Part shown: one piece after another, positions 1-64,000 of the stretch
How the letters are laid out: each line of letters starts with the position of its first letter
Numbering within the stretch: the first letter of the stretch is position 1
Assembly (NCBI GenBank): GCA_028715965.1
Contig: JAQUQS010000007.1
Location: 17,644-81,643, forward strand
DNA length: 64,000 nt
Source of the DNA: Candidatus Omnitrophota bacterium
Lineage (GTDB): Bacteria > Omnitrophota > Gorgyraeia > Tantalellales > Tantalellaceae
Direction: 5' to 3'
The notes under the pieces: generated by a model
The model's database searches: none
Told to the model about the DNA's origin: nothing
The model's input: only the letters and a program-made list of their open reading frames with translations
Translations under genes and position numbers: made by a program

Positions 1-2937
1 TATGGGTATGGCCCCTATGATAGTGGATGCCCCTGTCATAAGTATAGGACGGAACCTGTCACGGCAGGCTTCGTATATAGCGTCAAAACTGTTCAGTCCT
101 TCTTCCATCCTCTGTTTAGCGAAATCCACCATAAGTATACCGTTCTTTGACACTATACCGAGCAACATGAACATCCCGATATAAGCATACAGCGAAAGTT
201 CGGCTCGACAGACAAGCAGAGTGGCAAGGCCACCGAAAGTAGCTACCGGCAGCGTGGTAATGACCGTAAAAGGATGTATATAGCTTTCGTACAGGATGCC
301 CAGCACCACATACATCAAGAACACCGAGAGCAACAGCAGTACGCCCAGGCTTTTTACTGAGTCCTCGAATTCCTGTGCCTCACCCTGGAAAGTCCCCGTA
401 ACGCCCTCGGGCAGGATCCCCGCCGCCGTTCTCTGCAAAGCATCAGTGGCCGTACCTACGGGCATGCTATCGGTCAGGTTGAACGAAATGGTCGCCGAAT
501 TGAGCTGGTCAGAATGCGGGACGTTCTGCGGCCCAATGGTCTCTTCCCATTCAGCCACGCTCTCCAGCGGAACCAGCTCACCGGTCACTCCGGAACGGAC
601 ATATATACGCGCAAGGTCCTCGGGCTTATCTTTGTACTCTTTATCCAGTTCAAGTATCACGTAGTATTGGTCCACATCGGTCTTGTATGTCGTCACTTTT
701 CCGCCGGCATATGCCAAAAGCAGCGCATTCTCTATATCGGCCGCTGTAAGCCCCAAAGTGGACGCCCTATCCCTCAGGATGTTCACCTTGAGCTGCGGCA
801 TGTTGAGCTTAACATTGTTCTGTATCCCCGTAAAGCCCGGCAACTTATACATCGCGTCCTGTAACTTGCTGGCCGCGGCATGTACATCATCCGCGTCCTC
901 TCCTTTAACAATATAAGAATACCTGCTTCCCGTTGCCGTGCTCTCTCCTCCCGTGCTTAGCTTTAACGATGGTATTGGCTGCAGGAACACCATGCCCGCC
1001 GGAAAACCCATAAGCTCATACATCAATCCCCTCGTTATTTTTTGTATGGTCGGTCTTTTGCCTTTTTTTAATATGGCTATTATCACTCCCGAGCTCTGGT
1101 CCGCGCCCGTACCGGTCCCGGTGACGGTAAGCACTTTTTCCACGAACTCATTATTCCTTAGCACGGCGTTTATCTGGTCCTGGAAACGCCTCATCTGCTC
1201 CGTGGAAGTCCCCTGCTGCATAAGGATACCACCCTGGATAGCGCCTGAGTCCCCTTCGGGCATGAATGTTTTCGGGAGCACACTGAAAAACCACATCGTC
1301 CCAACCATACAGAGTCCCCATCCGACAAGGGCGAGATGCCTGCGCAGTAAAAGCCACTTGAGCATGACCGTGTATCTGAGTATTACCGCCCCGATGTATT
1401 TGTCGATGAATTTCTGCATACTGGTCTTAGCGTCCTTCATCTCTTTGAGCATACGGGAGCACATCATTGGCGTGAGCGTGAGGGCTATTACCGTCGAGCA
1501 TGTTATCGCTATTATCACGGTGAGGGCGAATTCCTTGAAATTCCTCCCCACCACTCCCCCCATGAACACCAGCGGGATGAACACTATTATCAAGGCTATA
1601 CTGGTGGAGATGACCGCTCCCGTTATCTCCGACATGCTGTCTATGGACGCCCTCAGCGGCTTCTTCCCCATTTCTATATGTCTTGTCGTGTTCTCCAGTA
1701 TAACTATGGCATCGTCGACCAGGAACCCCACCGACAATGTAAGTGCCATAAGCGAAAGATTGTCCAGGCTAAAATCCCTGGCGAGCATAACAGCGAACGT
1801 AACACATATGGTGAATGGGAGCACCATGCCGGGGATTATGGTATCGTTAATACGACCAAGAAAAACGAAAATAACGAGAACGACGAGGATCAGCGCTATC
1901 ACGATAGTGGTCTTGACGTCGTCGATGGATTCGACTATATCCTCCGCCTTGTCGTAGAGCACGTCGACTTTCACCGAACCGGGTATCTCATCGCGAAGAC
2001 CTTCAAGCGTCTGCCTGACGCTGGCGGAAAGCGCTACCGTGTTGGCCCCGGTCGCCCTGGATATAGCCACAACGGCGACACCCGACTCCATCGGGTCACC
2101 CGCCTCCCCGGAATACATTACGTTCACGTTATCGTTCTGAAGCGAATCCAGGCTCTTTCCAATGTCCTTTATACGTACGGGAGCGCCGTCCACATACTTG
2201 ACGATCAGGTCGTCGTATTCTTCCGCTTTGAAAAGTTGCCCCTGCGGCTGGATGGAAAATGTGCGATCGGGACCGTTCAGGCTACCGCCGGGAATGGTCA
2301 CCGTACCAGCCTTCAGCACGTTCGCGACCTCGTTTATCCCCACCTTAAAAGCCGCCATCTTGTCCGGGTTCACCTGTACCCTGATAGCGGATTTAGCCCC
2401 GTATATCAGGACCTGCGATACCCCGTCAAGCATGCTCATGCGCTTTCCTATGGTCCTATTGCCAAAATCATAAAGGTCTCCCGCGGTGAGGGTATCGGAT
2501 GTGAGACTTATATATATGGTCGGCGCCTCCGAAGGATTGGTCTTCTCATATGAAGGGGGTTGAGGCAGGTCCCCTGGCAGGTTGGCTTGGGCCCTGGAGA
2601 TCGCTGCCTGCACATCGGGAGCGGCCAGGTCCACGTTACGGTTAAGATCGAAGGTCAATGTTATGGTCGTCTGGCTATCCACGTTATTAGATATGATCGA
2701 CTGCAGCCCCTGTATCTGCATACACTCGTTCTCCAGGGGGGAGGCTACGGTAGATGCCATCGTATCAGGGCTTGCCCCGGGATAAACAGCCGTGACCGTT
2801 ATAACAGGATAATCCACAACAGGCAGATCGCTCACGGGCAGTTTAAAATATGAGACTATTCCCAGGAACAGTACAGTGACCATGCAAAGTATGGTCATTA
2901 TAGGATTACGTATGAACCGTTCTGAAAATACAGCCAT
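1..2937 (-). CDS. RND multidrug efflux transporter permease (AcrB/HAE1 family), 3' end runs off the window start
   Basis: The reverse-strand frame reads MAVFSERFIRNPIMT... and stays open to position 1. I translated it by hand; it has typical RND motifs and TM segments. It is missing from the ORF track because no stop lies in the window. It sits downstream of the adaptor and tolC genes. Confidence 0.85.
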   Translation of the reverse strand, partial: MAVFSERFIRNPIMTILCMVTVLFLGIVSYFKLPVSDLPVVDYPVITVTAVYPGASPDTMASTVASPLENECMQIQGLQSIISNNVDSQTTITLTFDLNRNVDLAAPDVQAAISRAQANLPGDLPQPPSYEKTNPSEAPTIYISLTSDTLTAGDLYDFGNRTIGKRMSMLDGVSQVLIYGAKSAIRVQVNPDKMAAFKVGINEVANVLKAGTVTIPGGSLNGPDRTFSIQPQGQLFKAEEYDDLIVKYVDGAPVRIKDIGKSLDSLQNDNVNVMYSGEAGDPMESGVAVVAISRATGANTVALSASVRQTLEGLRDEIPGSVKVDVLYDKAEDIVESIDDVKTTIVIALILVVLVIFVFLGRINDTIIPGMVLPFTICVTFAVMLARDFSLDNLSLMALTLSVGFLVDDAIVILENTTRHIEMGKKPLRASIDSMSEITGAVISTSIALIIVFIPLVFMGGVVGRNFKEFALTVIIAITCSTVIALTLTPMMCSRMLKEMKDAKTSMQKFIDKYIGAVILRYTVMLKWLLLRRHLALVGWGLCMVGTMWFFSVLPKTFMPEGDSGAIQGGILMQQGTSTEQMRRFQDQINAVLRNNEFVEKVLTVTGTGTGADQSSGVIIAILKKGKRPTIQKITRGLMYELMGFPAGMVFLQPIPSLKLSTGGESTATGSRYSYIVKGEDADDVHAAASKLQDAMYKLPGFTGIQNNVKLNMPQLKVNILRDRASTLGLTAADIENALLLAYAGGKVTTYKTDVDQYYVILELDKEYKDKPEDLARIYVRSGVTGELVPLESVAEWEETIGPQNVPHSDQLNSATISFNLTDSMPVGTATDALQRTAAGILPEGVTGTFQGEAQEFEDSVKSLGVLLLLSVFLMYVVLGILYESYIHPFTVITTLPVATFGGLATLLVCRAELSLYAYIGMFMLLGIVSKNGILMVDFAKQRMEEGLNSFDAIYEACRDRFRPILMTGASTIIGAIPI

Positions 2938-2968
2938 TCGAGTTTTTACCTCAGGAGCCCGTTATATA

Positions 2969-4165
2969 TTATTTTTTCTTCCCTGCGGAGCCCTGCGTTC
3001 TTGGCGCCACATCCACGACCGGCATACCCGGAGAAAGACTCATCTGCCCCACCGTAACTACGGTCTCACCGCCATTAACGCCTTTTTCAACGACCACATT
3101 ATCTCCCTGCTTAGCCCCCAGGGTAACCTGCCGCAGATCGGCTTTATTCCCTTGTTGCACCACGAATATATAGTATCCTTTCTTCCCTATCTGTGGCGCG
3201 GCATAAGGAACTAGGACAGACCCTTTTCGCGTCCCCAGAACAAGCCTGACATTCACGAACTGCCCGGGCCAGAGTTCCTTTCCTTCATTCTTGACCGAAG
3301 CACGCAGGGCAAAACTGCCGGTCTTGTCGTCCACTTCGTTGTCTATAAGATCAAGTGTTCCCGTAAAGGTCTTCCCCTTTATCCCTGGAGCGCTGATCTG
3401 TGCCTCCAGGGTATGGTCGGCCATTGCCGTTCTTACCATATCGAGGTATTTCTCGGAAAGAGTGAAATCCACATAAAGATCGCTCATCATCTTCACGTTG
3501 ACCAGTACCGGACCGGCGTTAGCGGATACGATATTTCCCGGATCTACCATTCTTTTCCCCGCTATCCCGTCCACGGGGGACTTTATCCAACAATATTCAA
3601 GGTCTATCTTGGCGCTTTGCACCCCGGCTTTATCGAGCTCCAGTTTCGCCACGGCTGCCGCGGCTTCTGTCTGATATTGCTCGAACTCTTGCCTTGAAAT
3701 AAGGTCTTTTTCGAAAAGTATCTTATTCCTTTCCCTGGTATCTACCTTGAGTTGCACATTCACGGCATCTTCCGCCATTGCGGCCTCGGCCTTGTTAAGG
3801 GCGGCTTTGTATGGAGCCGCGTCTATAACAAAAAGGAGGTCGCCTTTCTTGACCGGACTACCTTGCTCAAAAAAAACCTCCATTATCTTACCTGTCACCT
3901 GGGATTTGATGTCTATGTTCCCGGGAGAGGAAAGCGTGCCAAATGAATCCACATATATCGGCGTATCTTCCACGAACGCTTTTGCCGTCCGCACTGGACG
4001 CGGGGCGACATGCGCCTTGTGGTGCCGGGCAATACACCCTTTCACCTGGGCCGTGAGGAACATGGCTATAAGCAGCACCGCTAAAAGCCTCAATATTCCT
4101 TTATTCTCTGGAATTGACCGTACTATTTGTTCCCATACGGACCGGATCTTTTCCTTATTTATCAT
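2969..4165 (-). CDS. RND efflux periplasmic adaptor subunit (membrane fusion protein, HlyD/AcrA family)
   Basis: 398 aa with an N-terminal TM helix, coiled-coil hairpin and beta-barrel pattern. It lies between the tolC-like and acrB-like genes. Confidence 0.85.
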   Translation of the reverse strand: MINKEKIRSVWEQIVRSIPENKGILRLLAVLLIAMFLTAQVKGCIARHHKAHVAPRPVRTAKAFVEDTPIYVDSFGTLSSPGNIDIKSQVTGKIMEVFFEQGSPVKKGDLLFVIDAAPYKAALNKAEAAMAEDAVNVQLKVDTRERNKILFEKDLISRQEFEQYQTEAAAAVAKLELDKAGVQSAKIDLEYCWIKSPVDGIAGKRMVDPGNIVSANAGPVLVNVKMMSDLYVDFTLSEKYLDMVRTAMADHTLEAQISAPGIKGKTFTGTLDLIDNEVDDKTGSFALRASVKNEGKELWPGQFVNVRLVLGTRKGSVLVPYAAPQIGKKGYYIFVVQQGNKADLRQVTLGAKQGDNVVVEKGVNGGETVVTVGQMSLSPGMPVVDVAPRTQGSAGKKK

Positions 4166-5630
4166 CGCGGCCTTCCTTATCGTTACCCGTCACTGTTAAA
4201 GCCCCTATGGCGTGGGCAAGTTCCGCCCGTGAGACAAAAAGACTTTCTCTGGAAGATATCATCCTGCTTCGAGCCTCTGAAAGCTGGCTCTGCGCCTGCA
4301 GCACATCAAGCATACTTTTAAGACCCGACGTGTAGGAATCGTAGGCTAATTCATATGATGTCTTTGAGGTCTCCAGGAAAGCTTTGCTGAAAGAATATTT
4401 TTTCTCTGCCGTCTTCAGGTCGAAATACTTCGTCCAGACCTCCGCGCTGGCGGCAAGTTCGACCTGTCTGAGCTTTTCGCGCTCAAGACCCAGCAAGGCC
4501 TTGGCCTCATTACGCTTGGAATACAGGTAGAACCCGTCAAAAACGTCCCATTCCACCGTCAAGAACGCGTTATAACTGTGGTCCCACTTGGAGTTGAACA
4601 CGCTCGGGTTCTTTTCCGACCCAAAGAACTTGTGCTCTCCGGCCCCTATACTTCCACCCGTACTTAGCGTTGGCCACAGATCGGAATTCGCCGCGGCAAG
4701 GTCCTCTTTTTTCGATTCCAGGCTGGCTTTTGCGGCGATCACCGACGGTCTTTCCTTGAGGGCCCTATCAATAAGGACGGTAACATCCTCCTCGGTCACG
4801 TCAACAAGTATATCACCAGAGGGTTCGTCTATCTCGAACTCGGTATCCGGTGGGACCCCGAGAGCCTGTGTCAATGTAGCCCGAGCGGTCTTTGACAACC
4901 CCCTGGCCTCCTCGAGGGAATAAAGCGAATCCTCGTAAGTTGACTCGGCCTGAAGAACATCCAACCTGGAAACAAGACCCGCTTTTGCCCTCTGGCGCGC
5001 GGCATCAAGAGAAGCCGTGCTATCGGCCAGGTTCGCTTCAGCGGCGACCACAGATGCTTCCGCGCTGTAAAGTCCGTAGTAAGCTTTCGTGGTATCGAGA
5101 AATACATCCTGTATTGCCTGGTTAAAACTGAAATTGGCCTCAAGTAACGCCTGTTTAGCCGATGACACCCTGGCGGCTCTCCCACCCAGGTCCAGCAGGA
5201 GAAGCTGGGCCTGGCCTAAAGCCGTATAGTCCGCCTGGTTAGCGTCCCCGACAGAATTATTTGTCACTTTTTTATTGAACGCCGTTTGGGCGGATACGGA
5301 GACCTGTGGATACCATCTGCTTTCGGCCTGTTTTATCCTCGCGTGGGCGGCTCGCGCACTCTCCCAAGCCTGCCTGGTTGACGGATTGTTCGTGAACGCT
5401 ATGTCCAGAAGAGCTGCAATGTCCAGCCTGTCCCCGCCAGTGAAAACATCCCCTTTGGCCCTTAAAGATCTCCAGACCTCATCTTTTGCCAGTTTTTTCT
5501 CCGCCCACTTGGACGGGGTCCAACTTTGGGACGGGTCTGTTGGCTGGGAAACAGTACTGCAACCGGAACACACTATTACCAGCAGCATAAGACAGTGAAA
5601 AAAGGAGTTCCTTTTATTCATATCTTTCAT
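4155..5630 (-). CDS. TolC-like outer membrane efflux protein (lipoprotein signal)
   Basis: 491 aa. The N-terminus MKDMNKRNSFFHCLMLLVIVCSGCS resembles a lipobox. It has two repeated alpha/beta halves typical of outer membrane factors. It overlaps the adaptor gene by 11 bp. Confidence 0.8.
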   Translation of the reverse strand: MKDMNKRNSFFHCLMLLVIVCSGCSTVSQPTDPSQSWTPSKWAEKKLAKDEVWRSLRAKGDVFTGGDRLDIAALLDIAFTNNPSTRQAWESARAAHARIKQAESRWYPQVSVSAQTAFNKKVTNNSVGDANQADYTALGQAQLLLLDLGGRAARVSSAKQALLEANFSFNQAIQDVFLDTTKAYYGLYSAEASVVAAEANLADSTASLDAARQRAKAGLVSRLDVLQAESTYEDSLYSLEEARGLSKTARATLTQALGVPPDTEFEIDEPSGDILVDVTEEDVTVLIDRALKERPSVIAAKASLESKKEDLAAANSDLWPTLSTGGSIGAGEHKFFGSEKNPSVFNSKWDHSYNAFLTVEWDVFDGFYLYSKRNEAKALLGLEREKLRQVELAASAEVWTKYFDLKTAEKKYSFSKAFLETSKTSYELAYDSYTSGLKSMLDVLQAQSQLSEARSRMISSRESLFVSRAELAHAIGALTVTGNDKEGRDDK

Positions 5631-5835
5631 ATTGGCAATATTATAGCGTGTTAACGTCTCTCCTACAACATATTTAAAGACATCCCGACAGGTAATATCC
5701 TATTACATCTATATGTTTGTCAAAAACCCCTTATTTTGCTAGAATATCTACCGCTATAACAATGTCCGGGGTCATCCTCGGTCGGATGAGTCCTGGTATT
5801 TATATAAGAGTTATAATAAATAGCAAAGTTAGTGT

Positions 5836-5923
5836 GGAGGAGTGGCTGAGTGGTCTAAAGCGGCGGTCTTGAAAACCGTTGTGGGGCAACCCACCGTGGG
5901 TTCGAATCCTACCTCCTCCGCCA
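5836..5923 (+). tRNA. tRNA-Ser (anticodon TGA), long variable arm, CCA encoded
   Basis: GGAGGAGTGGCTGAGTGG...GGTTCGAATCCTACCTCCTCCGCCA. The anticodon loop is CTTGAAA. The variable arm is GTTGTGGGGCAACCCACCGTG. Confidence 0.9.
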
Positions 5924-5934
5924 AATAAACTCAA

Positions 5935-5974
5935 AGCGGGATGATACCATGAATGGGTCATCCCGCTTTTTAGT
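5935..5974 (+). terminator. Rho-independent terminator downstream of tRNA-Ser
   Basis: agcgggatga...tcatcccgct hairpin followed by a T-run. Confidence 0.7.
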
Positions 5975-6036
5975 TTATCTGTTACGCCTTTGGCGTATGA
6001 TATTCGCTCACTCTGCGCGCCCAAAAACACGTTCTT

Positions 6037-6081
6037 GGCGCGCCTCGTTCTCTCGTATCTTGCGGAGAGGCAGGGATCCTG
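6037..6081. repeat. 45-bp perfect direct repeat, copy A (copy B at 6323..6367)
   Basis: ggcgcgcctcgttctctcgtatcttgcggagaggcagggatcctg is present twice, 286 bp apart. Confidence 0.9.
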
Positions 6082-6110
6082 CGCTCCTCGCATACGCTCA
6101 GAGCTGGTTG

Positions 6111-6127
6111 TCCTACCTCCTCCGCCA
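6111..6127 (+). repeat. 17-bp duplicate of the tRNA-Ser 3' end (att-like scar), followed by its own terminator hairpin
   Basis: tcctacctcctccgcca equals tRNA positions 5907..5923. More degenerate copies (cctacctcc / cctatctcc) lie at ~6303, ~6397 and ~6433. Confidence 0.7.
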
Positions 6128-6140
6128 GTTTAACAAAAAA

Positions 6141-6167
6141 GCCCTACTGAAAAGTAGGGTTTTTTTG
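6141..6167 (+). terminator. Rho-independent terminator-like hairpin
   Basis: gccctac tgaaaag tagggt followed by T7. Confidence 0.6.
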
Positions 6168-6322
6168 TTAACCGGCACGGAAGAGGATGAGGCGGCACCT
6201 ATATTCCCATTCACCTGCCGAATCTGACTGAATGCCGGAGGCATGAAGAAATGCCGTAATGGGCGTTAAGATATCCGACGAATAGGAGGATTCTAGCCCG
6301 TTACGGCCTACCTCCCATTTCC

Positions 6323-6367
6323 GGCGCGCCTCGTTCTCTCGTATCTTGCGGAGAGGCAGGGATCCTG
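6323..6367. repeat. 45-bp perfect direct repeat, copy B
   Basis: Identical to 6037..6081. Confidence 0.9.
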
Positions 6368-6456
6368 TAAGCTTAACAAAGAAGCAAAGCACGGTTTCCT
6401 ACCTCTTTAATAGAAGGATCTTAGCCGTGTACGGCCTATCTCCCGCATTCTTATCC

Positions 6457-6825
6457 CTATTTTCCAAATACTTTTTCCAAGGCTTCCAGTAATACTTTTC
6501 CCGCGTATGGCTTAGTAATGTACTCCGCCACCCCGTCGTACTTGGCTATCATTTTGTCGACATCGTCGTCAATACCTGTAAGAAATATCTTCGGGATATT
6601 GCCATAGACACCTCGCCTTCTGAACTCCTCGACGATGTCAAAGCCGGACCGGCCAGGCATATAGATATCTATTATCAGAACGTCGGGACCGAACTCTTCT
6701 ATGTTCTTTTCTATTTCCATAGGCTTGCTTATAGCGCGCACATCATACCCGTTACCTTCAAGGACACGTTTTTCAATGGTAAGGAAATCAACGTTGTCAT
6801 CAAGGATCAGTATGCGTTTGCTCAT
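6457..6825 (-). CDS. Response regulator, receiver domain only (CheY-like)
   Basis: MSKRILILDDN...DIYMPGRSGFD...KPY is a receiver-domain pattern. The start was moved to the internal ATG because it has a GGGGG Shine-Dalgarno. Confidence 0.75.
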   Translation of the reverse strand: MSKRILILDDNVDFLTIEKRVLEGNGYDVRAISKPMEIEKNIEEFGPDVLIIDIYMPGRSGFDIVEEFRRRGVYGNIPKIFLTGIDDDVDKMIAKYDGVAEYITKPYAGKVLLEALEKVFGK

Positions 6826-7280
6826 GACAACACCCCCTTCCCCACATACAGCATGGGGCATTTTCTTTTCAGCGAAAGAACAGCCCTGTCATACAGAACT
6901 GCCTGAAATGCGGTGTCCAAAAAGTGTCGTGTCCGAGGATGCTACAGGCGCGTTCGAGCGGCAGGCGCGTCTAGAACGAACATTAGTAATATTCATGCTC
7001 TCCGCGAATAGCTTCTTCACCGCTTATTAATGACTGGCCTGAGAAGATTGGAGTTATGTCCCTGCGGCCCATTATATCCTTGCGGCAAATATACCACGCA
7101 TAGGGGGTTACGCGCGGACGCGCGTTGTATGGATGGATATGCCTCGAAGATAAACGGCCTTGCCATTATCACAAAAAAATTGATCTTTGATGGCCGTCGG
7201 ATGTGCCGTGTGCGAGTTTGCCGATAGGCATGTCTGAGCAGCAGGCACATCTGCGGACAGATATCAGCTACAAACAGATA

Positions 7281-7571
7281 TCAACGCTTGTTTATTATCG
7301 GCCTGAGAAGATTGATGATAACCCCTACTAGTATGAACGGAAAAAGGAATGGAAGAAGCCACACGAAAAGGGCTACCGCCAGGATCGCGATCGATATGAG
7401 CGCGATCCAGATGACAACGCCCTGATCCAATCTCAGGGCACGAAACATATTCTTTCCCGACCGCGGCTTCCCGCGGCCGGAGGTTTTCCTGTTGCCGGAA
7501 CCATCTATAAGTTCAACTTCTACTTCCCGTCCATCGACGGTGGCTTTTAGTTTTTTCTCTTTATTCTCCAT
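7281..7571 (-). CDS. Small hypothetical membrane protein (96 aa)
   Basis: One C-terminal TM helix. The last 15 codons are duplicated non-codingly at 7036..7050. Confidence 0.4.
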   Translation of the reverse strand: MENKEKKLKATVDGREVEVELIDGSGNRKTSGRGKPRSGKNMFRALRLDQGVVIWIALISIAILAVALFVWLLPFLFPFILVGVIINLLRPIINKR

Positions 7572-7589
7572 AATATATACCCTGCCCGC

Positions 7590-8297
7590 CTAAAAACCGG
7601 CGCCCTGGTACCAGGTTTTTATGTTATCCATGATCTCAAGTATTTTTCCGTATATCAATGTGTAAACATCACCGGTATTAGCCGCGGCGTCCGAAAGGAA
7701 CCCTCGGAGCGATACGCTCTCAAAAAAAGGCGTGAAAATAGCCTCGATCACGACTATATTGGCCACGAATATCACTACAAGCGAGAAGATGAAGCCCGAT
7801 TTCATGAGGTCGGGCTGCTGCAACCGGAGCGCCTCATTGGTAAGCACGAAATGGAACGCCATCGTGAACCCGACAAGGAACAGGAATACCGCGGATACAC
7901 CCGGCCCACTTTTCCCCGCCATATGCATGCCCAGTGATAAAGGGCACAGCATGACCGTATAGATCGGCACGAAATATGGGCTTAACTCTATGAAAAAATT
8001 GGTCTTGGACGTAACTACCCCGCCGCCGGACGGCGTTACGTTGAACGATATGACTCGCCCGCCGCACAACCATGTCGCCAGGGCATGCACCGCTTCATGC
8101 CCCAACACGTAAACATAAACGGGCCGGAAGATAAAGATATGTATCAGTAGATACGCAAGCACTCCGCGTTCAAGTATACGGAACGTTCCGCTTAATACGC
8201 TTATACTGCTTATCGAGGTATAAAAAGCCTCGCCAACGGCGTAGGCCATTGGCAACAGCACTATGCCCGCTAAGGTCCTGAGCACTTTGCTTAACAT
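7590..8297 (-). CDS. Polytopic membrane protein with HExxH motif (putative zinc metalloprotease, M50/site-2-protease-like)
   Basis: YVLGHEAVHAL motif within a TM region. About 6 predicted TM helices. Confidence 0.5.
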   Translation of the reverse strand: MLSKVLRTLAGIVLLPMAYAVGEAFYTSISSISVLSGTFRILERGVLAYLLIHIFIFRPVYVYVLGHEAVHALATWLCGGRVISFNVTPSGGGVVTSKTNFFIELSPYFVPIYTVMLCPLSLGMHMAGKSGPGVSAVFLFLVGFTMAFHFVLTNEALRLQQPDLMKSGFIFSLVVIFVANIVVIEAIFTPFFESVSLRGFLSDAAANTGDVYTLIYGKILEIMDNIKTWYQGAGF

Positions 8298-8301
8298 ATT
8301 A

Positions 8302-9588
8302 TCAAGCCATCCCCGGTTCTATCTTGTCTTTCCCAAAATATGGACGTAACGCCTCGGGCACAAGTACCGAGCCGTCTTCCTGCTGGTATATCTCAAGTAT
8401 CGCTACAACAAGCCGTGGAAGGGCCACACCTGAAGCGTTCAGCGTATGCACAAACCGGGGTTTCCCGGTCCTGTCATCAGGCTGGTACTTTATGTTGGCG
8501 CGGCGGGCCTGGAAGTCCGAGAATACCGAACAACTGGACACCTCGAGCCATCTGTCCGATCCCGGAGCCCAGAGTTCTATATCATAACATTTATGGGCCG
8601 CGAAGCTCATATCCCCCGTACACAGGACCAACACCCTGTAAGGCAAGTCGAGCCTGAGGAGAATATCTTCCGCGTCGGCAAGAAGCTTCTCGTGCTCTTC
8701 CATCGATGTCTCCGGCGTGGTGAACTTTACCATCTCTACCTTGTCGAACTGGTGCACGCGGATAAGCCCCTTCGTGTCCTTCCCATAGGAGCCGGCCTCC
8801 CTCCGGAAACACGGGGTATACGCCGTATAGCACAGGGGCAGGCTGGTCTCCTCCAAAACTTCCCCGGCATGAAGATTGGTCACGGGTACTTCCGCCGTAG
8901 GGATAAGGTACATGTCCTCTTCCGAGAGTTTATACATGTCCTCGGCAAGCTTAGGCAGCTGTCCCGTTCCGTACATGGAAGCCTTGTTAACGATAAAAGG
9001 CGGGGAAAATTCCGTATATCCGTGCTCTTTAGTATGGATATCCAGCATGAAGTTTATAAGCGCTCTTTCAAGCCGCGCGCCCGGTCCACGGAAAACGGGG
9101 AAACCCGCGCCTGAGATCTTGGCTCCGCGTTCAAGGTCAAAAAGACCGTTCATCTTCCCGATCTCGACATGATCCCGTGGCTTGAACCGGAAAAGAGGCT
9201 TATCTCCCACCTCTTTCACCAGTTTATTATCCTCGGAACTCTTACCTATGGGAACACTTTCATGCGGCACATTGGGTATCATGGCCAGCACCGCGGAAAA
9301 TCCTTCCTCAACCTCTTTAAGCTTTTCGTCAAGCCCGGTTATCTTTTCCGTAAGCGTTTTTACCTCGGCTCTGGCCTCTTCCGCGTCCTGCCCGGCCTTT
9401 ATGAGTTCCCCTATCTTCTTGGAAGAAGCGTTCTTGCGGCATTTAAGATCCTCCACCTCTTTTATATAGGTTTTACGCTCTTCGTCCAGGACGAAAAAGC
9501 GGTCCAACCTGTCGACAGGATCGTTCCTGTCCTCCAGGGCTTTACGGATAACATCCCTGTTCTCTCTTATGAATTTCGGGTCCAGCAT
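8302..9588 (-). CDS. serS: Seryl-tRNA synthetase
   Basis: The N-terminal coiled coil MLDPKFIRENRD... and class II aaRS motifs are conserved. The start was set at the internal Met, giving 428 aa. Confidence 0.9.
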   Translation of the reverse strand: MLDPKFIRENRDVIRKALEDRNDPVDRLDRFFVLDEERKTYIKEVEDLKCRKNASSKKIGELIKAGQDAEEARAEVKTLTEKITGLDEKLKEVEEGFSAVLAMIPNVPHESVPIGKSSEDNKLVKEVGDKPLFRFKPRDHVEIGKMNGLFDLERGAKISGAGFPVFRGPGARLERALINFMLDIHTKEHGYTEFSPPFIVNKASMYGTGQLPKLAEDMYKLSEEDMYLIPTAEVPVTNLHAGEVLEETSLPLCYTAYTPCFRREAGSYGKDTKGLIRVHQFDKVEMVKFTTPETSMEEHEKLLADAEDILLRLDLPYRVLVLCTGDMSFAAHKCYDIELWAPGSDRWLEVSSCSVFSDFQARRANIKYQPDDRTGKPRFVHTLNASGVALPRLVVAILEIYQQEDGSVLVPEALRPYFGKDKIEPGMA

Positions 9589-9678
9589 GTTCTTTCCTTT
9601 CGATGTATCGTGTACTACACAGGCACGTCGTGATATCACCTATGTAATTATATATACTGACGCATGGAGTGGCAAGCC

Positions 9679-11169
9679 TTATCCTTTTATTACGCCCAGG
9701 GGCCTCATTTTAGCCACTTTCCCGGAGAGCCCGGCGGCCGTGACCACGTCTACGACATCAGAGACATCCTTATACGCTTCCGGCACCTCTTCGTGCAATG
9801 TATCCCTTCCGACATATCTTACAATAACGCCTTTTTGCTCCATTTCCCTGGCTATATGTCGACCGGCTGTGTGTTTTTTCGCGGCCGTTCTGGACATCAA
9901 GCGTCCGGCTCCGTGGCAAGTGGAATAAAATGTCTCCGAGGCTCCTTCTTTCCCAGACAGGACAAAAGAGCACCTCCCCATGTCCCCGGGGATCAGGACC
10001 GGCTGGCCTGTATCTTTATACCTGCCGGGCAGGTCCACATGCCCCGGAGGCAGGGCCCTTGTAGCGCCTTTACGATGAACGCAAAGCTCTTTCTCTCTGC
10101 CGTTATCCACATGCTTCTCTATCTTGGCGATGTTATGGGCGACATCATAGACAAGGTGCATCCCGAGCCTCTCCGCGCTGTCAGCGAACACACGTTCGAA
10201 CACCTCGCGGGTGAGATGTGTAAGTATCTGCCGGTTACACCACGCGTAATTAGCCGCGCATCTCATGGCACCAAGATAATCCTCACCTTCGGTGCTCTTC
10301 ACGGGAGCGCAAGCAAGCTGCCTGTCGGGCAAACGCAGGCCCGTATGGTTCGTAAGCCTGATCATTCTTTCAACATAGTCACCGCATACCTGATGTCCGA
10401 AACCGCGGCTACCCGTATGGATCATGACCGTAACAAGCCCTTTTTCCAGTCCGAATGCGCGAGCTGCGTCCGTGTCGTATATCTCCTCGACCACCTGGAC
10501 CTCCAGGAAATGGTTCCCTGACCCCAGGGTACCGGGCTGGTCCTTGCCTCTTTCAAAAGCCCTCGTTGAGACTTTCGATGGGTCCGCTCCGCAAATGGCC
10601 CCGTTCTCTTCCGAATATTCCAAGTCCTCAGACCATCCATAGCCCCTTTTCACGGCCCACTTCGCGCCTTTTAAAAGTATTTCCTGTTCCCTGGCAAGAT
10701 CCACCCTGATCTTACCGCTGGAACCGACTCCCGCCGGGACATACCCGAACAAAGCGTCCATAAGCTCCTTTATCCTGGGCTTGAGGTCCATGGCCGGGAT
10801 AGAGGTCCTAAGGAGGCGTACTCCGCAATTTATGTCGTACCCCACCCCTCCCGGCGTCACCACTCCATCGGAAACTATATCCGTAGCGATCACGCCGCCT
10901 ATGGGCAACCCGTATCCCCAGTGTATATCCGGCATCGCCATTGACGCGCGCACTATCCCGGGGAGACAAGCAGCGTTAGCCACTTGTTGAAGCGCGTTGT
11001 CGCTGACGATATCTTTCATCATCTTCTCGTCCGAGTATATGATGCCTTCCACTTTCATGCCGGGCATATATGAGGACGGGATCCGCCATCTTATCCCGTC
11101 CACGCGTTCAAGGGTTATCGTCCCATGTTTCCCCGTCATACGACCTTCCATACTTAATTCAAACATCAA
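9679..11169 (-). CDS. rtcB: RNA-splicing ligase RtcB
   Basis: 496 aa with the MPDIHWGYG, NHAGRG and HGAGR metal/GTP motifs characteristic of RtcB. Confidence 0.9.
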   Translation of the reverse strand: MMFELSMEGRMTGKHGTITLERVDGIRWRIPSSYMPGMKVEGIIYSDEKMMKDIVSDNALQQVANAACLPGIVRASMAMPDIHWGYGLPIGGVIATDIVSDGVVTPGGVGYDINCGVRLLRTSIPAMDLKPRIKELMDALFGYVPAGVGSSGKIRVDLAREQEILLKGAKWAVKRGYGWSEDLEYSEENGAICGADPSKVSTRAFERGKDQPGTLGSGNHFLEVQVVEEIYDTDAARAFGLEKGLVTVMIHTGSRGFGHQVCGDYVERMIRLTNHTGLRLPDRQLACAPVKSTEGEDYLGAMRCAANYAWCNRQILTHLTREVFERVFADSAERLGMHLVYDVAHNIAKIEKHVDNGREKELCVHRKGATRALPPGHVDLPGRYKDTGQPVLIPGDMGRCSFVLSGKEGASETFYSTCHGAGRLMSRTAAKKHTAGRHIAREMEQKGVIVRYVGRDTLHEEVPEAYKDVSDVVDVVTAAGLSGKVAKMRPLGVIKG

Positions 11170-11581
11170 AAACTATCGTAGCCTCATATCCTGACGATGT
11201 CCTTATTATTTCCAGATCATGGTAGGTAGCGGCCTTTATCTCCTTGAGGACCGCAGAAGCAGTCGCTGGATACTTTTCCCCGGCAGCTAAGGCCCTCATC
11301 CTGTTGCCATCGGTTATCTCCACGCTAAACCCGTGAAAGAAAACATTTTCTTTCACGGATCTATATAGAAGTTCATTCAGCCAGGAAATAAGCAGGCTTT
11401 CCGTATCCGGGGCATCCCTCTCGATAGGCAGGGCGAACTCCTCTCCCCGGATATCTCCCTTTCCCATCATGTCAAACATGGCAAAAGCCGCGTTCTCAAA
11501 AAGTCCCTTTAAGCTGCCGCCATATACCCTGGCCGCCAGATCCGCGGTATGCTCCACCTGTTCATATCGCTTCATCTTCAT
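11159..11581 (-). CDS. Archease (RtcB activator)
   Basis: 140 aa with the EHTAD motif (YEQVEHTADLAARVYG). It overlaps rtcB by 11 bp. Confidence 0.85.
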   Translation of the reverse strand: MKMKRYEQVEHTADLAARVYGGSLKGLFENAAFAMFDMMGKGDIRGEEFALPIERDAPDTESLLISWLNELLYRSVKENVFFHGFSVEITDGNRMRALAAGEKYPATASAVLKEIKAATYHDLEIIRTSSGYEATIVFDV

Positions 11582-11796
11582 ATATATATTATAAATCCCG
11601 CGAATGAGTATACAAATAGAAATATGGGGACTGGTACTGCCAAAGCTTATGCTCCCGCTGATGTGCCTGTTCGTTCAGGGGGTTTCGCGACACTTCCTCA
11701 GACATTGCGTCTTCGGTCGTCCCCGTTAAAAACGAGGGACTGGTTCAGTCTTGAAAACAGTGACCGGGATACCTTGCAGAACAAAAACGGCATTGA

Positions 11797-12297
11797 TCAG
11801 GGTTTGCGCGCTATTATATCTTTCGAATAGATAACGATACCGTCATCGTTAGAATAGAAATCGTCGATAAGACCGACCTCGCGGAATCCCTGGCCAACAT
11901 AGAACCTGCGTGCCAACAGATATTCTTTGCGTGAAGATGTTTCGACCCTGATTATTGCCCGGGGGACCTCTTTGAACATTTTTTCTTCGGCTTTCGCCAA
12001 TAGCTTCTTTCCTAGTCCCGTCCCCTGGTGCGCCTTATCAACAACAAGCCAGTATATATCCCATCCGAAGTCCGTAAGCGGGGTACGGCCGAATATCAGG
12101 TATCCCACGAGTTTTCCATCTACTTCTTCGCTTATGACCCGGTAAGCGCTTTCCTTGGCGGTCAACATGTCCGAGATGATCTCTCCCAGGACAACTATCT
12201 CTTTTTCCCTGAAGACCCCTGTTTGGTGGGCCATTTTAACCATTTGTTCCGAACATGGTACAGTAGCTATCATATGCGTCTCATTTCCCGGGGACAA
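11797..12297 (-). CDS. GNAT family N-acetyltransferase
   Basis: QGTGLGKKLL acetyl-CoA binding motif. It is the last gene of the KamA operon. Confidence 0.8.
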   Translation of the reverse strand: MSPGNETHMIATVPCSEQMVKMAHQTGVFREKEIVVLGEIISDMLTAKESAYRVISEEVDGKLVGYLIFGRTPLTDFGWDIYWLVVDKAHQGTGLGKKLLAKAEEKMFKEVPRAIIRVETSSRKEYLLARRFYVGQGFREVGLIDDFYSNDDGIVIYSKDIIARKP

Positions 12298-13279
12298 GCC
12301 CCGCTCCTAATATGCCCTCTATAATATCCTCGTACTTGAGCCCTTTTGAATATCCTTGACGCGCGAACCCGCTGTCAGTATTTATATCCGGGTTCGGATT
12401 AACGTCGAGAACATACAGTTTCCCATCTCGTTCCCTGAGGTCTACCCGGAAATATCCCCTGCATCCAAGAGCGTTCGCCGCCTCCCGGCTGACCTCAATG
12501 ACCTTATCCCTCCATTTTCTATCGTCCGGAAGGAGTACTTCCGGCATAAGACGTTTATATTCCGGCGAATCCGCTTTCCATTTGGACGAAAAATTCAGGT
12601 ACTGTCCGCGTCCCTTGGTAGTGCCGTAATCAAGCATCGATACCCCGATAACATCATAGGGGTATTCCCCTGTAAATCCGGCGTTGAACTCTATCCCGGG
12701 TATGAACTCCTCGACCATAAGCCCGGCGGGGAAGCGTTCCAATTTATCCAGGACATAGCTTGCCATCTCTTCATCGTTATAAGCCAGTGACATGCGGTCT
12801 ATGCCTACGCTCGCGTCCTCGGATACCGGTTTGATGAACACCGGAAGATCCCCGGTAAAAGTCCCCAGGTCGCCAAATGTCCTGACGACCACTCCTTCGG
12901 GGACATCTATCCCGTGTTCGGCCAATATCTTTTTGGCACCCCCCTTGTCAAGACACGCCTCAAGCGCGCCAGATCCGTTACCCGTGAACGGTATCTTTTC
13001 CTCCTCCAGCATCTTCACGAACACTATCTCCTGGAAAGTATTATCGGAAAAACCTTCGAAAAGGTTGAAAACGCGATCGGGGGCATATTCCCGTATGTCC
13101 CGGACCAGTTTATATGGATCGCGTGAAAACTCCTTCTGTGTGACATCGAGATAAGATACGGCATATCCCCGCGCCTCAAGGGCTCCTTTAACCGAATTAC
13201 GGCACCGCAGGGCGTCCAGAGTATCTTCTCTGGGCACTTCGTCTATTCCGGCGGATATCATTATTTTTTTTGTTTTCAT
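12281..13279 (-). CDS. D-Ala-D-Ala ligase family ATP-grasp enzyme (paralog 2)
   Basis: Ddl-like motifs: PYTGS-like, KP..GSS.G, E.F.PG.E, RVD and DVNP.PG. An ATG at 13279 has an AAGG Shine-Dalgarno. The alternative is a GTG at 13312 forming a GTGA overlap with the upstream gene. Confidence 0.75.
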   Translation of the reverse strand: MKTKKIMISAGIDEVPREDTLDALRCRNSVKGALEARGYAVSYLDVTQKEFSRDPYKLVRDIREYAPDRVFNLFEGFSDNTFQEIVFVKMLEEEKIPFTGNGSGALEACLDKGGAKKILAEHGIDVPEGVVVRTFGDLGTFTGDLPVFIKPVSEDASVGIDRMSLAYNDEEMASYVLDKLERFPAGLMVEEFIPGIEFNAGFTGEYPYDVIGVSMLDYGTTKGRGQYLNFSSKWKADSPEYKRLMPEVLLPDDRKWRDKVIEVSREAANALGCRGYFRVDLRERDGKLYVLDVNPNPDINTDSGFARQGYSKGLKYEDIIEGILGAGLVPGK

Positions 13280-13308
13280 GGTAACCTTACGACATCCAGG
13301 GGCAGGGG

Positions 13309-14337
13309 TCACACGACGATACCCGAACGTTTCACCTCGGTCATGCGCGCGCCATAACGGGCAAGGGCTTCTTCCACTATCCTTTTTATGAGCTCTCCGT
13401 AACTCCTGCCGGCCATACGGATCATTATCACAAGATCGCTGTAATGTGGGGATAGCCCCGGCAGCGGATTAACATCTATTATCCTTGGGATACCCAAGGC
13501 ATCCACCCTGAGATCTATACGCGCTATATCCCTAAGAGATAACGCCTTGAAAGCCGCGGTCGCGTACTCCGCTATCTTCCTCCTCACTTCAGCGGCCACC
13601 GCGTCCTCCCCTTCATAGAGTATCTTTTTCTTCCAATCCCGCTTTTGTTCTATGGAATATATGAATCTGTCCCGGTTTTCCCGGGGAGATATCTTCATCA
13701 TGCCCAGAAGCTCCGGCACGTCATTCCCGGAGACCGCGGCTGTTATCTCACTTCCCGGCATATACTCCTCGACAAGCACAGGTTGTCCATATCGCCCAAG
13801 TATCCTTGAGGCTTTTTCCACCAGTTCCACGGGCCCCGAGGCGATAGAATCGTCAAAAATGCCCCGGGAAGAGCCTTCCCATCTGGGCTTGATGACCCAG
13901 TACCCCTCCTTCTCGATAGCCTGGCTTATCCGGGATATGTCCTCCCGGTCCCCGGCGCTGAATGCGCGAGGCACAGGTACGCCAGCCTGGTGAAGGACCA
14001 CATTTGTCAGGTATTTATCAAGCGTTATCCCAAGTGCGATAGGGTCCGATCCCGTGTACGGGATATCCAGGCTTTCCAGGATACACGGCACCTGGGATTC
14101 CCTGGACCTTGTGTGCCCGATACCTTCGGCGATATTGAAGACCATATCCGGCCTCTTCCTAATAAGCTCTGAGGCCAGGTCCTCCTTCTGGTCGAACAGG
14201 GTGACCTCAAAACCAAGAGCCTCTATCTCATCTTTTATCGCCAGGATAGTCTCTATCTCATCGTACTCTTCATGGAGATCGTCCGTTCTTGTCTTGTCCT
14301 TTAAGTTATAGACTATCCCGATAGAACGTATATTCAT
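13309..14337 (-). CDS. D-Ala-D-Ala ligase family ATP-grasp enzyme (paralog 1)
   Basis: PYTGSDP, KPRWEGSSRGI, EEYMPGSEIT, RIDLRVD and DVNPLPG match the Ddl fold. Confidence 0.8.
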   Translation of the reverse strand: MNIRSIGIVYNLKDKTRTDDLHEEYDEIETILAIKDEIEALGFEVTLFDQKEDLASELIRKRPDMVFNIAEGIGHTRSRESQVPCILESLDIPYTGSDPIALGITLDKYLTNVVLHQAGVPVPRAFSAGDREDISRISQAIEKEGYWVIKPRWEGSSRGIFDDSIASGPVELVEKASRILGRYGQPVLVEEYMPGSEITAAVSGNDVPELLGMMKISPRENRDRFIYSIEQKRDWKKKILYEGEDAVAAEVRRKIAEYATAAFKALSLRDIARIDLRVDALGIPRIIDVNPLPGLSPHYSDLVIMIRMAGRSYGELIKRIVEEALARYGARMTEVKRSGIVV

Positions 14338-14352
14338 CTCTTCCCTGTTCCT

Positions 14353-15489
14353 TTATGCCGGGTTGTGGTATTCGAACACCTCTTTGGCGTAATTGCGCAG
14401 AAAAAGGCTTTTGTCCGTTACCGAGACTATATAATTCGGCGCTATAGGTATCTTCCCCTTACCATCGACCCCATCAACAACGAACGTCGGAAGGCACATC
14501 CCGCTTGTATGCCCTCTCATACTATCCATTATTTCCATACCCTTGAACACGGATGTCCTGAAATGCGCGGCACCTACCACGGGATCACACTGGAACAGGT
14601 AATATGGCCGTACCCGTATACTCTGGAGTTTATGGCAAAGCTCCGTCATCACACCCGGATCATCATTGATACCCTTTAAAAGGACGGATTGGTTGCTCAT
14701 GGGCACACCCGTCATCTGTATCCGCCGGCACGCCTCGGTGGCCTCCCCTGTAACTTCACGCGGATGATTGAACTGCACGTTGATCCATAGTTTTGGATAT
14801 TTCGAGAATACAGCACAAAGCTCAGAGTCTATCCTGTTAGGGAGCACTACCGGGGCCCTCGTCCCGATGCGAACTACCTCTATGGTGCTTATGGCTGAAA
14901 CGGCCGAAAGTATATGTTCGATCTTTTCCGTAGATAAGGTCAGTGGATCCCCGCCTGAAACTATTATTTCCCTTATCTGTTCGTTCTCACGCACATAATT
15001 CAGCGCCTCGTCTATATCCTCAAGTGACGGTTCGGCCACGGCGCATCTCCATAACCTTTTGCGGGTACAATGGCGGCAGTACATGAAACATCTACCCGTC
15101 ACGAGCAAAAGGGCCCTGTCGGGATACCGGTGTATAAGGTACCTCGTCGCTTCCGTCTTAACTTCTCCGAGCGGGTCCATCTTGTCATGTTCCGAGTATT
15201 TGATCTCTTCGGGCGATGGCACACACTGCATATATATAGGATCTTTAGTGTCTTCTATGTTCTTTATCAATGAAAGGTAATACTTCGGTATCCTTAAATG
15301 GAAGAGTTTCGCTACTTTTCGCAGGGTTTCTTTCCTGCCCTTAAGTAATGGGATGTTCCTGGAAAGGTCATCAATATTCTTTATCGAGTTCGCATCTTCA
15401 TCCTGCCACGTACTTGTTGCGGCCTCGCATAACGTACCGGGAGGCTCGTCCATCTCCGCGGCCAGACACAAACCTGTTTCTTTTTCCAT
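14353..15489 (-). CDS. Lysine 2,3-aminomutase family radical SAM enzyme (KamA/AblA/EpmB-like)
   Basis: CFMYCRHCTRKR is the CxxxCxxC motif. YLIHRYPDRALLLVTGRC and the C-terminal PLP-binding region match KamA. Confidence 0.85.
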   Translation of the reverse strand: MEKETGLCLAAEMDEPPGTLCEAATSTWQDEDANSIKNIDDLSRNIPLLKGRKETLRKVAKLFHLRIPKYYLSLIKNIEDTKDPIYMQCVPSPEEIKYSEHDKMDPLGEVKTEATRYLIHRYPDRALLLVTGRCFMYCRHCTRKRLWRCAVAEPSLEDIDEALNYVRENEQIREIIVSGGDPLTLSTEKIEHILSAVSAISTIEVVRIGTRAPVVLPNRIDSELCAVFSKYPKLWINVQFNHPREVTGEATEACRRIQMTGVPMSNQSVLLKGINDDPGVMTELCHKLQSIRVRPYYLFQCDPVVGAAHFRTSVFKGMEIMDSMRGHTSGMCLPTFVVDGVDGKGKIPIAPNYIVSVTDKSLFLRNYAKEVFEYHNPA

Positions 15490-15844
15490 AGACTCCTCCT
15501 AAAAAAAGACCCCTCAGATCACGAAGATATGAAGGGGTTCACTTGCGCAAATTGTTATTTTGCCTATGTCCTTTGCTTAGACACGTTTTATTTATGTATT
15601 CAACTGAAGAATATACAACAAAACGGCTTATTGTCAATTGAAATCACGTTTTTTATTGCAGGGGCCGTGTCTTCCTTTACGTCTATGCCATGCCTCCCCG
15701 CGCCGGTCATGGGCCGGACGCGCACTGTAATAATATGGGCCGTAGGGTACAAGTACAGATATTTACCCGGCCATAAGCATCCTAAGTCCCCCGACAAACA
15801 TGGCCACTGGCTCCCGGGTAATCTCCCTTCGGGCAAAATTTTTA

Positions 15845-16014
15845 AAGTGGTGAGCCGCCTCGACGCGGAGGTCTCGGCACCCGCTCGCACATTTCGTGTT
15901 CGCTTGCCTTGGTCGCTCAGGGCTACAATGCTCCTACTCGTCTCATTGTCCACGCCCTTCTCGACACTTCCTCGGCCATTACGGCCTCGGTCGGACTCGG
16001 GGCTTTACATCTAA
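15845..16014 (+). repeat. Repeat family copy 1 (~170 bp), 5' end matches the tRNA-Lys 3' end
   Basis: aagtggtgagccgcctcgacgcggaggtctcgg...ctaaagcttattcc is nearly identical to 23754..23934 and 23997..24178. Confidence 0.9.
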
Positions 16015-16083
16015 AGCTTATTCCCACTCGTCCTCGCCTAAAACCTATAGATCCCGCCCGGCTAACACAGTGCCGGCGGATAT

Positions 16084-19000
16084 TTATTCACCGCATATAT
16101 ACTCTTCCCCCTTGAACGTATAGCCGGTAAATGTTGACCGGTTCTTAAGGATGGCGTTATATTTGGAGAGGATCTCGCTCTCACTGACGCTTCCGGATGG
16201 AGCATTTCTATCCTCTTTCCCGGCAAGATCAAGCGTACCGTTCTCGAATATGGCCACGATCCCGCCTTCAGTATCGTATTCGTAAATACTCAACAGATCC
16301 TCCGGATCCCTGTCGGTAGAGGAATACGCGTACACGAAGTGTAATGCCCCATCGTCCTCACCCTCATAATACTCGAATTCAAGCGCGCGTTCCCCTTTTG
16401 AATTGGCTTCCGCATACATCGTTGAAACAAGTATCTTCCCTGCCATATCATACTCGTAAACCGCTACAAGCTCATTCGAAGCACATGAAGTCGCGGAATA
16501 CGAAGAAACCCTGCTCGGCTGTATGGAATCCGCGTAATATTCGTACTTGAACGCGATCTCCCCCTTAGCGTTCGTTGCCTCAAGATGGGCTTCATCCGCC
16601 CTGGGCGCGCCCTGTGTATTCCAGGCCTGGTCGATATCCTCGTCGATGTAATGGTAATAGACCATCCCGCAAACATCTGCTTTCGGCATGGTCCGTGATT
16701 TCATGCGCTTTTCATTATCGGACGCCTCCGGGTTATAATATTCTGTGCTGCTTCCGTTCCAATCCCCGTTGTATCTTAAAAACCCCGAGAACACGGGATT
16801 ATGCGGATCCGTTACGTCGATATTTTCCCATTCCCATTGCCCGTAACGTTGATATTCATCGCCTATGACACTGTAGACATGCGCTATCCCGTCATAATAT
16901 TCCATTAACTCCCTGCCATATCCACGAAACTCCCAGTTCTCGTCAAGATAGTACTTTATAGAAGTATCCGGATCTTCTATATACGCTTTCATGAACCAGG
17001 ATTCCGGGTAATATACTATCTCCCATGATGTTTCTTCCGGCAGAAGCTGGCCTTCCTGATCGAACGTTTCGGTCACCACAGGGTTTGATAGTACGGGTAT
17101 GGAAGTATCCAGCTTATACTCAGCGGTATGATATCCTTTTCTTACGCTGACTATGTCCGTACCCTCATGGTATTCATACGTATACGCTTTCACTCCATAT
17201 TTATCGCCCGCTTTCAGTATGGATACGTCTATTCTACCCTCTTCATCGTAGTGAAAATAAACATAAGCCGGATCATCAAGATCTGGCCCCCTGACCGATT
17301 CTATCTCTCCTGTATCCGGATAATACGTGTACACTGTCCCGTAAAACCAGTCTTGCAGGGCCTGGTAATCCATCGCGTCAAGCGCGTTACCCTTATCATC
17401 CCAGAAAAGAAGCCCGTCATATCCGTGGTCGGCCAGTGTATCAAGTTTATTCGTCACATACGTCGGATCTATTTCCCCGCCTATAACAGGTTTCCCTTTC
17501 AGGTAATTGGGAGAGTAAAAATACTGCATCTTATCGTTCTTGTAACCGAACAGGTTGAGGCTCGCTTTGTCATAATCGGGGCTCTCCGTATTATCACCCT
17601 GCCAGTACTTGTAACTGTCATAATAATGGAACTGATAAAGATCAAGCACGCTCAGGTCCCCGTCGGCGCAAGCGTTATCGTAACTGACCCAGTACTTCAT
17701 CATCTCGGATTTTGTCAGACTGCCTACCGTGACCAGCGCTTCTGGATCTTTCTGGTGTATCATCGTCACGAATTTCCTCACGAATACCTGCATCTCTTCC
17801 ATCGTTACGCCTGTTATGTCCCCCAAATGCCCTTCACATGAGATCTCCGGCTCATTGATGACATCCCACGCGTATATGGCGTCATAATTGGCCAGTTTCA
17901 TGACCTCGTCGAAAAACCAGTCGAAATGAGCCAGCAAGACAGCCGTCGCGTTCTCGTCCTTTATAAGATCGACGTGCTCGTGGTCGGAAACACTTTCCAC
18001 GCCATCGGCCATCCTGTAATCGAATAATGTCGGGATAAGTTTTATGTTAAGTTCTTTCGCCGTATTCAAAAGCGTCTCCATGTCCTGTATGACGAAATCG
18101 GTGAACCCCGTAAAAGACCCGTTAGCGTCGAACATCATGCCGGCCCTCATATCGGCGAACAGGAACAACCTTACATATCCGTCTTTCCACTTTTCAAGGC
18201 CCGCCCTCAGTTCCTCATATCCCGTAAGGTTCTCCCATCCGCTTCGTCCCCTCGAATACCCGCTATGCCAGCCATCGACCGACCTTACTCCGATCCCTTC
18301 CCCGTAACGTATCCATGGCAGGTTACCCATGCCTATGAATTCCTTATCTCCGGCCGCGGCTACACGCTTTTCCAAAAGAGCGCCGTCTATCCTGTATGTC
18401 CTGGTTTCCAGCAAAGTATCCGTATCGCCGTCGTACTCAAAAACGGTATAGGACCCGTCCGGGAAAGTTTTTTTAATAAGACGTCCGTGCGCCTCATACG
18501 GTTCCGATAAAGGTAATGATATCAATAGCCCCTTTACGTCATCCTGGGTAAACCCGTTTTCCGGCAAAGCGTTAGCGTTGATATACGCGATAAGCTCTCT
18601 TATGCCCAATGTCCCGGGATCCACACCGATAAGGAAATCCTTCAGATCGCTGGGCTCATCGGCATAGTAAATAAGATCACTTAAAAACTGCCCAGCCTCT
18701 TTATCCGCGTAAAAAGCTTCGTCAGCATACTCATAAGTTATCTCCGTAGCCTCCTCCGCCTTAGTGAACTCACCTGCCTTTGTAGCGCACTCGAACCTGG
18801 TGTGTACTCTTCCCGAATCATAATACGTAAAAGGATATTCGGGGCCGGCGTGATCTGGCATGCCATAGGGGAAATGCGGAATGATCTCGTAAACGCTGAA
18901 GTTATCGAGATATACCTCATATAGCGTACCGGTAGTGATCTCTTCACCTGTCTCGAGCATGTTGGTCGCGGCTTCCCAGTCGATAGCGGTCTCTATATCG

Positions 19001-21885
19001 AGATCGCCGTCATACACATAGATCAGTCTCCTGGTCACCTGCGTACCGCATATTACGTCTTTAATAAAGACCGTTTCACCGTTCCCGCCAAAGACAAATG
19101 ATCCCCATGGACTTCCGTCCGGATCGCTTTCATAATAGCGCATGGTGAGTGAAGGTGAGCCGGAAGTCCCGAACACTTTCCTGTATACGGCGTTTTTTTG
19201 ATCATCTATGACCTTGACCGGCAAGAGCACACCCTCGATATATTCCCTGACGATACCCATTTCATCTCCCCCCAGATATTGCTTTTCCCTTACCAGGGTT
19301 CCCGCGGCATCGTAGAAATATTCATACGCCTTGACCAGTCCATCGACAACAGGCTGCTCCGGATCGCTATGATCTATGCTACTGTACAGTTTTTTCCGTT
19401 TGACGAGGTCCGAGCCGGGATAATACTCGTAAACATACCCCATAGCCCCTTCACTGTCGGCGAATATCCTCGCCGAAACATCAACGCGGCCCTGTCCCGA
19501 ACCAAGCCAGTCCTCGTTCATGTAATGATAGTATATGTTCCTGTTATCATCGGATCCCGTTAACGTCTTGGACCGCATCATTCCGGTATCGTTCCAATAT
19601 GTTGTTGTTGCTTTCAAGTACTTGAACTCGGGATTAGCGGGGTCGATCACATTGTCAGTCGGGCTGAAAAGTTCCAGTAGAGACACGTCACCATCCAGGA
19701 AATTCACGATATAAGCGTGCTGGTCACCCGGAGAGATGACCAGGTCTTTCGGGAGATCGCCAACGGGTATGTCCTGCACAAGTTTCGTATTAGTGGACAG
19801 GTCTATTACGGACACGCTATCACCGACGCCATTCGTCACATAAGCGTATTTCCCGTCCGCCGTGATCTCGATGCCTTCGGGCCCGTCTCCCACGGGAATA
19901 TCATTTGTCAGTTTTGTGCGGCTGGCAATATCTATCACCGATACCGTACCTGAATAGTTGTTCACGACGTATAAATAAGCCCCGTCCGGGGTGATCGCGC
20001 TATGACAGGGCCGGTCCCCCACGATAATATCTTCCGCGAGCTTAGTATTGGTGCTGAGATCGATCACCGACACACTGTCGCTACCTCCATTCGTCACATA
20101 GGCATATTCACCGGACGGATCGATCCTGATATGATATGGGGACGATCCTACTTCTATCGTTTTTATCTTTTGTTTCGCCTGAAGATCGACTACCGACACG
20201 GATCCGGCCAACCAATCCACCGTATAGCAATATCTGTCGTCTCCCGTCAACTCCATGGCCCAGGGGTACCTGCCCACCTGGATCGTTTCCGCCAGGACCT
20301 CGTCGTTCTCAAGATCTATTATTCCTATATAATCGTCCCTGCAACTCGTATAGTACGCATACCGCCCGTCACTGCTGATCTTTATGTCCCCGGGGTCCCG
20401 GCCGACATCAAGATCCTCTCCTACCTTTAGTTTTGTCGCCATATCGATCTTGGATATAGTGTTGGCCCCGTAATTCGTAACATACGCGAACCGTGAATCC
20501 GGCGTTATCTCAACGTAACAAGGTAAGTTCCCCATGCTGACATCCATATCGAGGTTCACATTAGTCAATATCTGCCCGCCGTGATAGGCATACGATGTTC
20601 GCGAAACGATCCTATCGGTAGCCCCGTCGTATTCGACCTCATACGCGACGGCCCCGTCGGCATCCGCCTCTTGCGCGACATATTTGTCCATCCTGCCGGA
20701 GGCCTCATTGATATAATGGTAATAGATGTTCCCGTTCTCATCGGGAGCCGAGAATGTTCTACTCTCGATAAACCCCGTATCGGAATAATATGTTACGCTT
20801 TCACCGTCTTTTTCCGTCTTTTCCAGCAATGGCTCATGGGTCGCGCCGGAAACATTCGCGTATTTATAGACCGTATATCCCGTTGGCGCATATGCCCGGG
20901 AGTATCCCTCCTTGATCAAGGCCCCGTTCTGCGAATAATACATATCCTTAATGAGTGCTCCATTTGCATCATATAATTCCACGATCCGGGGAACATCCGA
21001 CCCTTCCCAGAAGGATATGACCTTTTCGACAGAACCGTCCGCGAGAAAGGTCCTGATCACCCTTCCCTGCTGATGGCCATTGTAAGGTTCATCCGAATAT
21101 TCGTAACCTAAATGCCCTTTTGAGTTCGCTTTATCATAATATTTGCCGCTTATTCTTCCCGAAGGGTAATACTCTACGCGATAATTCCTTTCTCCGTTAT
21201 CATCGTAATATTCGGTATCTTGTTTTTTCCCCGTATTTCCGTCATATGTGAACTTGATCCGCTGTATACCTTTGAAATTGAAATATATCTTACTTGTCTT
21301 GAGTCCCTTCTCGTTAAAAGACTCTTTTTTGATCATCTGTCCTGAATGCGCGCTATAATATGTCCTGTCTTTCACGGTACCATTATCATGGTATCTTTCG
21401 CTATAAGATGCCTTGCCCGTCGAGGTGTTATAATACGTGACCTTCCGAGGCTTGCCGTTGTCATTAAATTCTATCCGTTTACACTTTTTCCCAAAATGAT
21501 CATAGCTATCCATCATGGAATAAAACCCGGTCACAAGATCATAATAAAACTCACTTGAAAGTCTTCCATTATTACCGTATTCCACTACGCGTATGCTCTT
21601 TCCATTTTCAGCGCGATAGACTATCCTGGTTCCACCTTTGCCTCTGATCCCGTATCTGGGAGACCACACGATCCTTCCCGCGTCATTATAATAATTGACC
21701 GACCGGGTTTTTGGCCCTAACTCCTGATACAAATATGTATAATAAAACCCCTGGAATAGACCGTACCAACCTGAATTGTACCTTTTAAATAGGTCAATAC
21801 TATCAGCCGATCCAAGACTGGTTATCAGCATTACGCTGACTACCATTAAAGCTATTAAGAGATTATGTTTTGGATATTTTCTCAT
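16084..21885 (-). CDS. Giant secreted/surface protein (1933 aa) with YD/RHS-like repeats, YVTN beta-propeller repeats and a GH5-like (clan GH-A) domain
   Basis: N-terminal signal/TM. Six or more ~40-aa repeats of YAYVTN...SVSVIDL. A segment containing WDVINEPE (the NEP catalytic motif of GH5). Many YY.D.G / Y.YD repeats. Confidence 0.8.
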   Translation of the reverse strand: MRKYPKHNLLIALMVVSVMLITSLGSADSIDLFKRYNSGWYGLFQGFYYTYLYQELGPKTRSVNYYNDAGRIVWSPRYGIRGKGGTRIVYRAENGKSIRVVEYGNNGRLSSEFYYDLVTGFYSMMDSYDHFGKKCKRIEFNDNGKPRKVTYYNTSTGKASYSERYHDNGTVKDRTYYSAHSGQMIKKESFNEKGLKTSKIYFNFKGIQRIKFTYDGNTGKKQDTEYYDDNGERNYRVEYYPSGRISGKYYDKANSKGHLGYEYSDEPYNGHQQGRVIRTFLADGSVEKVISFWEGSDVPRIVELYDANGALIKDMYYSQNGALIKEGYSRAYAPTGYTVYKYANVSGATHEPLLEKTEKDGESVTYYSDTGFIESRTFSAPDENGNIYYHYINEASGRMDKYVAQEADADGAVAYEVEYDGATDRIVSRTSYAYHGGQILTNVNLDMDVSMGNLPCYVEITPDSRFAYVTNYGANTISKIDMATKLKVGEDLDVGRDPGDIKISSDGRYAYYTSCRDDYIGIIDLENDEVLAETIQVGRYPWAMELTGDDRYCYTVDWLAGSVSVVDLQAKQKIKTIEVGSSPYHIRIDPSGEYAYVTNGGSDSVSVIDLSTNTKLAEDIIVGDRPCHSAITPDGAYLYVVNNYSGTVSVIDIASRTKLTNDIPVGDGPEGIEITADGKYAYVTNGVGDSVSVIDLSTNTKLVQDIPVGDLPKDLVISPGDQHAYIVNFLDGDVSLLELFSPTDNVIDPANPEFKYLKATTTYWNDTGMMRSKTLTGSDDNRNIYYHYMNEDWLGSGQGRVDVSARIFADSEGAMGYVYEYYPGSDLVKRKKLYSSIDHSDPEQPVVDGLVKAYEYFYDAAGTLVREKQYLGGDEMGIVREYIEGVLLPVKVIDDQKNAVYRKVFGTSGSPSLTMRYYESDPDGSPWGSFVFGGNGETVFIKDVICGTQVTRRLIYVYDGDLDIETAIDWEAATNMLETGEEITTGTLYEVYLDNFSVYEIIPHFPYGMPDHAGPEYPFTYYDSGRVHTRFECATKAGEFTKAEEATEITYEYADEAFYADKEAGQFLSDLIYYADEPSDLKDFLIGVDPGTLGIRELIAYINANALPENGFTQDDVKGLLISLPLSEPYEAHGRLIKKTFPDGSYTVFEYDGDTDTLLETRTYRIDGALLEKRVAAAGDKEFIGMGNLPWIRYGEGIGVRSVDGWHSGYSRGRSGWENLTGYEELRAGLEKWKDGYVRLFLFADMRAGMMFDANGSFTGFTDFVIQDMETLLNTAKELNIKLIPTLFDYRMADGVESVSDHEHVDLIKDENATAVLLAHFDWFFDEVMKLANYDAIYAWDVINEPEISCEGHLGDITGVTMEEMQVFVRKFVTMIHQKDPEALVTVGSLTKSEMMKYWVSYDNACADGDLSVLDLYQFHYYDSYKYWQGDNTESPDYDKASLNLFGYKNDKMQYFYSPNYLKGKPVIGGEIDPTYVTNKLDTLADHGYDGLLFWDDKGNALDAMDYQALQDWFYGTVYTYYPDTGEIESVRGPDLDDPAYVYFHYDEEGRIDVSILKAGDKYGVKAYTYEYHEGTDIVSVRKGYHTAEYKLDTSIPVLSNPVVTETFDQEGQLLPEETSWEIVYYPESWFMKAYIEDPDTSIKYYLDENWEFRGYGRELMEYYDGIAHVYSVIGDEYQRYGQWEWENIDVTDPHNPVFSGFLRYNGDWNGSSTEYYNPEASDNEKRMKSRTMPKADVCGMVYYHYIDEDIDQAWNTQGAPRADEAHLEATNAKGEIAFKYEYYADSIQPSRVSSYSATSCASNELVAVYEYDMAGKILVSTMYAEANSKGERALEFEYYEGEDDGALHFVYAYSSTDRDPEDLLSIYEYDTEGGIVAIFENGTLDLAGKEDRNAPSGSVSESEILSKYNAILKNRSTFTGYTFKGEEYICGE

Positions 21886-22184
21886 GACCGTTCTCCCGTC
21901 TATGTTATTTCCGTAAAACCACTTACAAAGTGTAAAATTTAGTACATTATTATATCACATTATCCTTCCATATCTTACTTTTTATTTTTACACTGTGCCG
22001 GTTTTATGCAGTTTTGCTTGAACTGTCTATCAGCATTGGACTTATGCTTATACGGAGCATGGGAACATGTAGACAAAAGAAGAAAAACGGACTCTATAAC
22101 CAAAGCGAAATAGGTTTGCGCTTGAAAGACGATTAAAAGCAGTGTAATACTCTATTTGGAAGTGGTACTACAGATGGGGTAAGG

Positions 22185-22565
22185 TCACTCCTTGCCATAA
22201 TATTTTTTAATTCTCTCTCTGTCCTCATTTCCCTTGTCACCTTTGAAATATACCTCAATAAACTCAATTTTATCTTCCTCTTTGAAGTAGGCGTAAATAA
22301 TTCTAATCCCGCTTTTTGCTCCTCTTCCCTTCAATGCCTTACAAGCAAACCTCTTCACCTTGTATATTTCAGGATATTCAATGCCGAGATTGGAGATCCT
22401 CTCTATACCATTTACTTCCTTACCCTTCTTATGTTTCAGTTTCAATGCAACCTTAATAAATGTCTCAATATCATCGTCGAGAGTTCTAAACCTCTTTTTT
22501 AGAGCTTTTAGATCTTTTGCGTACTCAGCAAGATGAACTATTTTATTAAAAATGCTATTCGGCAT
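22185..22565 (-). CDS. RelE/ParE-superfamily toxin (type II TA)
   Basis: 126 aa with the C-terminal IRIIYAYFKEEDKIEFIEVYFKGDK pattern. It overlaps the upstream HTH gene by 11 bp. Confidence 0.55.
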   Translation of the reverse strand: MPNSIFNKIVHLAEYAKDLKALKKRFRTLDDDIETFIKVALKLKHKKGKEVNGIERISNLGIEYPEIYKVKRFACKALKGRGAKSGIRIIYAYFKEEDKIEFIEVYFKGDKGNEDRERIKKYYGKE

Positions 22566-23340
22566 ATTCCCTCACCGAGTAAGGTGCCTTTCTATAGAAC
22601 ACGGATTCATACTCTATAATTTCACCATCCTCTGTAGATTCCCACGGAACATCACCATGTGAGTAGTCACTGATCTGCGTAGCATTCATATCAGATAACC
22701 TGCTATTCAATACATCGTCTATTGTTTCCTTTTCACGCGCGCTCAAAAGAGAAAGATCCGGCTTTCTCAAAGGTAAATACTTTTTCTGTAAATGCTGAAA
22801 ATATTTGTTCTGTACTTTTACCACCTCTTCATTCTCGATCATTTCTTCTACGATTTTTATAAATTCTTTTGGCGTCGGTCCATGATGATTTTTTATATAA
22901 GTAGCACCCATGAGCTGCTCCTCATATTTCTCGTAGAAATTAAAATCCATGAAATATAAAAGCTTGTACAAGACTGTTTCTCCAATATTGGGCTTAGATC
23001 CAACTTTTTCAAGGATATATATCAACACCTCTTTGAATTTTTTCAGATTTTTCTGGGGGACACTGATCCTTATTTCTTCTTTATGTTCTGCCTTCTTCAA
23101 ACTCTTCTCAAAAACAACTTCGATATCCTTTTTGATGTTCAGTAATACATCTGTAGGTATATTGAACACTTTAGCTACTTTAGTAATTTCCTCAGCACTA
23201 ATCTTTCTGTCTCCTGTCTCTATCTGAGAAACGGCCACTCTATTCACTCCAAGTTTTTTAGCTAACTCTTCCTGGGACAACCCCATTCTTTCTCTTATCT
23301 TTTTAATTTTTATCCCAAGATCTTTATAAAATCTATCCAT
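22555..23340 (-). CDS. HTH XRE-family regulator with C-terminal Panacea/DUF4065-like domain (antitoxin)
   Basis: N-terminal LSQEELAKKLGVNRVAVSQIETG helix-turn-helix. The C-terminal ~150 aa resembles phage-associated Panacea domains. Confidence 0.6.
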   Translation of the reverse strand: MDRFYKDLGIKIKKIRERMGLSQEELAKKLGVNRVAVSQIETGDRKISAEEITKVAKVFNIPTDVLLNIKKDIEVVFEKSLKKAEHKEEIRISVPQKNLKKFKEVLIYILEKVGSKPNIGETVLYKLLYFMDFNFYEKYEEQLMGATYIKNHHGPTPKEFIKIVEEMIENEEVVKVQNKYFQHLQKKYLPLRKPDLSLLSAREKETIDDVLNSRLSDMNATQISDYSHGDVPWESTEDGEIIEYESVFYRKAPYSVREYAE

Positions 23341-23556
23341 AAATTATACCCCCTTGTTATATTAAGTTTAACATATGTTGGTTTTTATGTCAATGCGTTG
23401 TTGTGTTATCTAACATACGACCGCCACACCACCCCCTTTTTGGGGTCTCGCCCGGGTGCGAGGCTAAAGGTCACACAACCTTAAGATAATATTCCCATCT
23501 GTTTCGCGTCAGACATTAGCTAACTATTATCTTACATATGGGGGAAGGAGGCCGTT

Positions 23557-23634
23557 ATGGGGTTTATGGTCGAGAAATTAGAGGAAATAGCTAAAATGTT
23601 AACGGGTCTAATAAAAAGTACCGACACTAAGTAA
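23557..23634 (+). CDS. Small ORF (25 aa) with strong RBS, hypothetical
   Basis: GGAAGGAGG lies 6 nt upstream of the ATG. It encodes MGFMVEKLEEIAKMLTGLIKSTDTK and is followed by a terminator hairpin at ~23720..23752. Confidence 0.3.
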   Translation: MGFMVEKLEEIAKMLTGLIKSTDTK

Positions 23635-23753
23635 GATTACTGATCAATATTCGTTAGTCGTTAGTCGACCGCATTCACGGCTACTTGCGGATCTCGACTT
23701 ACAAATGCTCTGTTAAATAAAAAACCAGGGGAGTGTACCCTGGTTTTTTATTT

Positions 23754-23996
23754 AACTGGTGAGCCGCCCTCGACGCGGAGGTCTCGGCACCCGCTCGCAC
23801 ATTTCGTGTTCGCTTGCCTTGGTCGCTCAGGGCTACAATGCTCCTACTCGTCTCATTGTCCACGCCCTTCTCGACACTTCCTCGGCCATTACGGCCTCGG
23901 TCGGACTCGGGGCTTTACATCTAAAGCTTATTCCCCTTCGCCTTCGTTATCTTACCATTAAAAAAGGAGACATCCTCTCGGAATGTCTCCTTTTTT
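23754..23996 (+). repeat. Repeat family copy 2 (243 bp unit including 3' terminator hairpin)
   Basis: It starts aactggtgagccgccc and ends with the hairpin aaaaaaggagacatcctctcggaatgtctcctttttt. Confidence 0.9.
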
Positions 23997-24240
23997 AAAG
24001 TGGTGAGCCGGCCTCGACGCGGAGGTCTCGGCGCCCGCTCGCACATTTTGTGTTCGCTTGCCTTGGTCGCTCAGGGCTACAATGCTCCTACTCGTCTCAT
24101 TGTCCACGCCCTTCTCGACACTTCCTCGGCCATTACGGCCTCGGTCGGACTCGGGGCTTTACATCTAAAGCTTATTCCCCTTCGCCTTCGTTATCTTACC
24201 ATTAAAAAAGGAGACATCCTCTCGGAATGTCTCCTTTTTT
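23997..24240 (+). repeat. Repeat family copy 3 (244 bp), tandem to copy 2
   Basis: Near-identical to copy 2 with a few substitutions. A fourth partial start aaagtggtgag follows at 24241. Confidence 0.9.
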
Positions 24241-24524
24241 AAAGTGGTGAGGGGGGCGGGGGTATAGGACCAATTTATCTCTCTTCTGAGGAGCTAATTA
24301 ACGGGTGTTTACTATACGGTTAAATGCCCCATTTAACGGGATTCCCTATATAGATGGCTATTCAGAGATATGTTTCGAGGTGAATATAGCTACTTCAAGA
24401 TGGACTCGAACTATTATTTTGTCCAATTTGTCCGGGGTTTAAGGATCTTGTTTACGATAACTTTATATCAATAAATGTGTTAGGTTGTGTCCAAGCTGTT
24501 TAGGCGGACATGGTAGGCCTTATC

Positions 24525-25025
24525 TCAAATGACGTTATCATTTTGAGCATCTACAACAAACTTTTTTAGTTCTTCTAAATATTTTGTAGATAATGTCAGT
24601 ATATCTTCTTTCCCTGGATAGTCAGTAAACTCAAATTTGCTTGTTTTTGTGTTCGGGTTTACTTTCTCTGCTTTTTTACTGGGTGTGAAATACTTTTTCT
24701 CTTTTTTATCAACAACCAACTTTGTGCCAATAATAGAAATCGTAAGGTTAACATCTCTAGTTATTGGGACACTCTGTTCATGTATATTAAAATTCCTTTT
24801 ATCTCTGAAATACCCCATATATTGAGTATTACTTATATAGCTCTCATACCATCTTTCCTTTTGCCTTCTCCTAGCCTCTTCTAGTAGATACTGTGCAGTT
24901 GATCTTGAACTTGTCAAAAAAGCACTGAGATTAAATCTGAATTCTTCAGGCTTTTCTGAACACGCTCCCATCTGCCTTAAAAAATAAGATGCTTCCCTTA
25001 TCTTTGAAATTACATGTCCCCTCAT
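24525..25025 (-). CDS. Hypothetical protein, possible HEPN-like (Rx4H)
   Basis: 166 aa containing KRNFNIHE. The HEPN assignment is weak. Confidence 0.35.
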   Translation of the reverse strand: MRGHVISKIREASYFLRQMGACSEKPEEFRFNLSAFLTSSRSTAQYLLEEARRRQKERWYESYISNTQYMGYFRDKRNFNIHEQSVPITRDVNLTISIIGTKLVVDKKEKKYFTPSKKAEKVNPNTKTSKFEFTDYPGKEDILTLSTKYLEELKKFVVDAQNDNVI

Positions 25026-25035
25026 AATAATTCAT

Positions 25036-25431
25036 CTACCCCATCTTCCTATCTGATCCATTTTCATTCAACCCCTCAAGGCTTTTATAAGAATATGCTA
25101 CCGAAATGGTAACTTTAAATCCTTTTGGGATTCCCCCATATTCCCCTGCTGGTTTGGCTAAATCAAAATAGCTACCCTTTATCATCTCAGTTACTTTTCT
25201 TACAACCTGTGGGTCCCCAAGATATTTCGCTATGGCCTGCCTTATTTCTTTTGGCGGCAGTGGTTGTCTTTTATATTCAGCTTTTCCAGAAGCCATGTCA
25301 AAGTTGCCTAGTTTTTTACTTCCTTTCCAAATTTCAACATGCGGGGATGGAGTTCTTCCACAAACATGGTCATCTTTTCTAAAAGTTATTCTATATCTAC
25401 CGTATTGCCTCTCCAATGGACCATTGTTCAT
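25036..25431 (-). CDS. Hypothetical protein, DUF4160-like
   Basis: 131 aa. The N-terminal RITFRKDDHVCGRTPSPHVEIWKG resembles the DUF4160 pattern (H..PPH.H). Confidence 0.4.
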   Translation of the reverse strand: MNNGPLERQYGRYRITFRKDDHVCGRTPSPHVEIWKGSKKLGNFDMASGKAEYKRQPLPPKEIRQAIAKYLGDPQVVRKVTEMIKGSYFDLAKPAGEYGGIPKGFKVTISVAYSYKSLEGLNENGSDRKMG

Positions 25432-25452
25432 CTGTTTTTCCTTTCACACGTA

Positions 25453-25989
25453 TTACACAAACACAAGTTCATTATCTGCAATTTTTTGCCCCCCGTGAAA
25501 AATACTCCATCTAGCGTTTTCTCTATCTCTTCCAATAATAACGTGAAATCCATATTTATACCCATATTGTGATGTCATTACTTCTAAATTATTATAATCC
25601 TTAGCTATATTTCCAGAACTACAATTGTTCCATTTTTTAATCTCAAAACAAAGAAAATCATTGCTTCCACCTAAAATACGTCGGTGAATAATAATATCAA
25701 CAAATCTACCTGTTGTAGATCCATCTGGATTCGGAATAATCTTTCCATGACGCTCCATTATTTCTATCGGCACTCCTTTCTCATCATATATTATTTCCCA
25801 AGAAGAATTAAAGTCACAATCTACATGGTAAGAATCAAATTGCAACTGCAAATAATGTGCTAACCGGAAGGTTAGGCATCGCTCGCCAACCCCTTGCCCA
25901 TAATTTCGTTCAAATAAAAAAGCGTCTTCTCCATATAATCGCATTAAAGCTTCTCTTATTTGTCGTTTAATTACATTTATATTACTCAT
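25453..25989 (-). CDS. Hypothetical protein with PD-(D/E)xK-like motif
   Basis: 178 aa. FVDIIIH ... FLCFEIKKW gives a D...ExK arrangement. Confidence 0.4.
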   Translation of the reverse strand: MSNINVIKRQIREALMRLYGEDAFLFERNYGQGVGERCLTFRLAHYLQLQFDSYHVDCDFNSSWEIIYDEKGVPIEIMERHGKIIPNPDGSTTGRFVDIIIHRRILGGSNDFLCFEIKKWNNCSSGNIAKDYNNLEVMTSQYGYKYGFHVIIGRDRENARWSIFHGGQKIADNELVFV

Positions 25990-26007
25990 CCTTATACTCT
26001 CCGGCTT

Positions 26008-26466
26008 TTATGATTCTTTCAGATACAGTATCAACAAAAAAACCAAGGCTCCAACGACAACCCCGGCCCAAAACTTATCAATTTTTATTCTTTCGGCCAC
26101 ATTCTCAATGGCTTTATGTAATTTTTCCGGCGCCTGTTTAATATCAATTGCTTGGTGCCTATCTATCCATCCGGGTAATTCTTCGGGGCTTATGTCTATC
26201 AACAAAGGTACTATCGTTTTTTGCTGAACAAGCGCGCCGCCTAACTCTTGTTGCACTGCCTTGGAGTCGCAAGATATTTTTGACGCCAAGAAAAACACCC
26301 ACTTTGCTTCCCTTAACTTTTCAAATATCACCTCTGTCCATCTTTCTCCAGGCTCTATAGATATCCCTGCCATAAATGTCTCTATTCCTGCTCGAGTCAT
26401 AGCATAATGCAATTTTTCTGCCATCTCTTTATCTTCCACCGCATAACTGATAAAAGAATTAACCAT
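26008..26466 (-). CDS. TIR-domain protein with C-terminal transmembrane helix
   Basis: FISYAVEDKEMAEKL...AGIETFM...KWVFFLASKISCDSKAVQQELGGAL fits the bacterial TIR pattern with a putative catalytic Glu. The C-terminus FWAGVVVGALVFLLILYL is hydrophobic. The start was set at the Met preceded by an AAGGAGG Shine-Dalgarno. Confidence 0.7.
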   Translation of the reverse strand: MVNSFISYAVEDKEMAEKLHYAMTRAGIETFMAGISIEPGERWTEVIFEKLREAKWVFFLASKISCDSKAVQQELGGALVQQKTIVPLLIDISPEELPGWIDRHQAIDIKQAPEKLHKAIENVAERIKIDKFWAGVVVGALVFLLILYLKES

Positions 26467-26519
26467 CAATATCCTCCTTATTCTGAACACTATATATTGT
26501 ACCACTTTACATATAATTG

Positions 26520-28181
26520 TTACATACTCCGCAGGGAGTCCACCTTGGGAAGTGGCCATTGTGCCCTTGATGGCTCCTCAGGATATACATCCCAGGTATA
26601 AAGACAACAACCGCCCTTATAACTCTGCGCCAGAGTCACTGCCATCTCGAGAGCATCAGGACCATCATCGTGTCTTCCCTTCGGGTATTGCTTCAACTGC
26701 TCTAGTAGGGTTATATGCCGCCTCGAAAACTGCAGGGTTCCGCTCTTTATAAGCGGCTGGAGGGCTTCTATACGCTCATATTTATGGCTAGTGTGGTTGA
26801 CCCCTTCTATGCCTAGCCGTTGTTCATTAGCCTCGATCCGCTCTCGGAGATCGTCCAACATAAGAGCTTGAAACTGATTGCTCTCCACTCTAAATTTTTT
26901 ATACCCTCGCAAGTCATGATACTTAACAATAACACCTATGGTTTTATCCGGATGTAGCCTGTCAATGTGCGCATCCAGTACATACATCTTCTTGGTCTTC
27001 ATATCCTTGGCCACGGTAATGATCGCCGAAAAGTCCCCCTTGCGTTTACTGGTCCCCAGGCTTGGGTCACATGCACCGAAAAACAACGCATCTCCCTGGA
27101 ATGAGGCCAAGAGCTCCTCCTCGTTTTCAAATTTATCATCCCAGAAATGTATATCATCCAGATTAAAAATACAGTCCTTAGGATTGACGGGCTCATTTTG
27201 CATCTCGGCATCAAAGCTGACATGTCCCTCCTGCTCACGCATAACCATGAGCTCATAATATGATCTTCTCTCCGGCCACAGTACCTCCGTGCCCTTAAGC
27301 ATTTTTGATTTATAACGTTCAAAATATTGTTTGGCGGCTTCGGGGCCATATTCCCCTTTATACGACTCCCTGTTGTTGTAAATATGTGTCCATCTCTCCC
27401 ATCTTTTAGGACCGTCTGACCACTTAACAACAGCTCTATATACCTGTTTCCTCCATCCCGGATAAGCATCCTGGCTCGTAAACTGGGAAAGTAACGAATG
27501 ATAGTGATGTATGGTTCCTATTAGAACTATATTGGTCTCAGCGCTGCCCGCCTTAAAGACCGCGTTGGTCAAGGCACTCTGCAGCTTATCCATCACTTCG
27601 GGGTTAAGACAGGTGTCGTTATTTTCAACATCATCGGCAATAATAAGACTAGGTCTTATTTCCCGATTCCTTAATCCCCTAACCTGCTGACTTGCCCCTA
27701 AAGCCAGGATTTTAATGCCATTTTTCGTTATGATCTCCTTTCTCTGCCATTTAGCCGGAGTCGGCACTTTCCAATTTTCGCACACCTCAGGAAAATCCTC
27801 TAGCAGCCTCTCATTGTTCTCAATTTCACTTTTGATATTCTCGAGAAATGTCGCGGCCTGCTCCGAGGTGTTTGATACAATGAGAATAAATTTCTCGAGA
27901 TCATAACACACACAGTAAATAACATACTGAAGCGTTAATATGGTACTCTTGGCGCTTTCCCGGGGAGCAGCGATGGCCAGCTTAGACCCTCTATTGTCTT
28001 TGAGCTTTTGAAGATCCGCTGTAAACTCTGTCTGGAATGGACCATCTTTCAACTTGTTGTAATGTGAAAAATAATAGCTCCTAAAATCGGCAAAGTTTGT
28101 AAATTTCTCCCGCCTTTTCTTTATAAGTTCCGCCTGCATTAAAATTGTTATCTTATTTTTATTTATCTTTTTCATCTTCAT
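26520..28181 (-). CDS. Phage terminase large subunit (ATPase + nuclease)
   Basis: 553 aa with a Walker A-like APRESAKST motif and a C-terminal RNase H-like nuclease region. It overlaps the upstream small-subunit gene. Confidence 0.75.
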   Translation of the reverse strand: MKMKKINKNKITILMQAELIKKRREKFTNFADFRSYYFSHYNKLKDGPFQTEFTADLQKLKDNRGSKLAIAAPRESAKSTILTLQYVIYCVCYDLEKFILIVSNTSEQAATFLENIKSEIENNERLLEDFPEVCENWKVPTPAKWQRKEIITKNGIKILALGASQQVRGLRNREIRPSLIIADDVENNDTCLNPEVMDKLQSALTNAVFKAGSAETNIVLIGTIHHYHSLLSQFTSQDAYPGWRKQVYRAVVKWSDGPKRWERWTHIYNNRESYKGEYGPEAAKQYFERYKSKMLKGTEVLWPERRSYYELMVMREQEGHVSFDAEMQNEPVNPKDCIFNLDDIHFWDDKFENEEELLASFQGDALFFGACDPSLGTSKRKGDFSAIITVAKDMKTKKMYVLDAHIDRLHPDKTIGVIVKYHDLRGYKKFRVESNQFQALMLDDLRERIEANEQRLGIEGVNHTSHKYERIEALQPLIKSGTLQFSRRHITLLEQLKQYPKGRHDDGPDALEMAVTLAQSYKGGCCLYTWDVYPEEPSRAQWPLPKVDSLRSM

Positions 28182-28782
28182 CCTCCTTCATTAATATAGT
28201 TAACCCTTCTTTGATATCTGCCAGCTCTTCCTTCTCATCATCGCTCATGTAACTGCTAAGCTCTTCCATTTGCTTTTGTATAGATGCTATCTCCTCTTTG
28301 AGGCCATTAGTAGCATCCCCATGGTGATATATATCCCCCACCACTTTCTGTGGTGCCATGGGCATGTACCCAAGGGTTTGAAGCTTGGCGATGGTATCAA
28401 GTTCAAGGCGAGACGCATAATATATAGCTTGGGCTCTTTCACTTACAGAGGCTCCCTGTTGACGAGACAGTTTTATAAGATATTGAACATGTGACCTGGT
28501 ATTTTTAAGGAGTTCTCCAACCAACTGACATGCCAACTCCATATTGGGCACAATGGCGTTTTTTTGCCTGATCTCGTCCAAATCTCGCTTGATAGTTTTT
28601 TCACTTCTTCCAAGCAGTTTTGCCATTTGACTGTTTGAATATCCCTCGAGCTGCAGCGCCTCAACACACTCTTGCCGTTCTTCCTTAGACAAGGTAGCGG
28701 GGTTTATTTTGCCATCATGGATGTTTTGTATAATCCTCATAACAGGCTGTTCCTGTTTTTTCTGCGGTTTTTCTTTAGGCAT
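28159..28782 (-). CDS. Terminase small subunit-like HTH DNA-binding protein
   Basis: HTH at SNSQMAKLLGRSEKTIKRDL. It sits immediately upstream of the terminase large subunit. The start was set at MPKEKPQ with a G-rich Shine-Dalgarno. Confidence 0.55.
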   Translation of the reverse strand: MPKEKPQKKQEQPVMRIIQNIHDGKINPATLSKEERQECVEALQLEGYSNSQMAKLLGRSEKTIKRDLDEIRQKNAIVPNMELACQLVGELLKNTRSHVQYLIKLSRQQGASVSERAQAIYYASRLELDTIAKLQTLGYMPMAPQKVVGDIYHHGDATNGLKEEIASIQKQMEELSSYMSDDEKEELADIKEGLTILMKEDEDEKDK

Positions 28783-30037
28783 CTTCACCACCCCCTGAAT
28801 AGCGATCATACAGATCTTTAGCCACACTATCTGCCCCTGCATAGGCGATATATCGCCTAACTATGGCATCACAATATCGCGGGTCTATTTCAACTCCATA
28901 ACAGCGTCTTCCAAGAGACTCTGCCGCGATTAAAGTTGATCCGGATCCAAGAAATATATCCAAAACGATATCACCTCTGACGGAACTATTCTTGATGGCT
29001 CTCTGGGCAAGAGCGACAGGCTTCTGCGTGGGATGGATGTATGATTTTGTCAAATCGCGCTTTATCTGCCATACAGTTGACTCGTTAGCGGAGCCGAACC
29101 ATTTATGCGGACCGTTGCCTTCAAGCCAACCATAAAGGCAGAACTCGCTCTGCTGATTGTAGTCGCTATATCCGAGGGCAAAACTTTCCTTGACCCAGGT
29201 GATAACACAGGCTATATGGCATCCGACCCCTTGCAAGACCTTATGCATTAGACCGAACTGCTTATATCCATTCCACACATAAAAGGCGGCTCCTTCCGCC
29301 AGAGGCTTAATAGCTTCAGAAAATACACCCTTGAACCATTCATCATAGACTTCCTGATTCATAGCGTCAGCTTCTATCGGCTTCCATCTTCTTTCCCGTT
29401 TTGTTTTTGTGGGACGCAGGGTATCATCATAACCAACGTTGTATGGAGGATCAGTATGTAGCATTTCTGCGGCGGCACCATTAAGCAGCTTCTGATAAGT
29501 CCCGGGAACCAAAGCATCAGCGCAAATAAGCCTATGCTTCCCCAATTCCAAAATATCACCTGGCTTAGTGATGGGCTTTTTCTCTTCATCCATAAAGCTA
29601 TCAATGTCAGGATCTTCTTCTCCTGAGATGTTGAACTTGTCATAGAGCTGGCTGATCTCCGGCAAATCGAATCCTGTCAGGCTAATATCAATATCCGGTG
29701 TCTCCTCTATCTCCTTGAGAAGACTCGCCAACATTTCTTCATCCCATTTTCCAGTGATCTTATTAAGGGCTAGGTTAAGGGTCTTTTCTTTTTCTAAAGG
29801 AAGATCGACAACAACTACTTCTACAGATTCTACCCCCATCGCGATAAGAACCTTTAACCGTTGATGCCCTCCTATAATGTTTCCTGTTCGTTTATTCCAG
29901 ACAATGAGCTCCACACAACCAAACTCAGTTATACTGCGCTTGAGCTTTTCGTATTCCGGGTCTCCCGGCTTGAGGTCTTTGCGTGGGTTGTATCCGGCAG
30001 GCTTGAGCTTTTTGATCGGCACTTTTTGTATCTTCAT
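28775..30037 (-). CDS. ParB-like nuclease domain fused to DNA N6A/N4C methyltransferase
   Basis: N-terminal ParB/Srx fold with GGHQR. DPPY (motif IV) and C-terminal FLGSGST (motif I) indicate a beta-class amino methyltransferase. Confidence 0.8.
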   Translation of the reverse strand: MKIQKVPIKKLKPAGYNPRKDLKPGDPEYEKLKRSITEFGCVELIVWNKRTGNIIGGHQRLKVLIAMGVESVEVVVVDLPLEKEKTLNLALNKITGKWDEEMLASLLKEIEETPDIDISLTGFDLPEISQLYDKFNISGEEDPDIDSFMDEEKKPITKPGDILELGKHRLICADALVPGTYQKLLNGAAAEMLHTDPPYNVGYDDTLRPTKTKRERRWKPIEADAMNQEVYDEWFKGVFSEAIKPLAEGAAFYVWNGYKQFGLMHKVLQGVGCHIACVITWVKESFALGYSDYNQQSEFCLYGWLEGNGPHKWFGSANESTVWQIKRDLTKSYIHPTQKPVALAQRAIKNSSVRGDIVLDIFLGSGSTLIAAESLGRRCYGVEIDPRYCDAIVRRYIAYAGADSVAKDLYDRYSGGGEDA

Positions 30038-30059
30038 GTTTCCCTCCTTTTGTTTCAGT

Positions 30060-30170
30060 TGAAATAAAAAAAGAGGAAACCTGAAAGCTTCCGCTTTTGG
30101 TCTCCTCCCGAAACAAAAAGAGAGAAAACTGAAAACTTCTCGCTTTCAAATTTCCTCTCCAACAATTTGC
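30060..30170. repeat. Tandem ~22-bp direct repeats in intergenic region
   Basis: ggaaacctgaaagcttccgctttt and gaaaactgaaaacttctcgctttc, each preceded by ctcccgaaacaaaaagag-like sequence. Confidence 0.6.
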
Positions 30171-30251
30171 CCCTCCGGTTTTCTCCCCAGAGGATTGCAG
30201 AGTAAACTAACAATATATAGTATACCTAATTAACCGTATTTAATCAATCTG

Positions 30252-30902
30252 CTATTTTACAGTTACCTGTCCTTTATTATAAGATCCTATATATCCTTCC
30301 TCCAGCGCTCCCGGATGTTGGCTTGAGTATGCTGCAGAATTGTCCGCCTTATATGCTTCCTTAGTAGCATAGAAGCTTGCCTGTAAGAATCCATGTTTTT
30401 TACTTATTTTCCTTATAATATCTTCTGCCTTAGCCTTATCGTCCTTAATATATCCTGGGATCAATACTTCCCCCATCTTATCCTGAAGCAATCTGCCATT
30501 GACCATTAATGGGTATACGCCTAAAACCTCATGGGCAGGTAGCCCGCTATCTCCACTTACCTTAGCTTTCTTTGCTTGTGGGCTACCCTGATTCATGCGG
30601 CTAAAGATCTTAGTTCTGGACCCATCTTTTTCATGCCGATAAACTGCCTCAATATCGTGCCCCTTTAGTAGGAATAGGTATGTGGCCTTGCTTGTAGCTA
30701 TCTCCTGCCTCTTTCCCATAGCCCAGTCAGGCATAGCAGTTGCACTGAAAGGTGTGCCCAGATCTTGGTGGTTCTGAAGGAACCGTATAATAACCGGATT
30801 AATGGGTTCTTCCTCTGCCAGAAGTGTATTCGCGCAAAGAATGCCCCAAAATAACGCTATAATTAACAAAAATAATGGTCTTCTCTTCATTTTTCCTCCC
30901 AT
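30252..30902 (-). CDS. Secreted hypothetical protein (signal peptide)
   Basis: MKRRPLFLLIIALFWGILCANTLLA signal peptide. No recognisable domain. Confidence 0.5.
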   Translation of the reverse strand: MGGKMKRRPLFLLIIALFWGILCANTLLAEEEPINPVIIRFLQNHQDLGTPFSATAMPDWAMGKRQEIATSKATYLFLLKGHDIEAVYRHEKDGSRTKIFSRMNQGSPQAKKAKVSGDSGLPAHEVLGVYPLMVNGRLLQDKMGEVLIPGYIKDDKAKAEDIIRKISKKHGFLQASFYATKEAYKADNSAAYSSQHPGALEEGYIGSYNKGQVTVK

Positions 30903-30967
30903 TTAAGCATAATTTTGTAGACTATCATCTGTAGTGTTATCGTCTACATTATGCGATTATAGCTCTC

Positions 30968-31210
30968 ATGGGAAGGGATATCAAGTCATATAAGTTCAGG
31001 AAAGCATTTGGAATAGCCGTGCGTAAACACAGGCACAAAATGAACTTATCTCAAGAGGATTTTGCTGATAAGGCAAATATACATAGAACCTATGTTAGCT
31101 CTATAGAACTAGGTAAGGTCGACGTAGGCATCGGTGTGGCCTATAAGATGGCGGGGGCCTTGAATATAACTTTTAGCAAACTCGCCAAAGAAGCTGAGAA
31201 GAATTTGTAA
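30968..31210 (+). CDS. HTH XRE-family transcriptional regulator
   Basis: LSQEDFADKANIHRTYVSSIELGK helix-turn-helix. Confidence 0.7.
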   Translation: MGRDIKSYKFRKAFGIAVRKHRHKMNLSQEDFADKANIHRTYVSSIELGKVDVGIGVAYKMAGALNITFSKLAKEAEKNL

Positions 31211-31230
31211 CAAAATTCTTTTCCTTAATC

Positions 31231-32148
31231 TTATATTTCTTCATCTCCGAATGTGACATATGGATCTCCTATTACATCCAACTGGGTAAATCTTTCCTTG
31301 ACATTATCAACCTTATCTTCATAGCTAGCTTCTAACTCATCAAAATGTTCCATTTTAATCTGATCATTTTGAAAAGCAGTTATATATTCCTGATTCATAC
31401 CCGGATCAAATTTTAAAGGTTTTATACCCTTTATTAATCCTATGACCCCTTTATCCGTTTCGTTATTGATAAAATATATTAATAATTCCTTCCACAATAA
31501 CTTTTCTTTAGAAAAATCATATTCTTTTCTCATAAATATCTTAAACGCCTTTGAATTATATCTTACTTCATAAGTATAAAGATTTTTTGCTCTAGATTCG
31601 CTATAAATTATCTGATATAAGGCTTCCACTATCCTGCCAATAATCTTACCAATAAATTTTTTATATCTTTTGTCATTCGTTCGAATTTCCTCTTCAATAT
31701 TTAAATATTTACGAAGAAAATCAAGCAATGCAGTTTTCTCTTTGGAAATATTCTGTATCTTATTCAAACAATATCTATCGTATCTGATTGTTTTATAAAA
31801 ATTAGTTGTCATTTGCAGAAACGCATTATGAATATTTTCTAATTTCAAAGATTTTATTTTTTCCAACCTTTGCAACAGCTCTAAATGGCTATGTGTTATT
31901 AATCCTTTTTCGAATAATTCTTGTTCAAGATCATCATTGTATTCAAGTAAAATTATTGCTATTTTTTGCAGTCTTTCTACTCCACAAGAAATATTATATA
32001 AAAAATCAAAAATTGCTCCTTCAGCTTCGAAATCCTTAATTTCATCAAAAGCTTTTAAGCCGTTATATATAAAATTGCCCGCAATATCTAGCTCAATGCC
32101 TAAACTAAAATTTTGCCAAAATTCTTCTTTTGTCATTGATTTATTCAT
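31231..32148 (-). CDS. Hypothetical protein (305 aa), last gene of the hsd-linked array
   Basis: Lies 15 bp downstream of the Cas4-like nuclease gene. No confident domain; possibly Abi-like. Confidence 0.45.
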   Translation of the reverse strand: MNKSMTKEEFWQNFSLGIELDIAGNFIYNGLKAFDEIKDFEAEGAIFDFLYNISCGVERLQKIAIILLEYNDDLEQELFEKGLITHSHLELLQRLEKIKSLKLENIHNAFLQMTTNFYKTIRYDRYCLNKIQNISKEKTALLDFLRKYLNIEEEIRTNDKRYKKFIGKIIGRIVEALYQIIYSESRAKNLYTYEVRYNSKAFKIFMRKEYDFSKEKLLWKELLIYFINNETDKGVIGLIKGIKPLKFDPGMNQEYITAFQNDQIKMEHFDELEASYEDKVDNVKERFTQLDVIGDPYVTFGDEEI

Positions 32149-32163
32149 AATAATCCTTTTTCA

Positions 32164-33660
32164 CTATTTACTCATTCGTTCCAGTTCTTGTTTTATAACC
32201 ATCGACGCCTTGCAGTCATCCTCATTATATTCAAGTATCCTATTCAGGATACTTTCATCTTTCGTTTCACAATATTCGTTATACCACTTGATTGATAACG
32301 CCCCGGATGGGGTTTCGTCCCGCCACTTGAAACCAAGATATGTAGCGATTTCTTTTAATGAATAACTCGGTAATGGCCAGTCTGTTTTACTGTAAATGGC
32401 CTCATAATATAAATCTATAATATGAGGCTGATTGAAATATGTTTCCACTTCTTCCGGAGTTACTATGTCCGGATAAAGACCAGCTAAAGCTTTATATGTA
32501 GTTTTCTCGTGACTAGAATAGTAATAAACAGCATGAGATTTATCTTCAAAGGACTTCAGATAATCCCATAGTTCTTTAAAGGCTTGTTTCTCTCCTACTT
32601 CATCTGTACTTTTTGCAACAAATGCAACAAACCTTTCTTTGTCTCCAATCTTCTCGTAAATACCATGCAGATAAACTATACCCCTCATTGGATCATCTTC
32701 TATATCAAGATATAGCTCAGCATCAACTTCAGGAAAAGATATCGGCTCATAGAAAACAGGTTTCTGTTCATTATTTAAGACCTGTGCTCTTTTGTGAATC
32801 TGGGTTAATGTCTTATCACCAAGCTGCATGCCTTTGAGCTTATCTTTTTCTAGTTTCTTGGTGGTAAGAATGGTTTCTAGATCTATCTCTGACATTTGCT
32901 TAGTCGTCATAATTCCAAATACATCATTTAATGCATCGCGTTTACTTCGCCCCAAATAAAATAACTTTGTAAGGTCATCTTTTCCATAGCACCACTTTTT
33001 ACAACTCGTATACCATATACACATCTTGCATACAGATCCTAACGCTGGTATATTTTGAACCTCGTCAGCAATTAACTTTCTTGTCTCTGCCTTTATTTCT
33101 TCATAATATTGCCAATAAGTCCTCAAGTCCTTTTTCCCCATAGGCAGGTCTAAATCATACTCTACCTCTTCTCCATGACCATCTATTATGATTCCTTTAT
33201 TTTTAGAAGCATATCCAAGCTTTTGCAGAATATCAACATATAGACATAATTGAACTGCATAATGTTTCTTTAGTTTTTCTTCTCCATTTTCTGAAAAATC
33301 GCCATAGCCCCTACCTGATTTGATATCAATTGGTATATATTTGTCCCCGTCCTTTTTTAGTAGATCAGGTATACCCATCATATCCTCATATTCGATTACA
33401 CCCTGATATATGAGCTCGGCGCCTTCATCCATTGCTTTTTTTGTTTTTTCAATCCTTTCCTCAAAGGTTCCGCCTGAAATATCTGTATATTTACCAATAG
33501 ATTCAATTATTTCTTTCTCATGCAGAACCCCTCTATCCCAGATAAGCTGCAAGAAGGCATTTTCCTCATCTTGCTTCTCATTCTGAGGTCCATAAATATC
33601 CCGCCACACCCTGTGCGGACATTGGATATAGTTATACAATTTAGAGGCTGTTATGGTCAT
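32164..33660 (-). CDS. RecB/Cas4-family PD-(D/E)xK nuclease with 4-Cys cluster and C-terminal RNase H-like domain (TM0106-like)
   Basis: N-terminal YNYIQCPHRVWRD, IPDLL...IDIKSG, QLCLY and CKMCIWYTSCKKWC match the Cas4-like nuclease pattern. C-terminal YLDIEDD...YYYSSHE...NEDDC matches a DEDD-like exonuclease pattern. The start forms an ATGA overlap with the upstream OLD-family gene. Confidence 0.65.
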   Translation of the reverse strand: MTITASKLYNYIQCPHRVWRDIYGPQNEKQDEENAFLQLIWDRGVLHEKEIIESIGKYTDISGGTFEERIEKTKKAMDEGAELIYQGVIEYEDMMGIPDLLKKDGDKYIPIDIKSGRGYGDFSENGEEKLKKHYAVQLCLYVDILQKLGYASKNKGIIIDGHGEEVEYDLDLPMGKKDLRTYWQYYEEIKAETRKLIADEVQNIPALGSVCKMCIWYTSCKKWCYGKDDLTKLFYLGRSKRDALNDVFGIMTTKQMSEIDLETILTTKKLEKDKLKGMQLGDKTLTQIHKRAQVLNNEQKPVFYEPISFPEVDAELYLDIEDDPMRGIVYLHGIYEKIGDKERFVAFVAKSTDEVGEKQAFKELWDYLKSFEDKSHAVYYYSSHEKTTYKALAGLYPDIVTPEEVETYFNQPHIIDLYYEAIYSKTDWPLPSYSLKEIATYLGFKWRDETPSGALSIKWYNEYCETKDESILNRILEYNEDDCKASMVIKQELERMSK

Positions 33661-35513
33661 TTTTCTTTAACAATATGCTCAATAATTGCTTCTATCTCAC
33701 CATCTGAGACTTCTTTCCATTCATCGGGAGACATCTCATTATAAACATCCTTATTCCCTTTTATCTTTATATTCTTTTTAGTCTCTTTGTTGATTTTCTT
33801 TAGATGATTTATTACGTCTTTGTTGTTTGGAAATATATCCTGTTCAATGTCTTGATCAGACAAACCATAAGCTCTTCTGATAGCTTTAGGATGATAGTAA
33901 TTTTCAATACACTGTTTTTTAAGAATGCAGCATTTAGCGTTTTTATTCTTTTCAAATTCAGTTTTCAAAGCTTCGTTATTTTTGATCAACTTCACTAGTG
34001 ACTTTTGTTTGTCTTCCGAACACTCAGATTCATCAAAAACATTACCATCTAACAACAAAACTAATGCCCTTCTTGACTTTGAAAAGTAATGAATATCTAT
34101 AAAATTGGCTAAAGTATTCCCTCCACCAAAGAGAAACAAATATTTGTTTCTCTTTTCGTCATCGTCAAAATCAATACCTTTCAACTTTTGAGCAGCTATT
34201 TTTAAAAAATCGATATCATCTTTTCCTTCCACGAAAATGATTTTTTCAAAGCTATCTCTAAGATTATAGGATGGTTTGATCCCCAGTTCTTCAATTATCT
34301 CCTCTACTAAATCAACACCCTGTTCATAAATAGACTGAATGTTATGTCTGCATAAAATAATATTTGTTTTTTTAGTGGTTCCAGCGAAAACTGGAGAATG
34401 CGTTGTAACCAGAATTTGATTATTGCTTGAAATCTCTGATAAAGAATCTAATAAATCAACCTGTGCTGAGGGATGCAAAAATGTTTCTGGCTCTTCTATT
34501 GCATAAATAACATCTTCACTTTTCTTTTTCTCTGCCAAATACCGAAAACGTCCAACCATAAACAATCTTCGATACCCTGCCCCTTTATTTTCCATCGGCA
34601 AAGCCTCTTTGTCTTTGCTAAATTTCAACTTAACAGTTACATCCTTGATAGCATCAACCCAGTTAAATTGTGGTTCGATTTCAACTTTTTCCAAATCTGA
34701 CACATGCATCTTCATATACTTTTCTATCTCTCTAGCCTCTGTTTGCATCCTCTCAGCAACATCTTTTTCAATTCTTAGCAATTTTGATTCTTCATGATGC
34801 TGCTCTTCACGAAAATATTCTATAGTTTCTGCTTTCATGCTTGTATTAAATTTTGTGTCTGTGCTTATCGCATGATCTGATGGAAAAAACTCCATCTGAG
34901 GCAATACTCCATCAATTTTTGGATCTTCTTTCCATATAACACATTTATTATGACCATTGCTATCTAGGTATTCTTTTATATACTTAATCTTTTCAAGCTT
35001 TGAATTCCTACCCGGCACATCTGCTGGCACACTTATCTTCAGCTGTTTTATTATTCTATCTATGTCTTTATCTGCCTTATCGCTTAATTGTTGATATGCT
35101 TCCTCTTCATAATCTACAACACAAACTTCACTCCGCGTTGGTTTTTTGTCTGGTTTTTCCCAGGTTTTTCTTACAACTAGGTGTTCTCCTTCCTGCAAAA
35201 TAGAAAACACTTCTTCTTCTATCCCAATATCCTTCTTCCGTGTATCCTTCAAATACTCTGCCATCTTTGCCCTCATATCTTCATCTGAAAATGTGCAGAC
35301 CATCTGGATGGGCTCTTCTGCTTTCCTATTTATATTAAAGTCCTTTTCACAAACAGGATAACTTTTATTATCTAAAAATGAGGCTATTGCATTCAATACT
35401 ATAGATTTTCCACTATCATTTTTCCCAACAATCGTTGTAAGATCTGAAAGCATAACCTCCTGGTCTTTAAATATTCCTCGGAAATTTTTTATTTTAATCT
35501 TTGTCAATCTCAT
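33657..35513 (-). CDS. OLD-family ATP-dependent nuclease (ABC-type ATPase + C-terminal TOPRIM)
   Basis: Walker A IVGKNDSGKS, Walker B/D-loop IYAIEEPETFLHPS, and H-loop TTHSP. C-terminal IIFVEGKDDIDFL...LLLDGNVFDE matches the TOPRIM E and DxD pattern. 618 aa, similar in size to P2 Old. Confidence 0.7.
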   Translation of the reverse strand: MRLTKIKIKNFRGIFKDQEVMLSDLTTIVGKNDSGKSIVLNAIASFLDNKSYPVCEKDFNINRKAEEPIQMVCTFSDEDMRAKMAEYLKDTRKKDIGIEEEVFSILQEGEHLVVRKTWEKPDKKPTRSEVCVVDYEEEAYQQLSDKADKDIDRIIKQLKISVPADVPGRNSKLEKIKYIKEYLDSNGHNKCVIWKEDPKIDGVLPQMEFFPSDHAISTDTKFNTSMKAETIEYFREEQHHEESKLLRIEKDVAERMQTEAREIEKYMKMHVSDLEKVEIEPQFNWVDAIKDVTVKLKFSKDKEALPMENKGAGYRRLFMVGRFRYLAEKKKSEDVIYAIEEPETFLHPSAQVDLLDSLSEISSNNQILVTTHSPVFAGTTKKTNIILCRHNIQSIYEQGVDLVEEIIEELGIKPSYNLRDSFEKIIFVEGKDDIDFLKIAAQKLKGIDFDDDEKRNKYLFLFGGGNTLANFIDIHYFSKSRRALVLLLDGNVFDESECSEDKQKSLVKLIKNNEALKTEFEKNKNAKCCILKKQCIENYYHPKAIRRAYGLSDQDIEQDIFPNNKDVINHLKKINKETKKNIKIKGNKDVYNEMSPDEWKEVSDGEIEAIIEHIVKEK

Positions 35514-36790
35514 ACGTTCTCCTCGTCATCTTGATTGTCATCATTTACATACGCTTCCGGCAACTCTAATATCTCTATCTTAGGCAGACTCATACCTGCT
35601 AAGCCTTCAATATCTCCCTGCATGCCACCGATATTGAGAACAACTCGTTCTATCTGTTTTTCCCGTTTATCCCAAATCTTATTCATGGCACGCTTCTCTC
35701 TATCAAGATCCTCTTTCATGCCAACAAAAGATTCTACAATTGCCTCTACCCTGTTTCTGAATTCCGGGCCTGTAAGGTAGTTATAAACTAGTTCTTTCTT
35801 CTCAGCCTTGCCTTCTTGTAGGCTTTTTTCTACCGCCACTTTTGTCAAAATAACACGCAAGGCTAGAGCAAGACTATTTGCCGCGCCTAAGGAAGCTACC
35901 CACACTCCTTCTATTTGTCTAAAATGAGTAAGCCCTGGGGGGAGAACTTCGGAAACTATAACCGCCACATCAGCTTTAGCATCCCTTTGGTCATCTTTTA
36001 GCTTTTGAAGCCACTTATCGCTCCATGTTTTTGTCCTCTTAGTCTCCCAGAGTATTTTTCCACAAACTCTGCCAGACTGTGTTTTTACCGTTTGTATAAC
36101 ATCGCCGCCTTTAACGCCTTTTGATACAGGGTCTATTTCATCAAAGACAAACTCTTCTTTCAGCATATCCTCAAGTTCAAGTTCTAGGACCTCCCCCTGG
36201 TTCTGTTGAGACCCCTGTTCTGCTTTTCTCTTCAGATCGTCTATCTGCTTACGCATATCAGCAAGTTGTTTATCTTTCTCCGCATCTTTCAGGCGGTGCT
36301 CTTCTTCATAGGTCTTAAGTGTTACTTCCTTAATTTTAGAACGTTCCTCGTCAAGCTTCCTTGCCATTTCAAGTTCAGCAGCCTTTTCTCTTTCTTCGAG
36401 TTCTCGTTGTTTCTTTCGAAGTTCTAACTCCTGTTTTTGACCTTCCGCTAGCTTGTCATCTTTTTCCTGAAGCTGCGCTTTAAGATCTTCTAATTCAAGT
36501 TTTATGGACTCTTCTGCCTTCTTCTTTGCCTTATCCTCAGCCTCTTTCTTCGCTGCTTCTATCTGATCGGAAAGCTCTTTTTCCTTCTTGTTAAATTTTT
36601 CCCTTTCATCCTGAAGCTTTTTGTTAAGCTCTTGTTCCTTTACTTCAGTCTCTTTGCTGGCCTTTTCTTCAAGGTCTTTTATTTGCTTCTGATACTTCTT
36701 TGCAACCTCAACCTCTATATCATGTGATACGGCCTGTGAAAGCTCAAACTCAGCTCCACACTCCGGGCATTTAATTAATCCTTTAGACAT
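35510..36790 (-). CDS. Zinc-ribbon + long coiled-coil protein with C-terminal PD-(D/E)xK-like domain (DUF2130-like)
   Basis: N-terminal CPECG...(ribbon). About 200 aa of Lys/Glu-rich heptads. C-terminal GGDVIQTV...ILWETKRTK gives a D..ExK arrangement. The DUF2130 name is from memory. It overlaps the OLD-family gene by 4 bp. Confidence 0.5.
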   Translation of the reverse strand: MSKGLIKCPECGAEFELSQAVSHDIEVEVAKKYQKQIKDLEEKASKETEVKEQELNKKLQDEREKFNKKEKELSDQIEAAKKEAEDKAKKKAEESIKLELEDLKAQLQEKDDKLAEGQKQELELRKKQRELEEREKAAELEMARKLDEERSKIKEVTLKTYEEEHRLKDAEKDKQLADMRKQIDDLKRKAEQGSQQNQGEVLELELEDMLKEEFVFDEIDPVSKGVKGGDVIQTVKTQSGRVCGKILWETKRTKTWSDKWLQKLKDDQRDAKADVAVIVSEVLPPGLTHFRQIEGVWVASLGAANSLALALRVILTKVAVEKSLQEGKAEKKELVYNYLTGPEFRNRVEAIVESFVGMKEDLDREKRAMNKIWDKREKQIERVVLNIGGMQGDIEGLAGMSLPKIEILELPEAYVNDDNQDDEENV

Positions 36791-36808
36791 AATATCCTCC
36801 CAAATATA

Positions 36809-37573
36809 TTATTTTTCCTTATCTTTTTCTGCCTTTTTAGAAAGCAGCAATAACAATGCAACTATCAAATGAACCACCCATGACAACAATAATATAATTC
36901 CAATACCTATCAATATTAAAATCAATGGGAAGAGGATAGCCGCTATTAAATATGTCGTGAAAAATACGATCTTCTTACAATGCCATATAATCTTATTCTC
37001 TTTTTTAGGAAATTCTAAAATGGCGATTTTTTCAAAAAGTAATGTATTAAAATAATCTATGGGCATTACTTTATACGGTTCTCTTTCGAAACAATAAACT
37101 CCAGCCTCCTCAAATCCTGTCGCTATTAATTCTGAGCAAAAGTAGGCTTCTTCAACGTTAAACCGTCCACCCATAAACTTATTATCTAGAAGAAAATGAA
37201 ACTGATGCGGCAAGAGATTAAACAGCAAAAAATATACTAACCCTCTGAAATCGTACTTTTCTCCTTTTTCATTAACACAAAAATCTATCATCTTCCCGAG
37301 GCTCTCTTGCGTAATGTTTTTTCTTCTCAAGACTAAAAGTTCAAAATTGCCACCCAAATAAGCCTCGGTGAAGTTTCGTCTTACAATACCCCCAGGAAAA
37401 GCTTCTACTACCTCGTCTTTCCCGAGATACAAAGCAGCGTGTGTCCATCCCCTTGAGGCATATCCTCTTTTGAAGAAATTTGCAACTTTGATCAATAACG
37501 ACGATAGAACAACCCCTTTACCACAAGTTAAAATGACATCTCCTGGCTGAATTTTATCTTTAAGATCTGACAT
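36809..37573 (-). CDS. Permuted papain-like (YiiX/DUF830-type) peptidase with C-terminal TM anchor
   Basis: HAALYLG ... CSELIA motifs. C-terminal hydrophobic stretch IIWHCKKIVFFTTYLIAAILFPLILILIGIGIILLLSWVVHLIVALLLLL. Confidence 0.45.
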   Translation of the reverse strand: MSDLKDKIQPGDVILTCGKGVVLSSLLIKVANFFKRGYASRGWTHAALYLGKDEVVEAFPGGIVRRNFTEAYLGGNFELLVLRRKNITQESLGKMIDFCVNEKGEKYDFRGLVYFLLFNLLPHQFHFLLDNKFMGGRFNVEEAYFCSELIATGFEEAGVYCFEREPYKVMPIDYFNTLLFEKIAILEFPKKENKIIWHCKKIVFFTTYLIAAILFPLILILIGIGIILLLSWVVHLIVALLLLLSKKAEKDKEK

Positions 37574-37582
37574 AATATCTCC

Positions 37583-38149
37583 TCACAAAACCTGTTTCTG
37601 TATCAAAAACCAATACATCATCAGATCTTGTTCTTTTAATTTTGGGTTTTTAAATTTCTTTTCAATAATATTCCAGAAATGTTTATTGTGTTTTCGCTCC
37701 TCTAAGTGAGCGATCTCATGAAAAAGAACATATTTCACAAGGTTATCCGGCAAATACCGCATTAGGGCATTGACTGTTATAATCCTATTCTGCGAACAAC
37801 TTGCCCATTTTGTTTTCATGGTTTTGAAATCTAGTCTTTTAATCTCTATCTTCAAGGGCTTCAGATATTCATCAAGTGTTTTCCTTACAAAACCTTTAAA
37901 GCTGTCGATGTCTCTTTTGACTTTTAACTGTTCTCCCTCGCTTCTATCCAGAGAGGCTTCTATCTGATCATGTTTGGACATGATCCATTTCTCATGTTTC
38001 AATAAGAGTTCGGCTTCAGTCTCCTTCCAATCCTTGGGTACAATTAATTTTAAGATACCTGTCTTGAACTCAAGCCGTGGATGTTTAACTTTCCTGTACT
38101 CGGTCTGGTAAAACACAACCTTGTTATATGCTTTTATCGGTTTATCCAT
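37583..38149 (-). CDS. DUF45/YgjP-like (M48/WLM-type) metal-dependent hydrolase commonly linked to hsdR
   Basis: YVLFHEIAHLEERKHNKHFW is an HExxH motif at the characteristic position. It overlaps the hsdR stop by 8 bp. Confidence 0.7.
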   Translation of the reverse strand: MDKPIKAYNKVVFYQTEYRKVKHPRLEFKTGILKLIVPKDWKETEAELLLKHEKWIMSKHDQIEASLDRSEGEQLKVKRDIDSFKGFVRKTLDEYLKPLKIEIKRLDFKTMKTKWASCSQNRIITVNALMRYLPDNLVKYVLFHEIAHLEERKHNKHFWNIIEKKFKNPKLKEQDLMMYWFLIQKQVL

Positions 38150-41100
38150 GCTTCACCACGTGATCAATAAGTTTCTGATAAAGCTGTTCCATCGCATCAA
38201 TGCTCAGTCCATATTCTCGAACGTATTTCCTTATAAACTTCCGGATGGTTTTTTCTACATTTTTCCGTACAGTTACTTGCGTAGCCCAGTTTGGAAACTT
38301 CCTTGCTTTAAGCCCAATAATGTCATCAAGGTTATCGTACAACTCTTTGACATCGTCAATTAGGGCCTTTTGCTTGCCAAATTGTTTTTCCAAGATAAGG
38401 AGCAAATTATAAGAAATGTCATCAAATCCGATATCTCTTTGCCTCTTCTTGATGGACATCATATCGTCCCATATGGCCAAGCCCTCATTATATATTTCTT
38501 CGAAATTCTTGGCCTTTTGTTTCCATGTATCCAGAAGTTTCTCTACTCTTTCGGCTACGGTCTCGTAAATAGTATTTTTCTGCCGGTCAACAAGAACATA
38601 TCTATTGAGCGTGAAGACAAGATTTGCGGCTTTTTCTTCTTTGCCTTTTGCCTTTGCATCTAGCACTTCGATGTACTTTTCATTAAACTCAATAGCAGGC
38701 AAGGCATCATCAAGCTCTTTCAACTCTGTCGTCTTGTGGATAAATTCAACTGTTTGTTTGTAGTATTGTTCGATATAGAGCTTCTCATCCTCTCCACGCG
38801 CTAAAACAATCTTGAGATAGCTAGCATATATCTGACTCAGCCATCCATACTCAAGGGCTTTCTCTGCTTTTATGGTTTCAGATCCCAGCAGCTCAAACAG
38901 CTTCCTTAATGTTTTAAATTCACTCAGGAAATGTTTACAAAGGACTTCATCGGCCGTTAGAACCTCTATCGCCTTAAGCAAAGTTTTTCTGTCTACCTTA
39001 TCTTTTGGTAAGGCCTCAAAGATGCCCAGAAGCTGACTCAGTTTTTCAAAAAATTCCTTTTTTAGCTCATCAGCGCTATAAAGAACCCCTTTCACTTCTT
39101 CCTGCGTATATATCTCAAAAGCCCTATTGAAGTCTTTCAGTATTCCTATATAGTCGACAATAAGACCCGCTTCTTTTACTCCCTTATAAGGTCTATTTGT
39201 TCTTGCTATGGCCTGTAGCAATCTATGTTCTTTAAGTGGTTGATCCAAGTACATTGTCTGTAAAATAGGAGCATTAAAGCCTGTTAGGAGCATGTCTTTC
39301 ACGATAAAGATCTTCGGCAAGTCCTCTTCTTTGTACTTATTTATGAGCTCTTTCTTAATATCATCTATTTCCTTACCATTATGCCTTTTAACTAATTCCG
39401 ATTTATACTTCTTAATAGCATCGGAATCTTTTTTTTCTGAATAGCTCATTACTGCTTCCGAATACTCGGGAGGCAAATGCTTATCAAGCTCTCTTTTATA
39501 CATAACACATGCCTCCCGGCTAACTGCCACAACAAGAGCTTTATATTTACCATTCACATTTTTCTTGAAATGTTTAGCGATATTCTCTGCCACTATCTTT
39601 ATTCTTTCGGGGTTTTCAAGATAGGCTTTTACTATGCTGAGTTTCTCTTTTATGCCCTCTTCCACGCTTTCCCTGATGTCATCAGGAATCTCTTGGTATT
39701 TTTCCTTAAGAAAATTGTCTAACATCTCAGCGTTAAGATGTATTCCTTCCTTATCTGCAAGTGCAGGTTTATATGCTATCCTTACAGTAAACTCATCCTG
39801 CCAGGATTCCGTAATAAAATATTTGTCGATATATTTTTCCTCCGGGAGATAACTAAAATCCCTGTAGGTATCTATGCCTCTTTCGGGCTTACATATCGGA
39901 GTTCCTGTAAACGCAAAGAAGAAAGTCGTATCCTCACCGAGCAAGCTCTTCATCTGCGCAGCCATGCCACCGGACTGCGATCTATGCCCTTCATCTATGA
40001 AAGCTACAACATTCCCCCGTGTTTTAAGCGTTTCTTGTTTCTCTGACAACTCAGCAAGATACTTGTCAAGTTCTGCCAATTCTTCCGGCCTGAATTTATG
40101 GACAAGCGTTATAAACAAACCTCTTCTGCCTTTATAGCCATCATGCGAAACTATTTTTTTGAGCTCATCAATGGAACTGATTACTTCCGGCTTTGTGATA
40201 TCAAGGGCATTGAATTCGTCACTAAGCTGCTCTTCGAGCTCTTTTCTATCAACAATAAAGAATATCGTTGGGTTTTCTAAGACTGGGTTGTGGTACAGCT
40301 TATATGCAGCAAATATCATCTCCAGCGTCTTACCCGACCCTTGCCAATGCCATATAAGCCCCCTTCGCTTTTCGTCTTTGCTTGAAATGAAGGCCTTAAC
40401 CCTTTCCTCTATTTTGTTAACTGCTCTAAACTGCATATACCTGGTAATGACTTTGGTCGCATTTCCGAACTCGATACGATAGAAAATAAAATTTCGGATA
40501 ATATCAAGTAAGTTCTGGCAAGAAAGCATGCCTACGGTCGCGTCTATCGAATCTAAACCTTCCTCTTTCCATTCACCAACCTTTAATTGCCTAATATCAT
40601 CCTGCCATGGCACTATTGGAAAATATCGCGCTACTTCAGCGGCAGCCACCCCTATCTGAGCATATTTATATAATTCAGGCACAGCATTCTCATAATCTTT
40701 TACATCTTTAAAGGCATTAGTCCAGTCCTCGGAAAATGAAGTTGGATTCTTGCATTCAATATTAACAAGCGGAATACCATTAACATAAAGCACTATGTCC
40801 ATGATCTTGTGTTCTTCCCCATTTATATAGTGGATCTGCCTGGTCACGATAAACTCATTGTTCTTGATGTTGTCGTAATCAAAGAGCTGAATTCGCTCGA
40901 GGGTTCTCTCCCTTTCAAGTTTTATCGAAACTCCATTCTTAAGGTAGTTCAATATTTCTTTGATACCATCCTGAGTGGCTCCTTTAAACTTAAGGGCCTT
41001 AACTACGCTGTTAAGGTCCTCATTGGTTAAACTAGCCTTATTAATTTCCTTAATTTTACGCATGAGGTTTCTTAATAAAAGTGGTTCTTCAAAACTATCC

Positions 41101-41213
41101 CTCTCCAGATCATCAGCAGAAATAAATGTCCACCCTGCATCAGGGCCAATTAATTGTTCTATAATATACTTCTCTAAAGTTTCTTTTTCGTTAAACCTGG
41201 CCATATTAATCAC
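38142..41213 (-). CDS. hsdR: Type I restriction enzyme R subunit
   Basis: 1023 aa with a Walker A GSGKT-like motif, a DEAH box (IDEGHRSQ), helicase motifs and an N-terminal nuclease domain. Confidence 0.85.
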   Translation of the reverse strand: MINMARFNEKETLEKYIIEQLIGPDAGWTFISADDLERDSFEEPLLLRNLMRKIKEINKASLTNEDLNSVVKALKFKGATQDGIKEILNYLKNGVSIKLERERTLERIQLFDYDNIKNNEFIVTRQIHYINGEEHKIMDIVLYVNGIPLVNIECKNPTSFSEDWTNAFKDVKDYENAVPELYKYAQIGVAAAEVARYFPIVPWQDDIRQLKVGEWKEEGLDSIDATVGMLSCQNLLDIIRNFIFYRIEFGNATKVITRYMQFRAVNKIEERVKAFISSKDEKRRGLIWHWQGSGKTLEMIFAAYKLYHNPVLENPTIFFIVDRKELEEQLSDEFNALDITKPEVISSIDELKKIVSHDGYKGRRGLFITLVHKFRPEELAELDKYLAELSEKQETLKTRGNVVAFIDEGHRSQSGGMAAQMKSLLGEDTTFFFAFTGTPICKPERGIDTYRDFSYLPEEKYIDKYFITESWQDEFTVRIAYKPALADKEGIHLNAEMLDNFLKEKYQEIPDDIRESVEEGIKEKLSIVKAYLENPERIKIVAENIAKHFKKNVNGKYKALVVAVSREACVMYKRELDKHLPPEYSEAVMSYSEKKDSDAIKKYKSELVKRHNGKEIDDIKKELINKYKEEDLPKIFIVKDMLLTGFNAPILQTMYLDQPLKEHRLLQAIARTNRPYKGVKEAGLIVDYIGILKDFNRAFEIYTQEEVKGVLYSADELKKEFFEKLSQLLGIFEALPKDKVDRKTLLKAIEVLTADEVLCKHFLSEFKTLRKLFELLGSETIKAEKALEYGWLSQIYASYLKIVLARGEDEKLYIEQYYKQTVEFIHKTTELKELDDALPAIEFNEKYIEVLDAKAKGKEEKAANLVFTLNRYVLVDRQKNTIYETVAERVEKLLDTWKQKAKNFEEIYNEGLAIWDDMMSIKKRQRDIGFDDISYNLLLILEKQFGKQKALIDDVKELYDNLDDIIGLKARKFPNWATQVTVRKNVEKTIRKFIRKYVREYGLSIDAMEQLYQKLIDHVVKHG

Positions 41214-42420
41214 CTTTTATTCTTTTCTTTCCCGTTAAAAGATCGTTCATAAGTCCTTGCTTTATTCTCTTCAGTTTGTCTCTTCTATCTTTTTCTAAAT
41301 TCATTTTCTGTTCTACAAGCCTTATTTGATCTGCAACTTTATTTTGATAATCAATATCAACTTGTGGAACATTGAACTTTTCTAACATAGTTTTTGATAG
41401 CTCTTTAAAGGTGCTTTGTCCCGCTCTATTTTCGAGCGCATATCTTTTAGAACTCAGATAATAGGAATAAAATAAAGGATTAACCTCTTCCTCTTTTCTT
41501 GGCAATAACCCTTTGCATCCTTGATTAAAAGTACTTTCAATTTGAAGCAGTGCGACATAACCAACCGGAGCCCTTGTGGACATTACTATTGAATTTGCTG
41601 GCATAATATTTAGATTGGCATCCTTCACGGCTTTATCAGATACCTTTCTCTTGCTTTCTCCCACATAGACATCTCCCTCAAGCTGGCCAAGATCGGCAGG
41701 AGTCAACCAGTTTACTTTTCCATCTTTCCAGTACTTTTTATTTTTTGTTGATGGCGTACTTCCGCTTTTAACTTCAAAGATATTGATGAGTGGGACAAAT
41801 TTAAGCTTCTCATTTTTCAAAAAATATTTATTCACTAACCCTTGTTTTATATGTTCCAACTCCTGAACAATCATATCTGTTTTTTCAATTACCAAATCAA
41901 GAATTGTTAAAATTTTTGATATTTCCTCTTGTTCTTTCAGTGGAGGCATTATGATATGTAGCTTATTCATATCTCTTTGGAAAATATGCGGGATCTGCCC
42001 CCCTGACACTTTTTGGCGTAATAGTCTTTTAAAGAAAGGACCTTGAAAAAAATAGAATAAGTACTTTGGCAAAAGATCTTCTTTTTCACTCCTTATTAGC
42101 ATCATTGTGCTATTTATTGTCGCCTGTTCCGGCAAGTTATCAATAAAGGCAAGCTGCCCAATGGTCCCGTCCTTAGACATAATAATGTCTTCTTTTTTTA
42201 ATTGTATTTCAGGAGATTCATCATAACGCTGCTTTGATATATGATCACATTCTCGCCAAAGCACTTTCCCGTTATTTAGATGTTTATTTGCAACAAGACT
42301 AGGCCCTTTTTTGGTATATTCCGAAGCCTTTAGGCCTCGCCATCCTATCCTTCCTTTAATATAGGCATAGTTTTCAAGAATATCTATTTTCCATTCTCCG
42401 GGTAATCTAAGGCTCTTCAT
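41206..42420 (-). CDS. hsdS: Type I restriction-modification specificity subunit
   Basis: 404 aa with two target-recognition-domain halves separated by conserved coiled regions. It lies between hsdM and hsdR. Confidence 0.8.
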   Translation of the reverse strand: MKSLRLPGEWKIDILENYAYIKGRIGWRGLKASEYTKKGPSLVANKHLNNGKVLWRECDHISKQRYDESPEIQLKKEDIIMSKDGTIGQLAFIDNLPEQATINSTMMLIRSEKEDLLPKYLFYFFQGPFFKRLLRQKVSGGQIPHIFQRDMNKLHIIMPPLKEQEEISKILTILDLVIEKTDMIVQELEHIKQGLVNKYFLKNEKLKFVPLINIFEVKSGSTPSTKNKKYWKDGKVNWLTPADLGQLEGDVYVGESKRKVSDKAVKDANLNIMPANSIVMSTRAPVGYVALLQIESTFNQGCKGLLPRKEEEVNPLFYSYYLSSKRYALENRAGQSTFKELSKTMLEKFNVPQVDIDYQNKVADQIRLVEQKMNLEKDRRDKLKRIKQGLMNDLLTGKKRIKGD

Positions 42421-42429
42421 TGGCTTCCT

Positions 42430-44184
42430 TTATTTGATGTTATTAATAACTGTCTCTATATCTTCTTCAAGAGCATCTATTTCGGATTTTAATTTTTTAT
42501 ATTTCCCCCACTCTTCCTTAATATCTATTTCTTCGATTTCATCCTCTGGAAAAACATACAAAGAAACATTTAGGTTATACTCATTTTCTTTTATTTCAAC
42601 GAGTTCAACACTTCTAGCAAACCCATCCTTTTCTTTGAAATCTTTATAAGCTTCAGCGATATTCCCAATATGTTCTTTTCCCAAAATTTTAAGCTTTCGT
42701 ACATCCGGATGCTGTCCGTACTCATTTGTTGCATTAATAAAAAGTACTTTTCCCTTGCGTTCCTTGGATTTCTTTTTATTAAGTATCATTATCGCCCCTG
42801 GTGCCCCTGTGTTGTAGAAAAGCTTTTCTGGAAGAAGCATTACACACTCTATTAGATCTTCATCAACAATCTTTGTTCGTATTATCTTTTCAGCTCCTCC
42901 ACGGAACAAACACCCGTTATCTATTACAACTCCCACCTTTCCTTTTGATGATGCAAGCATATGTTGTATCCATATCCAGTCAGCCGATTGCTTCGTTGCA
43001 AACCCATATGTGAAGCGCTTCTTCCAAAAATCACCTTTCTTTATAACGTTCTCATCATATCCATCCTGATTCCAGGGTGGATTCGCAATGACCATATCAA
43101 ATTGATTAACCATGTCTTCTTCTTTAAACTTCGGGTAAAGAAGAGTATCTCCATATGCTAACTGAGCGTTACGTATCTCATGCATGTACAGGTTCATTTT
43201 CCCAAAAGCTAAAGTTTTGTGATTTGCCTCTTGTCCAAAAAGAAAAAGTTTTTCCGCGTCCTCTCTTCCGTATTTCTCTTCTACATATTGATGCGCAATT
43301 ATGAGCATTCCACTCGATGCGACCGCAGGATCATAAACACTTTCATTGGGCTTAGGGTCTAATATCTCCACCAATAACCGGATAACTTCTCTAGGGGTGT
43401 ACACTTCCCCCTCTTTTGCTTTTTGCGGAGCAAAATACCCTAAAACCCATTCATATGCATCGCCCAGAATATCTGGCGCTACGTGATGAAGTTTTCTTTC
43501 GCTGAAAAGCTCTACCAGCTGTCTCAAAATTTCAGCGTTCTCACGGTTGTTGGTAAACTGTATGAAATCTGTTGTATCCAAAATATCTTTTAGCTCGGGG
43601 TTCTTCTCTGCTAAGATTTTGAGCCCTTTTGAAAAATTCTCGGGCAAACTATTTACGTCCTTCCTTATATTCTCCCAAAGATACTTTTCCGGTATTACGA
43701 AGTCGTGATATGTTTCGTTGGTTGCTTCTTTCTTGGCCTCGGCTTCGCTGAACCCATCATCTATTGCTTCCTTATACGCCTTTTCATATTCCAGTTCCCA
43801 TTTATCACTTATTCTTTTGAGGAACAACAGTATTAAAATAAACTTATAATCCACCCTGGTTCTTATAAGATCAGCTGCTTTCTTTAATATCCCCTCGAGA
43901 TCTCCTCTTGATATCTTCTGAAAGGCTTCCCCCATAACCTGGTCGAAAGATTTAAGGTTATATATTCTTTTTCTGGAATCGTCCGGATCTAGCTTTACCT
44001 CCAACCAGCCAGCCTTTTTTAATTCTGAAATAAGAACAGGTATCCCTTGCATGCTCTGTTTCTCTACATCTTTATCTTTGAGAATTTTCTCGACATCCTC
44101 CATGCCAAATTCACGATCTCCTAGCTCTTTCCATAAAAGTTCATATCTTGTCTTCACCCAGTTTGGCAAATTTGTCTGCACCAT
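42430..44184 (-). CDS. hsdM: Type I restriction-modification DNA methyltransferase subunit
   Basis: NPPW (motif IV), SAM-binding DPAVASSGML, and an N-terminal HsdM_N domain. Confidence 0.85.
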   Translation of the reverse strand: MVQTNLPNWVKTRYELLWKELGDREFGMEDVEKILKDKDVEKQSMQGIPVLISELKKAGWLEVKLDPDDSRKRIYNLKSFDQVMGEAFQKISRGDLEGILKKAADLIRTRVDYKFILILLFLKRISDKWELEYEKAYKEAIDDGFSEAEAKKEATNETYHDFVIPEKYLWENIRKDVNSLPENFSKGLKILAEKNPELKDILDTTDFIQFTNNRENAEILRQLVELFSERKLHHVAPDILGDAYEWVLGYFAPQKAKEGEVYTPREVIRLLVEILDPKPNESVYDPAVASSGMLIIAHQYVEEKYGREDAEKLFLFGQEANHKTLAFGKMNLYMHEIRNAQLAYGDTLLYPKFKEEDMVNQFDMVIANPPWNQDGYDENVIKKGDFWKKRFTYGFATKQSADWIWIQHMLASSKGKVGVVIDNGCLFRGGAEKIIRTKIVDEDLIECVMLLPEKLFYNTGAPGAIMILNKKKSKERKGKVLFINATNEYGQHPDVRKLKILGKEHIGNIAEAYKDFKEKDGFARSVELVEIKENEYNLNVSLYVFPEDEIEEIDIKEEWGKYKKLKSEIDALEEDIETVINNIK

Positions 44185-44438
44185 AAGTCTCTCCTATATT
44201 AGTTGTTTTTCTGTTGGCTTATTGTATAAGCTCTTTTCTTTTTTGCTTATGTAAATTATATCTTTTTTCAGGTTTTTGTCAATAAGTTTTTTTAACATTT
44301 TTTCGCTTCCGCATGTAAGCCTTTTATATATAACAATTTAAGACACAAATATTTATCGCTTTTTTCCTTGATATATCTCGTTTTCTATGGCTATATGTGT
44401 ACTAGCTTGAGATATAACATATTTAAAAACAAGGAGTT

Positions 44439-44759
44439 ATGATGGAAAATGAGAAAAAGCAGGGCCCTACAGGGTTATCTGACGAGGCCAAAGCCAGGCT
44501 GGACGAGTTTATTAAGGCCTATGACCCCATTAACAATAAGGCTTTACGGCAAAATGGGACTGGAGCATTACGGATCCGAGACAGGCGGCTGCCAATCCCC
44601 GGAACGGTCATATCTAAGGTATATAAAGGTACTACTATTGATGTTAAGGTGCTGGATAAGGGATTTGAGTATGACGGTAAGGCTTACCGTTCATTAAGTG
44701 CCATTGCCGGAGCGGTAACTGATCAACATTGGAATGGTTACCTATTTTTCGGTCTATAA
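44439..44759 (+). CDS. Small protein upstream of serine recombinase (DUF2924-like)
   Basis: 106 aa ending ...AVTDQHWNGYLFFGL. Position and size are typical of recombinase-associated small proteins. The family name is from memory. Confidence 0.45.
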   Translation: MMENEKKQGPTGLSDEAKARLDEFIKAYDPINNKALRQNGTGALRIRDRRLPIPGTVISKVYKGTTIDVKVLDKGFEYDGKAYRSLSAIAGAVTDQHWNGYLFFGL

Positions 44760-44773
44760 ACGAGGAGAGTTCA

Positions 44774-46075
44774 ATGGAAAAGAAGATTTATTGCGCTATT
44801 TATACCAGAAAATCTACTAATGAGGGGCTTGAAAAGGACTTTACTACCTTAGACGCCCAGCGGGAGTCGGCTGAGAACTATATTAAAAGTCAGAAATCTA
44901 CTGGGTGGACGGTCTTAAGGGAGAAGTATAATGACGGTGGTTTTACAGGAGCTAATACTGAACGGCCGGCTCTTAAAAGGTTATTGGATGATATCCGGGG
45001 AGGAAAGATTAACTGCGTGGTAGTATATAAGGTAGATAGGCTCTCCCGTTCCCTCCTGGACTTCACTAAACTCCTGGAATTCTTTGATCAAAATAATGTG
45101 ACATTCGTATCAGTAACTCAACATTTTAATACACAGTCGTCCATGGGAAGATTAACGCTCAACATCCTCCTCTCTTTCGCCCAGTTCGAAAGGGAGATGA
45201 TCTCAGAAAGAACAAAGGATAAAATGGGCGCTGCCAGGAAGAAAGGCAAGTGGGTTGGCGGGCAACCTCTTCTTGGATACGATCTTGATAGAGAAAACCG
45301 AAGGATCATCATTAACGAGCAGGAAGCCAAATTAGTAAGAAAGATATTTGACATATATCTCAGAGAGAATTCGATGCTTAAGACAACCAGCATTCTAAAT
45401 GAGGAAGGATTTACTACAAAGAAATATGTAGCCAAATCCGGCAGGATAACCGGTGGTAAGCAATTCGTAAAAAATACCATACAACAGACACTTAATAATC
45501 CCATCTATACGGGCCGGGTGTTTTATGAGAAGAAAATGTATCCGGCGGAGCATGAAGCGATCATCTCGGTAGAGTTATTTGATAAGGTGCAGGAACGCAT
45601 TACATATAACCGGGTTAATCGGAAGATAAAGAAAAACGCGCAGTGTGCCGGGTTATTGTCACAGATCATTCGATGCCAAGCATGCAACTCTCCCATGTTC
45701 CATTCATATTCGGTTAAGGATAAGGTGAAAAAATATAGGTATTACGTATGTGTGAACGCGCAGAAGAAAGGTTATGCTGTCTGCCCTACCAGGAGCGTTA
45801 ATGCGCAGGAGATGGAAGATGCGGTATATGATCTTTTGCCGAAACAAGAGATAAAGGATTCTCTCCTCTCGGAAAGATACCGATCAGTTTTAGAAAAAAC
45901 GCGAGAGAGATGGCAAGAATTAACCGCGGATGAGAAGCACCACATAATGAAACATCTTCTAAGTGAGATTGATTATAACGGTGAGACTGGCACGCTTGGA
46001 ATGACGGTTAATGAGAAAGGTATTGAAGAACTATACGAAGAGCTGAAAGGAGAAGAAAATGAGATCAGAGTTTAA
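44774..46075 (+). CDS. Large serine recombinase (resolvase/invertase N-domain + recombinase domain + zinc ribbon/coiled-coil)
   Basis: N-terminal CAIYTRKSTNEG (catalytic Ser region) and VVYKVDRLSRS. C-terminal Cys pairs CQAC...CVNAQKKGYAVC. The start was set at the ATG with a GAGGAG Shine-Dalgarno. Confidence 0.85.
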   Translation: MEKKIYCAIYTRKSTNEGLEKDFTTLDAQRESAENYIKSQKSTGWTVLREKYNDGGFTGANTERPALKRLLDDIRGGKINCVVVYKVDRLSRSLLDFTKLLEFFDQNNVTFVSVTQHFNTQSSMGRLTLNILLSFAQFEREMISERTKDKMGAARKKGKWVGGQPLLGYDLDRENRRIIINEQEAKLVRKIFDIYLRENSMLKTTSILNEEGFTTKKYVAKSGRITGGKQFVKNTIQQTLNNPIYTGRVFYEKKMYPAEHEAIISVELFDKVQERITYNRVNRKIKKNAQCAGLLSQIIRCQACNSPMFHSYSVKDKVKKYRYYVCVNAQKKGYAVCPTRSVNAQEMEDAVYDLLPKQEIKDSLLSERYRSVLEKTRERWQELTADEKHHIMKHLLSEIDYNGETGTLGMTVNEKGIEELYEELKGEENEIRV

Positions 46076-46415
46076 TATTGGCATTAAACAACCACGGAAA
46101 AGATCGCATACGGCTATAAGTAAACATATTAGGAAGGAGCCGGTTATAAGACAATACTTGGTCTTGGCTTATCAGATCAAGCAATACCTGGAGGAAAACC
46201 CTGATAAAACCGCAAGCGCTATCGCGTCCTGGCTGGGACTTTCCCCTTCGCGGATATCGCAGATATTGAATTTGCCATTACTTTGTCCGGAGGTACAGGA
46301 AGAGATTTTGTTGTCTGAGGATAAGAAATTGTATTCTATTCCTGAACATAAGGTCCGAGTTATTACTAAAGAAAAGAATTGGGAGAAGCAGTGGGATATG
46401 TGGCAGGTGTTTTAG
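46059..46415 (+). CDS. Small HTH protein overlapping recombinase 3' end (possible directionality/regulatory factor)
   Basis: 118 aa containing AIASWLGLSPSRISQILNL. It overlaps the recombinase gene by 17 bp. Confidence 0.45.
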   Translation: MRSEFNIGIKQPRKRSHTAISKHIRKEPVIRQYLVLAYQIKQYLEENPDKTASAIASWLGLSPSRISQILNLPLLCPEVQEEILLSEDKKLYSIPEHKVRVITKEKNWEKQWDMWQVF

Positions 46416-46432
46416 ATCATTATTTTCAAAGC

Positions 46433-47953
46433 TTAGTTTATGTCACGCTTCTTCGACATCTCCAATTTAAACTTATTTTCACAATATTTAAATAGCATTA
46501 AATCACACATTATTTTACATTTAGCAGCTTCCTCGAAATTTAACGTCTGCTCATTACCTCTTGAATGCATTGCATCCCGGCCACGAACAATATAAATATT
46601 TTTAACCTCTTCAGCAAGTTCATTATCTATACCTAATTTTTTTAATTCACTCTGCATTTTTTTGACATCAAGTTTTTTCCCGTCTGGTTTATTAAGTATT
46701 TCAACTTTAATAAATCGTTCCATTAACAGAAAATAATTTGAAAAAGCTTCTGTATAAAAATTGTTTTCGAAAGTATCAGATCCCATTAAGGTAGTTGCCT
46801 TTATATACAGTTCAAAATATCTTTCATGCAATTTACCCATTGCACCAAAAACCATCATAGTTCTATGCATATCATCACGCGTTAATTCCCTATTTTCTAT
46901 TCTCTCATCCTTTGACCTTTTAATTTTAATTTTCACATCCCGCTTGTTTTTTAAATCATATAGTTTCGTAAATCTAAATGGCCATGCTGGAGGCGTCCAC
47001 CAAAAATGACCGAATGTCCCCACGTTTAACGCAACAACATGAATCATAGTCACCATCATGGCTTTTACATAGAGCTCATCATCTTTTTGAAATTCTGGCA
47101 ATGCTTGGCGTATTTCGACCTCGCGATCACTTATCCTCTTCATTTTCAAACAATCACAAGTGTCATTCCAATATTCCAGGGCTTCTGTAGTCCATATATG
47201 CGAATATGAGAATATTTTCGATTCTACGTACCACCTCTTATCTATGAGTTTTTCATCCTTTATTCTAGTTTTATCTTGCTTACAAATTTTTCCCCATTTT
47301 GTTTTTATATAGTTTATCCAGGCCAAAGAGTCTTTTAATTCGGCAAACTTTTCAATGGATTCCTTACTATTAATGAATGTTAAAAAATCTTTATCATCTG
47401 AGTTCTCATACAACCACTGAACACTATCTCTTATTTCAAGAAATCCATCTTCGGTATTTCTAACTTTATGAGATTTATCAACTTCAATCCTTGCCTTGGC
47501 AAGATCAATCAAGCTTTTTACTTGGTTCTTTTCAATGCGGTCATCCGGATATGTAAAGCCTGTTTTATCGTATACCTCAACACCCATCGCATCTTGGCTT
47601 TGTATTGACCAAAGCCTCGAAAGGTTTATGAAATTCAATAATTCTTCCCTACTAAATCGTTCCATATTACCCGTCATAAGCGAAAGGACAAGACACTGTT
47701 CGGTAGATAGCCACCGCTTATGAAACCGCTCAAGCATTTTGTTATCATTAAGGACTCCTCCCATATTAATGATTAAAAGATTCCGTTTCCCCAATTCAGC
47801 AATTGCCCTAATAGCCAAACAGTATGCCCTGGGATATCTTCCTGCATCATAAAGAAGATTTGCCTCCATCAAAAGATTACTTGCATTCTGCAAGCAATAC
47901 TCAATCGCTTGTTTTATGTCTTCGTCCTTAAAAATCATTTGGTCATCCTCCAT
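46433..47953 (-). CDS. Large hypothetical protein (506 aa), possible HEPN/Abi-like
   Basis: C-terminal RGRDAMHSRGNE gives an Rx5H arrangement. No other recognisable motif. AT-rich gene. Confidence 0.4.
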   Translation of the reverse strand: MEDDQMIFKDEDIKQAIEYCLQNASNLLMEANLLYDAGRYPRAYCLAIRAIAELGKRNLLIINMGGVLNDNKMLERFHKRWLSTEQCLVLSLMTGNMERFSREELLNFINLSRLWSIQSQDAMGVEVYDKTGFTYPDDRIEKNQVKSLIDLAKARIEVDKSHKVRNTEDGFLEIRDSVQWLYENSDDKDFLTFINSKESIEKFAELKDSLAWINYIKTKWGKICKQDKTRIKDEKLIDKRWYVESKIFSYSHIWTTEALEYWNDTCDCLKMKRISDREVEIRQALPEFQKDDELYVKAMMVTMIHVVALNVGTFGHFWWTPPAWPFRFTKLYDLKNKRDVKIKIKRSKDERIENRELTRDDMHRTMMVFGAMGKLHERYFELYIKATTLMGSDTFENNFYTEAFSNYFLLMERFIKVEILNKPDGKKLDVKKMQSELKKLGIDNELAEEVKNIYIVRGRDAMHSRGNEQTLNFEEAAKCKIMCDLMLFKYCENKFKLEMSKKRDIN

Positions 47954-48283
47954 CTTAGAATCAATTATAATGTATTTAGGTCAATCCCTCAACCTACAGA
48001 GATAAACTAGAGATAAATAGGCCCAAATATATGGCCGGTTTTTAGTTAATATCCGCTTTTATCTCTATTGTTCCTCATTATCTCTATCAACTTATGCCCA
48101 TTATAGTAAGGATACGGGATTGACTACGGATAGTTGACTAAAGGCCCTTTTAGAGATAAAGAGATAACCAAGTTCGCATATGGGATTGCTTTAGGGCCTT
48201 TGGCCCTTCGCAATGACGGTGACGCGGGGGCAATAGTCGCGTAAGTCTTTAGGACGTAGGGATATGCGACATATCCAGGAAAG

Positions 48284-48321
48284 CAAAAAGCCCCGTAACA
48301 TTTTCATGCTACGAGGCTTTT
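48284..48321 (-). terminator. Hairpin + T-run downstream of tRNA-Lys
   Basis: gccccgtaac attttcat gctacgaggc is an imperfect 10-bp stem followed by Ts on the minus strand. Confidence 0.5.
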
Positions 48322-48325
48322 ATAA

Positions 48326-48401
48326 GTGGTGAGCCGCCTTGGACTCGAACCAAGCACAACCACATTAAAAGTGTGGTGCTCTACCTGATGAGCTAGCGGC
48401 C
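48326..48401 (-). tRNA. tRNA-Lys (anticodon TTT), CCA encoded
   Basis: The reverse complement is GGGCCGCTAGCTCATCAGGTAGAGCACCACACTTTTAATGTGGTTGTGCTTGGTTCGAGTCCAAGGCGGCTCACCA. The anticodon loop is CTTTTAA. Confidence 0.9.
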
Positions 48402-48410
48402 CTTATTCCT

Positions 48411-48977
48411 TTATCCCTTTATTTCTTTTTGTTTCTCAGCGAAAAGTTCGTCGAGCTTTTTCGAATATTGTTCGGTAAGCTTCTGCACCCGGTCCCTGGT
48501 GAGGAACTTATCGTCTTCAGTCATTTTCTTGTCCTTTTCGAGCTTCGCGGCCTCGTCGTTGGCGTTGTGGCGAGCGTTGCGTATGGAGACCTTACCCTCT
48601 TCTTCCATCTTATGCAGCACTTTTACAAGCTCCTGCCGTCGTTCTTCCGTAAGCTGCGGCATTGAAAGCCTTATTACCCTGCCGTCGTTCATTGGCGTGA
48701 TCCCCAGGTCGGAAGAAAGTATGGCCTTCTCGACCATGGACATCGACGCCTTATCCCACGGCTGTATCACAATAAGACGCGGCTCCGGTACGCTTATGTT
48801 GGCCAGCTGTTTAAGCGGCGTCATCGTACCGTAATAGTCCACCTTCATATGCTCTACAAGTCCTGGATGGGCGCGCCCTGTACGAACCGTGGCGAAATGT
48901 TTCTTTACCGCATCGAGTGCACCTTGCATTTTCTCTTCCGTCACCCTGACTATCCTGTCGGTCTCAGTAGTAAGCAT
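48411..48977 (-). CDS. frr: Ribosome recycling factor
   Basis: MLTTETDRIV...VRTGRA...RNARHNAN motifs. The start was set at the internal Met, giving 188 aa. Confidence 0.85.
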   Translation of the reverse strand: MLTTETDRIVRVTEEKMQGALDAVKKHFATVRTGRAHPGLVEHMKVDYYGTMTPLKQLANISVPEPRLIVIQPWDKASMSMVEKAILSSDLGITPMNDGRVIRLSMPQLTEERRQELVKVLHKMEEEGKVSIRNARHNANDEAAKLEKDKKMTEDDKFLTRDRVQKLTEQYSKKLDELFAEKQKEIKG

Positions 48978-48991
48978 GGTCCACCACCTTT

Positions 48992-49711
48992 TCAGCTTAT
49001 TGTAGTGCCTATTTTTTGCCCGTTTATCGCTTTTTTGATGTTTCCTTTTTTCTTTATACTGAACACCACTATCGGCAGCGAGTTGTCCATGCAAAGGCTT
49101 ATCGCGGTCGCGTCCATCACTTTCAGCTGCTTTTCCAGGACTTCCCAATATCCCATTTTTTCGAATTTTTTCGCGTTCTTGAACTTCAGCGGGTCCTTGG
49201 AATATACCCCATCGACCTTGGTCGCCTTAAGTATCATGTCGGCCCCGATCTCGACGGCCCTCAACGCGGCAGCGGTATCGGTCGTAAAATAAGGATTGCC
49301 CGTTCCGCACACAAAGATAACTATCCTGCCTTTTTCAAGGTGTCTTATAGCTCGCCTGCGTATATACGGTTCCGCCAGCTGGTGCATCTCAATAGCCGTC
49401 ATGACACGTGTGTGCACATCGATCTTCTCGAGCGCGTCCTGCAGGGCCATCCCGTTGAGCATAGTCGCGAGCATCCCCATGTAATCAGCGTTAGCCCTGT
49501 CCATGCCCGACGCGGCCGCGCTCAGTCCCCTGAAGATATTCCCTCCTCCAATGACTATCGCGATCTCCGCGCCACCGGCGTGAGCTTCTTTTATCTGCTG
49601 TGCGAAAGAACGGTTGACATTAGGATCTATCCCATATCCAGTCGACCCCATGAGGGCCTCGCCGCTTATCTTCAGCAGGACCCTTCTTTTCTTCTTATGG
49701 GACTTAGCCAT
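48992..49711 (-). CDS. pyrH: UMP kinase
   Basis: [11 protein letters not shown]...GGGNIFRG motifs. 239 aa. Confidence 0.9.
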
Positions 49712-49729
49712 AGATCCCCTGTCTTTAAG

Positions 49730-50323
49730 TTATAATTGTTCGCCTACTTCGAACCGGGCGTATCTCCTTACCACTATGTTCTCTCCTATGGCCGCTATGG
49801 TCTGCGTTACCAGGTCTTTCACCGAGATATTCGGGTCCTTTATGAACGGCTGTTCCATAAGGCAAACTTCCCCGAAGAACTTCTCTATTTTCCCGTTCAG
49901 TATCTTCTCGACCACCTCGGCCGGCTTATTCCCTTCTATCTGAGTACGGAATATCTCTTTTTCCTTCTCGATGATCTCTTCCGGAACATCCTCCCTGGAA
50001 AGATACATAGGGTTGGCGGCCGCTACCTGCATAGCGAGATCATTGGTCATTTTCCTGAAATTCTCGTTCCTGGCCACAAAATCCGTCTCGCAGTTGACCT
50101 CGACCATAACGCCTATACGATTTCCTGTGTGTATGTAGCTTTCTATCACGCCCTGGCTGGCCACTCTCGAGGATTTTTTTGCCGCCTTGGCTATGCCTTT
50201 TTTCCTGAGTATCTCGACAGCCTTGTCCATATCGCCATTCGCTTCTTTAAGCGCGCTGTTACATTCCATCATACCGGCTGATGTCTTATACCTGAGGTTC
50301 TTTACCGCTTCCTTGAAATCCAT
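49730..50323 (-). CDS. tsf: Elongation factor Ts
   Basis: N-terminal UBA-like AVKNLRYKTSAGMMECNSALKEANGDMDKAVEILRKKG. Short-form EF-Ts of 197 aa. Confidence 0.9.
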   Translation of the reverse strand: MDFKEAVKNLRYKTSAGMMECNSALKEANGDMDKAVEILRKKGIAKAAKKSSRVASQGVIESYIHTGNRIGVMVEVNCETDFVARNENFRKMTNDLAMQVAAANPMYLSREDVPEEIIEKEKEIFRTQIEGNKPAEVVEKILNGKIEKFFGEVCLMEQPFIKDPNISVKDLVTQTIAAIGENIVVRRYARFEVGEQL

Positions 50324-50376
50324 GATATTTTCTCCTCTTTATCTTATTTTCTCTTTTTACCGGCGACCGTAGTTAC

Positions 50377-51273
50377 TTATTTGCCTGCCTCAAGATTGAT
50401 ATCGCCTTCAACGGCGTTCTCAGCCGGCTTTTCTTCCTGCTTTTCCTGCACACTTTCGGTCTCGGGTTTTTTCGGCTCTTCTTTCACCTCGACCCTGGCC
50501 GGCTTTTCCTTAGGAGCTTCGGTTCCCGCGGCCTTAGGCAACGATTCGGCCTTGCTGGCGGCCGCTGCCTTGCGTTTGGACGCGAATTCCTGGCTTCCCT
50601 TCAGGGCGGCATCCGCTACCTTGGATATTACGCACTTTATCGATCGGATAGCGTCATCATTACCGGGTATAGGGAAATTTATCATATCCGGGTCGGAATT
50701 CGTGTCTATAAGAGCCACTATTGGTATGCCTATTTTATTGGCTTCCCGTATAGCTATGTGTTCCGCCTCGGCATCTACAGCTACCAGACAATCGGGAAGC
50801 GTCTTCATTTCCCTGATGCCCTCAAGGTTCTTTAACAGCTTGTATTCCTCGTGGTCCACACGTGCTTTTTCCTTTTTCGACATCGTTCCCAGCACGCCAC
50901 TGGTCTTCTGTTCCTGTATGAGGTTCAACCTTTCCACACTCTTACGTATGGTAGTGAAATTGGTAAGACATCCGCCCAACCAGCGTTCATCGACATAATA
51001 CATGCCGCATTTCTGGGCTTCTTCTTTCACGATATCCTGCGCCTGCTTTTTCGTGCCTACGAAAAGTACTTTTTTGCCCGAAGCGGTAAGTTCTCTTACC
51101 GCGTCAACGGCTTTCTGAAGTGCTTCTTCCGTCTTCCTGAGGTCGATGATGTATATCCCGCTTTTTTCTCCGAAGATATACTTCTTCATTTTGGGGTTCC
51201 ATTTATTGGTCTGGTGCCCGAAATGTACCCCGTTCTCCAAAAGCTGTTTCAATGTTTCCGTCGCGACTGTCAT
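50377..51273 (-). CDS. rpsB: 30S ribosomal protein S2 with Lys/Glu/Ala-rich C-terminal extension
   Basis: VHFGHQTNKWNPKM and LVGTKKQAQ motifs. 298 aa. Confidence 0.9.
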   Translation of the reverse strand: MTVATETLKQLLENGVHFGHQTNKWNPKMKKYIFGEKSGIYIIDLRKTEEALQKAVDAVRELTASGKKVLFVGTKKQAQDIVKEEAQKCGMYYVDERWLGGCLTNFTTIRKSVERLNLIQEQKTSGVLGTMSKKEKARVDHEEYKLLKNLEGIREMKTLPDCLVAVDAEAEHIAIREANKIGIPIVALIDTNSDPDMINFPIPGNDDAIRSIKCVISKVADAALKGSQEFASKRKAAAASKAESLPKAAGTEAPKEKPARVEVKEEPKKPETESVQEKQEEKPAENAVEGDINLEAGK

Positions 51274-51503
51274 ATACTTTCTCCTCCTTGCTACCCGCCG
51301 GTACCTGCCTTTGTGCGATTATAAAACCCAACTCAGGCTCATCGCACGCATCGGTTAGGCGGCTTAATAAATAGTCTTCCGCTAAAGACTTGAACGATTA
51401 TTATATATATTTCATGCATAAATGCAAGTATTTTATTCCGTTTCCCCGTAAAGAGAGTATTTACAGCCACTTGCCGCTTGCGGGATATATTTGTGGGCCG
51501 GGT

Positions 51504-53333
51504 TCAGGAGGATTGTTTGCTGGAAAACTGCATTTCATAAAGCTTTTTATATAAAGCACTTCTGGCAATAAGATCCTCGTGCTTGCCGGAATCCGTTATT
51601 CTCCCCCGGTCTATTACGATGATCTTGTCCGCGTGTTTCACCGTGCTCAACCTATGGGCAATAACTATGACCGTACGGCCCTTCATAAGGTTGTTAATAG
51701 CTTCCTGTACAAGCTGCTCGCTTTCCGTATCCAGCTGGGAAGTAGCTTCATCGAATATCAGTATCGGGGGATTCTTGTATATGGCCCTCGCAATGGCTAT
51801 CCTTTGCCTTTGCCCCCCGGAGATCTTGAGGCCACGTTCACCTATTATCGTATCATACCCTTCCGGGAAATCCTTGATGAACATATGGGCGTTCGCCGCT
51901 TTAGCCACTTTAACGAGCTGTTCTTCGTCTATCTCCTCATGGCCATAACTTATATTTGCTTTCACGGTATCGTTAAAAAGCAGGGTCTCCTGGGTGACCA
52001 GGCCTATTTTGCTGCGAAGTGAAGCAAGGGACACGGTCCGAAGAGCATGTCCGTCTATCTTTATGGTACCTCCATTCGGGTCATAGAACCTGGGGATAAG
52101 GTTCACAAGGGTACTTTTTCCCCCTCCGGACGGCCCCACAAGCGCCACGATCTCCCCCTTCTTTATGGTAAGATCTATGTCCTTGAGCACCTCTTCCTTT
52201 TTCTCATCATATTTGAACGACACGCCCTTGAACTCTATCTCCCCGCTGAAACTCTCTAACTCAACAGCATTTACGGGATCCTGTATAGTAACGGGTTCAT
52301 CCAATATCTCGAATATACGCTCTGTCGCGGCCAATGCCTGCTGGTTTATGCCATATACGTTACTGAGCCTCTTGACCGGTTTCATGAGCGAAAAGACCGC
52401 TCCCAGGAATGCCGTAAAAACGCCCGCCGAAAGCACGCCAGTAACTATGCTCTTGCCTGCCATCCAGATGATAACCGCCACACAAAGCACGCCCATGGCT
52501 TCGGTAAGAGGGCTGACTATTTTTATACGTTTTTCGGATTTCATGTTCAGCTTGTAGAAGGAATGGTTCTCGTCCCGGAAACGTCCGAGCTCGTAATCTT
52601 CCATACCGAACGACTGTACCAGTTTCACCCCGGATATGGTCTCGAGAAGCATGTTGTTTATATCGCCGATCTTCTCCTGGGACCTTTTGCTGATCTTCCT
52701 CAGTTTCTTGCCGATAAGCACTACGGGATATAGTATTAACGGGAATATTATAAGGCTTACCAGTATGATGCTCCATGGTATGCCGAAGAACAGCTTGATA
52801 CCTATAAGAAGCACGGTATAAACTACGATCTGTATGGGCTGATAAAATGTATCCGCCAGCCCCGTGGAGATGGCGTCCCGGATAATACCGGCATCATAGG
52901 TTATGCGGGACATCAGCTGGCCGGTGGGATTCCTGTTGTAAAAATCCATGGAAAGTTCCTGGAGTTTTTCATATATCATGTTCTTGACTTCCCTTATGAC
53001 CCTCTGGCCCACATCCGTCATAAGGTATGACTGCAGAAAAAGGAATATCCCCTTCAATATGAAAAATATCACCACCAGAAGGCTTAGGACATTCAGTAGT
53101 TCCAGGTTATCCATAGCATTGACCCGGGAGACAAGATCCGTCAACATTTGCGGTGCTTTTATCCCTGACGGGATAGTTATCTCGCGCCCGGATATGATCT
53201 TATCCACCATGGGTATGATAAGTCCAAGCGGCGATGCGCTGAATATGGTGGACAACATCATGCAGACGACCGCGGCGGCAAAAACGCCGCTATGCGGTAG
53301 TATAAGCTTGATAAATCTCAGGTAGTTCTTCAT
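51504..53333 (-). CDS. ABC transporter permease/ATPase fusion (MsbA-like exporter)
   Basis: Six TM helices, then Walker A GPSGGGKST, signature LSGGQRQR and Walker B ILIFDEATS. Confidence 0.85.
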   Translation of the reverse strand: MKNYLRFIKLILPHSGVFAAAVVCMMLSTIFSASPLGLIIPMVDKIISGREITIPSGIKAPQMLTDLVSRVNAMDNLELLNVLSLLVVIFFILKGIFLFLQSYLMTDVGQRVIREVKNMIYEKLQELSMDFYNRNPTGQLMSRITYDAGIIRDAISTGLADTFYQPIQIVVYTVLLIGIKLFFGIPWSIILVSLIIFPLILYPVVLIGKKLRKISKRSQEKIGDINNMLLETISGVKLVQSFGMEDYELGRFRDENHSFYKLNMKSEKRIKIVSPLTEAMGVLCVAVIIWMAGKSIVTGVLSAGVFTAFLGAVFSLMKPVKRLSNVYGINQQALAATERIFEILDEPVTIQDPVNAVELESFSGEIEFKGVSFKYDEKKEEVLKDIDLTIKKGEIVALVGPSGGGKSTLVNLIPRFYDPNGGTIKIDGHALRTVSLASLRSKIGLVTQETLLFNDTVKANISYGHEEIDEEQLVKVAKAANAHMFIKDFPEGYDTIIGERGLKISGGQRQRIAIARAIYKNPPILIFDEATSQLDTESEQLVQEAINNLMKGRTVIVIAHRLSTVKHADKIIVIDRGRITDSGKHEDLIARSALYKKLYEMQFSSKQSS

Positions 53334-53406
53334 AATATGTCGCCGATCCTTTGTTCATTCAGGAATAAGCGTAGATTCTAGCACACATGCCATGTCTTGT
53401 CGAGTT

Positions 53407-53805
53407 TCACTTCCCGGCCACTCTCAATTCTATCTCCTCGGAGAAAAAGCCTTTTTTCCTCATATATCCGCCTGCCAGGAAGAATGACAGGACCGTGATC
53501 GCCATGCCTCCCGCAAAACCCGCAAGTGGTGACCCCGTAATAATATACACGCTTACCGTACCCAGAAAAAAACCCGCCAAGGGAAGCCCGTATACCAGGG
53601 AGTAAGCCTTGAGCACCGGACCGGTCCCTATGCCGATCTCTACGATATCTCCAGGCCGTATGGTCATTCCTCCCGGCACGTCCACCGTCATACGGGTCAT
53701 CTTACCCGATCCACAGCTACAACATTTGCTACAGGCTTCTTCCGGGCCCACTTCAAGAACGGCCTTTCCGCCTGCTATTTCGACCACTTTTCCGGTCCTT
53801 TTCAT
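53407..53805 (-). CDS. RseC/MucC-family (SoxR-reducing system-like) membrane protein
   Basis: N-terminal OB-like region with CSKCCSCGSG, followed by 2 TM helices. Confidence 0.6.
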   Translation of the reverse strand: MKRTGKVVEIAGGKAVLEVGPEEACSKCCSCGSGKMTRMTVDVPGGMTIRPGDIVEIGIGTGPVLKAYSLVYGLPLAGFFLGTVSVYIITGSPLAGFAGGMAITVLSFFLAGGYMRKKGFFSEEIELRVAGK

Positions 53806-53833
53806 GAGGCTACCATCTTTTCCCGCGCGATCA

Positions 53834-54832
53834 TCATACCCTGAGGTCTTCTATCTCTTCCCGGGACAAAGCCACGGTGGATATCTGCCTGGGGCTCCCG
53901 ACTCCCGAAAGAAGTTCCACGTTCGCCGTCCGCTCTTTTCTATATCTGGAATGGCTCACAACAAGCCCGGCGGCTTTTTCTATATTCCCCTCGGTCGCTT
54001 TTCCCCTTAAAATGGCATATGGCCCGGGTGTTTTAGCCCCGAACCATAGGACCACATCGCTTTTCTTTTTCATCCCCTTAAGGCTCTCGTTGTCGTCCTT
54101 GTTCCTGCCTACCACCACTTTAGTTCCGTCATCCAGCCGGAAATGCCTGCCGTACTTGAGAAGCAGCGCGTTGTCCTTGTCCAGCGGACCTTTTTTCGCC
54201 AATTCACGCAGCTTCCGGGAGAACATGGGATCGGTCAAAAGACAACCTCCTCCGGGCGAGAAATATCTGGTGAGCCCATATTCCTTCGCGAGCTTTAGCT
54301 GCTTTTCCCTGCCCCGTCCATGTATCTTCCACAACTTCTTCCGGTCCAGGACGCCTTTCTCTTCCGGAAGCGTCTGTTCCATGAACCCGGCCGAAAGAGG
54401 CCGGAGCAAAAGACCTTCTAGCCCGGAACATTTCTCTATCCGGTCGAGTGCCCGCCTATGCTGTGACATAGGCCTTTCGCCCAGCACTTCTCCTGTGACC
54501 ACAAAAGAGGCCCCCAGTTCTTTCATCATATCTTTAGCCACTTTAAGCATCAAAATTTTGCAATCTATACACGGGTTCATGTTCGACCCATATCCATGAC
54601 CCGGGTCTTTCAGCACGTTAAAGAATTTTTCGGAGATATCAACGAACTTTACCTGGATACCGGCTTCCTCGGAGGCGCATAGCACCTTCCGTATGAAACT
54701 ATCGGTATCGCGTGAAGCGAACTGCAGGATAAAACAGACCCCCTGCACTTCGACCCCCTGGTCCATGACGACACGGGCCGCCAAAAGACTGTCAAGTCCT
54801 CCGGATATCAGCGCTATCGCCTTTTTTTCCAT
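53834..54832 (-). CDS. PP-loop ATP pyrophosphatase (MnmA/ThiI-like tRNA thiolation enzyme)
   Basis: ALISGGLDS is the SGGxDS PP-loop. NPCIDCK and FVVTGEVLGERP resemble MnmA motifs. Exact subfamily unresolved. Confidence 0.5.
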   Translation of the reverse strand: MEKKAIALISGGLDSLLAARVVMDQGVEVQGVCFILQFASRDTDSFIRKVLCASEEAGIQVKFVDISEKFFNVLKDPGHGYGSNMNPCIDCKILMLKVAKDMMKELGASFVVTGEVLGERPMSQHRRALDRIEKCSGLEGLLLRPLSAGFMEQTLPEEKGVLDRKKLWKIHGRGREKQLKLAKEYGLTRYFSPGGGCLLTDPMFSRKLRELAKKGPLDKDNALLLKYGRHFRLDDGTKVVVGRNKDDNESLKGMKKKSDVVLWFGAKTPGPYAILRGKATEGNIEKAAGLVVSHSRYRKERTANVELLSGVGSPRQISTVALSREEIEDLRV

Positions 54833-56129
54833 GCGTGAGTCTCTCCATCCATTCTTTGATCTTCTTCTCGTAACCCATATCAGTAGGTATATAGTATTTC
54901 CGGGCGGTCCTCATGTATTCCTGTTCCACATAATGGCCGTCGTAAGCATGGGCATATTTATATCCCTCGCCCCTTCCGAGACGGGCCGCGCCTTTGTAAT
55001 GCGCGTCCTTCAGGTGGTCCGGAACTTCCTGGGTGCGTTCATTCTCGACATCCTTCATCGCCGCGTCTATCCCGAGATACGAAGCGTTGCTCTTGGGCGC
55101 GCAGGCGATATAAACCGTGGCTTGCGCCAGAGGGATACGCGCTTCCGGATATCCCGTCATATCCGCCGCCTGCATCGCGGCCACCGCCACCTGTAAGGCC
55201 CGGGGATCCGCGTTACCAACATCTTCCGAAGCGCATATTATAAGCCTTCTGGCTATAAAACGGATGTCCTCGCCAGCGGTTATCATCTTCGCGAGCCAGT
55301 AGAGCGCGGCATCGGGATCGGACCCCCTCAGGCTTTTTATAAAAGCGCTTATCGTGTCATAATGCGCGTCACCGGCGCGATCATATACAACGGCTTTTTT
55401 CTGTATGGATTCCTGCGCGACCTCGGATGTTATCCTGACCCTGCCATCCGTTCCCGGTCTCGTGGTCAAAGCCGCTATTTCCAGGGCGCTCAAAGCCTTA
55501 CGCGCGTCACCATCCGACAGCCTTGCCAAAAGGTCCAGGGCATCTTCATCCGCGTCTATTTCCCTGTCACCGAGACCTTTTTCCCCATCATCCAGGGATC
55601 TTTTCAAGAGCCATTTTATATCCTCTTTTTTCAACGGTTTGAACTCGAAGATCTGGCTGCGTGAAACAAGCGCCGGATTGACCGAAAAGAACGGGTTCTC
55701 AGTGGTGGTCCCGATAAGCACAAGGTGCCCCTCTTCCACTTCCGGGAGTAATATATCCTGCTGCGCCTTGTTGAACCTGTGGATCTCATCCAGGAGCAGT
55801 ATGGTCCGCTTACCGGTAAGGGACCTTTTCTTTTTAGCTATATCTATTATCTTCCTTACATCCGTAACGTTGCTCGACACCGCGTTCCTGCGGATAAAAT
55901 CCGAACCTGTCTTTTTCGAGATGACCATGGCAAGAGCCGTTTTACCGACCCCCGGGGGACCGTAAAAAATAACGGAACTTAACCTGTCGGCTTCTATCGC
56001 CCTGTTCAAAAGCCGGCCGGGGCCCACGATGTGTTCCTGACCCGCGAAATCTTCCAGCTTTACCGGGCACATACGCGCGGCTAGAGGAGCCTCCTGATAT
56101 CCTTCGTTCTCGTTTTGGAAAAGGTCCAT
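54792..56129 (-). CDS. rarA: Replication-associated recombination protein A (AAA+ ATPase)
   Basis: GPPGVGKT Walker A, LLDEIHRFNK, and a C-terminal MgsA domain. Confidence 0.9.
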   Translation of the reverse strand: MDLFQNENEGYQEAPLAARMCPVKLEDFAGQEHIVGPGRLLNRAIEADRLSSVIFYGPPGVGKTALAMVISKKTGSDFIRRNAVSSNVTDVRKIIDIAKKKRSLTGKRTILLLDEIHRFNKAQQDILLPEVEEGHLVLIGTTTENPFFSVNPALVSRSQIFEFKPLKKEDIKWLLKRSLDDGEKGLGDREIDADEDALDLLARLSDGDARKALSALEIAALTTRPGTDGRVRITSEVAQESIQKKAVVYDRAGDAHYDTISAFIKSLRGSDPDAALYWLAKMITAGEDIRFIARRLIICASEDVGNADPRALQVAVAAMQAADMTGYPEARIPLAQATVYIACAPKSNASYLGIDAAMKDVENERTQEVPDHLKDAHYKGAARLGRGEGYKYAHAYDGHYVEQEYMRTARKYYIPTDMGYEKKIKEWMERLTHGKKGDSADIRRT

Positions 56130-56136
56130 TGCCCTA

Positions 56137-56166
56137 CCTTAAAATAAAGAGGGCCGGAATGATCCG
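56137..56166 (-). terminator. Rho-independent terminator downstream of pheT
   Basis: gggccggaatgatccggccc is a perfect hairpin followed by a T-run on the minus strand. Confidence 0.7.
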
Positions 56167-56382
56167 GCCCTCAAATCCATCAAGCCGTTAACAGGAGAGA
56201 ATTGGTGGCCTGGGAATCCAGGTGGGTGCTCTCCTGACGCTCCCAAGGGAATATCAGAGTTAAGCTCCCGTTTTATTTCTGTTGGCCCAATTCATTTTCC
56301 CGCTTCACGCACTCAACAGACGTTCATTAAGTTCATTATAGCACTGTGCGCGGCCGGCACAAACAAAAAGTGGTGTTTTTTC

Positions 56383-58419
56383 TTAACGGAAAGTCACATT
56401 AAGTTCGCGGACAAGCTCTTCTTTGACTTTCGCGTGTGCGCCTTCTATCTCATCTTCCGTAAGTGTACGCGATCCCAGGCCATATTTTATGCTGAAAGTC
56501 AGGCTTTTCTTCCCGCTCCCTATATGTTCCCCCTCATACATGTCGACAAGCCCGGCATCTACCAGGAGCTCCCCTCCTGAGGACCTGATGACCGAGAACA
56601 GGCGCGCGGCGGGGATATCCTTATCGCACAACACCGAGACGTCCCTGACGGAGAACGGGAATCTTGGTATAGGCCGTACCCTTTTTTCCAGAGATACCGT
56701 TTTGAACACACCGTCAAGCCTGATCTGCGCTATGTGAACAGGCTGGGTGATATCATACATATCGGCTATCCTGGCATCTATTTCCCCCATGAATCCCGCG
56801 TCTTCCTGCCCGGGGATGGAAAGTGAAGAACATACACTGAATCCTTTTTTGTCGGCAGGTCCGAACGCTACTTCAAGCCCCAGGCCGTGTAACATTTCCT
56901 CAACTATGCCCTTAAGATCGAACAATGTAGCTTCCCTCGCGCCTTCTTTCCAGTTCTGCCTCAAAAGACCCGTAAGACCGATACACAGGGCCGGGACCTC
57001 CATATATCCCGCGCCTTTTTCCTCCGGCGCATACAGCTTTCCCAGTTCAAAAAAACCCAGGTCCTTGTTCTTGCGGCTTACGTTCCAGGAAAAAGCCCTG
57101 ACCATACCGTGGACGAGCTGAGGCGTAAGGACCTTATGCTCTTCCGACATATACCTGGTAAGTGCCGCCTGTCTACCCAGAACACATGGGAACCTTCCCG
57201 CGGCCTCCTCGCTGATAAGGCTATATGTCATGATCTCGCAGACCCCGGCTGCCGGAAGCAGGACCTTTATCTTATCCTTTATCCTGCGGGTGCGGTCCTT
57301 CCTTTCGATCTCGGGTGTTATCTTCTCGCATCTCGCCGGGATATTGTCATATCCGTATATCCTGGCTATCTCCTCTACCAGGTCTATCTCCGCCGTTATA
57401 TCCTCACGGGAAGATGGCACCTTTATCTTGAATTGCCCTTTTTCCCGAACCTCCACATCCATGCCCAGAGCGCGTAAAATGGCTTCGATCCTCTCCCCCG
57501 GTATCGTCGCACCCAGGATACTTGATACCTCCTGAGCGTCCAGTTCGATCTCAGTTACGGATCGCGCAAGCGACCCCACATCATACATCTCACATATTGT
57601 GCCTCCGGCCTTCTCGACGATAAGGGCCGCGGCCCTGTCCGATGCCGGAACTATCCCTTCTTTATCGACCCCCCGCTCAAACCTGTAGCTGGCATCCGAC
57701 GATAACGCTAGTTTTCGCGCGGTACGCCTTACGGAGACCGGATCAAAATACGCGCTTTCCAGCAATATGTTTTTGGTCGTTCCCGTGACCTCGGTCTCTT
57801 TGCCGCCCATTACACCTGCTATGGCTATAGGTTGTTTCTGGTCGGCGATCACCAACATGCCGGCCTCGAGTTCCCTTTCCACCCCATCTATCGTCAGTAT
57901 CTTCTCGCCTTTCTCCGCTTCCCTTATGATCACCTTCCCGCCTTCGATCTTGTCCAGGTCGAACGCGTGCATGGGCTGGCCAAGCTCCATAAGACAAAAA
58001 TTGGTGATATCCACGATATTGTTCACGGGCCTCATATCCACGGAAACGATATGTTCACTGACCCCGGGAGTAAGGCCTTTGACTTTCACTCCGGTAACAA
58101 CACGCGCGGTATATCTGGGGCAAAGTCCCGGCGCCTTTATCTCGCATTTTATGGCCTTCCCACTTTTCCCTGCGGCGGTCACCCTGCTATCCGGATATTT
58201 CACCTTATTCCCGGTAAGCGCGCATATCTCGCGGGCTATCCCGGTCACGCTCAGGCAATCGGGCCTATTGGAGGTTATTTCCAGAGAAAGGACCTTGTCG
58301 CCGCCTTTTTCCGTTATGGTCTCCACCGCGGAACCTGACATCGTCAGGATCTCGGCAAGCTCTTCCGCCGACAGGTCTATATCAATGTATTCCTTAAGCC
58401 ATTTATAACTCAGTTTCAT
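56383..58419 (-). CDS. pheT: Phenylalanyl-tRNA synthetase beta subunit (short form)
   Basis: 678 aa with B3/B4, B5 and FDX-ACB domain patterns. It follows pheS. Confidence 0.85.
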   Translation of the reverse strand: MKLSYKWLKEYIDIDLSAEELAEILTMSGSAVETITEKGGDKVLSLEITSNRPDCLSVTGIAREICALTGNKVKYPDSRVTAAGKSGKAIKCEIKAPGLCPRYTARVVTGVKVKGLTPGVSEHIVSVDMRPVNNIVDITNFCLMELGQPMHAFDLDKIEGGKVIIREAEKGEKILTIDGVERELEAGMLVIADQKQPIAIAGVMGGKETEVTGTTKNILLESAYFDPVSVRRTARKLALSSDASYRFERGVDKEGIVPASDRAAALIVEKAGGTICEMYDVGSLARSVTEIELDAQEVSSILGATIPGERIEAILRALGMDVEVREKGQFKIKVPSSREDITAEIDLVEEIARIYGYDNIPARCEKITPEIERKDRTRRIKDKIKVLLPAAGVCEIMTYSLISEEAAGRFPCVLGRQAALTRYMSEEHKVLTPQLVHGMVRAFSWNVSRKNKDLGFFELGKLYAPEEKGAGYMEVPALCIGLTGLLRQNWKEGAREATLFDLKGIVEEMLHGLGLEVAFGPADKKGFSVCSSLSIPGQEDAGFMGEIDARIADMYDITQPVHIAQIRLDGVFKTVSLEKRVRPIPRFPFSVRDVSVLCDKDIPAARLFSVIRSSGGELLVDAGLVDMYEGEHIGSGKKSLTFSIKYGLGSRTLTEDEIEGAHAKVKEELVRELNVTFR

Positions 58420-58437
58420 GTCGCCTCTCCACAGCGG

Positions 58438-59460
58438 TTACCTGAACTGTTCCAGGAACCTTATATCGTTCTCAAAAAATAGTCTTATGTCGTCTATGCC
58501 ATATAAAAGCATGGCTATGCGCTCAGCCCCTATGCCGAACGCGAATCCTGTCACCTCGGATGGATCGTATCCAACAGCCTTGAAGACCTTCGGGTTCACC
58601 ATGCCGGCTCCCAGGACTTCAAGCCATCCGGACGAAGAACATATCCTGCACCCTTTGCCTCCACACATTATGCATGATATGTCCACCTCGGTACTGGGTT
58701 CGGTAAAAGGGAAAAATGACGGGCGCATGCGCATTTTTATGGCATCCCCGAACATGCTTTTGCAGAACGCTTCCAGGACACCCTTAAGGTCCGAGAAGGC
58801 TATGCCTTTGTCCACCATCAGCCCCTCTACCTGGTGGAACATGAAAGAATGGGTCGCGTCCACGGCGTCCGGCCGATAGACCCTGCCGGGCATTATCGCC
58901 TGTATAGGCGGCTTTTTGCCCTGCATCAGATGTATCTGGACATTGGAAGTGTGGCTCCGGAGGAGATGTTTCCCTCCCACATAGAACGTATCGAACCCGT
59001 CCCGGGACGGATGTTCCAAGGGGATATTGAGCGCTTCGAAATTATAGAATTCCGTTTCGATCTCGGGGCCGTCGGCTATGCTGAACCCGAGCGAAACGAA
59101 TATCTCGCTTATCCTGTCCATGGTCTGTGTTATCGGATGGAGAAAGCCCGTCCTGCCGGAGATCCCGGGCATGGTGATGTCCACACTCTGGCTTTTCTCT
59201 TCCAGCCCCTTCGATACGAACTTATCCTTCATTCCCTCAATGCTGGCGGTGAATTCGCTCTTCATGGCGTTGGCCGCGCTGCCTATTTTTTTCTTGTCTT
59301 CGGGAGACAAGGAACTGATAGACCTCAAGATGCCCGTCAGGGCTCCTTTCCGCCCGACATATTTGGTCCTTATCTCCTCCAGCGCCGCGATATCCGCGCA
59401 CGAGGCCGTTTCGGCGTCAAAATCAGCTCTTATCCTGTCTAGTTCTTTATATGCATCCAT
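58438..59460 (-). CDS. pheS: Phenylalanyl-tRNA synthetase alpha subunit
   Basis: Class II motifs FRPSFFPFTEPS and GAGMV. 340 aa. Confidence 0.9.
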   Translation of the reverse strand: MDAYKELDRIRADFDAETASCADIAALEEIRTKYVGRKGALTGILRSISSLSPEDKKKIGSAANAMKSEFTASIEGMKDKFVSKGLEEKSQSVDITMPGISGRTGFLHPITQTMDRISEIFVSLGFSIADGPEIETEFYNFEALNIPLEHPSRDGFDTFYVGGKHLLRSHTSNVQIHLMQGKKPPIQAIMPGRVYRPDAVDATHSFMFHQVEGLMVDKGIAFSDLKGVLEAFCKSMFGDAIKMRMRPSFFPFTEPSTEVDISCIMCGGKGCRICSSSGWLEVLGAGMVNPKVFKAVGYDPSEVTGFAFGIGAERIAMLLYGIDDIRLFFENDIRFLEQFR

Positions 59461-59479
59461 CGCACGCGCACCTTTTCCC

Positions 59480-60196
59480 TTAACTCTTGTTCTTGAATTC
59501 TTCCTTGGCCTTGAGCTCTTCTATCATATCATTAGCCCCGAAAACTATGAGTATATCGCCTTTCGCTATCACGTCATCCGCCTGTGGGGTGACATTGACC
59601 TGCTCCTCCACGATCTCTTCCTCTCCCTGGTACGTCGTGAGATTTTTCTTTATCGCTATCACGTTCACTCCGTACTCGCTCCTGATATCAAGGTCCCTCA
59701 GGGTCTTCCCCACGAATTCCTCCGGCACTCTTACCTCGATTATGCTGGAATTGCCGGAAAGCCCTATGTGGTCAAGGACGGTGTCCGTCACGGAGATAAG
59801 CGTTTCCGCGAGCCTTTCTCCCGTATCCTTTTCCGGCAGGATGACCTTTGTCGCCCCGATCTTCTCGAGCACTTTCTTATGGGCTACGCTATCCGCCTTG
59901 GAGACTATCATGGGTATGCCAAGGTCCTTCAGCATGAGGGTTACCAGTATGCTGGAATCCATATCAGTGCCTATGCCGCATATGGCCACATCCACGTTCT
60001 GCAGCCCTATGGATCTGACGGCCTTCTCGTCGGTGGCGTCAAGGCATACGGCCTTGGTCACGTTGTCCATTATATCGTGTACGAATTCCTCGTTCTTGTC
60101 GATAGCGATGACCTGCTGCCCCTTTTCGGCCAAAGTACGAGCTACACTGGACCCGAACCTTCCAAGACCAATAACAGCGAAGTACTTCATGTTCAC
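59480..60196 (-). CDS. trkA: Potassium uptake protein TrkA/KtrA (RCK_N + RCK_C)
   Basis: VIGLGRFGSSVARTL is a Rossmann GxGxxG motif. C-terminal RCK_C region. Confidence 0.8.
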   Translation of the reverse strand: MNMKYFAVIGLGRFGSSVARTLAEKGQQVIAIDKNEEFVHDIMDNVTKAVCLDATDEKAVRSIGLQNVDVAICGIGTDMDSSILVTLMLKDLGIPMIVSKADSVAHKKVLEKIGATKVILPEKDTGERLAETLISVTDTVLDHIGLSGNSSIIEVRVPEEFVGKTLRDLDIRSEYGVNVIAIKKNLTTYQGEEEIVEEQVNVTPQADDVIAKGDILIVFGANDMIEELKAKEEFKNKS

Positions 60197-60241
60197 TCCC
60201 TTCCCTGGCGGACAGGCTCAAGGCCCCCGTCAAGTATACGC

Positions 60242-61594
60242 CTATCCCACCATTACGTTCTCTTCGGGATAGGAAAAATTATCCTTCTTTTCACGGAACG
60301 CTATAGCCAGGGCCAGCGTTAGCGGCCCCACCCTTCCGGCGAACATTGTCGCGATGATACAAAGCTTGCTGGCCGTATCAAGGTCTCCCGTTATACCTGT
60401 GGACAACCCTACGGTCCCGAAAGCGGATACCGTCTCGAAAAGCGACCTTATCAGGCTTCCGCTACCGGCGGGATTGTTCCTGCCCAGATAGACCATAGCC
60501 ACCGTGAAAACGAATACCCAGGTAAGGGCCAGGAAAAATATCCCCATGGATTCCCTTATTATTTTCCCGGGCACCGCCCTCCCGAACGCCATGACCTTCT
60601 TTTTATCCTTAAGGCCGGTGAGGACCGTCATTACTATGAGAGCGAATGTCGTGGTCTTTATCCCACCCCCGGTCGATCCCGGAGACGCCCCAACGAACAT
60701 AAGGAAAATAAGCCCCAAAAGCGACGGGACCGAAAGCCGCCCGATATCAAGCGTATTGAACCCGGCCGTCCTTGCCGTTACTGACTGGAAGAGCGACGTC
60801 AGCACCCTGTCCCCCCACGACAGGCCTTTCATGACCCCGTCTTTTTCAAAGAAAAGCAGCATTACCGCTCCCGCCACCACGAGGATCAACGAAACCGTAA
60901 GGACAAGCTTCGTGTGCAAACTTATCATACGCGGGCGGTTCTTCCTGAAAAGAAGTCCCAACATGTCCATTATCACTATGAACCCTATACCGCCGAAAAA
61001 TATAAGAAGTACCATCGTGGTATTTATGAACGGGTCGGCCTTGAACCCCGTAAAGCTGTAACCATAGAACAGGGAAAATCCGGCGTTACAGAAAGCGGAG
61101 ACCGAGTGAAAAATGGAATACTCCGCAAGCTGTCCTATGCTCCAGTCGGTTATAGCCCGCCACCTTAGGAACAACGCCAGCGCCCCGAGCATCTCGGCGA
61201 TAAAGGTAATGCTGATTATATAAAAGATGAGCTTGCTAAGCCCGAGTATCTTGTTCTGCCTGTCAAGGGTGCTCCGGATCACATCCGTTTCCTTGAACCC
61301 GACCTTACGGCCAAGCATTACGGCGAACAATGTGGAAAGCGTCATTATCCCGAGTCCGCCGGCCTGGAAAAGAACGAATATCACCCATCTGCCGAAGTCC
61401 GAAAAATTCGTAGCGGTGTCCTTTACGACAAGGCCCGTCACACATACCGCGCTGGTAGCCGTAAAAAGCCCGTCTACCAGGGATATCCCGCTTTCCCCGC
61501 GCGTCGCGGCAGGCAGGGACAAAGCCGCCGTGCCTACCAGGATAGCGCAGACAAAACTTAATATCAAAAGCTGCGGAGGTGTTAACCTTCCCAT
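60242..61594 (-). CDS. trkH: Potassium transporter TrkH/KtrB
   Basis: Polytopic protein with repeated selectivity-filter-like GxG segments (TGL, TAGF, GFN). The start was set at the internal Met to avoid a 65-bp overlap with rplT. Confidence 0.75.
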   Translation of the reverse strand: MGRLTPPQLLILSFVCAILVGTAALSLPAATRGESGISLVDGLFTATSAVCVTGLVVKDTATNFSDFGRWVIFVLFQAGGLGIMTLSTLFAVMLGRKVGFKETDVIRSTLDRQNKILGLSKLIFYIISITFIAEMLGALALFLRWRAITDWSIGQLAEYSIFHSVSAFCNAGFSLFYGYSFTGFKADPFINTTMVLLIFFGGIGFIVIMDMLGLLFRKNRPRMISLHTKLVLTVSLILVVAGAVMLLFFEKDGVMKGLSWGDRVLTSLFQSVTARTAGFNTLDIGRLSVPSLLGLIFLMFVGASPGSTGGGIKTTTFALIVMTVLTGLKDKKKVMAFGRAVPGKIIRESMGIFFLALTWVFVFTVAMVYLGRNNPAGSGSLIRSLFETVSAFGTVGLSTGITGDLDTASKLCIIATMFAGRVGPLTLALAIAFREKKDNFSYPEENVMVG

Positions 61595-61607
61595 ATTAAG
61601 GATATTG

Positions 61608-61955
61608 TCAGATATTCGCTTTTTTGACGACCGCTTTGAAAGCGCGGATATCGTTGGCCGCCAGGTCGGCAAGTACCTTGCGGTTAAGCTCTATATTGGC
61701 TTTCTTAAGCGCCGCTATGAACTTACTGTACGATATCCCTTCGGCCTTACATGCCGCTGAGATACGGGTTATCCAGAGTGACCTGTAATCACGTTTCTTT
61801 TTCTTCCTGTTGATATAACTGGATATCATGCTTTTCCGGGTAGCCTCCTTGGCTATCCTGAAAAGTTTTGACCGTGACCCTCTCTGCCCCTTGGTATGTT
61901 TAAGTATCTTCTTTCTTCTTCTAAGCGAACTTGGTGCGTGTTTAACTTTGGTCAT
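61608..61955 (-). CDS. rplT: 50S ribosomal protein L20
   Basis: MTKVKHAPSSLRRRKKILK... 115 aa. Confidence 0.9.
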   Translation of the reverse strand: MTKVKHAPSSLRRRKKILKHTKGQRGSRSKLFRIAKEATRKSMISSYINRKKKKRDYRSLWITRISAACKAEGISYSKFIAALKKANIELNRKVLADLAANDIRAFKAVVKKANI

Positions 61956-61997
61956 GTCTTCTCCTCACTCCTAACATAGATAGTTTGTTCTGCCTTA

Positions 61998-62195
61998 TCA
62001 TCCGTAAGGCAGGAGTTTTTTTATCTTCTTCTGGAAAGTCGGGTCCACGGTCGTAGCCGTTTTGAGCGCCCGTTTCCGTTTGCTGTTCTTCTTGGTCAAT
62101 ATGTGCCTGGCCCCTTCTTTCTGTCTTTTTATCTTCCCGGAACTGGTCACCGAGAACCTTTTTGCCACACCTTTTTTTGTTTTCATTTTAGGCAT
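61998..62195 (-). CDS. rpmI: 50S ribosomal protein L35
   Basis: MPKMKTKKGVAKRF... 65 aa. Confidence 0.9.
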   Translation of the reverse strand: MPKMKTKKGVAKRFSVTSSGKIKRQKEGARHILTKKNSKRKRALKTATTVDPTFQKKIKKLLPYG

Positions 62196-62243
62196 TTTTC
62201 CTCACCGTTCTCCTTTTTATACTCTCTTGTATTTTATCTCTTT

Positions 62244-62792
62244 TCAGCCTTTAGGCACCAGCGTCATAAAAATAGTGCGACCCATGGCCTTGGGAGGCGC
62301 TTCCATCTCCCCCAGAGAAGCCACATCCGCGGCTATCCTGTTCAAGAGTTCTACCCCGAACTCCTTATGCGCGTTCTCTCTTCCCCTGAACCTTACGGAT
62401 ACTTTGACCTTATCCTTTTCCCCCAGGAAATCCTTTATATGGGTGACCTTGACCTGGTAATCATGTTCTTCTATCTTGGGATTGAACCTGATCTCCTTGA
62501 TGTGCGTCACATGTTGTTTCTTCTTGGCCAGCTTCTGTTTCTTTTCCTGTTCATACTTGTATTTGCTGTAATCCATTATCCGGCATACTGGCGGGTCCAC
62601 GTTCGGGGCTACTTCCACCCGGTCAAGTCCCGCTTCTTTCGCCTTACGAAGAGCCTCATCTATGGGCACCACCCCCCACTGGTTCCCTTCCTCATCGACC
62701 AGGCGCACTTTCGGTACCCTTATGAACTGGTTGACCCTGGTCCTGAACTTCGAACTGTCCCTGCCCCTACTATAAGATTGCGGATATGAAAT
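62244..62792 (-). CDS. infC: Translation initiation factor IF-3 (ATT start codon)
   Basis: The upstream in-frame extension reads ISYPQSYSRGRDSSKFRTRVNQFIRVPKVRLVDEEG. An ATT codon lies 4 nt after GGAGGT, the classic infC non-canonical start. The ORF track begins only at an internal GTG. Confidence 0.8.
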   Translation of the reverse strand: MSYPQSYSRGRDSSKFRTRVNQFIRVPKVRLVDEEGNQWGVVPIDEALRKAKEAGLDRVEVAPNVDPPVCRIMDYSKYKYEQEKKQKLAKKKQHVTHIKEIRFNPKIEEHDYQVKVTHIKDFLGEKDKVKVSVRFRGRENAHKEFGVELLNRIAADVASLGEMEAPPKAMGRTIFMTLVPKG

Positions 62793-62819
62793 AACTACCT
62801 CCTTGTTTTTGTCGTAAGG

Positions 62820-64000
62820 TCACGCTTTGTCCCTGGTCTTGGCGGACAAAAGCCCCAGGAAATCCTCTTTGCTCATCACGCCGAGGTCTCCTTCCTTTTT
62901 GGACCTTACCGACACCGTTCCGTTCTGCATTTCTTTATTTCCAAGTATAGCCATATATGGTACTTTTGCCAACTCCGCGTCCCTTATTTTACGCTGCATC
63001 TTCTCGTTCCTCGAATCGATCTCCACCCTGAACCCGTTATCGATGAGTTGTGCTCCCAGCTCAGACGCGTATTCCACGTGGGCATCGCTTATCGGGATAA
63101 GCTTGGCCTGTACCGGGGCAAGCCATACGGGAAACTCCCCTCCGTAATGCTCTATGACCGCGCCCATGAACCTCTCCAGGCTTCCCAGTATCACCCTGTG
63201 TAACATGATCGGGCGTTTTTCGCTGCCGTCATTGTCCACATACTTAAGGTCGAACCTCTCCGGAAGGGCAAAATCACATTGTATGGTCGCGCATTGCCAG
63301 GCCCGGCCGAGGGCGTCCTTAAGCTTGATATCTATCTTGGGGCCATAGAACGCCCCGTCACCCTCGTTTATGTCATATTTAAGCCCTTTTTTCTCAAGAG
63401 CGTTCGTAAGCGCCTTTGTGGCCTCTTCCCAACCTTCGTCCGTACCGATGGATTTTTCGGGCCTTGTGCTCAGTTCCACTTCAAATTCGGAAAAACCGAA
63501 CACCTTAAGAGTATCTTCCACAAAATCTATGACCTTCAGGACCTCATCCTCCACCTGTTCTTTCAAACAGAAAATGTGAGCGTCGTCCTGGGTAAATCCC
63601 CTGACCCTAAGAAGTCCGTGAAGCACTCCGGATTTCTCGTGCCTGTATACGTTCCCCAGCTCGAAATACCTCTTTGGAAGCTCTTTATAGCTTCTCATCC
63701 TGGATGAATACACCAGTATGTGCCCAGGGCAATTCATGGGTTTTACCGCGAACTCCTGGCCTTCGATGTCAAAGATATACATGTTCTCTTTATAGTAATC
63801 GTAATGCCCTGACTTCACCCATATGTCGCTTTTCAGGACATGGGGACTGTATATCAATTCATATCCACGCCTTATATGCTGCCTTGTTATATAATCGACT
63901 ATCGTCTGGCGGAGCATGGCTCCCTTGGGATGGTACAATACCAGACCCGCGCCCATCACGTCGTTGAAACTGAAAAGGTCGAGCTCCTTCCCGAGTTTCC
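62820..64000 (-). CDS. thrS: Threonyl-tRNA synthetase, C-terminal part (5' end beyond window)
   Basis: Class II catalytic core KPMNCPGH and FRRDE... plus a C-terminal anticodon-binding domain. The frame is open to the window end. Confidence 0.85.
   Translation of the reverse strand, partial: KLGKELDLFSFNDVMGAGLVLYHPKGAMLRQTIVDYITRQHIRRGYELIYSPHVLKSDIWVKSGHYDYYKENMYIFDIEGQEFAVKPMNCPGHILVYSSRMRSYKELPKRYFELGNVYRHEKSGVLHGLLRVRGFTQDDAHIFCLKEQVEDEVLKVIDFVEDTLKVFGFSEFEVELSTRPEKSIGTDEGWEEATKALTNALEKKGLKYDINEGDGAFYGPKIDIKLKDALGRAWQCATIQCDFALPERFDLKYVDNDGSEKRPIMLHRVILGSLERFMGAVIEHYGGEFPVWLAPVQAKLIPISDAHVEYASELGAQLIDNGFRVEIDSRNEKMQRKIRDAELAKVPYMAILGNKEMQNGTVSVRSKKEGDLGVMSKEDFLGLLSAKTRDKA

Follow-up and report, generated by a model that had tools for sequence, protein, structure and literature searches.

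A conserved operon of a KamA-family aminomutase, two Ddl-related ATP-grasp ligases and a GNAT in Omnitrophota and Synergistota, with a proposed role in the synthesis of an acetylated beta-lysine amide

Four minus-strand genes of a Candidatus Omnitrophota bacterium, encoding a KamA-family aminomutase, two ATP-grasp ligases of the D-Ala-D-Ala ligase (Ddl) family (AG1 and AG2) and a GNAT acetyltransferase, belong to an operon whose conservation extends over at least two bacterial phyla. As a single operon, they probably make a small cytoplasmic N-acetylated amide or peptide (a di- or tri-amide) containing beta-lysine. The genes lie in a stretch of 64,000 nucleotides (the window), and they were surveyed across 80 GTDB species-representative genomes with AG1, mainly from the Omnitrophota and Synergistota. 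An initial reading of the window (the sequence-only reading) did not recognise the gene set as a characterised pathway, and our literature search agrees with it, as no paper describing a KamA/double ATP-grasp/GNAT pathway was found.

ORF listing recovered the four minus-strand ORFs at exactly the coordinates first given for the cluster (11797-15489), and Pfam and NCBIfam matches confirmed the families to which they had been assigned. In the direction of transcription, these are the kamA-like ORF (14353-15489, 378 aa), AG1 (13309-14337, 342 aa), AG2 (12281..13279, 332 aa from the ATG at 13279) and the GNAT (11797..12273, 158 aa from the ATG at 12273, with alternative starts at TTG 12297 and ATG 12234). 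The 15-bp gap described between the first two genes is exact, but the 4-bp and 17-bp overlaps described for the other junctions exist only between the longest ORFs, which start at a GTG in AG2 (12281-13312, 343 aa) and a TTG in the GNAT (11797-12297, 166 aa). An independent gene call on the identical contig uses the ATG codons at 13279 (332 aa) and 12273 (158 aa), the NCBI annotation starts the GNAT later still (145 aa), and the ATG starts of both genes match the N-termini of their homologues. Because gene callers and homologue N-termini favour ATG starts, the true intergenic spacing is probably 15, 29 and 7 bp (the last gap alternatively 46 bp). With gaps instead of overlaps, the spacing is operon-like all the same, and the proposed tight linkage in a single transcription unit holds, with a conserved promoter upstream and a largest internal gap of at most 46 bp. 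Genes for archease, RtcB, SerRS and a giant repeat protein flank the operon in the window.

The promoter is of the sigma-70 type and lies at 15610..15637 on the minus strand (TTGACA, 16-nt spacer, TATATT; 11/12 consensus positions match), and identical −35 and −10 hexamers with the same 16-nt spacer precede kamA in six loci (L006, L007, L008, L010, L011 and L013). Between the promoter and a ribosome-binding site read from the sequence (AGGAGG, 15495..15500, minus strand, 5 nt ahead of the kamA ATG), RNA folding predicts a terminator-like leader hairpin followed by U7 (15501..15537, minus strand). In some 15 Omnitrophota loci, kamA is preceded by a hairpin whose stem, CCC(C)TCTCA / TGAGAGGG(G), is conserved and which is followed by a U-run, and the strict form of this pattern has seven sites in 1.19 Mb, all of them upstream of kamA. 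The hairpin, which gave no match in an Rfam search, is a candidate attenuator. At the other end, a pattern scan alone picked up a weak terminator-like hairpin (11738..11750, minus strand) 47 nt past the GNAT stop codon, which is possibly, with low confidence, the end of the operon.

The sequence-only reading had named neighbourhood conservation as a check, and the outcome favours the cluster: since the gene set recurs across 80 species-representative genomes, the operon arrangement is far beyond chance. KamA is present at 64 of the 80 AG1 loci, AG2 at 75 and the GNAT at 63. Gene order is constant within each phylum and different between phyla, with KamA on either side of an AG1-AG2-GNAT core depending on the phylum. 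The triad also occurs without an adjacent KamA at 13-14 of the 80 loci (including L037), as well as at L004 and L087, which were looked up separately. The stable core is AG1-AG2-GNAT, to which KamA is joined. KamA::AG1 is encoded as one ORF in 9/80 genomes, and profiles run against 1.84 billion representative proteins retrieved KamA::AG1, AG1::KamA, AG1::AG2 and AG2::AG1 fusions, all of them extra evidence for functional linkage. Many of the cassette hosts originate from fresh groundwater or from lakes.

The aminomutase of the operon looks lysine-specific, in line with its first assignment as a lysine 2,3-aminomutase. Its ORF combines Radical_SAM and LAM_C domains, carries a CxxxCxxC motif at residues 134-141, scores above the cut-off of TIGR00238, the KamA subfamily model (289 bits vs 199), and matches the structure PDB 2A5H with an E-value of 2e-104. 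In the alignment with this structure, residues D302, D339 and K346 of the window protein correspond to D293, D330 and K337 of lysine 2,3-aminomutase, and the equivalents of the two aspartates and the lysine are kept in 64/64 cassette-linked KamAs. In the Clostridium subterminale enzyme, Asp293 and Asp330 bind the epsilon-amine of lysine and K337 is the PLP lysine. Among the NCBIfam models, TIGR03820 (AblA) fits best, although the window protein reaches 431.7 bits where 525.4 are required. It ends about 40 aa short of the clostridial C-terminus, and this shorter length leaves positions 362-417 of the model without a match. The cassette KamA of Aminobacterium passes the same equivalog cut-off (611.3 bits vs 525). 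Lysine fermentation genes (kamDE-kdd-kce-kal, including those for beta-lysine 5,6-aminomutase and 3,5-diaminohexanoate dehydrogenase) were found neither among the window neighbours nor in recurrent neighbour clusters.

Both ligases match Pfam Dala_Dala_lig_C (AG1, E 2e-25; AG2, E 2e-17), share 28% identity with each other and show 20-27% identity to DdlB. Structure models from AF2 have a pLDDT of 90 for AG1 and 86 for AG2, and Foldseek relates both to Ddl structures with a probability of 1.00; for AG1, Ddl structures are the best matches (TM 0.77-0.85, 22-24% identity). Scores against the Ddl family models fall far short of the cut-offs, both for TIGR01205 (AG1 112 and AG2 90 bits, cut-off 246) and for NF002378 (138 and 107 bits, cut-off 243), and the Aminobacterium homologues of both ligases likewise score below them. 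These profile scores and fold matches place AG1 in a family of its own among ATP-grasp ligases with the Ddl fold.

Comparison with DdlB, for which the reference sequence was checked against PDB 2DLN, separates the residues for catalysis from those for substrate binding. The equivalents of K97, K144, E180, E187, R255, D257, E270 (as Asp) and N272 show no variation or almost none in AG1 and AG2, and the sole position for ATP, Mg or catalysis that varies is E180, in 2/17 AG2 sequences. Among the D-Ala-binding positions E15, H63, S150, Y216, S281 and L282, only E15 (or D) and S281 are kept: both ligases have W in place of Y216 and E in place of H63, AG1 carries D and AG2 carries G where DdlB has L282, and S150 is replaced by A in AG2. 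An EEYDE cluster lies at the E15 position of AG1, and AG2 has acquired Asp at the positions of G276 and H280; on the whole, acidic residues predominate among the replacements, and such acidic pockets would suit a cationic substrate. AG1 and AG2 are thus probably catalytically active, yet not Ddl, and the possibility of ordinary cell-wall enzymes, which the sequence-only reading had named as its own refutation, is made unlikely by scores far under the cut-offs and by the replaced D-Ala-binding residues. Compared with Ddl and VanA, the two ligases share the fold, the ATP/Mg-binding residues and the catalytic Arg, whereas their HMM scores reach roughly half of what the family models require and their genes, instead of lying in a mur/ftsQ context, are linked to each other, to the GNAT and usually to KamA. 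No canonical Ddl is encoded elsewhere in the 64-kb window or in the homologous loci of ~17 kb; a preprint reports K01921 in 176/176 Omnitrophota genomes, a count that could include AG1/AG2 paralogues.

The GNAT matches Pfam Acetyltransf_1 (E 1e-11), has rimI as its best NCBIfam match (43 bits, cut-off 86) and finds its best PDB match in 2R7H, a 'putative D-alanine N-acetyltransferase' (E 3e-16). A deacetylase accompanies the cassette in 4/80 survey loci and in the Aminobacterium locus L002. It matches acetylpolyamine amidohydrolases (APAH; PDB 6PHR, E 2e-70), which is counted here as support for small-molecule acetyl-amine chemistry, and carries an extra N-terminal region of ~260 aa without a Pfam match.

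In the pathway that we propose, in which beta-lysine as the shared intermediate, the order of steps, the ligation partner or partners and the site of acetylation are all inferred, KamA would convert L-lysine to (3S)-beta-lysine by radical SAM and PLP chemistry. AG1, which is fused to KamA in some genomes, would then join beta-lysine to a partner in an ATP-driven amide bond, and AG2 would form a second ATP-dependent amide bond; the closest relatives, which have no AG2, would stop at one bond. The GNAT would use acetyl-CoA to acetylate a remaining free amine, probably the epsilon-amine of the beta-lysyl unit, and the APAH-like enzyme of some genomes would take the acetyl group off again. The C-terminal truncation of the window KamA and its score below the AblA cut-off speak against this proposal. 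Further, as the triad occurs without an adjacent KamA, the ligases may not require beta-lysine in every host, or the genomes in question may carry a KamA gene at another site.

Parts of this scheme resemble known systems. In pyrrolysine biosynthesis (PylB/PylC/PylD), a radical SAM rearrangement of lysine also precedes amide formation by a Ddl-related ATP-grasp ligase, but PylB is not of the KamA family, there is a single ligase, and a dehydrogenase takes the place of the GNAT; none of the leading sequence or fold matches of AG1 and AG2 was PylC. Polyamine acetylation by a SpeG-type GNAT and an acetylpolyamine amidohydrolase is similar in pairing a small GNAT with, in some genomes, an APAH-like deacetylase of the HDAC family, whereas here the acetylated amine would sit on a beta-lysine-derived amide and the deacetylase is confined to a minority of loci. 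The likeness to the osmoprotectant NAGGN (N-acetylglutaminylglutamine amide) is one of logic, with an acetyltransferase and ATP-dependent peptide-bond formation yielding a small N-acetylated peptide, in that case an acetylated dipeptide (PMC8070244). The NAGGN pathway (Ngg/AsnO) differs in using the single bifunctional Ngg, which is both acetyltransferase and peptide-bond-forming enzyme (PMC8070244), together with an asparagine-synthase-type amidotransferase, in acting on alpha-amino acids and in having no aminomutase.

Alternatively, the ligases could place beta-lysine or a short tail on a protein, as EpmA/EpmB do on EF-P and RimK does on S6, with the RimI-like GNAT acetylating the same target, although we consider this unlikely. 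EpmB, itself a KamA-family aminomutase that is short, lacks the C-terminal extension of the clostridial enzyme and supplies beta-lysine to a dedicated ligase, is among the matches of the window KamA, and among the genes nearby are some for translation and RNA functions (typA in relatives; archease, RtcB and SerRS in the window), while protein deacetylases occur among HDAC-family enzymes. However, the window protein reaches 248 bits with the EpmB model TIGR03821, for which the cut-off is 369; the Epm ligase is a LysRS paralogue with a protein acceptor, and no LysRS-like gene or EpmA paralogue was found in the operon, its flanks or recurrent neighbour clusters. The modelled fold of AG1 and AG2 is that of a Ddl-like small-molecule ligase rather than of the RimK/TTL type, the deacetylase is nearest to small-molecule amidohydrolases, and the 80 neighbourhoods hold no conserved candidate target gene, with flanking genes that vary from lineage to lineage. 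Nor do we give much weight to a role in the cell envelope, in which beta-lysine would be built into, or attached to, the stems or cross-bridges of peptidoglycan or a polymer of amino sugars, with the acceptor amine regulated through acetylation and deacetylation. Ddl, the nearest fold family, does serve peptidoglycan precursor synthesis, a GT87 glycosyltransferase adjoins the triad of an Elusimicrobia locus, and the replacement of the GNAT by a PIG-L protein (GlcNAc de-N-acetylase family) with a signal peptide, located between AG1 and AG2 in at least five Omnitrophota loci (L016, L019, L022, L030 and L050), hints at an envelope-related role. This variant is a minority, however, and its predicted export sets it apart from the cytoplasmic ATP-grasp enzymes; mur, fem and lipid-carrier genes were found in none of the neighbourhoods examined, and a soluble compound accords better with the APAH-like partner and with an MFS transporter that is divergently oriented in Synergistota.

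That transporter, which adjoins the cassette in 11 Synergistota loci, could instead be the exporter of a specialised, antibiotic-like metabolite comparable to streptothricin or the tuberactinomycins, for which the GNAT would confer self-resistance. Ribosome-binding antibiotics with beta-lysine as a building block are known, and streptothricin acetyltransferases are GNATs that inactivate such compounds by acetylating the beta-lysine (Sat3 is a weak match, 24 bits). Such a product seems improbable for a small cassette that has no further tailoring or scaffold genes, sits among housekeeping genes and keeps its order across whole phyla rather than occurring patchily, with sequence identities that follow taxonomy. 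Plain synthesis of N-epsilon-acetyl-beta-lysine, with AG1 and AG2 as ordinary D-Ala-D-Ala ligases present by coincidence, is disfavoured as highly improbable. It would follow the known abl logic of KamA plus acetyltransferase (PMC11337218), as an AblA/KamA-type lysine 2,3-aminomutase is co-transcribed with an acetyl-CoA-dependent GNAT and the Synergistota cassette aminomutase meets the AblA equivalog model; also, AG2 is publicly annotated as 'D-alanine--D-alanine ligase'. Yet the low Ddl scores (107-138 bits against cut-offs of 243-246), the distance from DdlB and the replaced D-Ala-binding residues all oppose it, and the two ligases are integral, conserved and in other genomes fused to KamA and to one another. 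The related idea of the sequence-only reading, an ablA/ablB pair with two ligases inserted, was rejected because the GNAT is not AblB-type: it is small (145-166 aa) and RimI-like, gave no match to the AblB model TIGR03827 at E ≤ 1e-3 and contrasts with an ablB gene of 870 bp (~290 aa; PMC11337218). The existence of the core without an adjacent KamA speaks against both versions.

For the acetylated beta-lysine amide that we favour, analogy offers two candidate roles, a compatible solute, as are N-epsilon-acetyl-beta-lysine and NAGGN, or a polyamine-like cation tuned by acetylation; the freshwater origin of many hosts does not fit well with an osmolyte. More tentatively, the module may make a new class of metabolites, acetylated beta-lysine oligo-amides in the form of 'peptide polyamines' of the beta-lysyl-beta-lysine type or a new peptide compatible solute. 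The aminomutase would then pass its product straight to a heteromeric pair of AG1 and AG2, and expression would be gated by the leader attenuator. If true, a previously unknown metabolite class would be a lineage-wide trait of the Omnitrophota and Synergistota.

A four-gene cassette on the minus strand at 11797-15489 encodes a KamA-like aminomutase (15489-14353, 378 aa, Radical_SAM and LAM_C domains), two ATP-grasp ligases with the D-alanine-D-alanine ligase (Ddl) fold, here termed AG1 (14337-13309, 342 aa) and AG2 (13312 or 13279-12281, 343 or 332 aa), both with a Dala_Dala_lig_C domain, and a small GNAT (12297 or 12273-11797, 166 or 158 aa). The ORF listing bears out exactly the four consecutive genes described in the sequence-only reading, together with the 15-bp gap between kamA and AG1. 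The overlaps of 4 and 17 bp also described there hold for the longest ORFs, which begin at GTG and TTG, but not for the ATG starts of AG2 and GNAT favored by independent gene calls and homologue N-termini, which leave gaps of 29 and 7 bp; the gene packing is operon-like under either choice of starts. On the 3' side of GNAT, a 215-nt gap is followed by archease-RtcB-SerRS genes, a flank that is kept only among close relatives. A Candidatus Omnitrophica MAG encodes a protein with 100% identity to the AG1 of the window.

The neighborhood is strongly conserved across 80 species-representative genome loci fetched via alignment of AG1 homologues: AG2 is present in 75/80, a KamA homologue in 64/80, the GNAT in 63/80, and a deacetylase of the HDAC family in 4/80. 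About 42 of the loci are of the Omnitrophota type (nine of them labeled "uncultured Planctomycetia" and three only "bacterium") with the order KamA-AG1-AG2-GNAT, which is shared by one further locus from Ca. Auribacter, and 36 belong to Synergistota, where the order is AG1-AG2-GNAT-KamA and the deacetylase gene is sometimes next. AG1-AG2-GNAT occurs without an adjacent KamA in Elusimicrobia, Thermodesulfobacteriota, and one other genome, and AG2 is missing from the three nearest relatives of the window. In at least five Omnitrophota loci the GNAT is absent and a PIG-L-family protein with a signal peptide is encoded between AG1 and AG2. Taken together, these counts, gene orders, and variants point to a stable core of the ligase pair and the GNAT, to which the aminomutase is attached on either side.

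Several features accompany particular forms of the cassette. The PIG-L variant (comparison loci L016, L019, L022, L030, and L050; for example L019 9013-10317) encodes a protein of ~435 aa in which a signal peptide and a PIG-L/LmbE de-N-acetylase domain precede a C-terminal half without assignment, and a gene for a patatin-like phospholipase is conserved downstream. At Aminobacterium-type loci (L002 5344-7748 and other Synergistota), genes for a baeRF-family protein and for an encapsulin (Linocin_M18) with an EncFtn-like cargo precede the cassette, and a divergently oriented gene for an MFS transporter, present in 11 loci, comes after it.

Gene fusions also join the aminomutase and the ligases. 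KamA and AG1 form a single ORF of ~730 aa in 9/80 genomes, and a profile search of 1.84 billion representative proteins gave 1580 matches at E <= 1e-30. Among the 149 classified out of the best 150 that were listed, AG1 stands alone in 88, is part of a tandem with two AG1-like halves in 23, and is fused as AG1::AG2 (14), AG2::AG1 (2), KamA::AG1 (4), or AG1::KamA (1). Such fusions argue that KamA, AG1, and AG2 act on a common intermediate or form a complex.

The aminomutase has the hallmarks of a lysine enzyme. Among NCBIfam models, that for lysine 2,3-aminomutase AblA fits it best (432 bits, cut-off 525), it passes the KamA subfamily model, and it aligns to the lysine 2,3-aminomutase of C. subterminale (PDB 2A5H) with an E value of 2e-104. 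It ends about 40 residues earlier at the C-terminus than the clostridial enzyme, which in part explains the lower AblA score; the KamA of the Aminobacterium cassette passes the AblA equivalog cut-off. The CxxxCxxC motif (residues 134-141), the PLP lysine (K346), and the two aspartates that bind the epsilon-amine of lysine (D302 and D339) are present and are kept in 64/64 linked KamA homologues. At the positions equivalent to D302 and D339, glutamate 2,3-aminomutase has Lys and Asn. A glutamate or arginine 2,3-aminomutase was rejected, since both aspartates are kept and the lysine model scores highest.

For both ligases, confident AF2 models (pLDDT 90 for AG1 and 86 for AG2) have Ddl enzymes as their best structural matches (TM 0.77-0.85), with an identity of only 19-24%. 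The two share a mean identity of 25% with each other and are equally distant from E. coli DdlB. When their residues were mapped onto DdlB (sequence verified against PDB 2DLN), the nucleotide, Mg, and catalytic residues were found to be invariant or nearly so. Among the D-Ala-binding residues, Y216 is replaced by W and H63 by E in both families, L282 by D in AG1 and by G in AG2, and S150 by A in AG2; AG2 has additional Asp residues at the G276 and H280 positions, and in AG1 the E15 position is occupied by an EEYDE cluster. From these residues we infer that AG1 and AG2 are active ligases with acidic pockets that would suit amine-rich substrates such as beta-lysine. That they are something other than ordinary Ddl, on which the sequence-only reading depends, is supported by the replacement of D-Ala-binding residues and by Ddl HMM scores at about half of the curated cut-offs. 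No canonical Ddl was found within the DNA searched, which comprised the 64-kb window and loci of about 17 kb, and neither ligase nor the cassette GNAT has a dedicated NCBIfam model. Homologues of AG1 and AG2 are often named "D-alanine-D-alanine ligase" in JGI and NCBI records, and a recent survey counted K01921 in 176/176 Omnitrophota genomes. Surveys that read an intact peptidoglycan pathway from counts of Ddl or K01921 may be scoring these paralogues instead.

The GNAT is RimI-like with an acetyl-CoA motif, and the closest relative of known structure is PDB 2R7H, an uncharacterised protein from structural genomics. By comparison with NCBIfam it is not AblB-like, so that the earlier pairing of the two outer genes as ablA/ablB, the source of the osmolyte N-epsilon-acetyl-beta-lysine, does not stand. 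The optional deacetylase is nearest to acetylpolyamine amidohydrolases (APAH; E 2e-70), enzymes whose substrates are small molecules with acetylated aliphatic amines.

On balance we favor, as a probable mechanism, that the cassette makes beta-lysine, joins it through ATP-dependent amide bonds, and N-acetylates the product; the partners, the order of steps, and the role are inferred. KamA would convert lysine to beta-lysine, AG1 would join a partner by an ATP-dependent amide bond, AG2 would add a second amide bond, and the GNAT would N-acetylate a free amine, probably the epsilon-amine, an acetylation that the APAH-like enzyme could reverse in genomes having one. The product could plausibly be a compatible solute, given the precedents of N-epsilon-acetyl-beta-lysine (PMC11337218) and the acetylated dipeptide NAGGN (PMC8070244), and the pairing of GNAT and APAH-like enzyme would suit a polyamine-like cation as well, with acetylation regulating its charge.

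Other roles for the cassette appear less probable. Modification of the envelope is suggested by the PIG-L variant, in which the GNAT is absent, and we consider it unlikely, to the same degree as modification of proteins. An antibiotic-like metabolite seems less likely still, and a plain abl pathway that happens to lie beside ordinary Ddl genes is highly improbable; the GNAT is not AblB-like and the ligases have changed D-Ala-binding residues. In line with the sequence-only reading, which knew of no characterised pathway of this kind, a full-text literature search found no paper on the cassette; an earlier in silico mention is possible in the amidoligase survey of Iyer et al. 2009 (Mol Biosyst). 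A preprint on negamycin was rejected as a prior account: KamA figures in it, but ATP-grasp enzymes do not.

Expression of the cassette may be controlled in its leader. A near-consensus promoter (TTGACA, 16-nt spacer, TATATT; 15637-15610), conserved 5' of kamA in seven loci, is followed by a hairpin with a U7 tract (15537-15501) that precedes a strong AGGAGG ribosome-binding site. About 15 Omnitrophota loci have, 5' of kamA, a hairpin with this stem sequence, CCC(C)TCTCA / TGAGAGGG(G), and a U-run, and a strict pattern found seven sites in 1.19 Mb of scanned DNA, every one 5' of kamA. Because it lies within the leader, between promoter and ribosome-binding site, in the window and in two compared loci, L011 (5778-5817) and L013 (6739-6779), the hairpin is a candidate attenuator, and this position suggests a family-specific one. 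In other genomes it lies directly 3' of a gene for a small secreted protein and may merely terminate that gene. A known riboswitch was rejected: no Rfam family matches the window leader at E <= 1, the fold of the whole leader has a z-score of only -1.3, and comparison by eye of the leaders of the window, L011, and L013 gave no consistent shared leader peptide or aptamer. A conserved small secreted protein (114-194 aa, acidic C-terminal tail, "...YNYIFEEE..." motif) is encoded immediately 5' of kamA in 11 Omnitrophota loci (L015, L016, L018, L019, L021, L022, L024, L025, L030, L039, and L050), with a 12th family member in L017 away from kamA, and may be only a syntenic neighbor.

Just upstream of the kamA promoter lies one of three near-identical, minus-oriented copies of a repeat of about 190-244 nt (15837-16080); the other two (23747-23990 and 23991-24234) are in tandem, and a strong hairpin follows each of them. 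Over its final ~22 nt the repeat matches the tRNA-Lys(UUU) 3' end together with the CCA; the tRNA-Lys gene is at 48327-48402. The repeat contains hairpin modules of 36 nt whose stems show compensatory changes, and a single such module forms a partial copy between GNAT and archease (11684-11719). The repeat has no Rfam match and a fold z-score of only -1.5; an exact 25-mer was absent from the metagenome scan, and a 16-base pattern gave 120 metagenome matches, mostly by chance, of which only that in L103 extends to 36 nt. It is either an att-type repeat of tRNA-Lys-targeting elements or a small RNA with a tRNA-like end. Between repeats and tRNA-Lys, a low-GC island (about 24300-48300; 35-40% against about 51%) looks like a defense island, with an N6/N4 DNA methylase (28775-30037), a PD-(D/E)XK plus RNase-H-like protein (32164-33660), an AAA_15/OLD-like ATPase (33657-35513), DUF2130 (35510-36790), type I restriction-modification genes hsdM/S/R (38142-44184), a serine recombinase on the plus strand (44729-46075), and an AbiV-HEPN protein (46433-47953). 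Close to the island, but on the far side of the tandem repeats, is an HTH plus SocA/Panacea antitoxin-like gene (22555-23340). A 1933-aa protein with YVTN/lactonase-type beta-propeller and internal repeats (16084-21885) may be part of an inserted segment, because its gene has a copy of the 244-nt repeat on either side. A second att-like scar could be present at tRNA-Ser(UGA) (5836-5923), whose 3' end is partly duplicated about 200 nt downstream (5907-5935 / 6111-6139), followed by a perfect 45-nt direct repeat (6037-6081 / 6323-6367, spacing 286 nt). A 6S RNA gene (56170-56325; 62 bits, above the Rfam gathering score) lies between pheT and a gene for an MgsA-like AAA ATPase and confirms that the window is bacterial.

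We regard the cassette as a probable small-peptide pathway of the ATP-grasp kind with a beta-amino acid as substrate. Omnitrophota are nearly all uncultured, and Synergistota are frequently found in digesters and oil reservoirs. A search with the GNAT for cultured hosts gave only 44 matches, all uncultured; AG1 is present in the cultured Aminobacterium mobile and Aminobacterium sp. MB27-C1, which makes direct testing feasible, and complete genomes with the cassette include CP159918.1, OY762654.1, and the MB27-C1 chromosome. If the product is confirmed, it would be a new beta-amino-acid metabolite, would extend the Ddl branch of the ATP-grasp superfamily by two substrate specificities, and would give a first physiological entry point to a pathway conserved in two poorly understood anaerobic phyla.

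Follow-up and report, generated by a model that had tools for sequence, protein, structure and literature searches.

A candidate structured element that ends in copied tRNA 3' ends, found in tRNA trailers of an Omnitrophota subgroup

In the 64-kb stretch of Omnitrophota DNA analyzed here (the window), three copies of a repeat carry part of the 3' end of a tRNA-Lys(UUU) gene. A preliminary description of the locus offered two readings, and the question is whether the copies are attachment (att) scars of integrated islands or units of a structured RNA. The three copies had been placed at 15845-16014, 23754-23996 and 23997-24240, the last two in tandem, and we verified these coordinates. Copies 2 and 3 are identical at 239 of 244 positions (98.0%) with a period of 244, and copy 1 matches copy 2 at 169 of 171 positions (98.8%); weaker likeness extends copy 1 to ~16045, which gives 93.6% identity over 201 nt. 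The sequence TGGTGAGCCGCC, allowing at most one mismatch, occurs at four sites in the window (15848, 23757, 24001 and 48327), compared to 0.14 expected from shuffled sequences, and a count of four was reached in 0 of 100 shuffles. The tRNA-Lys 3' end has 12-16 nt in common with all three repeats, as direct repeats in the same orientation. The preliminary description had this right, but it took the common segment for the 5' end of the repeat. Because tRNA-Lys lies on the minus strand, the segment (...GGCGGCTCACCA) is instead the 3' end of each repeat in the tRNA sense. The hairpins reported to flank the units are also present (GGAGACAT/ATGTCTCC between A6 and T6); a simple terminator scan does not pick them up because their 9-nt loop, as read from the sequence, exceeds the 3-8 nt limit of the scan. 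A partial fourth copy of the tRNA end (10 nt, AAGTGGTGAG, 24243-24252) lies at the left junction of a low-GC island, and the window holds two further family members, at 6218-6311 (+) and 11666-11726 (-). Assemblies of metagenomic genomes break at these repeats, and a contig of GCA_028710465.1 stops inside copy 3.

Table 1. Features of the 64-kb window, in order of position.
Feature	Position	Strand	Remarks
tRNA-Ser(UGA)	5836-5923	+	followed by trailer array
Trailer array of tRNA-Ser(UGA)	5924-6450		unit Ser1, terminator T1, unit Ser2, degenerate pieces
Unit Ser1	5924-6127		ends in 17-nt tRNA-Ser end TCCTACCTCCTCCGCCA
Unit Ser2, core	6218-6311	+	in tRNA-Ser(UGA) trailer; 96.9 bits
Diverged core copy m11k	11666-11726	-	nhmmer E = 7.6e-13; 26.8 bits; 70 nt upstream of archease start (archease/RtcB), at far edge of 37-kb variable region starting at tRNA-Lys; its end, ..GGCAGTACCA followed by GTCCCC, may be a decayed Lys tail
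Promoter-like site	15637-15610		radical-SAM operon
Unit Lys-1 (dispersed copy)	15845-16045	-	tail 15848-15859, core 15908-16000, P0, diverged leader to ~16045; between terminator hairpin of 1933-aa ORF and promoter region of radical-SAM operon
Low-GC segment between units 2 and 1	21886-23753	-	GC 0.368; toxin-antitoxin pair
126-aa partner of antitoxin	22185-22565		
HTH-SocA/Panacea antitoxin gene	22555-23340		
Terminator B	23715-23750		3' of Lys-2, after 'gtta'; resembles tRNA-Lys trailer of relatives
Unit Lys-2	23754-23996	-	hairpin A 23960-23996, leader 23937-23959, P0 23909-23936, core 23818-23910, extension 23770-23817, tail 23757-23769
Unit Lys-3	23997-24240	-	read 24240 to 23997; covariance model R1, 99.1 bits; in order: hairpin A with A/T runs, leader (contains TGGTAAG, partly complementary to tail), hairpin P0, core 24062-24154, extension (carries second CC-GA-stem-GA-GG hairpin), tail GCCGGCTCACCA at 24001-24012
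Partial tRNA-end copy (..CTCACCACTT)	24241-24252	-	left junction of defence island
Low-GC defence island	24253-48326		GC 0.383 vs 0.51 in flanks; between tRNA-Lys and units; TIR protein, terminase-like, ParB-methylase, PD-(D/E)XK/RNase-H-like, AAA_15 ATPase, DUF2130, type I restriction-modification (Pfam)
Large serine recombinase	44729-46075	+	Resolvase, Recombinase and Zn-ribbon domains; near one island end
AbiV-HEPN protein	46433-47953	-	ORF adjoining tRNA-Lys
tRNA-Lys(UUU)	48327-48402	-	ARAGORN; Rfam tRNA 61.2 bits; 3' end GGCGGCTCACCA copied at each unit end
frr	48411-48977		directly upstream of tRNA-Lys; frr-tRNA-Lys synteny kept in relatives

Read in the tRNA sense (the Lys copies are on the minus strand), each unit consists of a terminator-like hairpin, a leader that is in part complementary to the tRNA end, the hairpin P0, a T-loop piece, a core and a tail, and is followed by the next hairpin. 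The T-loop piece is 5-6 nt long (CGAGUC or CGAAUC), lies 5' of the core and matches the T-loop of the neighbouring tRNA. The core of ~93 nt contains a hairpin with tandem G.A closure (CC-GA-stem-GA-GG) and then a long hairpin in three parts (GCCG/CGGC, AGGGC/GCCCU and AAUCC/GGAUU). The tail corresponds to positions ~61-76 of the neighbouring tRNA: the 3' strand of the T-stem, the 3' strand of the acceptor stem, the discriminator and CCA.

The core behaves as a conserved secondary structure. Its four helices are 94.7% paired, with double changes in 11 of 23 pairs; 0 of 500 shuffles scored as well, and slid registers gave 27-44%. Hairpin 1 of the core occurs with at least six different complementary stems, and the unpaired core nucleotides are invariant across contigs. 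The tandem G.A motif, also invariant, makes sense on the tRNA-sense strand only, and the counts of G.U and A.C pairs (7 vs 4) differ too little to favour either strand. The structured-RNA reading of the preliminary description is upheld in architecture, covariation and recurrence, but on the strand opposite to the one it had proposed. The folding energies of the whole unit and of its 3' domain were no better than those of shuffles. We also rejected several more specific structures. For a helix that would close the unit by leader-tail pairing, an RNAduplex cross-pair test showed no consistent preference for the unit's own tail. For the last 40 nt of the Lys units, a tRNA-minihelix fold has the minimum free energy in copy 1, yet the energies do not surpass those of shuffles. 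A tRNA pseudogene carrying an insertion was dismissed after ARAGORN, run with relaxed thresholds, found no tRNA in the units with the core either kept or removed in silico. Plus-strand ORFs at 23759-23998 and 24000-24242 were rejected as coding because the period of 244 is not divisible by three and, on inspection, their translation is of low complexity.

We found five copies of the core in the window, and others in ~22 metagenome contigs and in the relatives L145 and L146. All units behind recognizable tRNAs are co-oriented with the tRNA, and their tails follow its identity. The match covers 12-13 nt in the three Lys copies, 17 nt for tRNA-Ser(UGA), 15 nt and a further 5 nt of the trailer for tRNA-Ser(GGA), 20 nt for tRNA-Met and 16 and 20 nt for an intron-containing tRNA. 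It covers 17 nt for tRNA-Lys in L161, the closest relative, where the scaffold differs and the Lys tail is intact. The sole tRNA-linked exception is a unit behind tRNA-Leu in L117, which has no matching tail. The window and L145 each have a unit behind tRNA-Lys, and L146 has a degenerate tandem form there; behind tRNA-Ser(UGA), a unit is present in both the window and L115. Units sit directly 3' of the tRNA with no intervening island in L145, L115 and L107. In the orthologous tRNA-Ser(UGA) pair of the window and L115, the core is ~85% identical and the leader and P0 ~40%. RtcB is only 70% identical between two host genomes and frr 72-76% identical in relatives, so neutral DNA should be unalignable at this distance. 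Tails at conserved loci are sometimes truncated or degenerate.

Outside this set, the distribution is patchy. The R1 core is absent from L150, L153, L155 and L157, and covariance model R1 found no copy at ~50 other Omnitrophota loci (856 kb). A set of 80 Omnitrophota loci, retrieved via the radical-SAM gene, has that operon in common, and blastn, nhmmer and the covariance model all found the element missing there. Phage and plasmid collections held nothing similar. A first, strict DNA pattern had no match in genome contigs or metagenome contigs, and its single match in a viral scan lies inside a coding region and was attributed to chance. Short core forms without tails occur away from tRNAs, for example immediately 5' of start codons and in the S8-L6 intergenic region; truncated and nested pieces are present, and in L100 a hairpin module is tandemly repeated inside one unit. 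The genes beside units include those for a giant beta-propeller protein, toxin-antitoxin systems, frr and ribosomal proteins, among others. The Rfam search suggested in the preliminary description returned no family for the repeats (Rfam 15; gathering threshold and E up to 10), and the only Rfam matches overall were to tRNA, 6S RNA and a group I intron.

The unit family recurs, its core covaries and its tails agree with the neighbouring tRNAs. Our tentative preference is that the repeats represent a lineage-specific structured non-coding element of ~200 nt that belongs to tRNA 3' trailers in a subgroup of Omnitrophota and probably acts as RNA. The element is previously undescribed and absent from Rfam. 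Under this proposal, the unit would work as RNA on the tRNA-sense strand, and it would be made by read-through of the tRNA gene or jointly with the tRNA, as for the E. coli rtT RNA. The tRNA-like tail and the next hairpin could then direct formation of a tRNA-type, CCA-ended 3' end. We found no sigma-70-like promoter upstream of units. U-run hairpins lie between tRNA and units in the window, so that transcription is only putative; no U-run terminator separates them in L146, an arrangement that would favour co-transcription. Recombination at the repeated tRNA ends may cause units to be gained, lost and duplicated, the 244-bp tandem pair in the window and an extra 204-bp unit at tRNA-Ser being possible examples. 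Genomic islands would enter via the same tRNA ends, which would leave units and islands interleaved, and the 24-kb defence island would have arrived later through its large serine recombinase.

A serious rival, which we consider somewhat less likely, is that the unit or its core of ~90 nt is non-autonomous mobile DNA (MITE-like, REP-like or cis-mobilizable) that inserts in or next to tRNA 3' ends. The hairpins would then be used by a trans-acting recombinase or transposase that may work on single-stranded DNA. Both the tail and the left flank with its T-loop-like sequence would belong to the target and not to the element, and any RNA function would be incidental. Patchy spread, tail-less short forms and truncated or nested pieces are traits typical of selfish repeats. 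The window alone has three independent copy lineages in 64 kb, whereas 856 kb of DNA from other Omnitrophota contain no copy, and the tail-less copies lie in unrelated contexts. The flanks of the core also look like a target, with the cognate T-loop piece on the left (GAGU at Lys loci and L094, GAAU at Ser) and the cognate 3' strand of the T-stem on the right, and a near-identical hairpin-1 type occurs beside Lys, Ser, Leu and other tails. In dispersed copy 1 the tail is followed by 9 nt of the unit-type trailer. The repeated tRNA end also delimits indels, both the 204-bp difference between the window and L115 and the tandem duplications of the window and L146. However, the ends of such an element are not sharp, there are no clear terminal inverted repeats, and the duplication can be anywhere from 13 to 25 nt long; no transposase or integrase adjoins any unit examined. 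The invariant unpaired core nucleotides exceed what hairpin recognition alone usually needs. Moreover, leader and P0 are kept together with the core at orthologous loci, so that insertion of the core alone would need to have recurred at the same spot.

The att-scar reading draws on the islands at this locus. As judged from the contigs compared, frr-tRNA-Lys is an island hot spot in Omnitrophota relatives. In the relative L150, frr-tRNA-Lys lies 3.3 kb from archease-RtcB-SerRS, and the segment 24253-48326 is absent from L150, L145 and L161. The preliminary description had proposed comparing relatives in this way, and the absences support its view that this segment is a genuine island; the same comparison counts against its att-scar reading of the repeats, as L145 has a unit directly behind tRNA-Lys and no island. 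The island junctions have only ~10 nt in common (AAGTGGTGAG), the right one lying at the tRNA, and this fits the island's own serine recombinase and not the 170-245-bp repeats. The segment is probably a separate, later island that was inserted by this large serine recombinase at the tRNA end. A Pfam scan of 16-48 kb that took in every ORF of 120 aa or longer confirmed it as the sole recombinase and found no tyrosine integrase (PF00589). The ORF adjoining the tRNA encodes an AbiV-type HEPN protein and not a recombinase. The second island claimed previously, 15845-23753, is so only in part: 21886-23753 is island-like, and the 1933-aa gene has near-core GC (0.479). An HTH-SocA/Panacea pair with a 126-aa ORF, of the same architecture as in 21886-23753, is found in the relative L155 ~1.7 kb from tRNA-Lys.

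It is nonetheless very improbable that the repeats are ordinary att scars, that is, displaced tRNA 3' fragments with the conserved P-arm left by related tyrosine-integrase islands that entered serially at tRNA-Lys and whose integrases were later lost. Direct repeats of the size of an att core, all on the strand of the tRNA end, would suit such an origin, as would the island hot spot behind frr and the bare tRNA-end scars arrayed between accessory genes in the related contigs L084 and L133. Serial accretion at tRNA ends is also well documented (Islander, PMC4383910; tycheposons, doi 10.1101/2020.12.28.424599). Against this, units lie directly behind tRNAs with no island between, and the 244-bp 'element' bounded by two tail copies contains no genes and is too small for an island. 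Large islands here and in L133 end without unit-like sequence. No tyrosine integrase was found in the 16-48 kb ORFs given above or near units in L084, L133, L117, L134 and L140. The stems covary, unlike protein-binding arm sites, and the core separates the T-loop-like piece from the tail, which would not be tolerable in a crossover region. The repeats as mere scars are thus the part of the att-scar reading that falls.

Least probable of all, with only a slender chance of being correct, is a guide-type RNA. Its scaffold would carry a 3' guide of 13-17 nt identical to tRNA positions ~61-76, with the universal T-loop as adjacent motif, and it would direct to tRNA gene ends an RNA-guided enzyme (a transposase, a recombinase or a non-cutting nuclease) whose gene lies at another place in the genome. 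The architecture resembles one (a scaffold, a variable 3' segment of 13-20 nt and a hairpin immediately after), the variable segment equals the neighbouring tRNA end (Ser, Met, intron-containing tRNA) from right after the T-loop, and integrase-less islands accumulate at the same tRNA ends; but there is no TnpB, IscB, Cas12, IS110 or Tn7-type gene in the window or beside units and no match to an Rfam guide-RNA family, tails at conserved loci can be truncated or degenerate, and a guide directed at the host's tRNA genes would do harm if its partner protein cut DNA. If true, this reading would account for the build-up of small cassettes and integrase-less islands at tRNA ends and for the variety of tails (Lys, Ser, Met or other) on one scaffold.

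Compared with known systems, the trailer element shares several features with the att and accretion arrays of Islander, tycheposon islands and ICE/CIME. Direct repeats of tRNA 3' ends bound segments, new material lies next to the tRNA, remnants lack integrases, and bare fragments occur in related contigs. Unlike those arrays, the Omnitrophota units are 200-250 bp, non-coding, structured and covarying, with island-free cases and no tyrosine integrase, and the one intact island here has a large serine recombinase and junctions sharing ~10 nt. REP/BIME, pneumococcal BOX and Correia-type MITEs are modular repetitive extragenic elements. They resemble the units in having many intergenic copies per lineage, modular hairpins, compensatory changes and copies inside operons, whereas the strong link to tRNA trailers with a copied tRNA end and the long invariant single-stranded stretches set the units apart. 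A further difference is that no RAYT or transposase was seen with the Omnitrophota units.

The closest analogue, though not a homologue, is the set of distal 178-bp repeats of E. coli tyrT/tyrV, with RtT RNA (rttR; RF00391) and the tpr ORF. In both systems tandem units lie directly 3' of a tRNA in the orientation of that tRNA, and every unit closes with a copy of the tRNA 3' end, CCA included, after which the same trailer sequence recurs; in both, the function is poorly understood. At E. coli tyrV-rttR, the 19-nt tRNA end AATCCTTCCCCCACCACCA occurs three times, as read directly in NC_000913. RtT, at least as these sources relate it, is a processed transcript that may affect the stringent response (Bosl and Kersten 1991 via PMC11623569; doi 10.1101/2024.07.17.603846). 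We rejected homology, as RF00391 has no match in the window (gathering threshold; E up to 10 over 23650-24450) and model R1 reaches at most 9 bits on the E. coli locus. The Omnitrophota family differs from RtT in being associated with several different tRNAs, in occurring also away from tRNAs and in its covariation-supported core, and terminator-like hairpins separate its units in the window. To our knowledge, tRNA 3'-end copies in a trailer were recognized in the late 1970s, have been known since then from one E. coli locus only, and were never explained. The same trailer architecture would now appear, independently evolved, in an uncultivated phylum, where it adds a candidate structured RNA family to those in Rfam. 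New to the Omnitrophota case are the several tRNAs, the covarying RNA-like core and the arrays interleaved with defence islands, which together offer a comparative handle on why tRNA trailers carry mimics of tRNA ends.

The repeat units of the window form a lineage-specific, structured non-coding family in tRNA trailers, whose tails copy the end of the neighbouring tRNA and which were duplicated locally and interleaved with islands. All three copies reported in the preliminary description were recovered. Copies 2 and 3 (23754-23996 and 23997-24240) lie in tandem and are identical at 239/244 positions; copy 1 (15845-16014) matches copy 2 at 169/171 positions, with weaker likeness extending to ~16045. 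Allowing at most one mismatch, the 12-mer TGGTGAGCCGCC has four sites in the window, three in the copies and one at tRNA-Lys, compared with 0.14 in shuffled sequences. Because tRNA-Lys lies on the minus strand, the segment that it shares with the copies is the reverse complement of ...GGCGGCTCACCA. The reported match to the tRNA-Lys 3' end therefore stands, but its placement at the 5' end of the repeat does not: in tRNA sense, every copy ends there, closed by the acceptor 3' strand, discriminator and CCA, and followed by a hairpin with A/U runs. A fourth, partial copy of the tRNA end (10 nt, 24243-24252) differs in kind from the units and is the left junction of the low-GC island. Directly after the tRNA-Lys terminator we also observed the tRNA-Lys 3' end once more, inverted and in part degenerate, in relatives L155 (4690-4730) and L145 (6700-6715) and in the window (23951-23957), reading TGGTGACC, ATGAGCCTTGGACTCGA and TGGTAAG, so that tRNA-Lys end, terminator and inverted piece make a single long palindrome.

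Features of the window, with coordinates, strand and basis of assignment
Feature	Coordinates	Strand	Basis or remark
tRNA-Ser(UGA) and trailer array	5836-6450	plus	
Unit Ser1	5924-6127		ends in 17-nt tRNA-Ser end
SerRS, RtcB, archease	8.3-11.6 kb		Pfam
Radical-SAM operon (GNAT, two ATP-grasp, lysine-2,3-aminomutase-like enzyme)	11797-15489	minus	Pfam
1933-aa ORF, YNCE/lactonase-type beta-propeller repeats	16084-21885	minus	between units 2 and 1
HTH-SocA/Panacea toxin-antitoxin pair	22.2-23.3 kb		Pfam
Defence island, low GC	24253-48326		Pfam gene content
TIR protein	26008-26559		defence island
Terminase-like protein	26520-28181		defence island
ParB-N6/N4 methylase	28775-30037		defence island
PD-(D/E)XK plus RNase-H-like protein	32164-33660		defence island; adjoins AAA_15 ATPase
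AAA_15 ATPase	33657-35513		defence island
DUF2130, type I restriction-modification system, AbiV-HEPN	within 24253-48326		Pfam
Large serine recombinase	44729-46075		defence island; Pfam
tRNA-Lys(UUU)	48327-48402	minus	ARAGORN and Rfam
6S RNA gene	56170-56325	minus	Rfam RF00013, 61.8 bits

Using nhmmer, we found a related stretch on the plus strand (6220-6299) behind tRNA-Ser(UGA) and co-oriented with that tRNA. A diverged match to a 36-nt piece of the repeat lies at 11684-11719, with the hairpin stem altered on both sides (GGCC/GGCC to AGAC/GTCT). We then searched metagenomes with a degenerate pattern built from three variants. The pattern matched 57 contigs, ~22 of which have a perfect hairpin in the 13-nt gap that it left free; the other matches, with 0-3 pairs in the gap, look like chance. 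Ten full cores aligned into four helices; in these, 94.7% of cells are paired and 11/23 pairs have changed on both sides, whereas 0/500 shuffles were as good and slid registers reached 27-44%. The closing CC-GA...GA-GG motif (tandem G.A) of core hairpin 1 is invariant and is sensible on the tRNA-sense strand only. A covariance model of the core, R1, found five copies in the window and none in ~50 other Omnitrophota loci (856 kb in total), and no Rfam family matches the units. Tail-less short forms of the hairpin module were seen immediately ahead of start codons, in the gap between the S8 and L6 genes and, in the window, upstream of archease. This last, diverged core (within 11582-11797) lies 70 nt ahead of the archease-RtcB operon, flanked by the 9-nt direct repeat ACCAGTCCC; it may influence expression of this RNA-ligase operon or may be the decayed remnant of a Lys-type unit.

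The tRNA-Ser(UGA) trailer follows the design of the Lys repeats and consists, in order, of a terminator, a 150-nt unit with the 17-nt tRNA-Ser end as its tail, another terminator, a core-bearing unit and degenerate pieces. A 45-nt block is present twice at 100% identity (6037-6081 and 6323-6367), and the array also contains a shortened tail (CCTACCTCC) and, at 6410-6445, the core 3' part in an incomplete copy. The 204-bp Ser1 segment is absent from relative L115. Wherever the upstream tRNA was recognisable, the unit was co-oriented with it and the tail was the 3' end of that tRNA, with the exception of L117, where the tail of a unit behind tRNA-Leu has no match to the tRNA. The tail comprises 15 nt plus 5 nt of trailer at tRNA-Ser(GGA) (L107/L140), 20 nt at tRNA-Met (L113), and 16 and 20 nt among three consecutive units behind a tRNA with a group I intron (L094/L106); at tRNA-Ser(UGA) in L115 it is shortened and identical to that of the window, and tRNA-Lys units are also found in L145, L146 and L161. 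The core is bordered directly on the left by a short cognate T-loop-like piece (CGAGUC at both Lys loci, GAGU in L094, CGAAUC at the Ser loci) and directly on the right by the cognate T-stem 3' strand. Thus, the core seems to lie inside a copied tRNA 3' end at about position 60/61, a pattern seen in only 4 to 5 independent cases. In the interrupted tRNA gene (L106 1555-2030, L094 157-440), the intron matches RF00028 at 82.8 bits, and an overlapping 112-aa ORF (1555-1893 in L106) looks HNH-like on visual inspection of its sequence.

Our leading reading, held tentatively, is that the unit works as an RNA of the tRNA-sense strand. It would be transcribed together with the tRNA or after it, and the tRNA-like tail and the hairpin behind it would set a CCA-type 3' end. 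Several observations count against this reading: there are no promoter-like sites in front of the units, the window has hairpins with U-runs between its units, folding energies do not stand out, a helix between leader and tail is unsupported, and the units have several repeat-like traits.

We also considered the possibility that the unit is a mobile element at the level of DNA, either MITE-like or cis-mobilisable, that takes its tail from the target. This alternative is a serious one, though less likely. It agrees with indels that have tRNA ends at their borders, with copies elsewhere that lack a tail and with the uneven spread among relatives, but no transposase and no sharp ends were found with the units.

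At orthologous positions the core has been well preserved. Between the second Ser unit of the window and L115, the terminator flanks and core are ~85% identical, compared with ~40% for leader and P0 hairpin; between the window Lys unit and L145, leader, P0 and junctions are kept and the entire hairpin-1 stem-loop is exchanged. Host proteins of the compared genomes are only 70-76% identical. Turnover shows in a patchy distribution: the R1 core is absent from relatives L150, L153, L155 and L157; the closest relative, L161, has another scaffold, yet its 17-nt Lys tail is intact, and L146 carries two identical degenerate units of 125 nt. In public MAG assembly GCA_028710465.1, the two sides of the window are on separate contigs (JAQTUB010000015.1 and JAQTUB010000011.1), the former of which appears by coordinate arithmetic to stop within copy 3, and short Logan contigs L143 and L144 end right after frr. 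This suggests that assemblies are broken by repeats or by strain variation at tRNA-Lys. SRR22315506 and SRR22315508 are among the metagenomes in which the organism occurs.

The frr gene adjoins tRNA-Lys, and the pair is kept in all relatives examined. L150 has the order frr, tRNA-Lys, two genes, archease, RtcB, SerRS, and therefore the 37 kb that separate tRNA-Lys from archease in the window form a variable region. The tRNA-Lys trailer of relatives begins 'gtt...' and continues into a terminator; in the window such a trailer comes after unit 2, which places units 3 and 2 between the tRNA-Lys CCA and the ancestral trailer. GC content is 0.383 in 24241-48326 and 0.368 in 21886-23753, versus 0.479 in the 1933-aa giant gene and 0.51 in the flanks. 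The giant gene has no homologue in 80 related loci (tblastn, E up to 1e-10). The radical-SAM operon is syntenic in ~50 Omnitrophota MAGs, has a near-consensus sigma-70 promoter at 15637-15610 and may direct synthesis of a beta-lysine-derived compound. Several defence-island ORFs have no Pfam match, and Pfam found no tyrosine integrase among ORFs of 120 aa or more in 16-48 kb, in agreement with the preliminary description. The two island junctions have only AAGTGGTGAG in common, a short identity that fits serine-recombinase insertion into the tRNA-Lys end. Bare tRNA-end fragments lie between accessory genes in related contigs L084 and L133, indicating that tRNA ends in this lineage are also classical island entry points.

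The repeats had been proposed to be either serial att scars bounding islands or a multicopy structured sRNA with a tRNA-like end. An island is indeed present, but pure att scars are improbable, as they cannot account for the covariation, for units right behind a tRNA without an island or for 'islands' of 244 bp. From the second proposal, the idea of a structured element that ends like a tRNA holds. A guide-type RNA serving an RNA-guided enzyme would suit the design of scaffold and variable 3' segment, but no partner gene was found and we regard this role as very improbable. Transcript-processing or insulation signals, among other roles, take up what likelihood is left.

The closest analogue is the E. 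coli tyrT/tyrV locus, annotated with rttR and tpr, where we read directly three 178-bp units, each with a 19-nt tRNA-Tyr end last. RtT RNA has been described as a processed product of the tyrT/tyrV operon (Bosl and Kersten 1991, as listed in PMC11623569; doi 10.1101/2024.07.17.603846). In each tyrT-distal unit (NC_000913 1286300-1288000), GGGGAAGGAT was seen by eye to match exactly the reverse complement of the ATCCTTCCCC stretch in the copied tRNA-Tyr end, so that an acceptor/T-stem-like helix could form in the E. coli units and enclose a large insert. The Omnitrophota and E. coli units have no homology. The repeat, a candidate new RNA family, is best filed with the tyrT/rtT kind of tRNA-trailer repeat.

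Follow-up and report, generated by a model that had tools for sequence, protein, structure and literature searches.

Are the four small genes that lie together in a low-GC island of a Candidatus Omnitrophica genome the parts of one antiviral machine, or did they come to stand side by side independently of one another? The genes follow one another on the minus strand, at the end of the island that is farther from the tRNA, and a first-pass annotation suggested that they could be one abortive-infection system, in which a nuclease of the PD-(D/E)xK type, a DUF4160-like protein and a possible HEPN RNase would accompany a membrane TIR NADase. Here we compare each of the four proteins with its homologues in other genomes. 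We lean towards independent cargo, and we ask what the TIR protein, which has spread widely, might do on its own.

The island and its tRNA-distal end

The island spans roughly 24243-48326 of the window, that is, of the whole stretch of 64,000 nucleotides that was analysed, and is integrated next to a tRNA-Lys, copies of whose 3' end are present at the island edge. Besides AbiV and a type I restriction system it carries an OLD/AriA-like ATPase, accompanied by a Cas4/RNase H-like nuclease, and what is left of a Mu-like prophage, namely a ParB-methylase and the small and large terminase, without capsid genes. A working prophage was rejected because capsid, portal and tail genes are all absent; the large terminase, TerL, is Mu-like. 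The possibility that the four genes serve phage morphogenesis was likewise set aside, the Mu-like terminase upstream of them having lost its morphogenesis module.

All four open reading frames of the first-pass annotation were found (Table 1), separated by intergenic gaps of 10-21 nt. A candidate promoter precedes the TIR gene, no convincing terminator was found inside the run, and the four genes are probably co-transcribed. Tight co-directional spacing, an upstream candidate promoter and the lack of a good internal terminator all speak for a single four-gene system, as does the identical arrangement in L054, where the genome of this organism was assembled independently. Because the gaps are this short, the strand is shared, one promoter is plausible and no internal terminator convinces, the four genes may be functionally coupled within this genome.

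The last gene is followed by a conserved non-coding stretch of about 280 nt. This stretch contains GTTCGAGTCCA, which is identical to the T-loop region of tRNA-Lys, as well as GGACA repeats, terminates in CCTCACCA, and can be aligned with the sequence downstream of the gene for the 166-residue homologue in three other loci (L042, L044, L045). The stretch probably marks the island's terminal or att-proximal region. We find no case for a structured RNA at this end of the island: Rfam over 23300-24600 gave no family at the gathering threshold and only noise at E<=5, RNAalifold on four copies of the stretch yielded a few hairpins with almost no covariation, and folding of the 200-nt repeat gave a z-score of -1.25. 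A search of viral contigs for the conserved non-coding motif returned no match.

Table 1. Features at the tRNA-distal end of the island, with positions in the window
Feature	Position	Strand	Basis and remarks
Candidate sigma-70-type promoter, GTAACA-16-TACAAT with TG extension	26496..26523	-	Consensus scan only; lies within the terminase gene, in its 3' end, immediately ahead of the TIR gene
Gene 1, minimal TIR protein, predicted tail-anchored, 152 aa	26008..26466	-	Pfam TIR_2, family alignment, hydropathy, ribosome-binding site
Gene 2, PD-(D/E)xK nuclease-like protein, 178 aa	25453..25989	-	PADLOC, hhalign, alignment
Gene 3, protein of a rare family, 131 aa	25036..25431	-	No Pfam, PADLOC or PHROG match
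Gene 4, Rx4H protein, 166 aa	24525..25025	-	Motif R77-NFNI-H82
Conserved non-coding stretch after gene 4, about 280 nt	24243..24524	-	Alignment with L042, L044 and L045

The four families are not found together elsewhere

Independent loci were fetched for the homologues of each protein: 37 for the TIR-TM protein, 10 for the 178-residue protein, 3 for the 166-residue protein and 4 for the 131-residue protein. None of these approximately 54 loci shows a second of the four families. For 51 of them this was established by tblastn (E<=0.1), whereas L059-L061, three of the ten nuclease loci, were checked for the nuclease and hsd genes only and not for the other three proteins. The sole locus with more than one family is L054, which is the same genome re-assembled. 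The typical neighbourhood, moreover, differs from family to family, and clustering of the gene neighbours of TIR-TM homologues by phmmer in 31 loci revealed no conserved partner. The proposal of a single module, in which a TIR NADase would act with small nuclease-like partners, therefore fails the test of co-occurrence. On balance, and with some reserve, we favour the view that each of the four is a passenger in its own right at the distal end of a defence island and that they do not make up one co-evolving system. The apparent four-gene system would then be ordinary, a chance adjacency of cargo genes at the island's end.

A minimal TIR protein with a membrane helix at its C terminus

The TIR gene starts at 26466, where it is preceded by the ribosome-binding site AAGGAGG. 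Given the position of this site and the length of the homologues (151-153 residues), which agrees with a start giving 152 residues, a longer open reading frame of 183 residues was ruled out as the gene. Pfam TIR_2 (PF13676) matches residues 5-112 of the protein (E 2.4e-19, 70.4 bits, cut-off 28), well outside the reach of chance, and the domain layout is a TIR domain at about 3-125 followed by a C-terminal membrane helix at about 132-150. The best 19-residue Kyte-Doolittle mean, 2.24, falls on residues 132-150. In 24 of 24 family members the mean at the same place is at least 1.6, with 1-5 residues after the helix. The protein is a predicted tail-anchored membrane protein with a single helix at its extreme C terminus, and the bacterial TIR domain and membrane helix described in the first-pass annotation are both borne out.

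Five residues, F5, I6, S7, D12 and E74, are invariant in the family alignment. The glutamate that had been singled out as possibly catalytic, E74 (in VQQELG), is unchanged across the 24 members and aligns with the glutamate of 'NYELDG' in AbTir (PDB 7uwg), that is, with E208, the catalytic glutamate of that enzyme (PMC11374754); E74 is thus the candidate catalytic residue. NADase activity of AbTir requires D167 and also relies on the WxxxE Trp and on R151 (PMC11374754). Within the family the equivalent of D167 is an invariant Ala (A33), that of R151 is unconserved, and the site four positions ahead of E74 varies, with Ala in the 152-residue protein, leaving WxxxE without its Trp. Because this Trp is absent and an Ala occupies the position of D167, NADase activity of the 152-residue protein is, judging by its sequence, not assured. 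Equivalents of these three AbTir residues are not universal among active TIRs.

The family is spread over Omnitrophota, Planctomycetota, Gamma-, Alpha- and Betaproteobacteria, Campylobacterota, Nitrospirota, Ignavibacteria, Thermotogae and others; its profile found no copies in 2.9 million viral contigs. Of the TIR-TM and the 178-residue families, one yielded 103 clusters and the other 109. Among 108 open reading frames that flank the homologues, the commonest families are Eco57I and N6 methylases, XamI and GmrSD restriction enzymes, RiboL-PSP HEPN proteins, integrases and transposases. In one of the closest relatives (L055) the gene adjoins a PDC-S11 candidate and is separated by 8 nt from a type I hsdM downstream of it, and in another (L057) it shares its island with PD-lambda-2-like genes and a gene for a serine recombinase; some homologues (L008, L009) are found among ordinary metabolic genes. 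Rx4H proteins follow two of the homologues, one of them with a sub-threshold match to HEPN_Apea, and were considered as a HEPN partner; they were rejected because they are unrelated to each other and to the 166-residue protein. We find that the TIR-TM family travels alone between phyla. Its scattered spread, and the frequency with which restriction-modification or mobile-element genes adjoin it, are what one expects of mobile defence cargo and not of housekeeping genes.

A question arises, what could so small a TIR protein do alone? We suggest, as a tentative possibility, that the tail-anchored TIRs of 151-153 residues constitute a new and widespread single-gene immune module, in which a bare TIR enzyme would be restrained by its membrane tether and switched on at the membrane. 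Under independent cargo, the reading favoured here, the C-terminal helix would keep the TIR domain at the inner membrane, facing the cytoplasm; infection would make the tethered domains assemble, or would release them; and through the conserved Glu they would then hydrolyse NAD+ or produce an ADPR-derived signal, stopping the infected cell by abortive infection. Since the 152-residue protein has no sensor domain, its trigger is purely a matter of inference, and phage genome injection, holin activity, proteolytic release or the failure of a neighbouring restriction system could each play this part. If the mini-TIR alone protects, a membrane anchor would suffice to make a TIR domain a regulated immune effector, and the protein, very small and tractable, would lend itself to studying what sets off TIR assembly.

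An unlikely reading, in our estimate, denies the TIR-TM protein an effector function of its own and sees in it a ThsB-like signal synthase with its effector elsewhere in the genome, a non-enzymatic TIR scaffold or a housekeeping membrane protein. Such roles would accord with the weak matches to Pfam ThsB_TIR (15.4 bits, under a cut-off of 21.2) and to the ThsB models of PADLOC (E 4e-4 to 1e-2), with the homologues that lie amid metabolic genes, and with the finding that, of the residues critical in AbTir, only the Ser and the Glu are conserved. However, no ThsA-type gene (SIR2, SLOG or Macro) lies in the island, none stands out among the 108 neighbours of the homologues, and the distribution of the family over many phyla, next to restriction-modification and mobile-element genes, is that of mobile defence cargo.

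A distant homologue of PD-lambda-3A

The description of the 178-residue protein as nuclease-like, made on the strength of a D...ExK motif, is upheld by profile comparisons. PADLOC PD-Lambda-3_A matches it at 7.1e-14 over profile positions 21-150 of 159, and hhalign of its family against PD-lambda-3A of E. coli (WP_001542736; L051 3887-4366) gives a probability of 98% and an E of 6.5e-14, at an identity of only about 31%; Pfam PD-(D/E)xK models gave no match at E<=1. Thirty homologues all keep D57, D59, D98, E116 and K118, and D98...E116-x-K118 makes up the D...ExK motif. The usual place of the close relatives is in type I restriction operons, with hsdM before and hsdS after them; in five of six independent loci they come directly after hsdM. 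Homologues on plasmids stand alone. The type I restriction operon of the island itself, at 38142-44184, lies 12 kb from the TIR and 178-aa genes and holds neither of them. As far as its sequence tells, the protein is a stand-alone PD-(D/E)xK protein of the PD-lambda-3A type, related to PD-lambda-3A at a distance, and it would act alone as a DNA nuclease or as a back-up effector.

The two remaining genes

The 131-residue protein had been called DUF4160-like, an assignment that finds no support: no match was obtained in Pfam (E<=1), PADLOC or PHROG, and when its family is compared by hhalign with a genuine member of DUF4160 (L048 1434-1769, PF13711 E 1.6e-19) the probability is 0.3%. Only two convincing relatives exist among 1.84 billion representatives, to which four metagenome loci are added. 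Big_3_5 Ig-repeat proteins match the protein through a short strand motif, G-x-V-E-F-x-x-G-x-x-x-L-G, that is hit many times; we judged this to be a repeat-boosted local similarity and discarded them as homologues. The AF2 model, computed from the sequence alone (pLDDT 54), has an N-terminal beta-sheet and two helices and supports no fold assignment, and Foldseek of this model against the PDB gave nothing at E<0.05 and generic sheet-plus-helix matches at E>=0.05. The protein is a rare orphan.

For the 166-residue protein the Rx4H motif is real (R77-N-F-N-I-H82) and kept in its full-length relatives, whereas the HEPN identity suggested with it finds no backing in HMM, profile or structure. All nine relatives are at least 59% identical, so that conservation of the motif carries little weight, and Rx4H is common by chance, with many matches in random open reading frames. 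No HMM of Pfam, PADLOC or PHROG matches the protein, and no HEPN model does at E<=1, including Ymh/TIGR02391 and AbiJ_NTD3. Helices predicted at residues 2-76, with Rx4H after them, are compatible with HEPN and not diagnostic of it; the AF2 model from a nine-sequence alignment (pLDDT 36) is unusable for fold assignment. The genes upstream of its homologues vary between loci (PDC-S31/DUF2971 genes, or in L042 a 266-residue protein, which hhalign does not match to the 178-residue nuclease family), whereas the non-coding stretch downstream is conserved and the 166-aa gene is always the last before it. Gene and stretch together probably represent the conserved terminus of this island family and no partner of the TIR protein or the nuclease.

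Could genes 2 to 4 nevertheless be a diverged PD-lambda-3-like system, with the TIR gene a separate neighbour and the 166-residue protein in the place of PD-lambda-3B? For PD-lambda-3, from E. coli ECOR28, the listing gives 'nuclease, HEPN' and an abortive mode of action (Vassallo et al. 2022, PMC9519451). In our run a homologue of PD-lambda-3A is followed two genes on by an Rx4H protein, an observation that counts against independent cargo, and the R-x4-H comes directly after four predicted helices. Yet component B of PD-lambda-3 (AbiJ_NTD3 with Ymh/TIGR02391 HEPN) has no counterpart by PADLOC, Pfam or any other HEPN model in the 131- and 166-residue proteins, and hhalign of each family against E. 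coli PD-lambda-3B gives a probability of 0.2%. Component C, an Mrr nuclease with a beta-propeller, has no counterpart in or adjoining the cluster either, and the sole beta-propeller protein, 1933 aa long and encoded at 16084-21885, is found beyond the island and lacks an Mrr domain. Homologues of the 178-residue protein occur elsewhere without such a partner, and those of the 166-residue protein follow unrelated genes. We regard a PD-lambda-3-like system as improbable. The system of four genes, for which the DUF4160 and HEPN assignments fail HMM as well as profile tests, is largely refuted by the gene-neighbourhood data and has, in our view, very little chance of being correct, which returns us to independent cargo.

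Comparison with known systems

Like the 152-residue protein, bacterial TIR NADases and one-protein TIR factors of abortive infection (AbTir, SpbK of ICEBs1, and the TIR domains of SPARTA and Cat1) have a domain of the TIR_2 type, with the betaA 'FIS' serine and the alphaC glutamate, and the profile of the 152-residue family reaches their PDB chains at E 1e-6 to 4e-5. In contrast to all of these, the protein described here carries no N-terminal sensor or partner domain, the TIR domain and one C-terminal membrane helix being the whole of it; compared with AbTir it also lacks the WxxxE Trp and the equivalent of D167. The points in common with Thoeris are the small size of the TIR protein, its place in a defence island and a weak similarity to ThsB models. 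The locus is not canonical Thoeris, as had been noted at first: a SIR2, Macro or SLOG partner is absent throughout the island, no open reading frame in 22185-47953 has the domains of a ThsA (SIR2-SLOG or TM-Macro), and the membrane helix sits on the TIR protein itself. The PADLOC model 'TIR-TM' (PDLC03016) shares with our protein its name and the general idea of a TIR domain plus a membrane segment. The match to this model of 293 positions is marginal (E 0.005, 14.7 bits), and the 152-residue protein is not a member because the model describes a different, larger architecture.

PD-lambda-3 resembles the locus in its component A, a PD-(D/E)xK protein of about 159 residues to which the 178-residue protein is homologous, and HHpred by the authors of PD-lambda-3A points to the same PD-(D/E)xK region (PMC9519451). 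It differs in that the clade of the 178-residue protein is typically embedded in type I restriction operons. Effectors of the PrrC/RloC type are embedded in type I restriction cassettes, as in the prr locus, PrrC being an anticodon nuclease of the ABC-ATPase type. The position of the 178-aa relatives between hsdM and hsdS, and of one TIR-TM relative just upstream of hsdM, is prrC-like, although there is no sequence relation to PrrC and in the window the TIR and 178-aa genes stand outside the restriction operon. The insertion of small PD-lambda-3A-type nucleases, and sometimes of the mini-TIR, in type I operons suggests PrrC-like back-up effectors that guard restriction.

TirC of Dictyostelium, whose TIR is of bacterial origin, likewise consists of no more than a TIR domain and one membrane helix, and its tether restrains a filament-forming, toxic NADase (bioRxiv 10.64898/2026.04.30.722052). 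TirC differs in that its helix is N-terminal and that it is a eukaryotic protein derived from TIR-STING-type TIRs; the two proteins are likened by architecture. By analogy, we propose that the tether may restrain the 152-residue TIR in the same manner. If tail-anchored TIRs of this size do act as single-gene immune modules, no smaller autonomous TIR defence would be known, and bacteria would have in them a counterpart of the amoebal, TM-tethered TirC.

A probable row of independent genes closing a defence island

The four minus-strand genes 1 to 4 (Table) encode proteins 100% identical to NCBI entries from Candidatus Omnitrophica, the window itself coming from a metagenome-assembled genome of that organism. 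The genes are separated by 18, 21 and 10 nt, AAGGAGG precedes gene 1 with a promoter-like site (GTAACA-16-TGgTACAAT) upstream, and no convincing terminator was found inside the cluster. Co-transcription of the four genes is probable, and it is the one real argument for the single four-gene module proposed by the first-pass annotation. Because no two of the four families were ever found together elsewhere, across the independent loci screened, the module is not supported; most likely the genes are independent cargo, lined up where a defence island ends.

Features of the window and of comparison loci from other genomes
Feature	Position	Strand	Remark
Gene 1, 152 aa	26008-26466	minus	mini-TIR
Gene 2, 178 aa	25453-25989	minus	PD-lambda-3A-type
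Gene 3, 131 aa	25036-25431	minus	
Gene 4, 166 aa	24525-25025	minus	
Conserved non-coding stretch of ~280 nt after the gene 4 family	window 24243-24524; L042 8502-8780; L044 380-695; L045 4070-4360		
~200-nt repeat, three copies, 96-98% identity	23757-23955, 24001-24199 (tandem); 15848-16036	minus	
1933-aa protein gene	16084-21885		host-like GC
261-aa and 126-aa protein genes	22185-23340		overlapping
ParB-N6/N4 DNA methylase, HTH (small-terminase-like), Mu-like large terminase	26520-30037		phage-type genes
618-aa ATPase and 498-aa nuclease genes	32164-35513		4-nt overlap
hsdM, hsdS, hsdR	38142-44184		complete type I restriction system
Large serine recombinase with DUF2924	44439-46075		opposite strand to AbiV-type gene
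AbiV-type protein gene, 506 aa	46433-47953		first gene beside tRNA-Lys
tRNA-Lys(UUU)	48327-48402		tRNA end of low-GC stretch
6S RNA gene	56170-56325	minus	Rfam RF00013, 61.8 bits
hsdM-gene 2 relative-hsdS	L001 4482-10917; L005 3475-8610; L059, L060, L061 (match at 5001)		type I restriction operons
Rx4H protein after the TIR-TM homologue	L008 6563-7201; L009 6549-7259		complete genomes

Gene 1 encodes a tail-anchored mini-TIR

The gene 1 product matches Pfam TIR_2 (E 2.4e-19, 70.4 bits against a cut-off of 28), and its family profile matches the solved TIR NADases AbTir, Cat1, SpbK, SARM1, SPARTA and a TIR-STING fusion. Among 5.8 billion protein clusters searched, 103 relatives were found, nearly all of 151-153 aa and 40-69% identical; F5, I6, S7, D12 and E74 (in VQQELG) are among the residues invariant in a 24-member alignment. 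E74 aligns with the Glu of 'NYELDG' in AbTir, the catalytic E208 within its WxxxE motif (PMC11374754). The family keeps this Glu, whereas the Trp of WxxxE and the equivalents of D167 and R151 are not conserved, so that enzymatic activity is likely but not assured. A C-terminal hydrophobic helix (last 20 residues; Kyte-Doolittle 19-residue mean 1.6-2.8) sits at the same position in every member, with one to five residues after it. This predicted helix is a tail-anchor signature that would leave the TIR domain cytoplasmic. The TIR domain, candidate catalytic Glu and membrane helix of the first reading are thus all upheld.

Gene 1 homologues were followed in 32 genome loci from many phyla, in two complete genomes and in the contigs that carry the two nearest relatives; tblastn with the gene 2, 3 and 4 proteins gave no match in any of them, and when the neighbouring ORFs of 31 of these loci were all clustered with phmmer, no neighbour family recurred. 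Restriction-modification components, GmrSD, RiboL-PSP HEPN, DUF4238, integrases and transposases are frequent among the 108 flanking ORFs. One close relative lies 8 nt upstream of a type I hsdM, adjoining the PADLOC candidate PDC-S11, another within an island holding a serine recombinase and PD-lambda-2-like genes, and a few homologues stand amid ordinary genes. A search of 2.9 million viral contigs turned up no homologue. On this evidence the family behaves like an independent gene that moves horizontally among defence islands.

An Rx4H protein of 212 or 236 aa comes after the TIR-TM homologue in each of the two complete genomes, and one of these proteins has a sub-threshold HEPN_Apea match (E 4e-4); these neighbours show no homology to each other or to the gene 4 protein.

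Close relatives of gene 2 usually lie in type I restriction operons

Pfam gave no match to the gene 2 protein, which PADLOC PD-Lambda-3_A matches at 7e-14. We found 109 relatives, and in the 30 aligned D57, D59, D98, E116 and K118 are invariant, a classical D...ExK core that bears out the motif noted earlier. The E. coli system PD-lambda-3, which acts by abortive infection (PMC13190303), comprises A, a PD-(D/E)xK protein of ~159 aa, B, with AbiJ_NTD3 and Ymh HEPN, and C, with Mrr and a beta-propeller (Vassallo et al. 2022, supplement). This three-gene arrangement was recovered on an E. coli plasmid, and hhalign relates the gene 2 family to its A gene with 98% probability, whereas B and C have no counterpart in the four-gene cluster. 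The 1933-aa protein, with its lactonase/YncE/cytochrome-D1-type beta-propeller domains, was considered as a PD-lambda-3C relative and judged unrelated; it is without an Mrr domain and outside the island.

In five of six independent loci close gene 2 relatives directly follow hsdM and precede hsdS in type I restriction operons; in the sixth the relative comes after a 1741-aa DEAD/MZB helicase gene. More distant plasmid copies stand alone, and in the window the restriction operon is 12 kb away. We take the gene 2 product to be a solitary PD-lambda-3A-type predicted effector whose usual home is the type I restriction operon. prrC sits in a comparable position in the prr locus, also a type I restriction locus, and by analogy with PrrC this location suggests that the nuclease-like protein may act as a back-up for restriction systems. 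One hsdM-hsdS gap (L005) also holds a Schlafen/AlbA_2 protein and a 304-aa protein.

Gene 3 is a rare family

Pfam, PADLOC and PHROG gave no matches to the gene 3 protein, and HMMER, run exhaustively against 1.84 billion representatives, returned two small relatives; matches to Ig-like Big_3_5 repeats were spurious and repeat-boosted. The earlier DUF4160 label rested on a short Y-R-x-x-F...P-H-V pattern and is not supported, hhalign giving 0.3% probability against a true DUF4160 protein. Relatives in four metagenome loci neighbour a Vsr endonuclease, a DUF4160/DUF2442 pair or a SIR2-like protein, with no gene 1, 2 or 4 family member in these loci. A single-sequence AlphaFold model (pLDDT 54) has a small sheet and two helices, and found no significant match in the PDB.

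Gene 4 and a proposed conserved island end

Only nine gene 4 relatives were found, each at least 59% identical, an identity at which retention of the Rx4H motif in the full-length ones carries little weight. The motif is present as first described; the HEPN assignment attached to it is not backed, as no HEPN model matches, and the AlphaFold model (pLDDT 36) is unusable. The upstream neighbour differs by locus, being gene 3 in the window, a 266-aa protein in L042 and a DUF2971/PDC-S31 protein in L045. Downstream, ~280 nt are conserved in all loci where visible. Within this stretch, GTTCGAGTCCA matches exactly the T-loop region of the tRNA-Lys at the opposite island end, and the stretch has the invariant blocks TGTCCGCC...GGACA...CTAAC, several GGACA repeats, AGTTCGAG and a terminal CCTCACCA. 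There are just four distinct copies, which show nearly no covariation. The stretch probably marks an island terminus that carries recombinase binding sites; an RNA is less likely. Gene 4 and this stretch would form the conserved terminus of a tRNA-integrating island family with variable cargo upstream, which argues against gene 4 working together with the TIR or the nuclease.

Just beyond lie two 244-nt tandem units (23747-24234). The ~200-nt repeat copies terminate in GGCGGCTCACCA, the exact 3' end of tRNA-Lys, the 24001-24199 copy in GCCGGCTCACCA, with one mismatch; a bidirectional terminator hairpin follows each tandem copy. The third copy is just downstream of the 1933-aa gene, with no tRNA there. 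Rfam gave no match to the repeat, and folding gave it a z-score of only -1.25. An att-site remnant, a MITE-like element and a tRNA-like small RNA are the candidate explanations.

Composition of the island

GC is 0.30-0.46 from ~21900 to tRNA-Lys(UUU), against ~0.50 in the flanks. Inwards from the tRNA come the AbiV-type protein (N-terminal HEPN, E 4e-17, then ~350 residues without assignment), the large serine recombinase, which is the island's only recombinase, there being no tyrosine integrase, the type I restriction system, a YgjP-like peptidase with a DUF2130 protein, and an OLD/AriA/GajA-like ABC ATPase with a nuclease that is Cas4-like PD-(D/E)xK at its N-terminus and RNase_H_2 at its C-terminus. 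This last looks like a two-gene defence pair with an exact fit to no named system. SIR2, SLOG and Macro proteins are absent throughout the island, in agreement with the stated lack of a ThsA-like partner.

The phage-type genes follow, the large terminase stop lying 53 nt upstream of gene 1. The Mu-like TerL is 39% identical to that of Faecalibacterium phage Mushu, and portal, capsid and tail genes are found neither in the island stretch nor after the terminase. The phage part looks like a remnant, and the four genes are not phage morphogenesis genes, the alternative raised earlier. These phage-type genes are either left over from a prophage or make up a satellite-like packaging module retained in a defence island. 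Between the repeats and the 1933-aa gene, an HTH_3 and SocA/Panacea antitoxin-like protein (261 aa) and a 126-aa protein without family match are likely a toxin-antitoxin pair.

Relation to known systems

We infer NADase activity, a trigger and a cell-death outcome for gene 1: the mini-TIR would be an autonomous abortive-infection effector that its membrane tether keeps inactive. A literature search did not find a tail-anchored 150-aa TIR family described in bacteria, and the PADLOC 'TIR-TM' model describes a different protein of larger size. TIR defence proteins and PD-lambda-3 are already known. The features worth notice are the mini-TIR family and the link between the nuclease and restriction operons, rather than a four-gene system. 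Amoebal TirC, a TIR protein with one transmembrane helix that is toxic once the helix is removed, provides a precedent for tether-based control.
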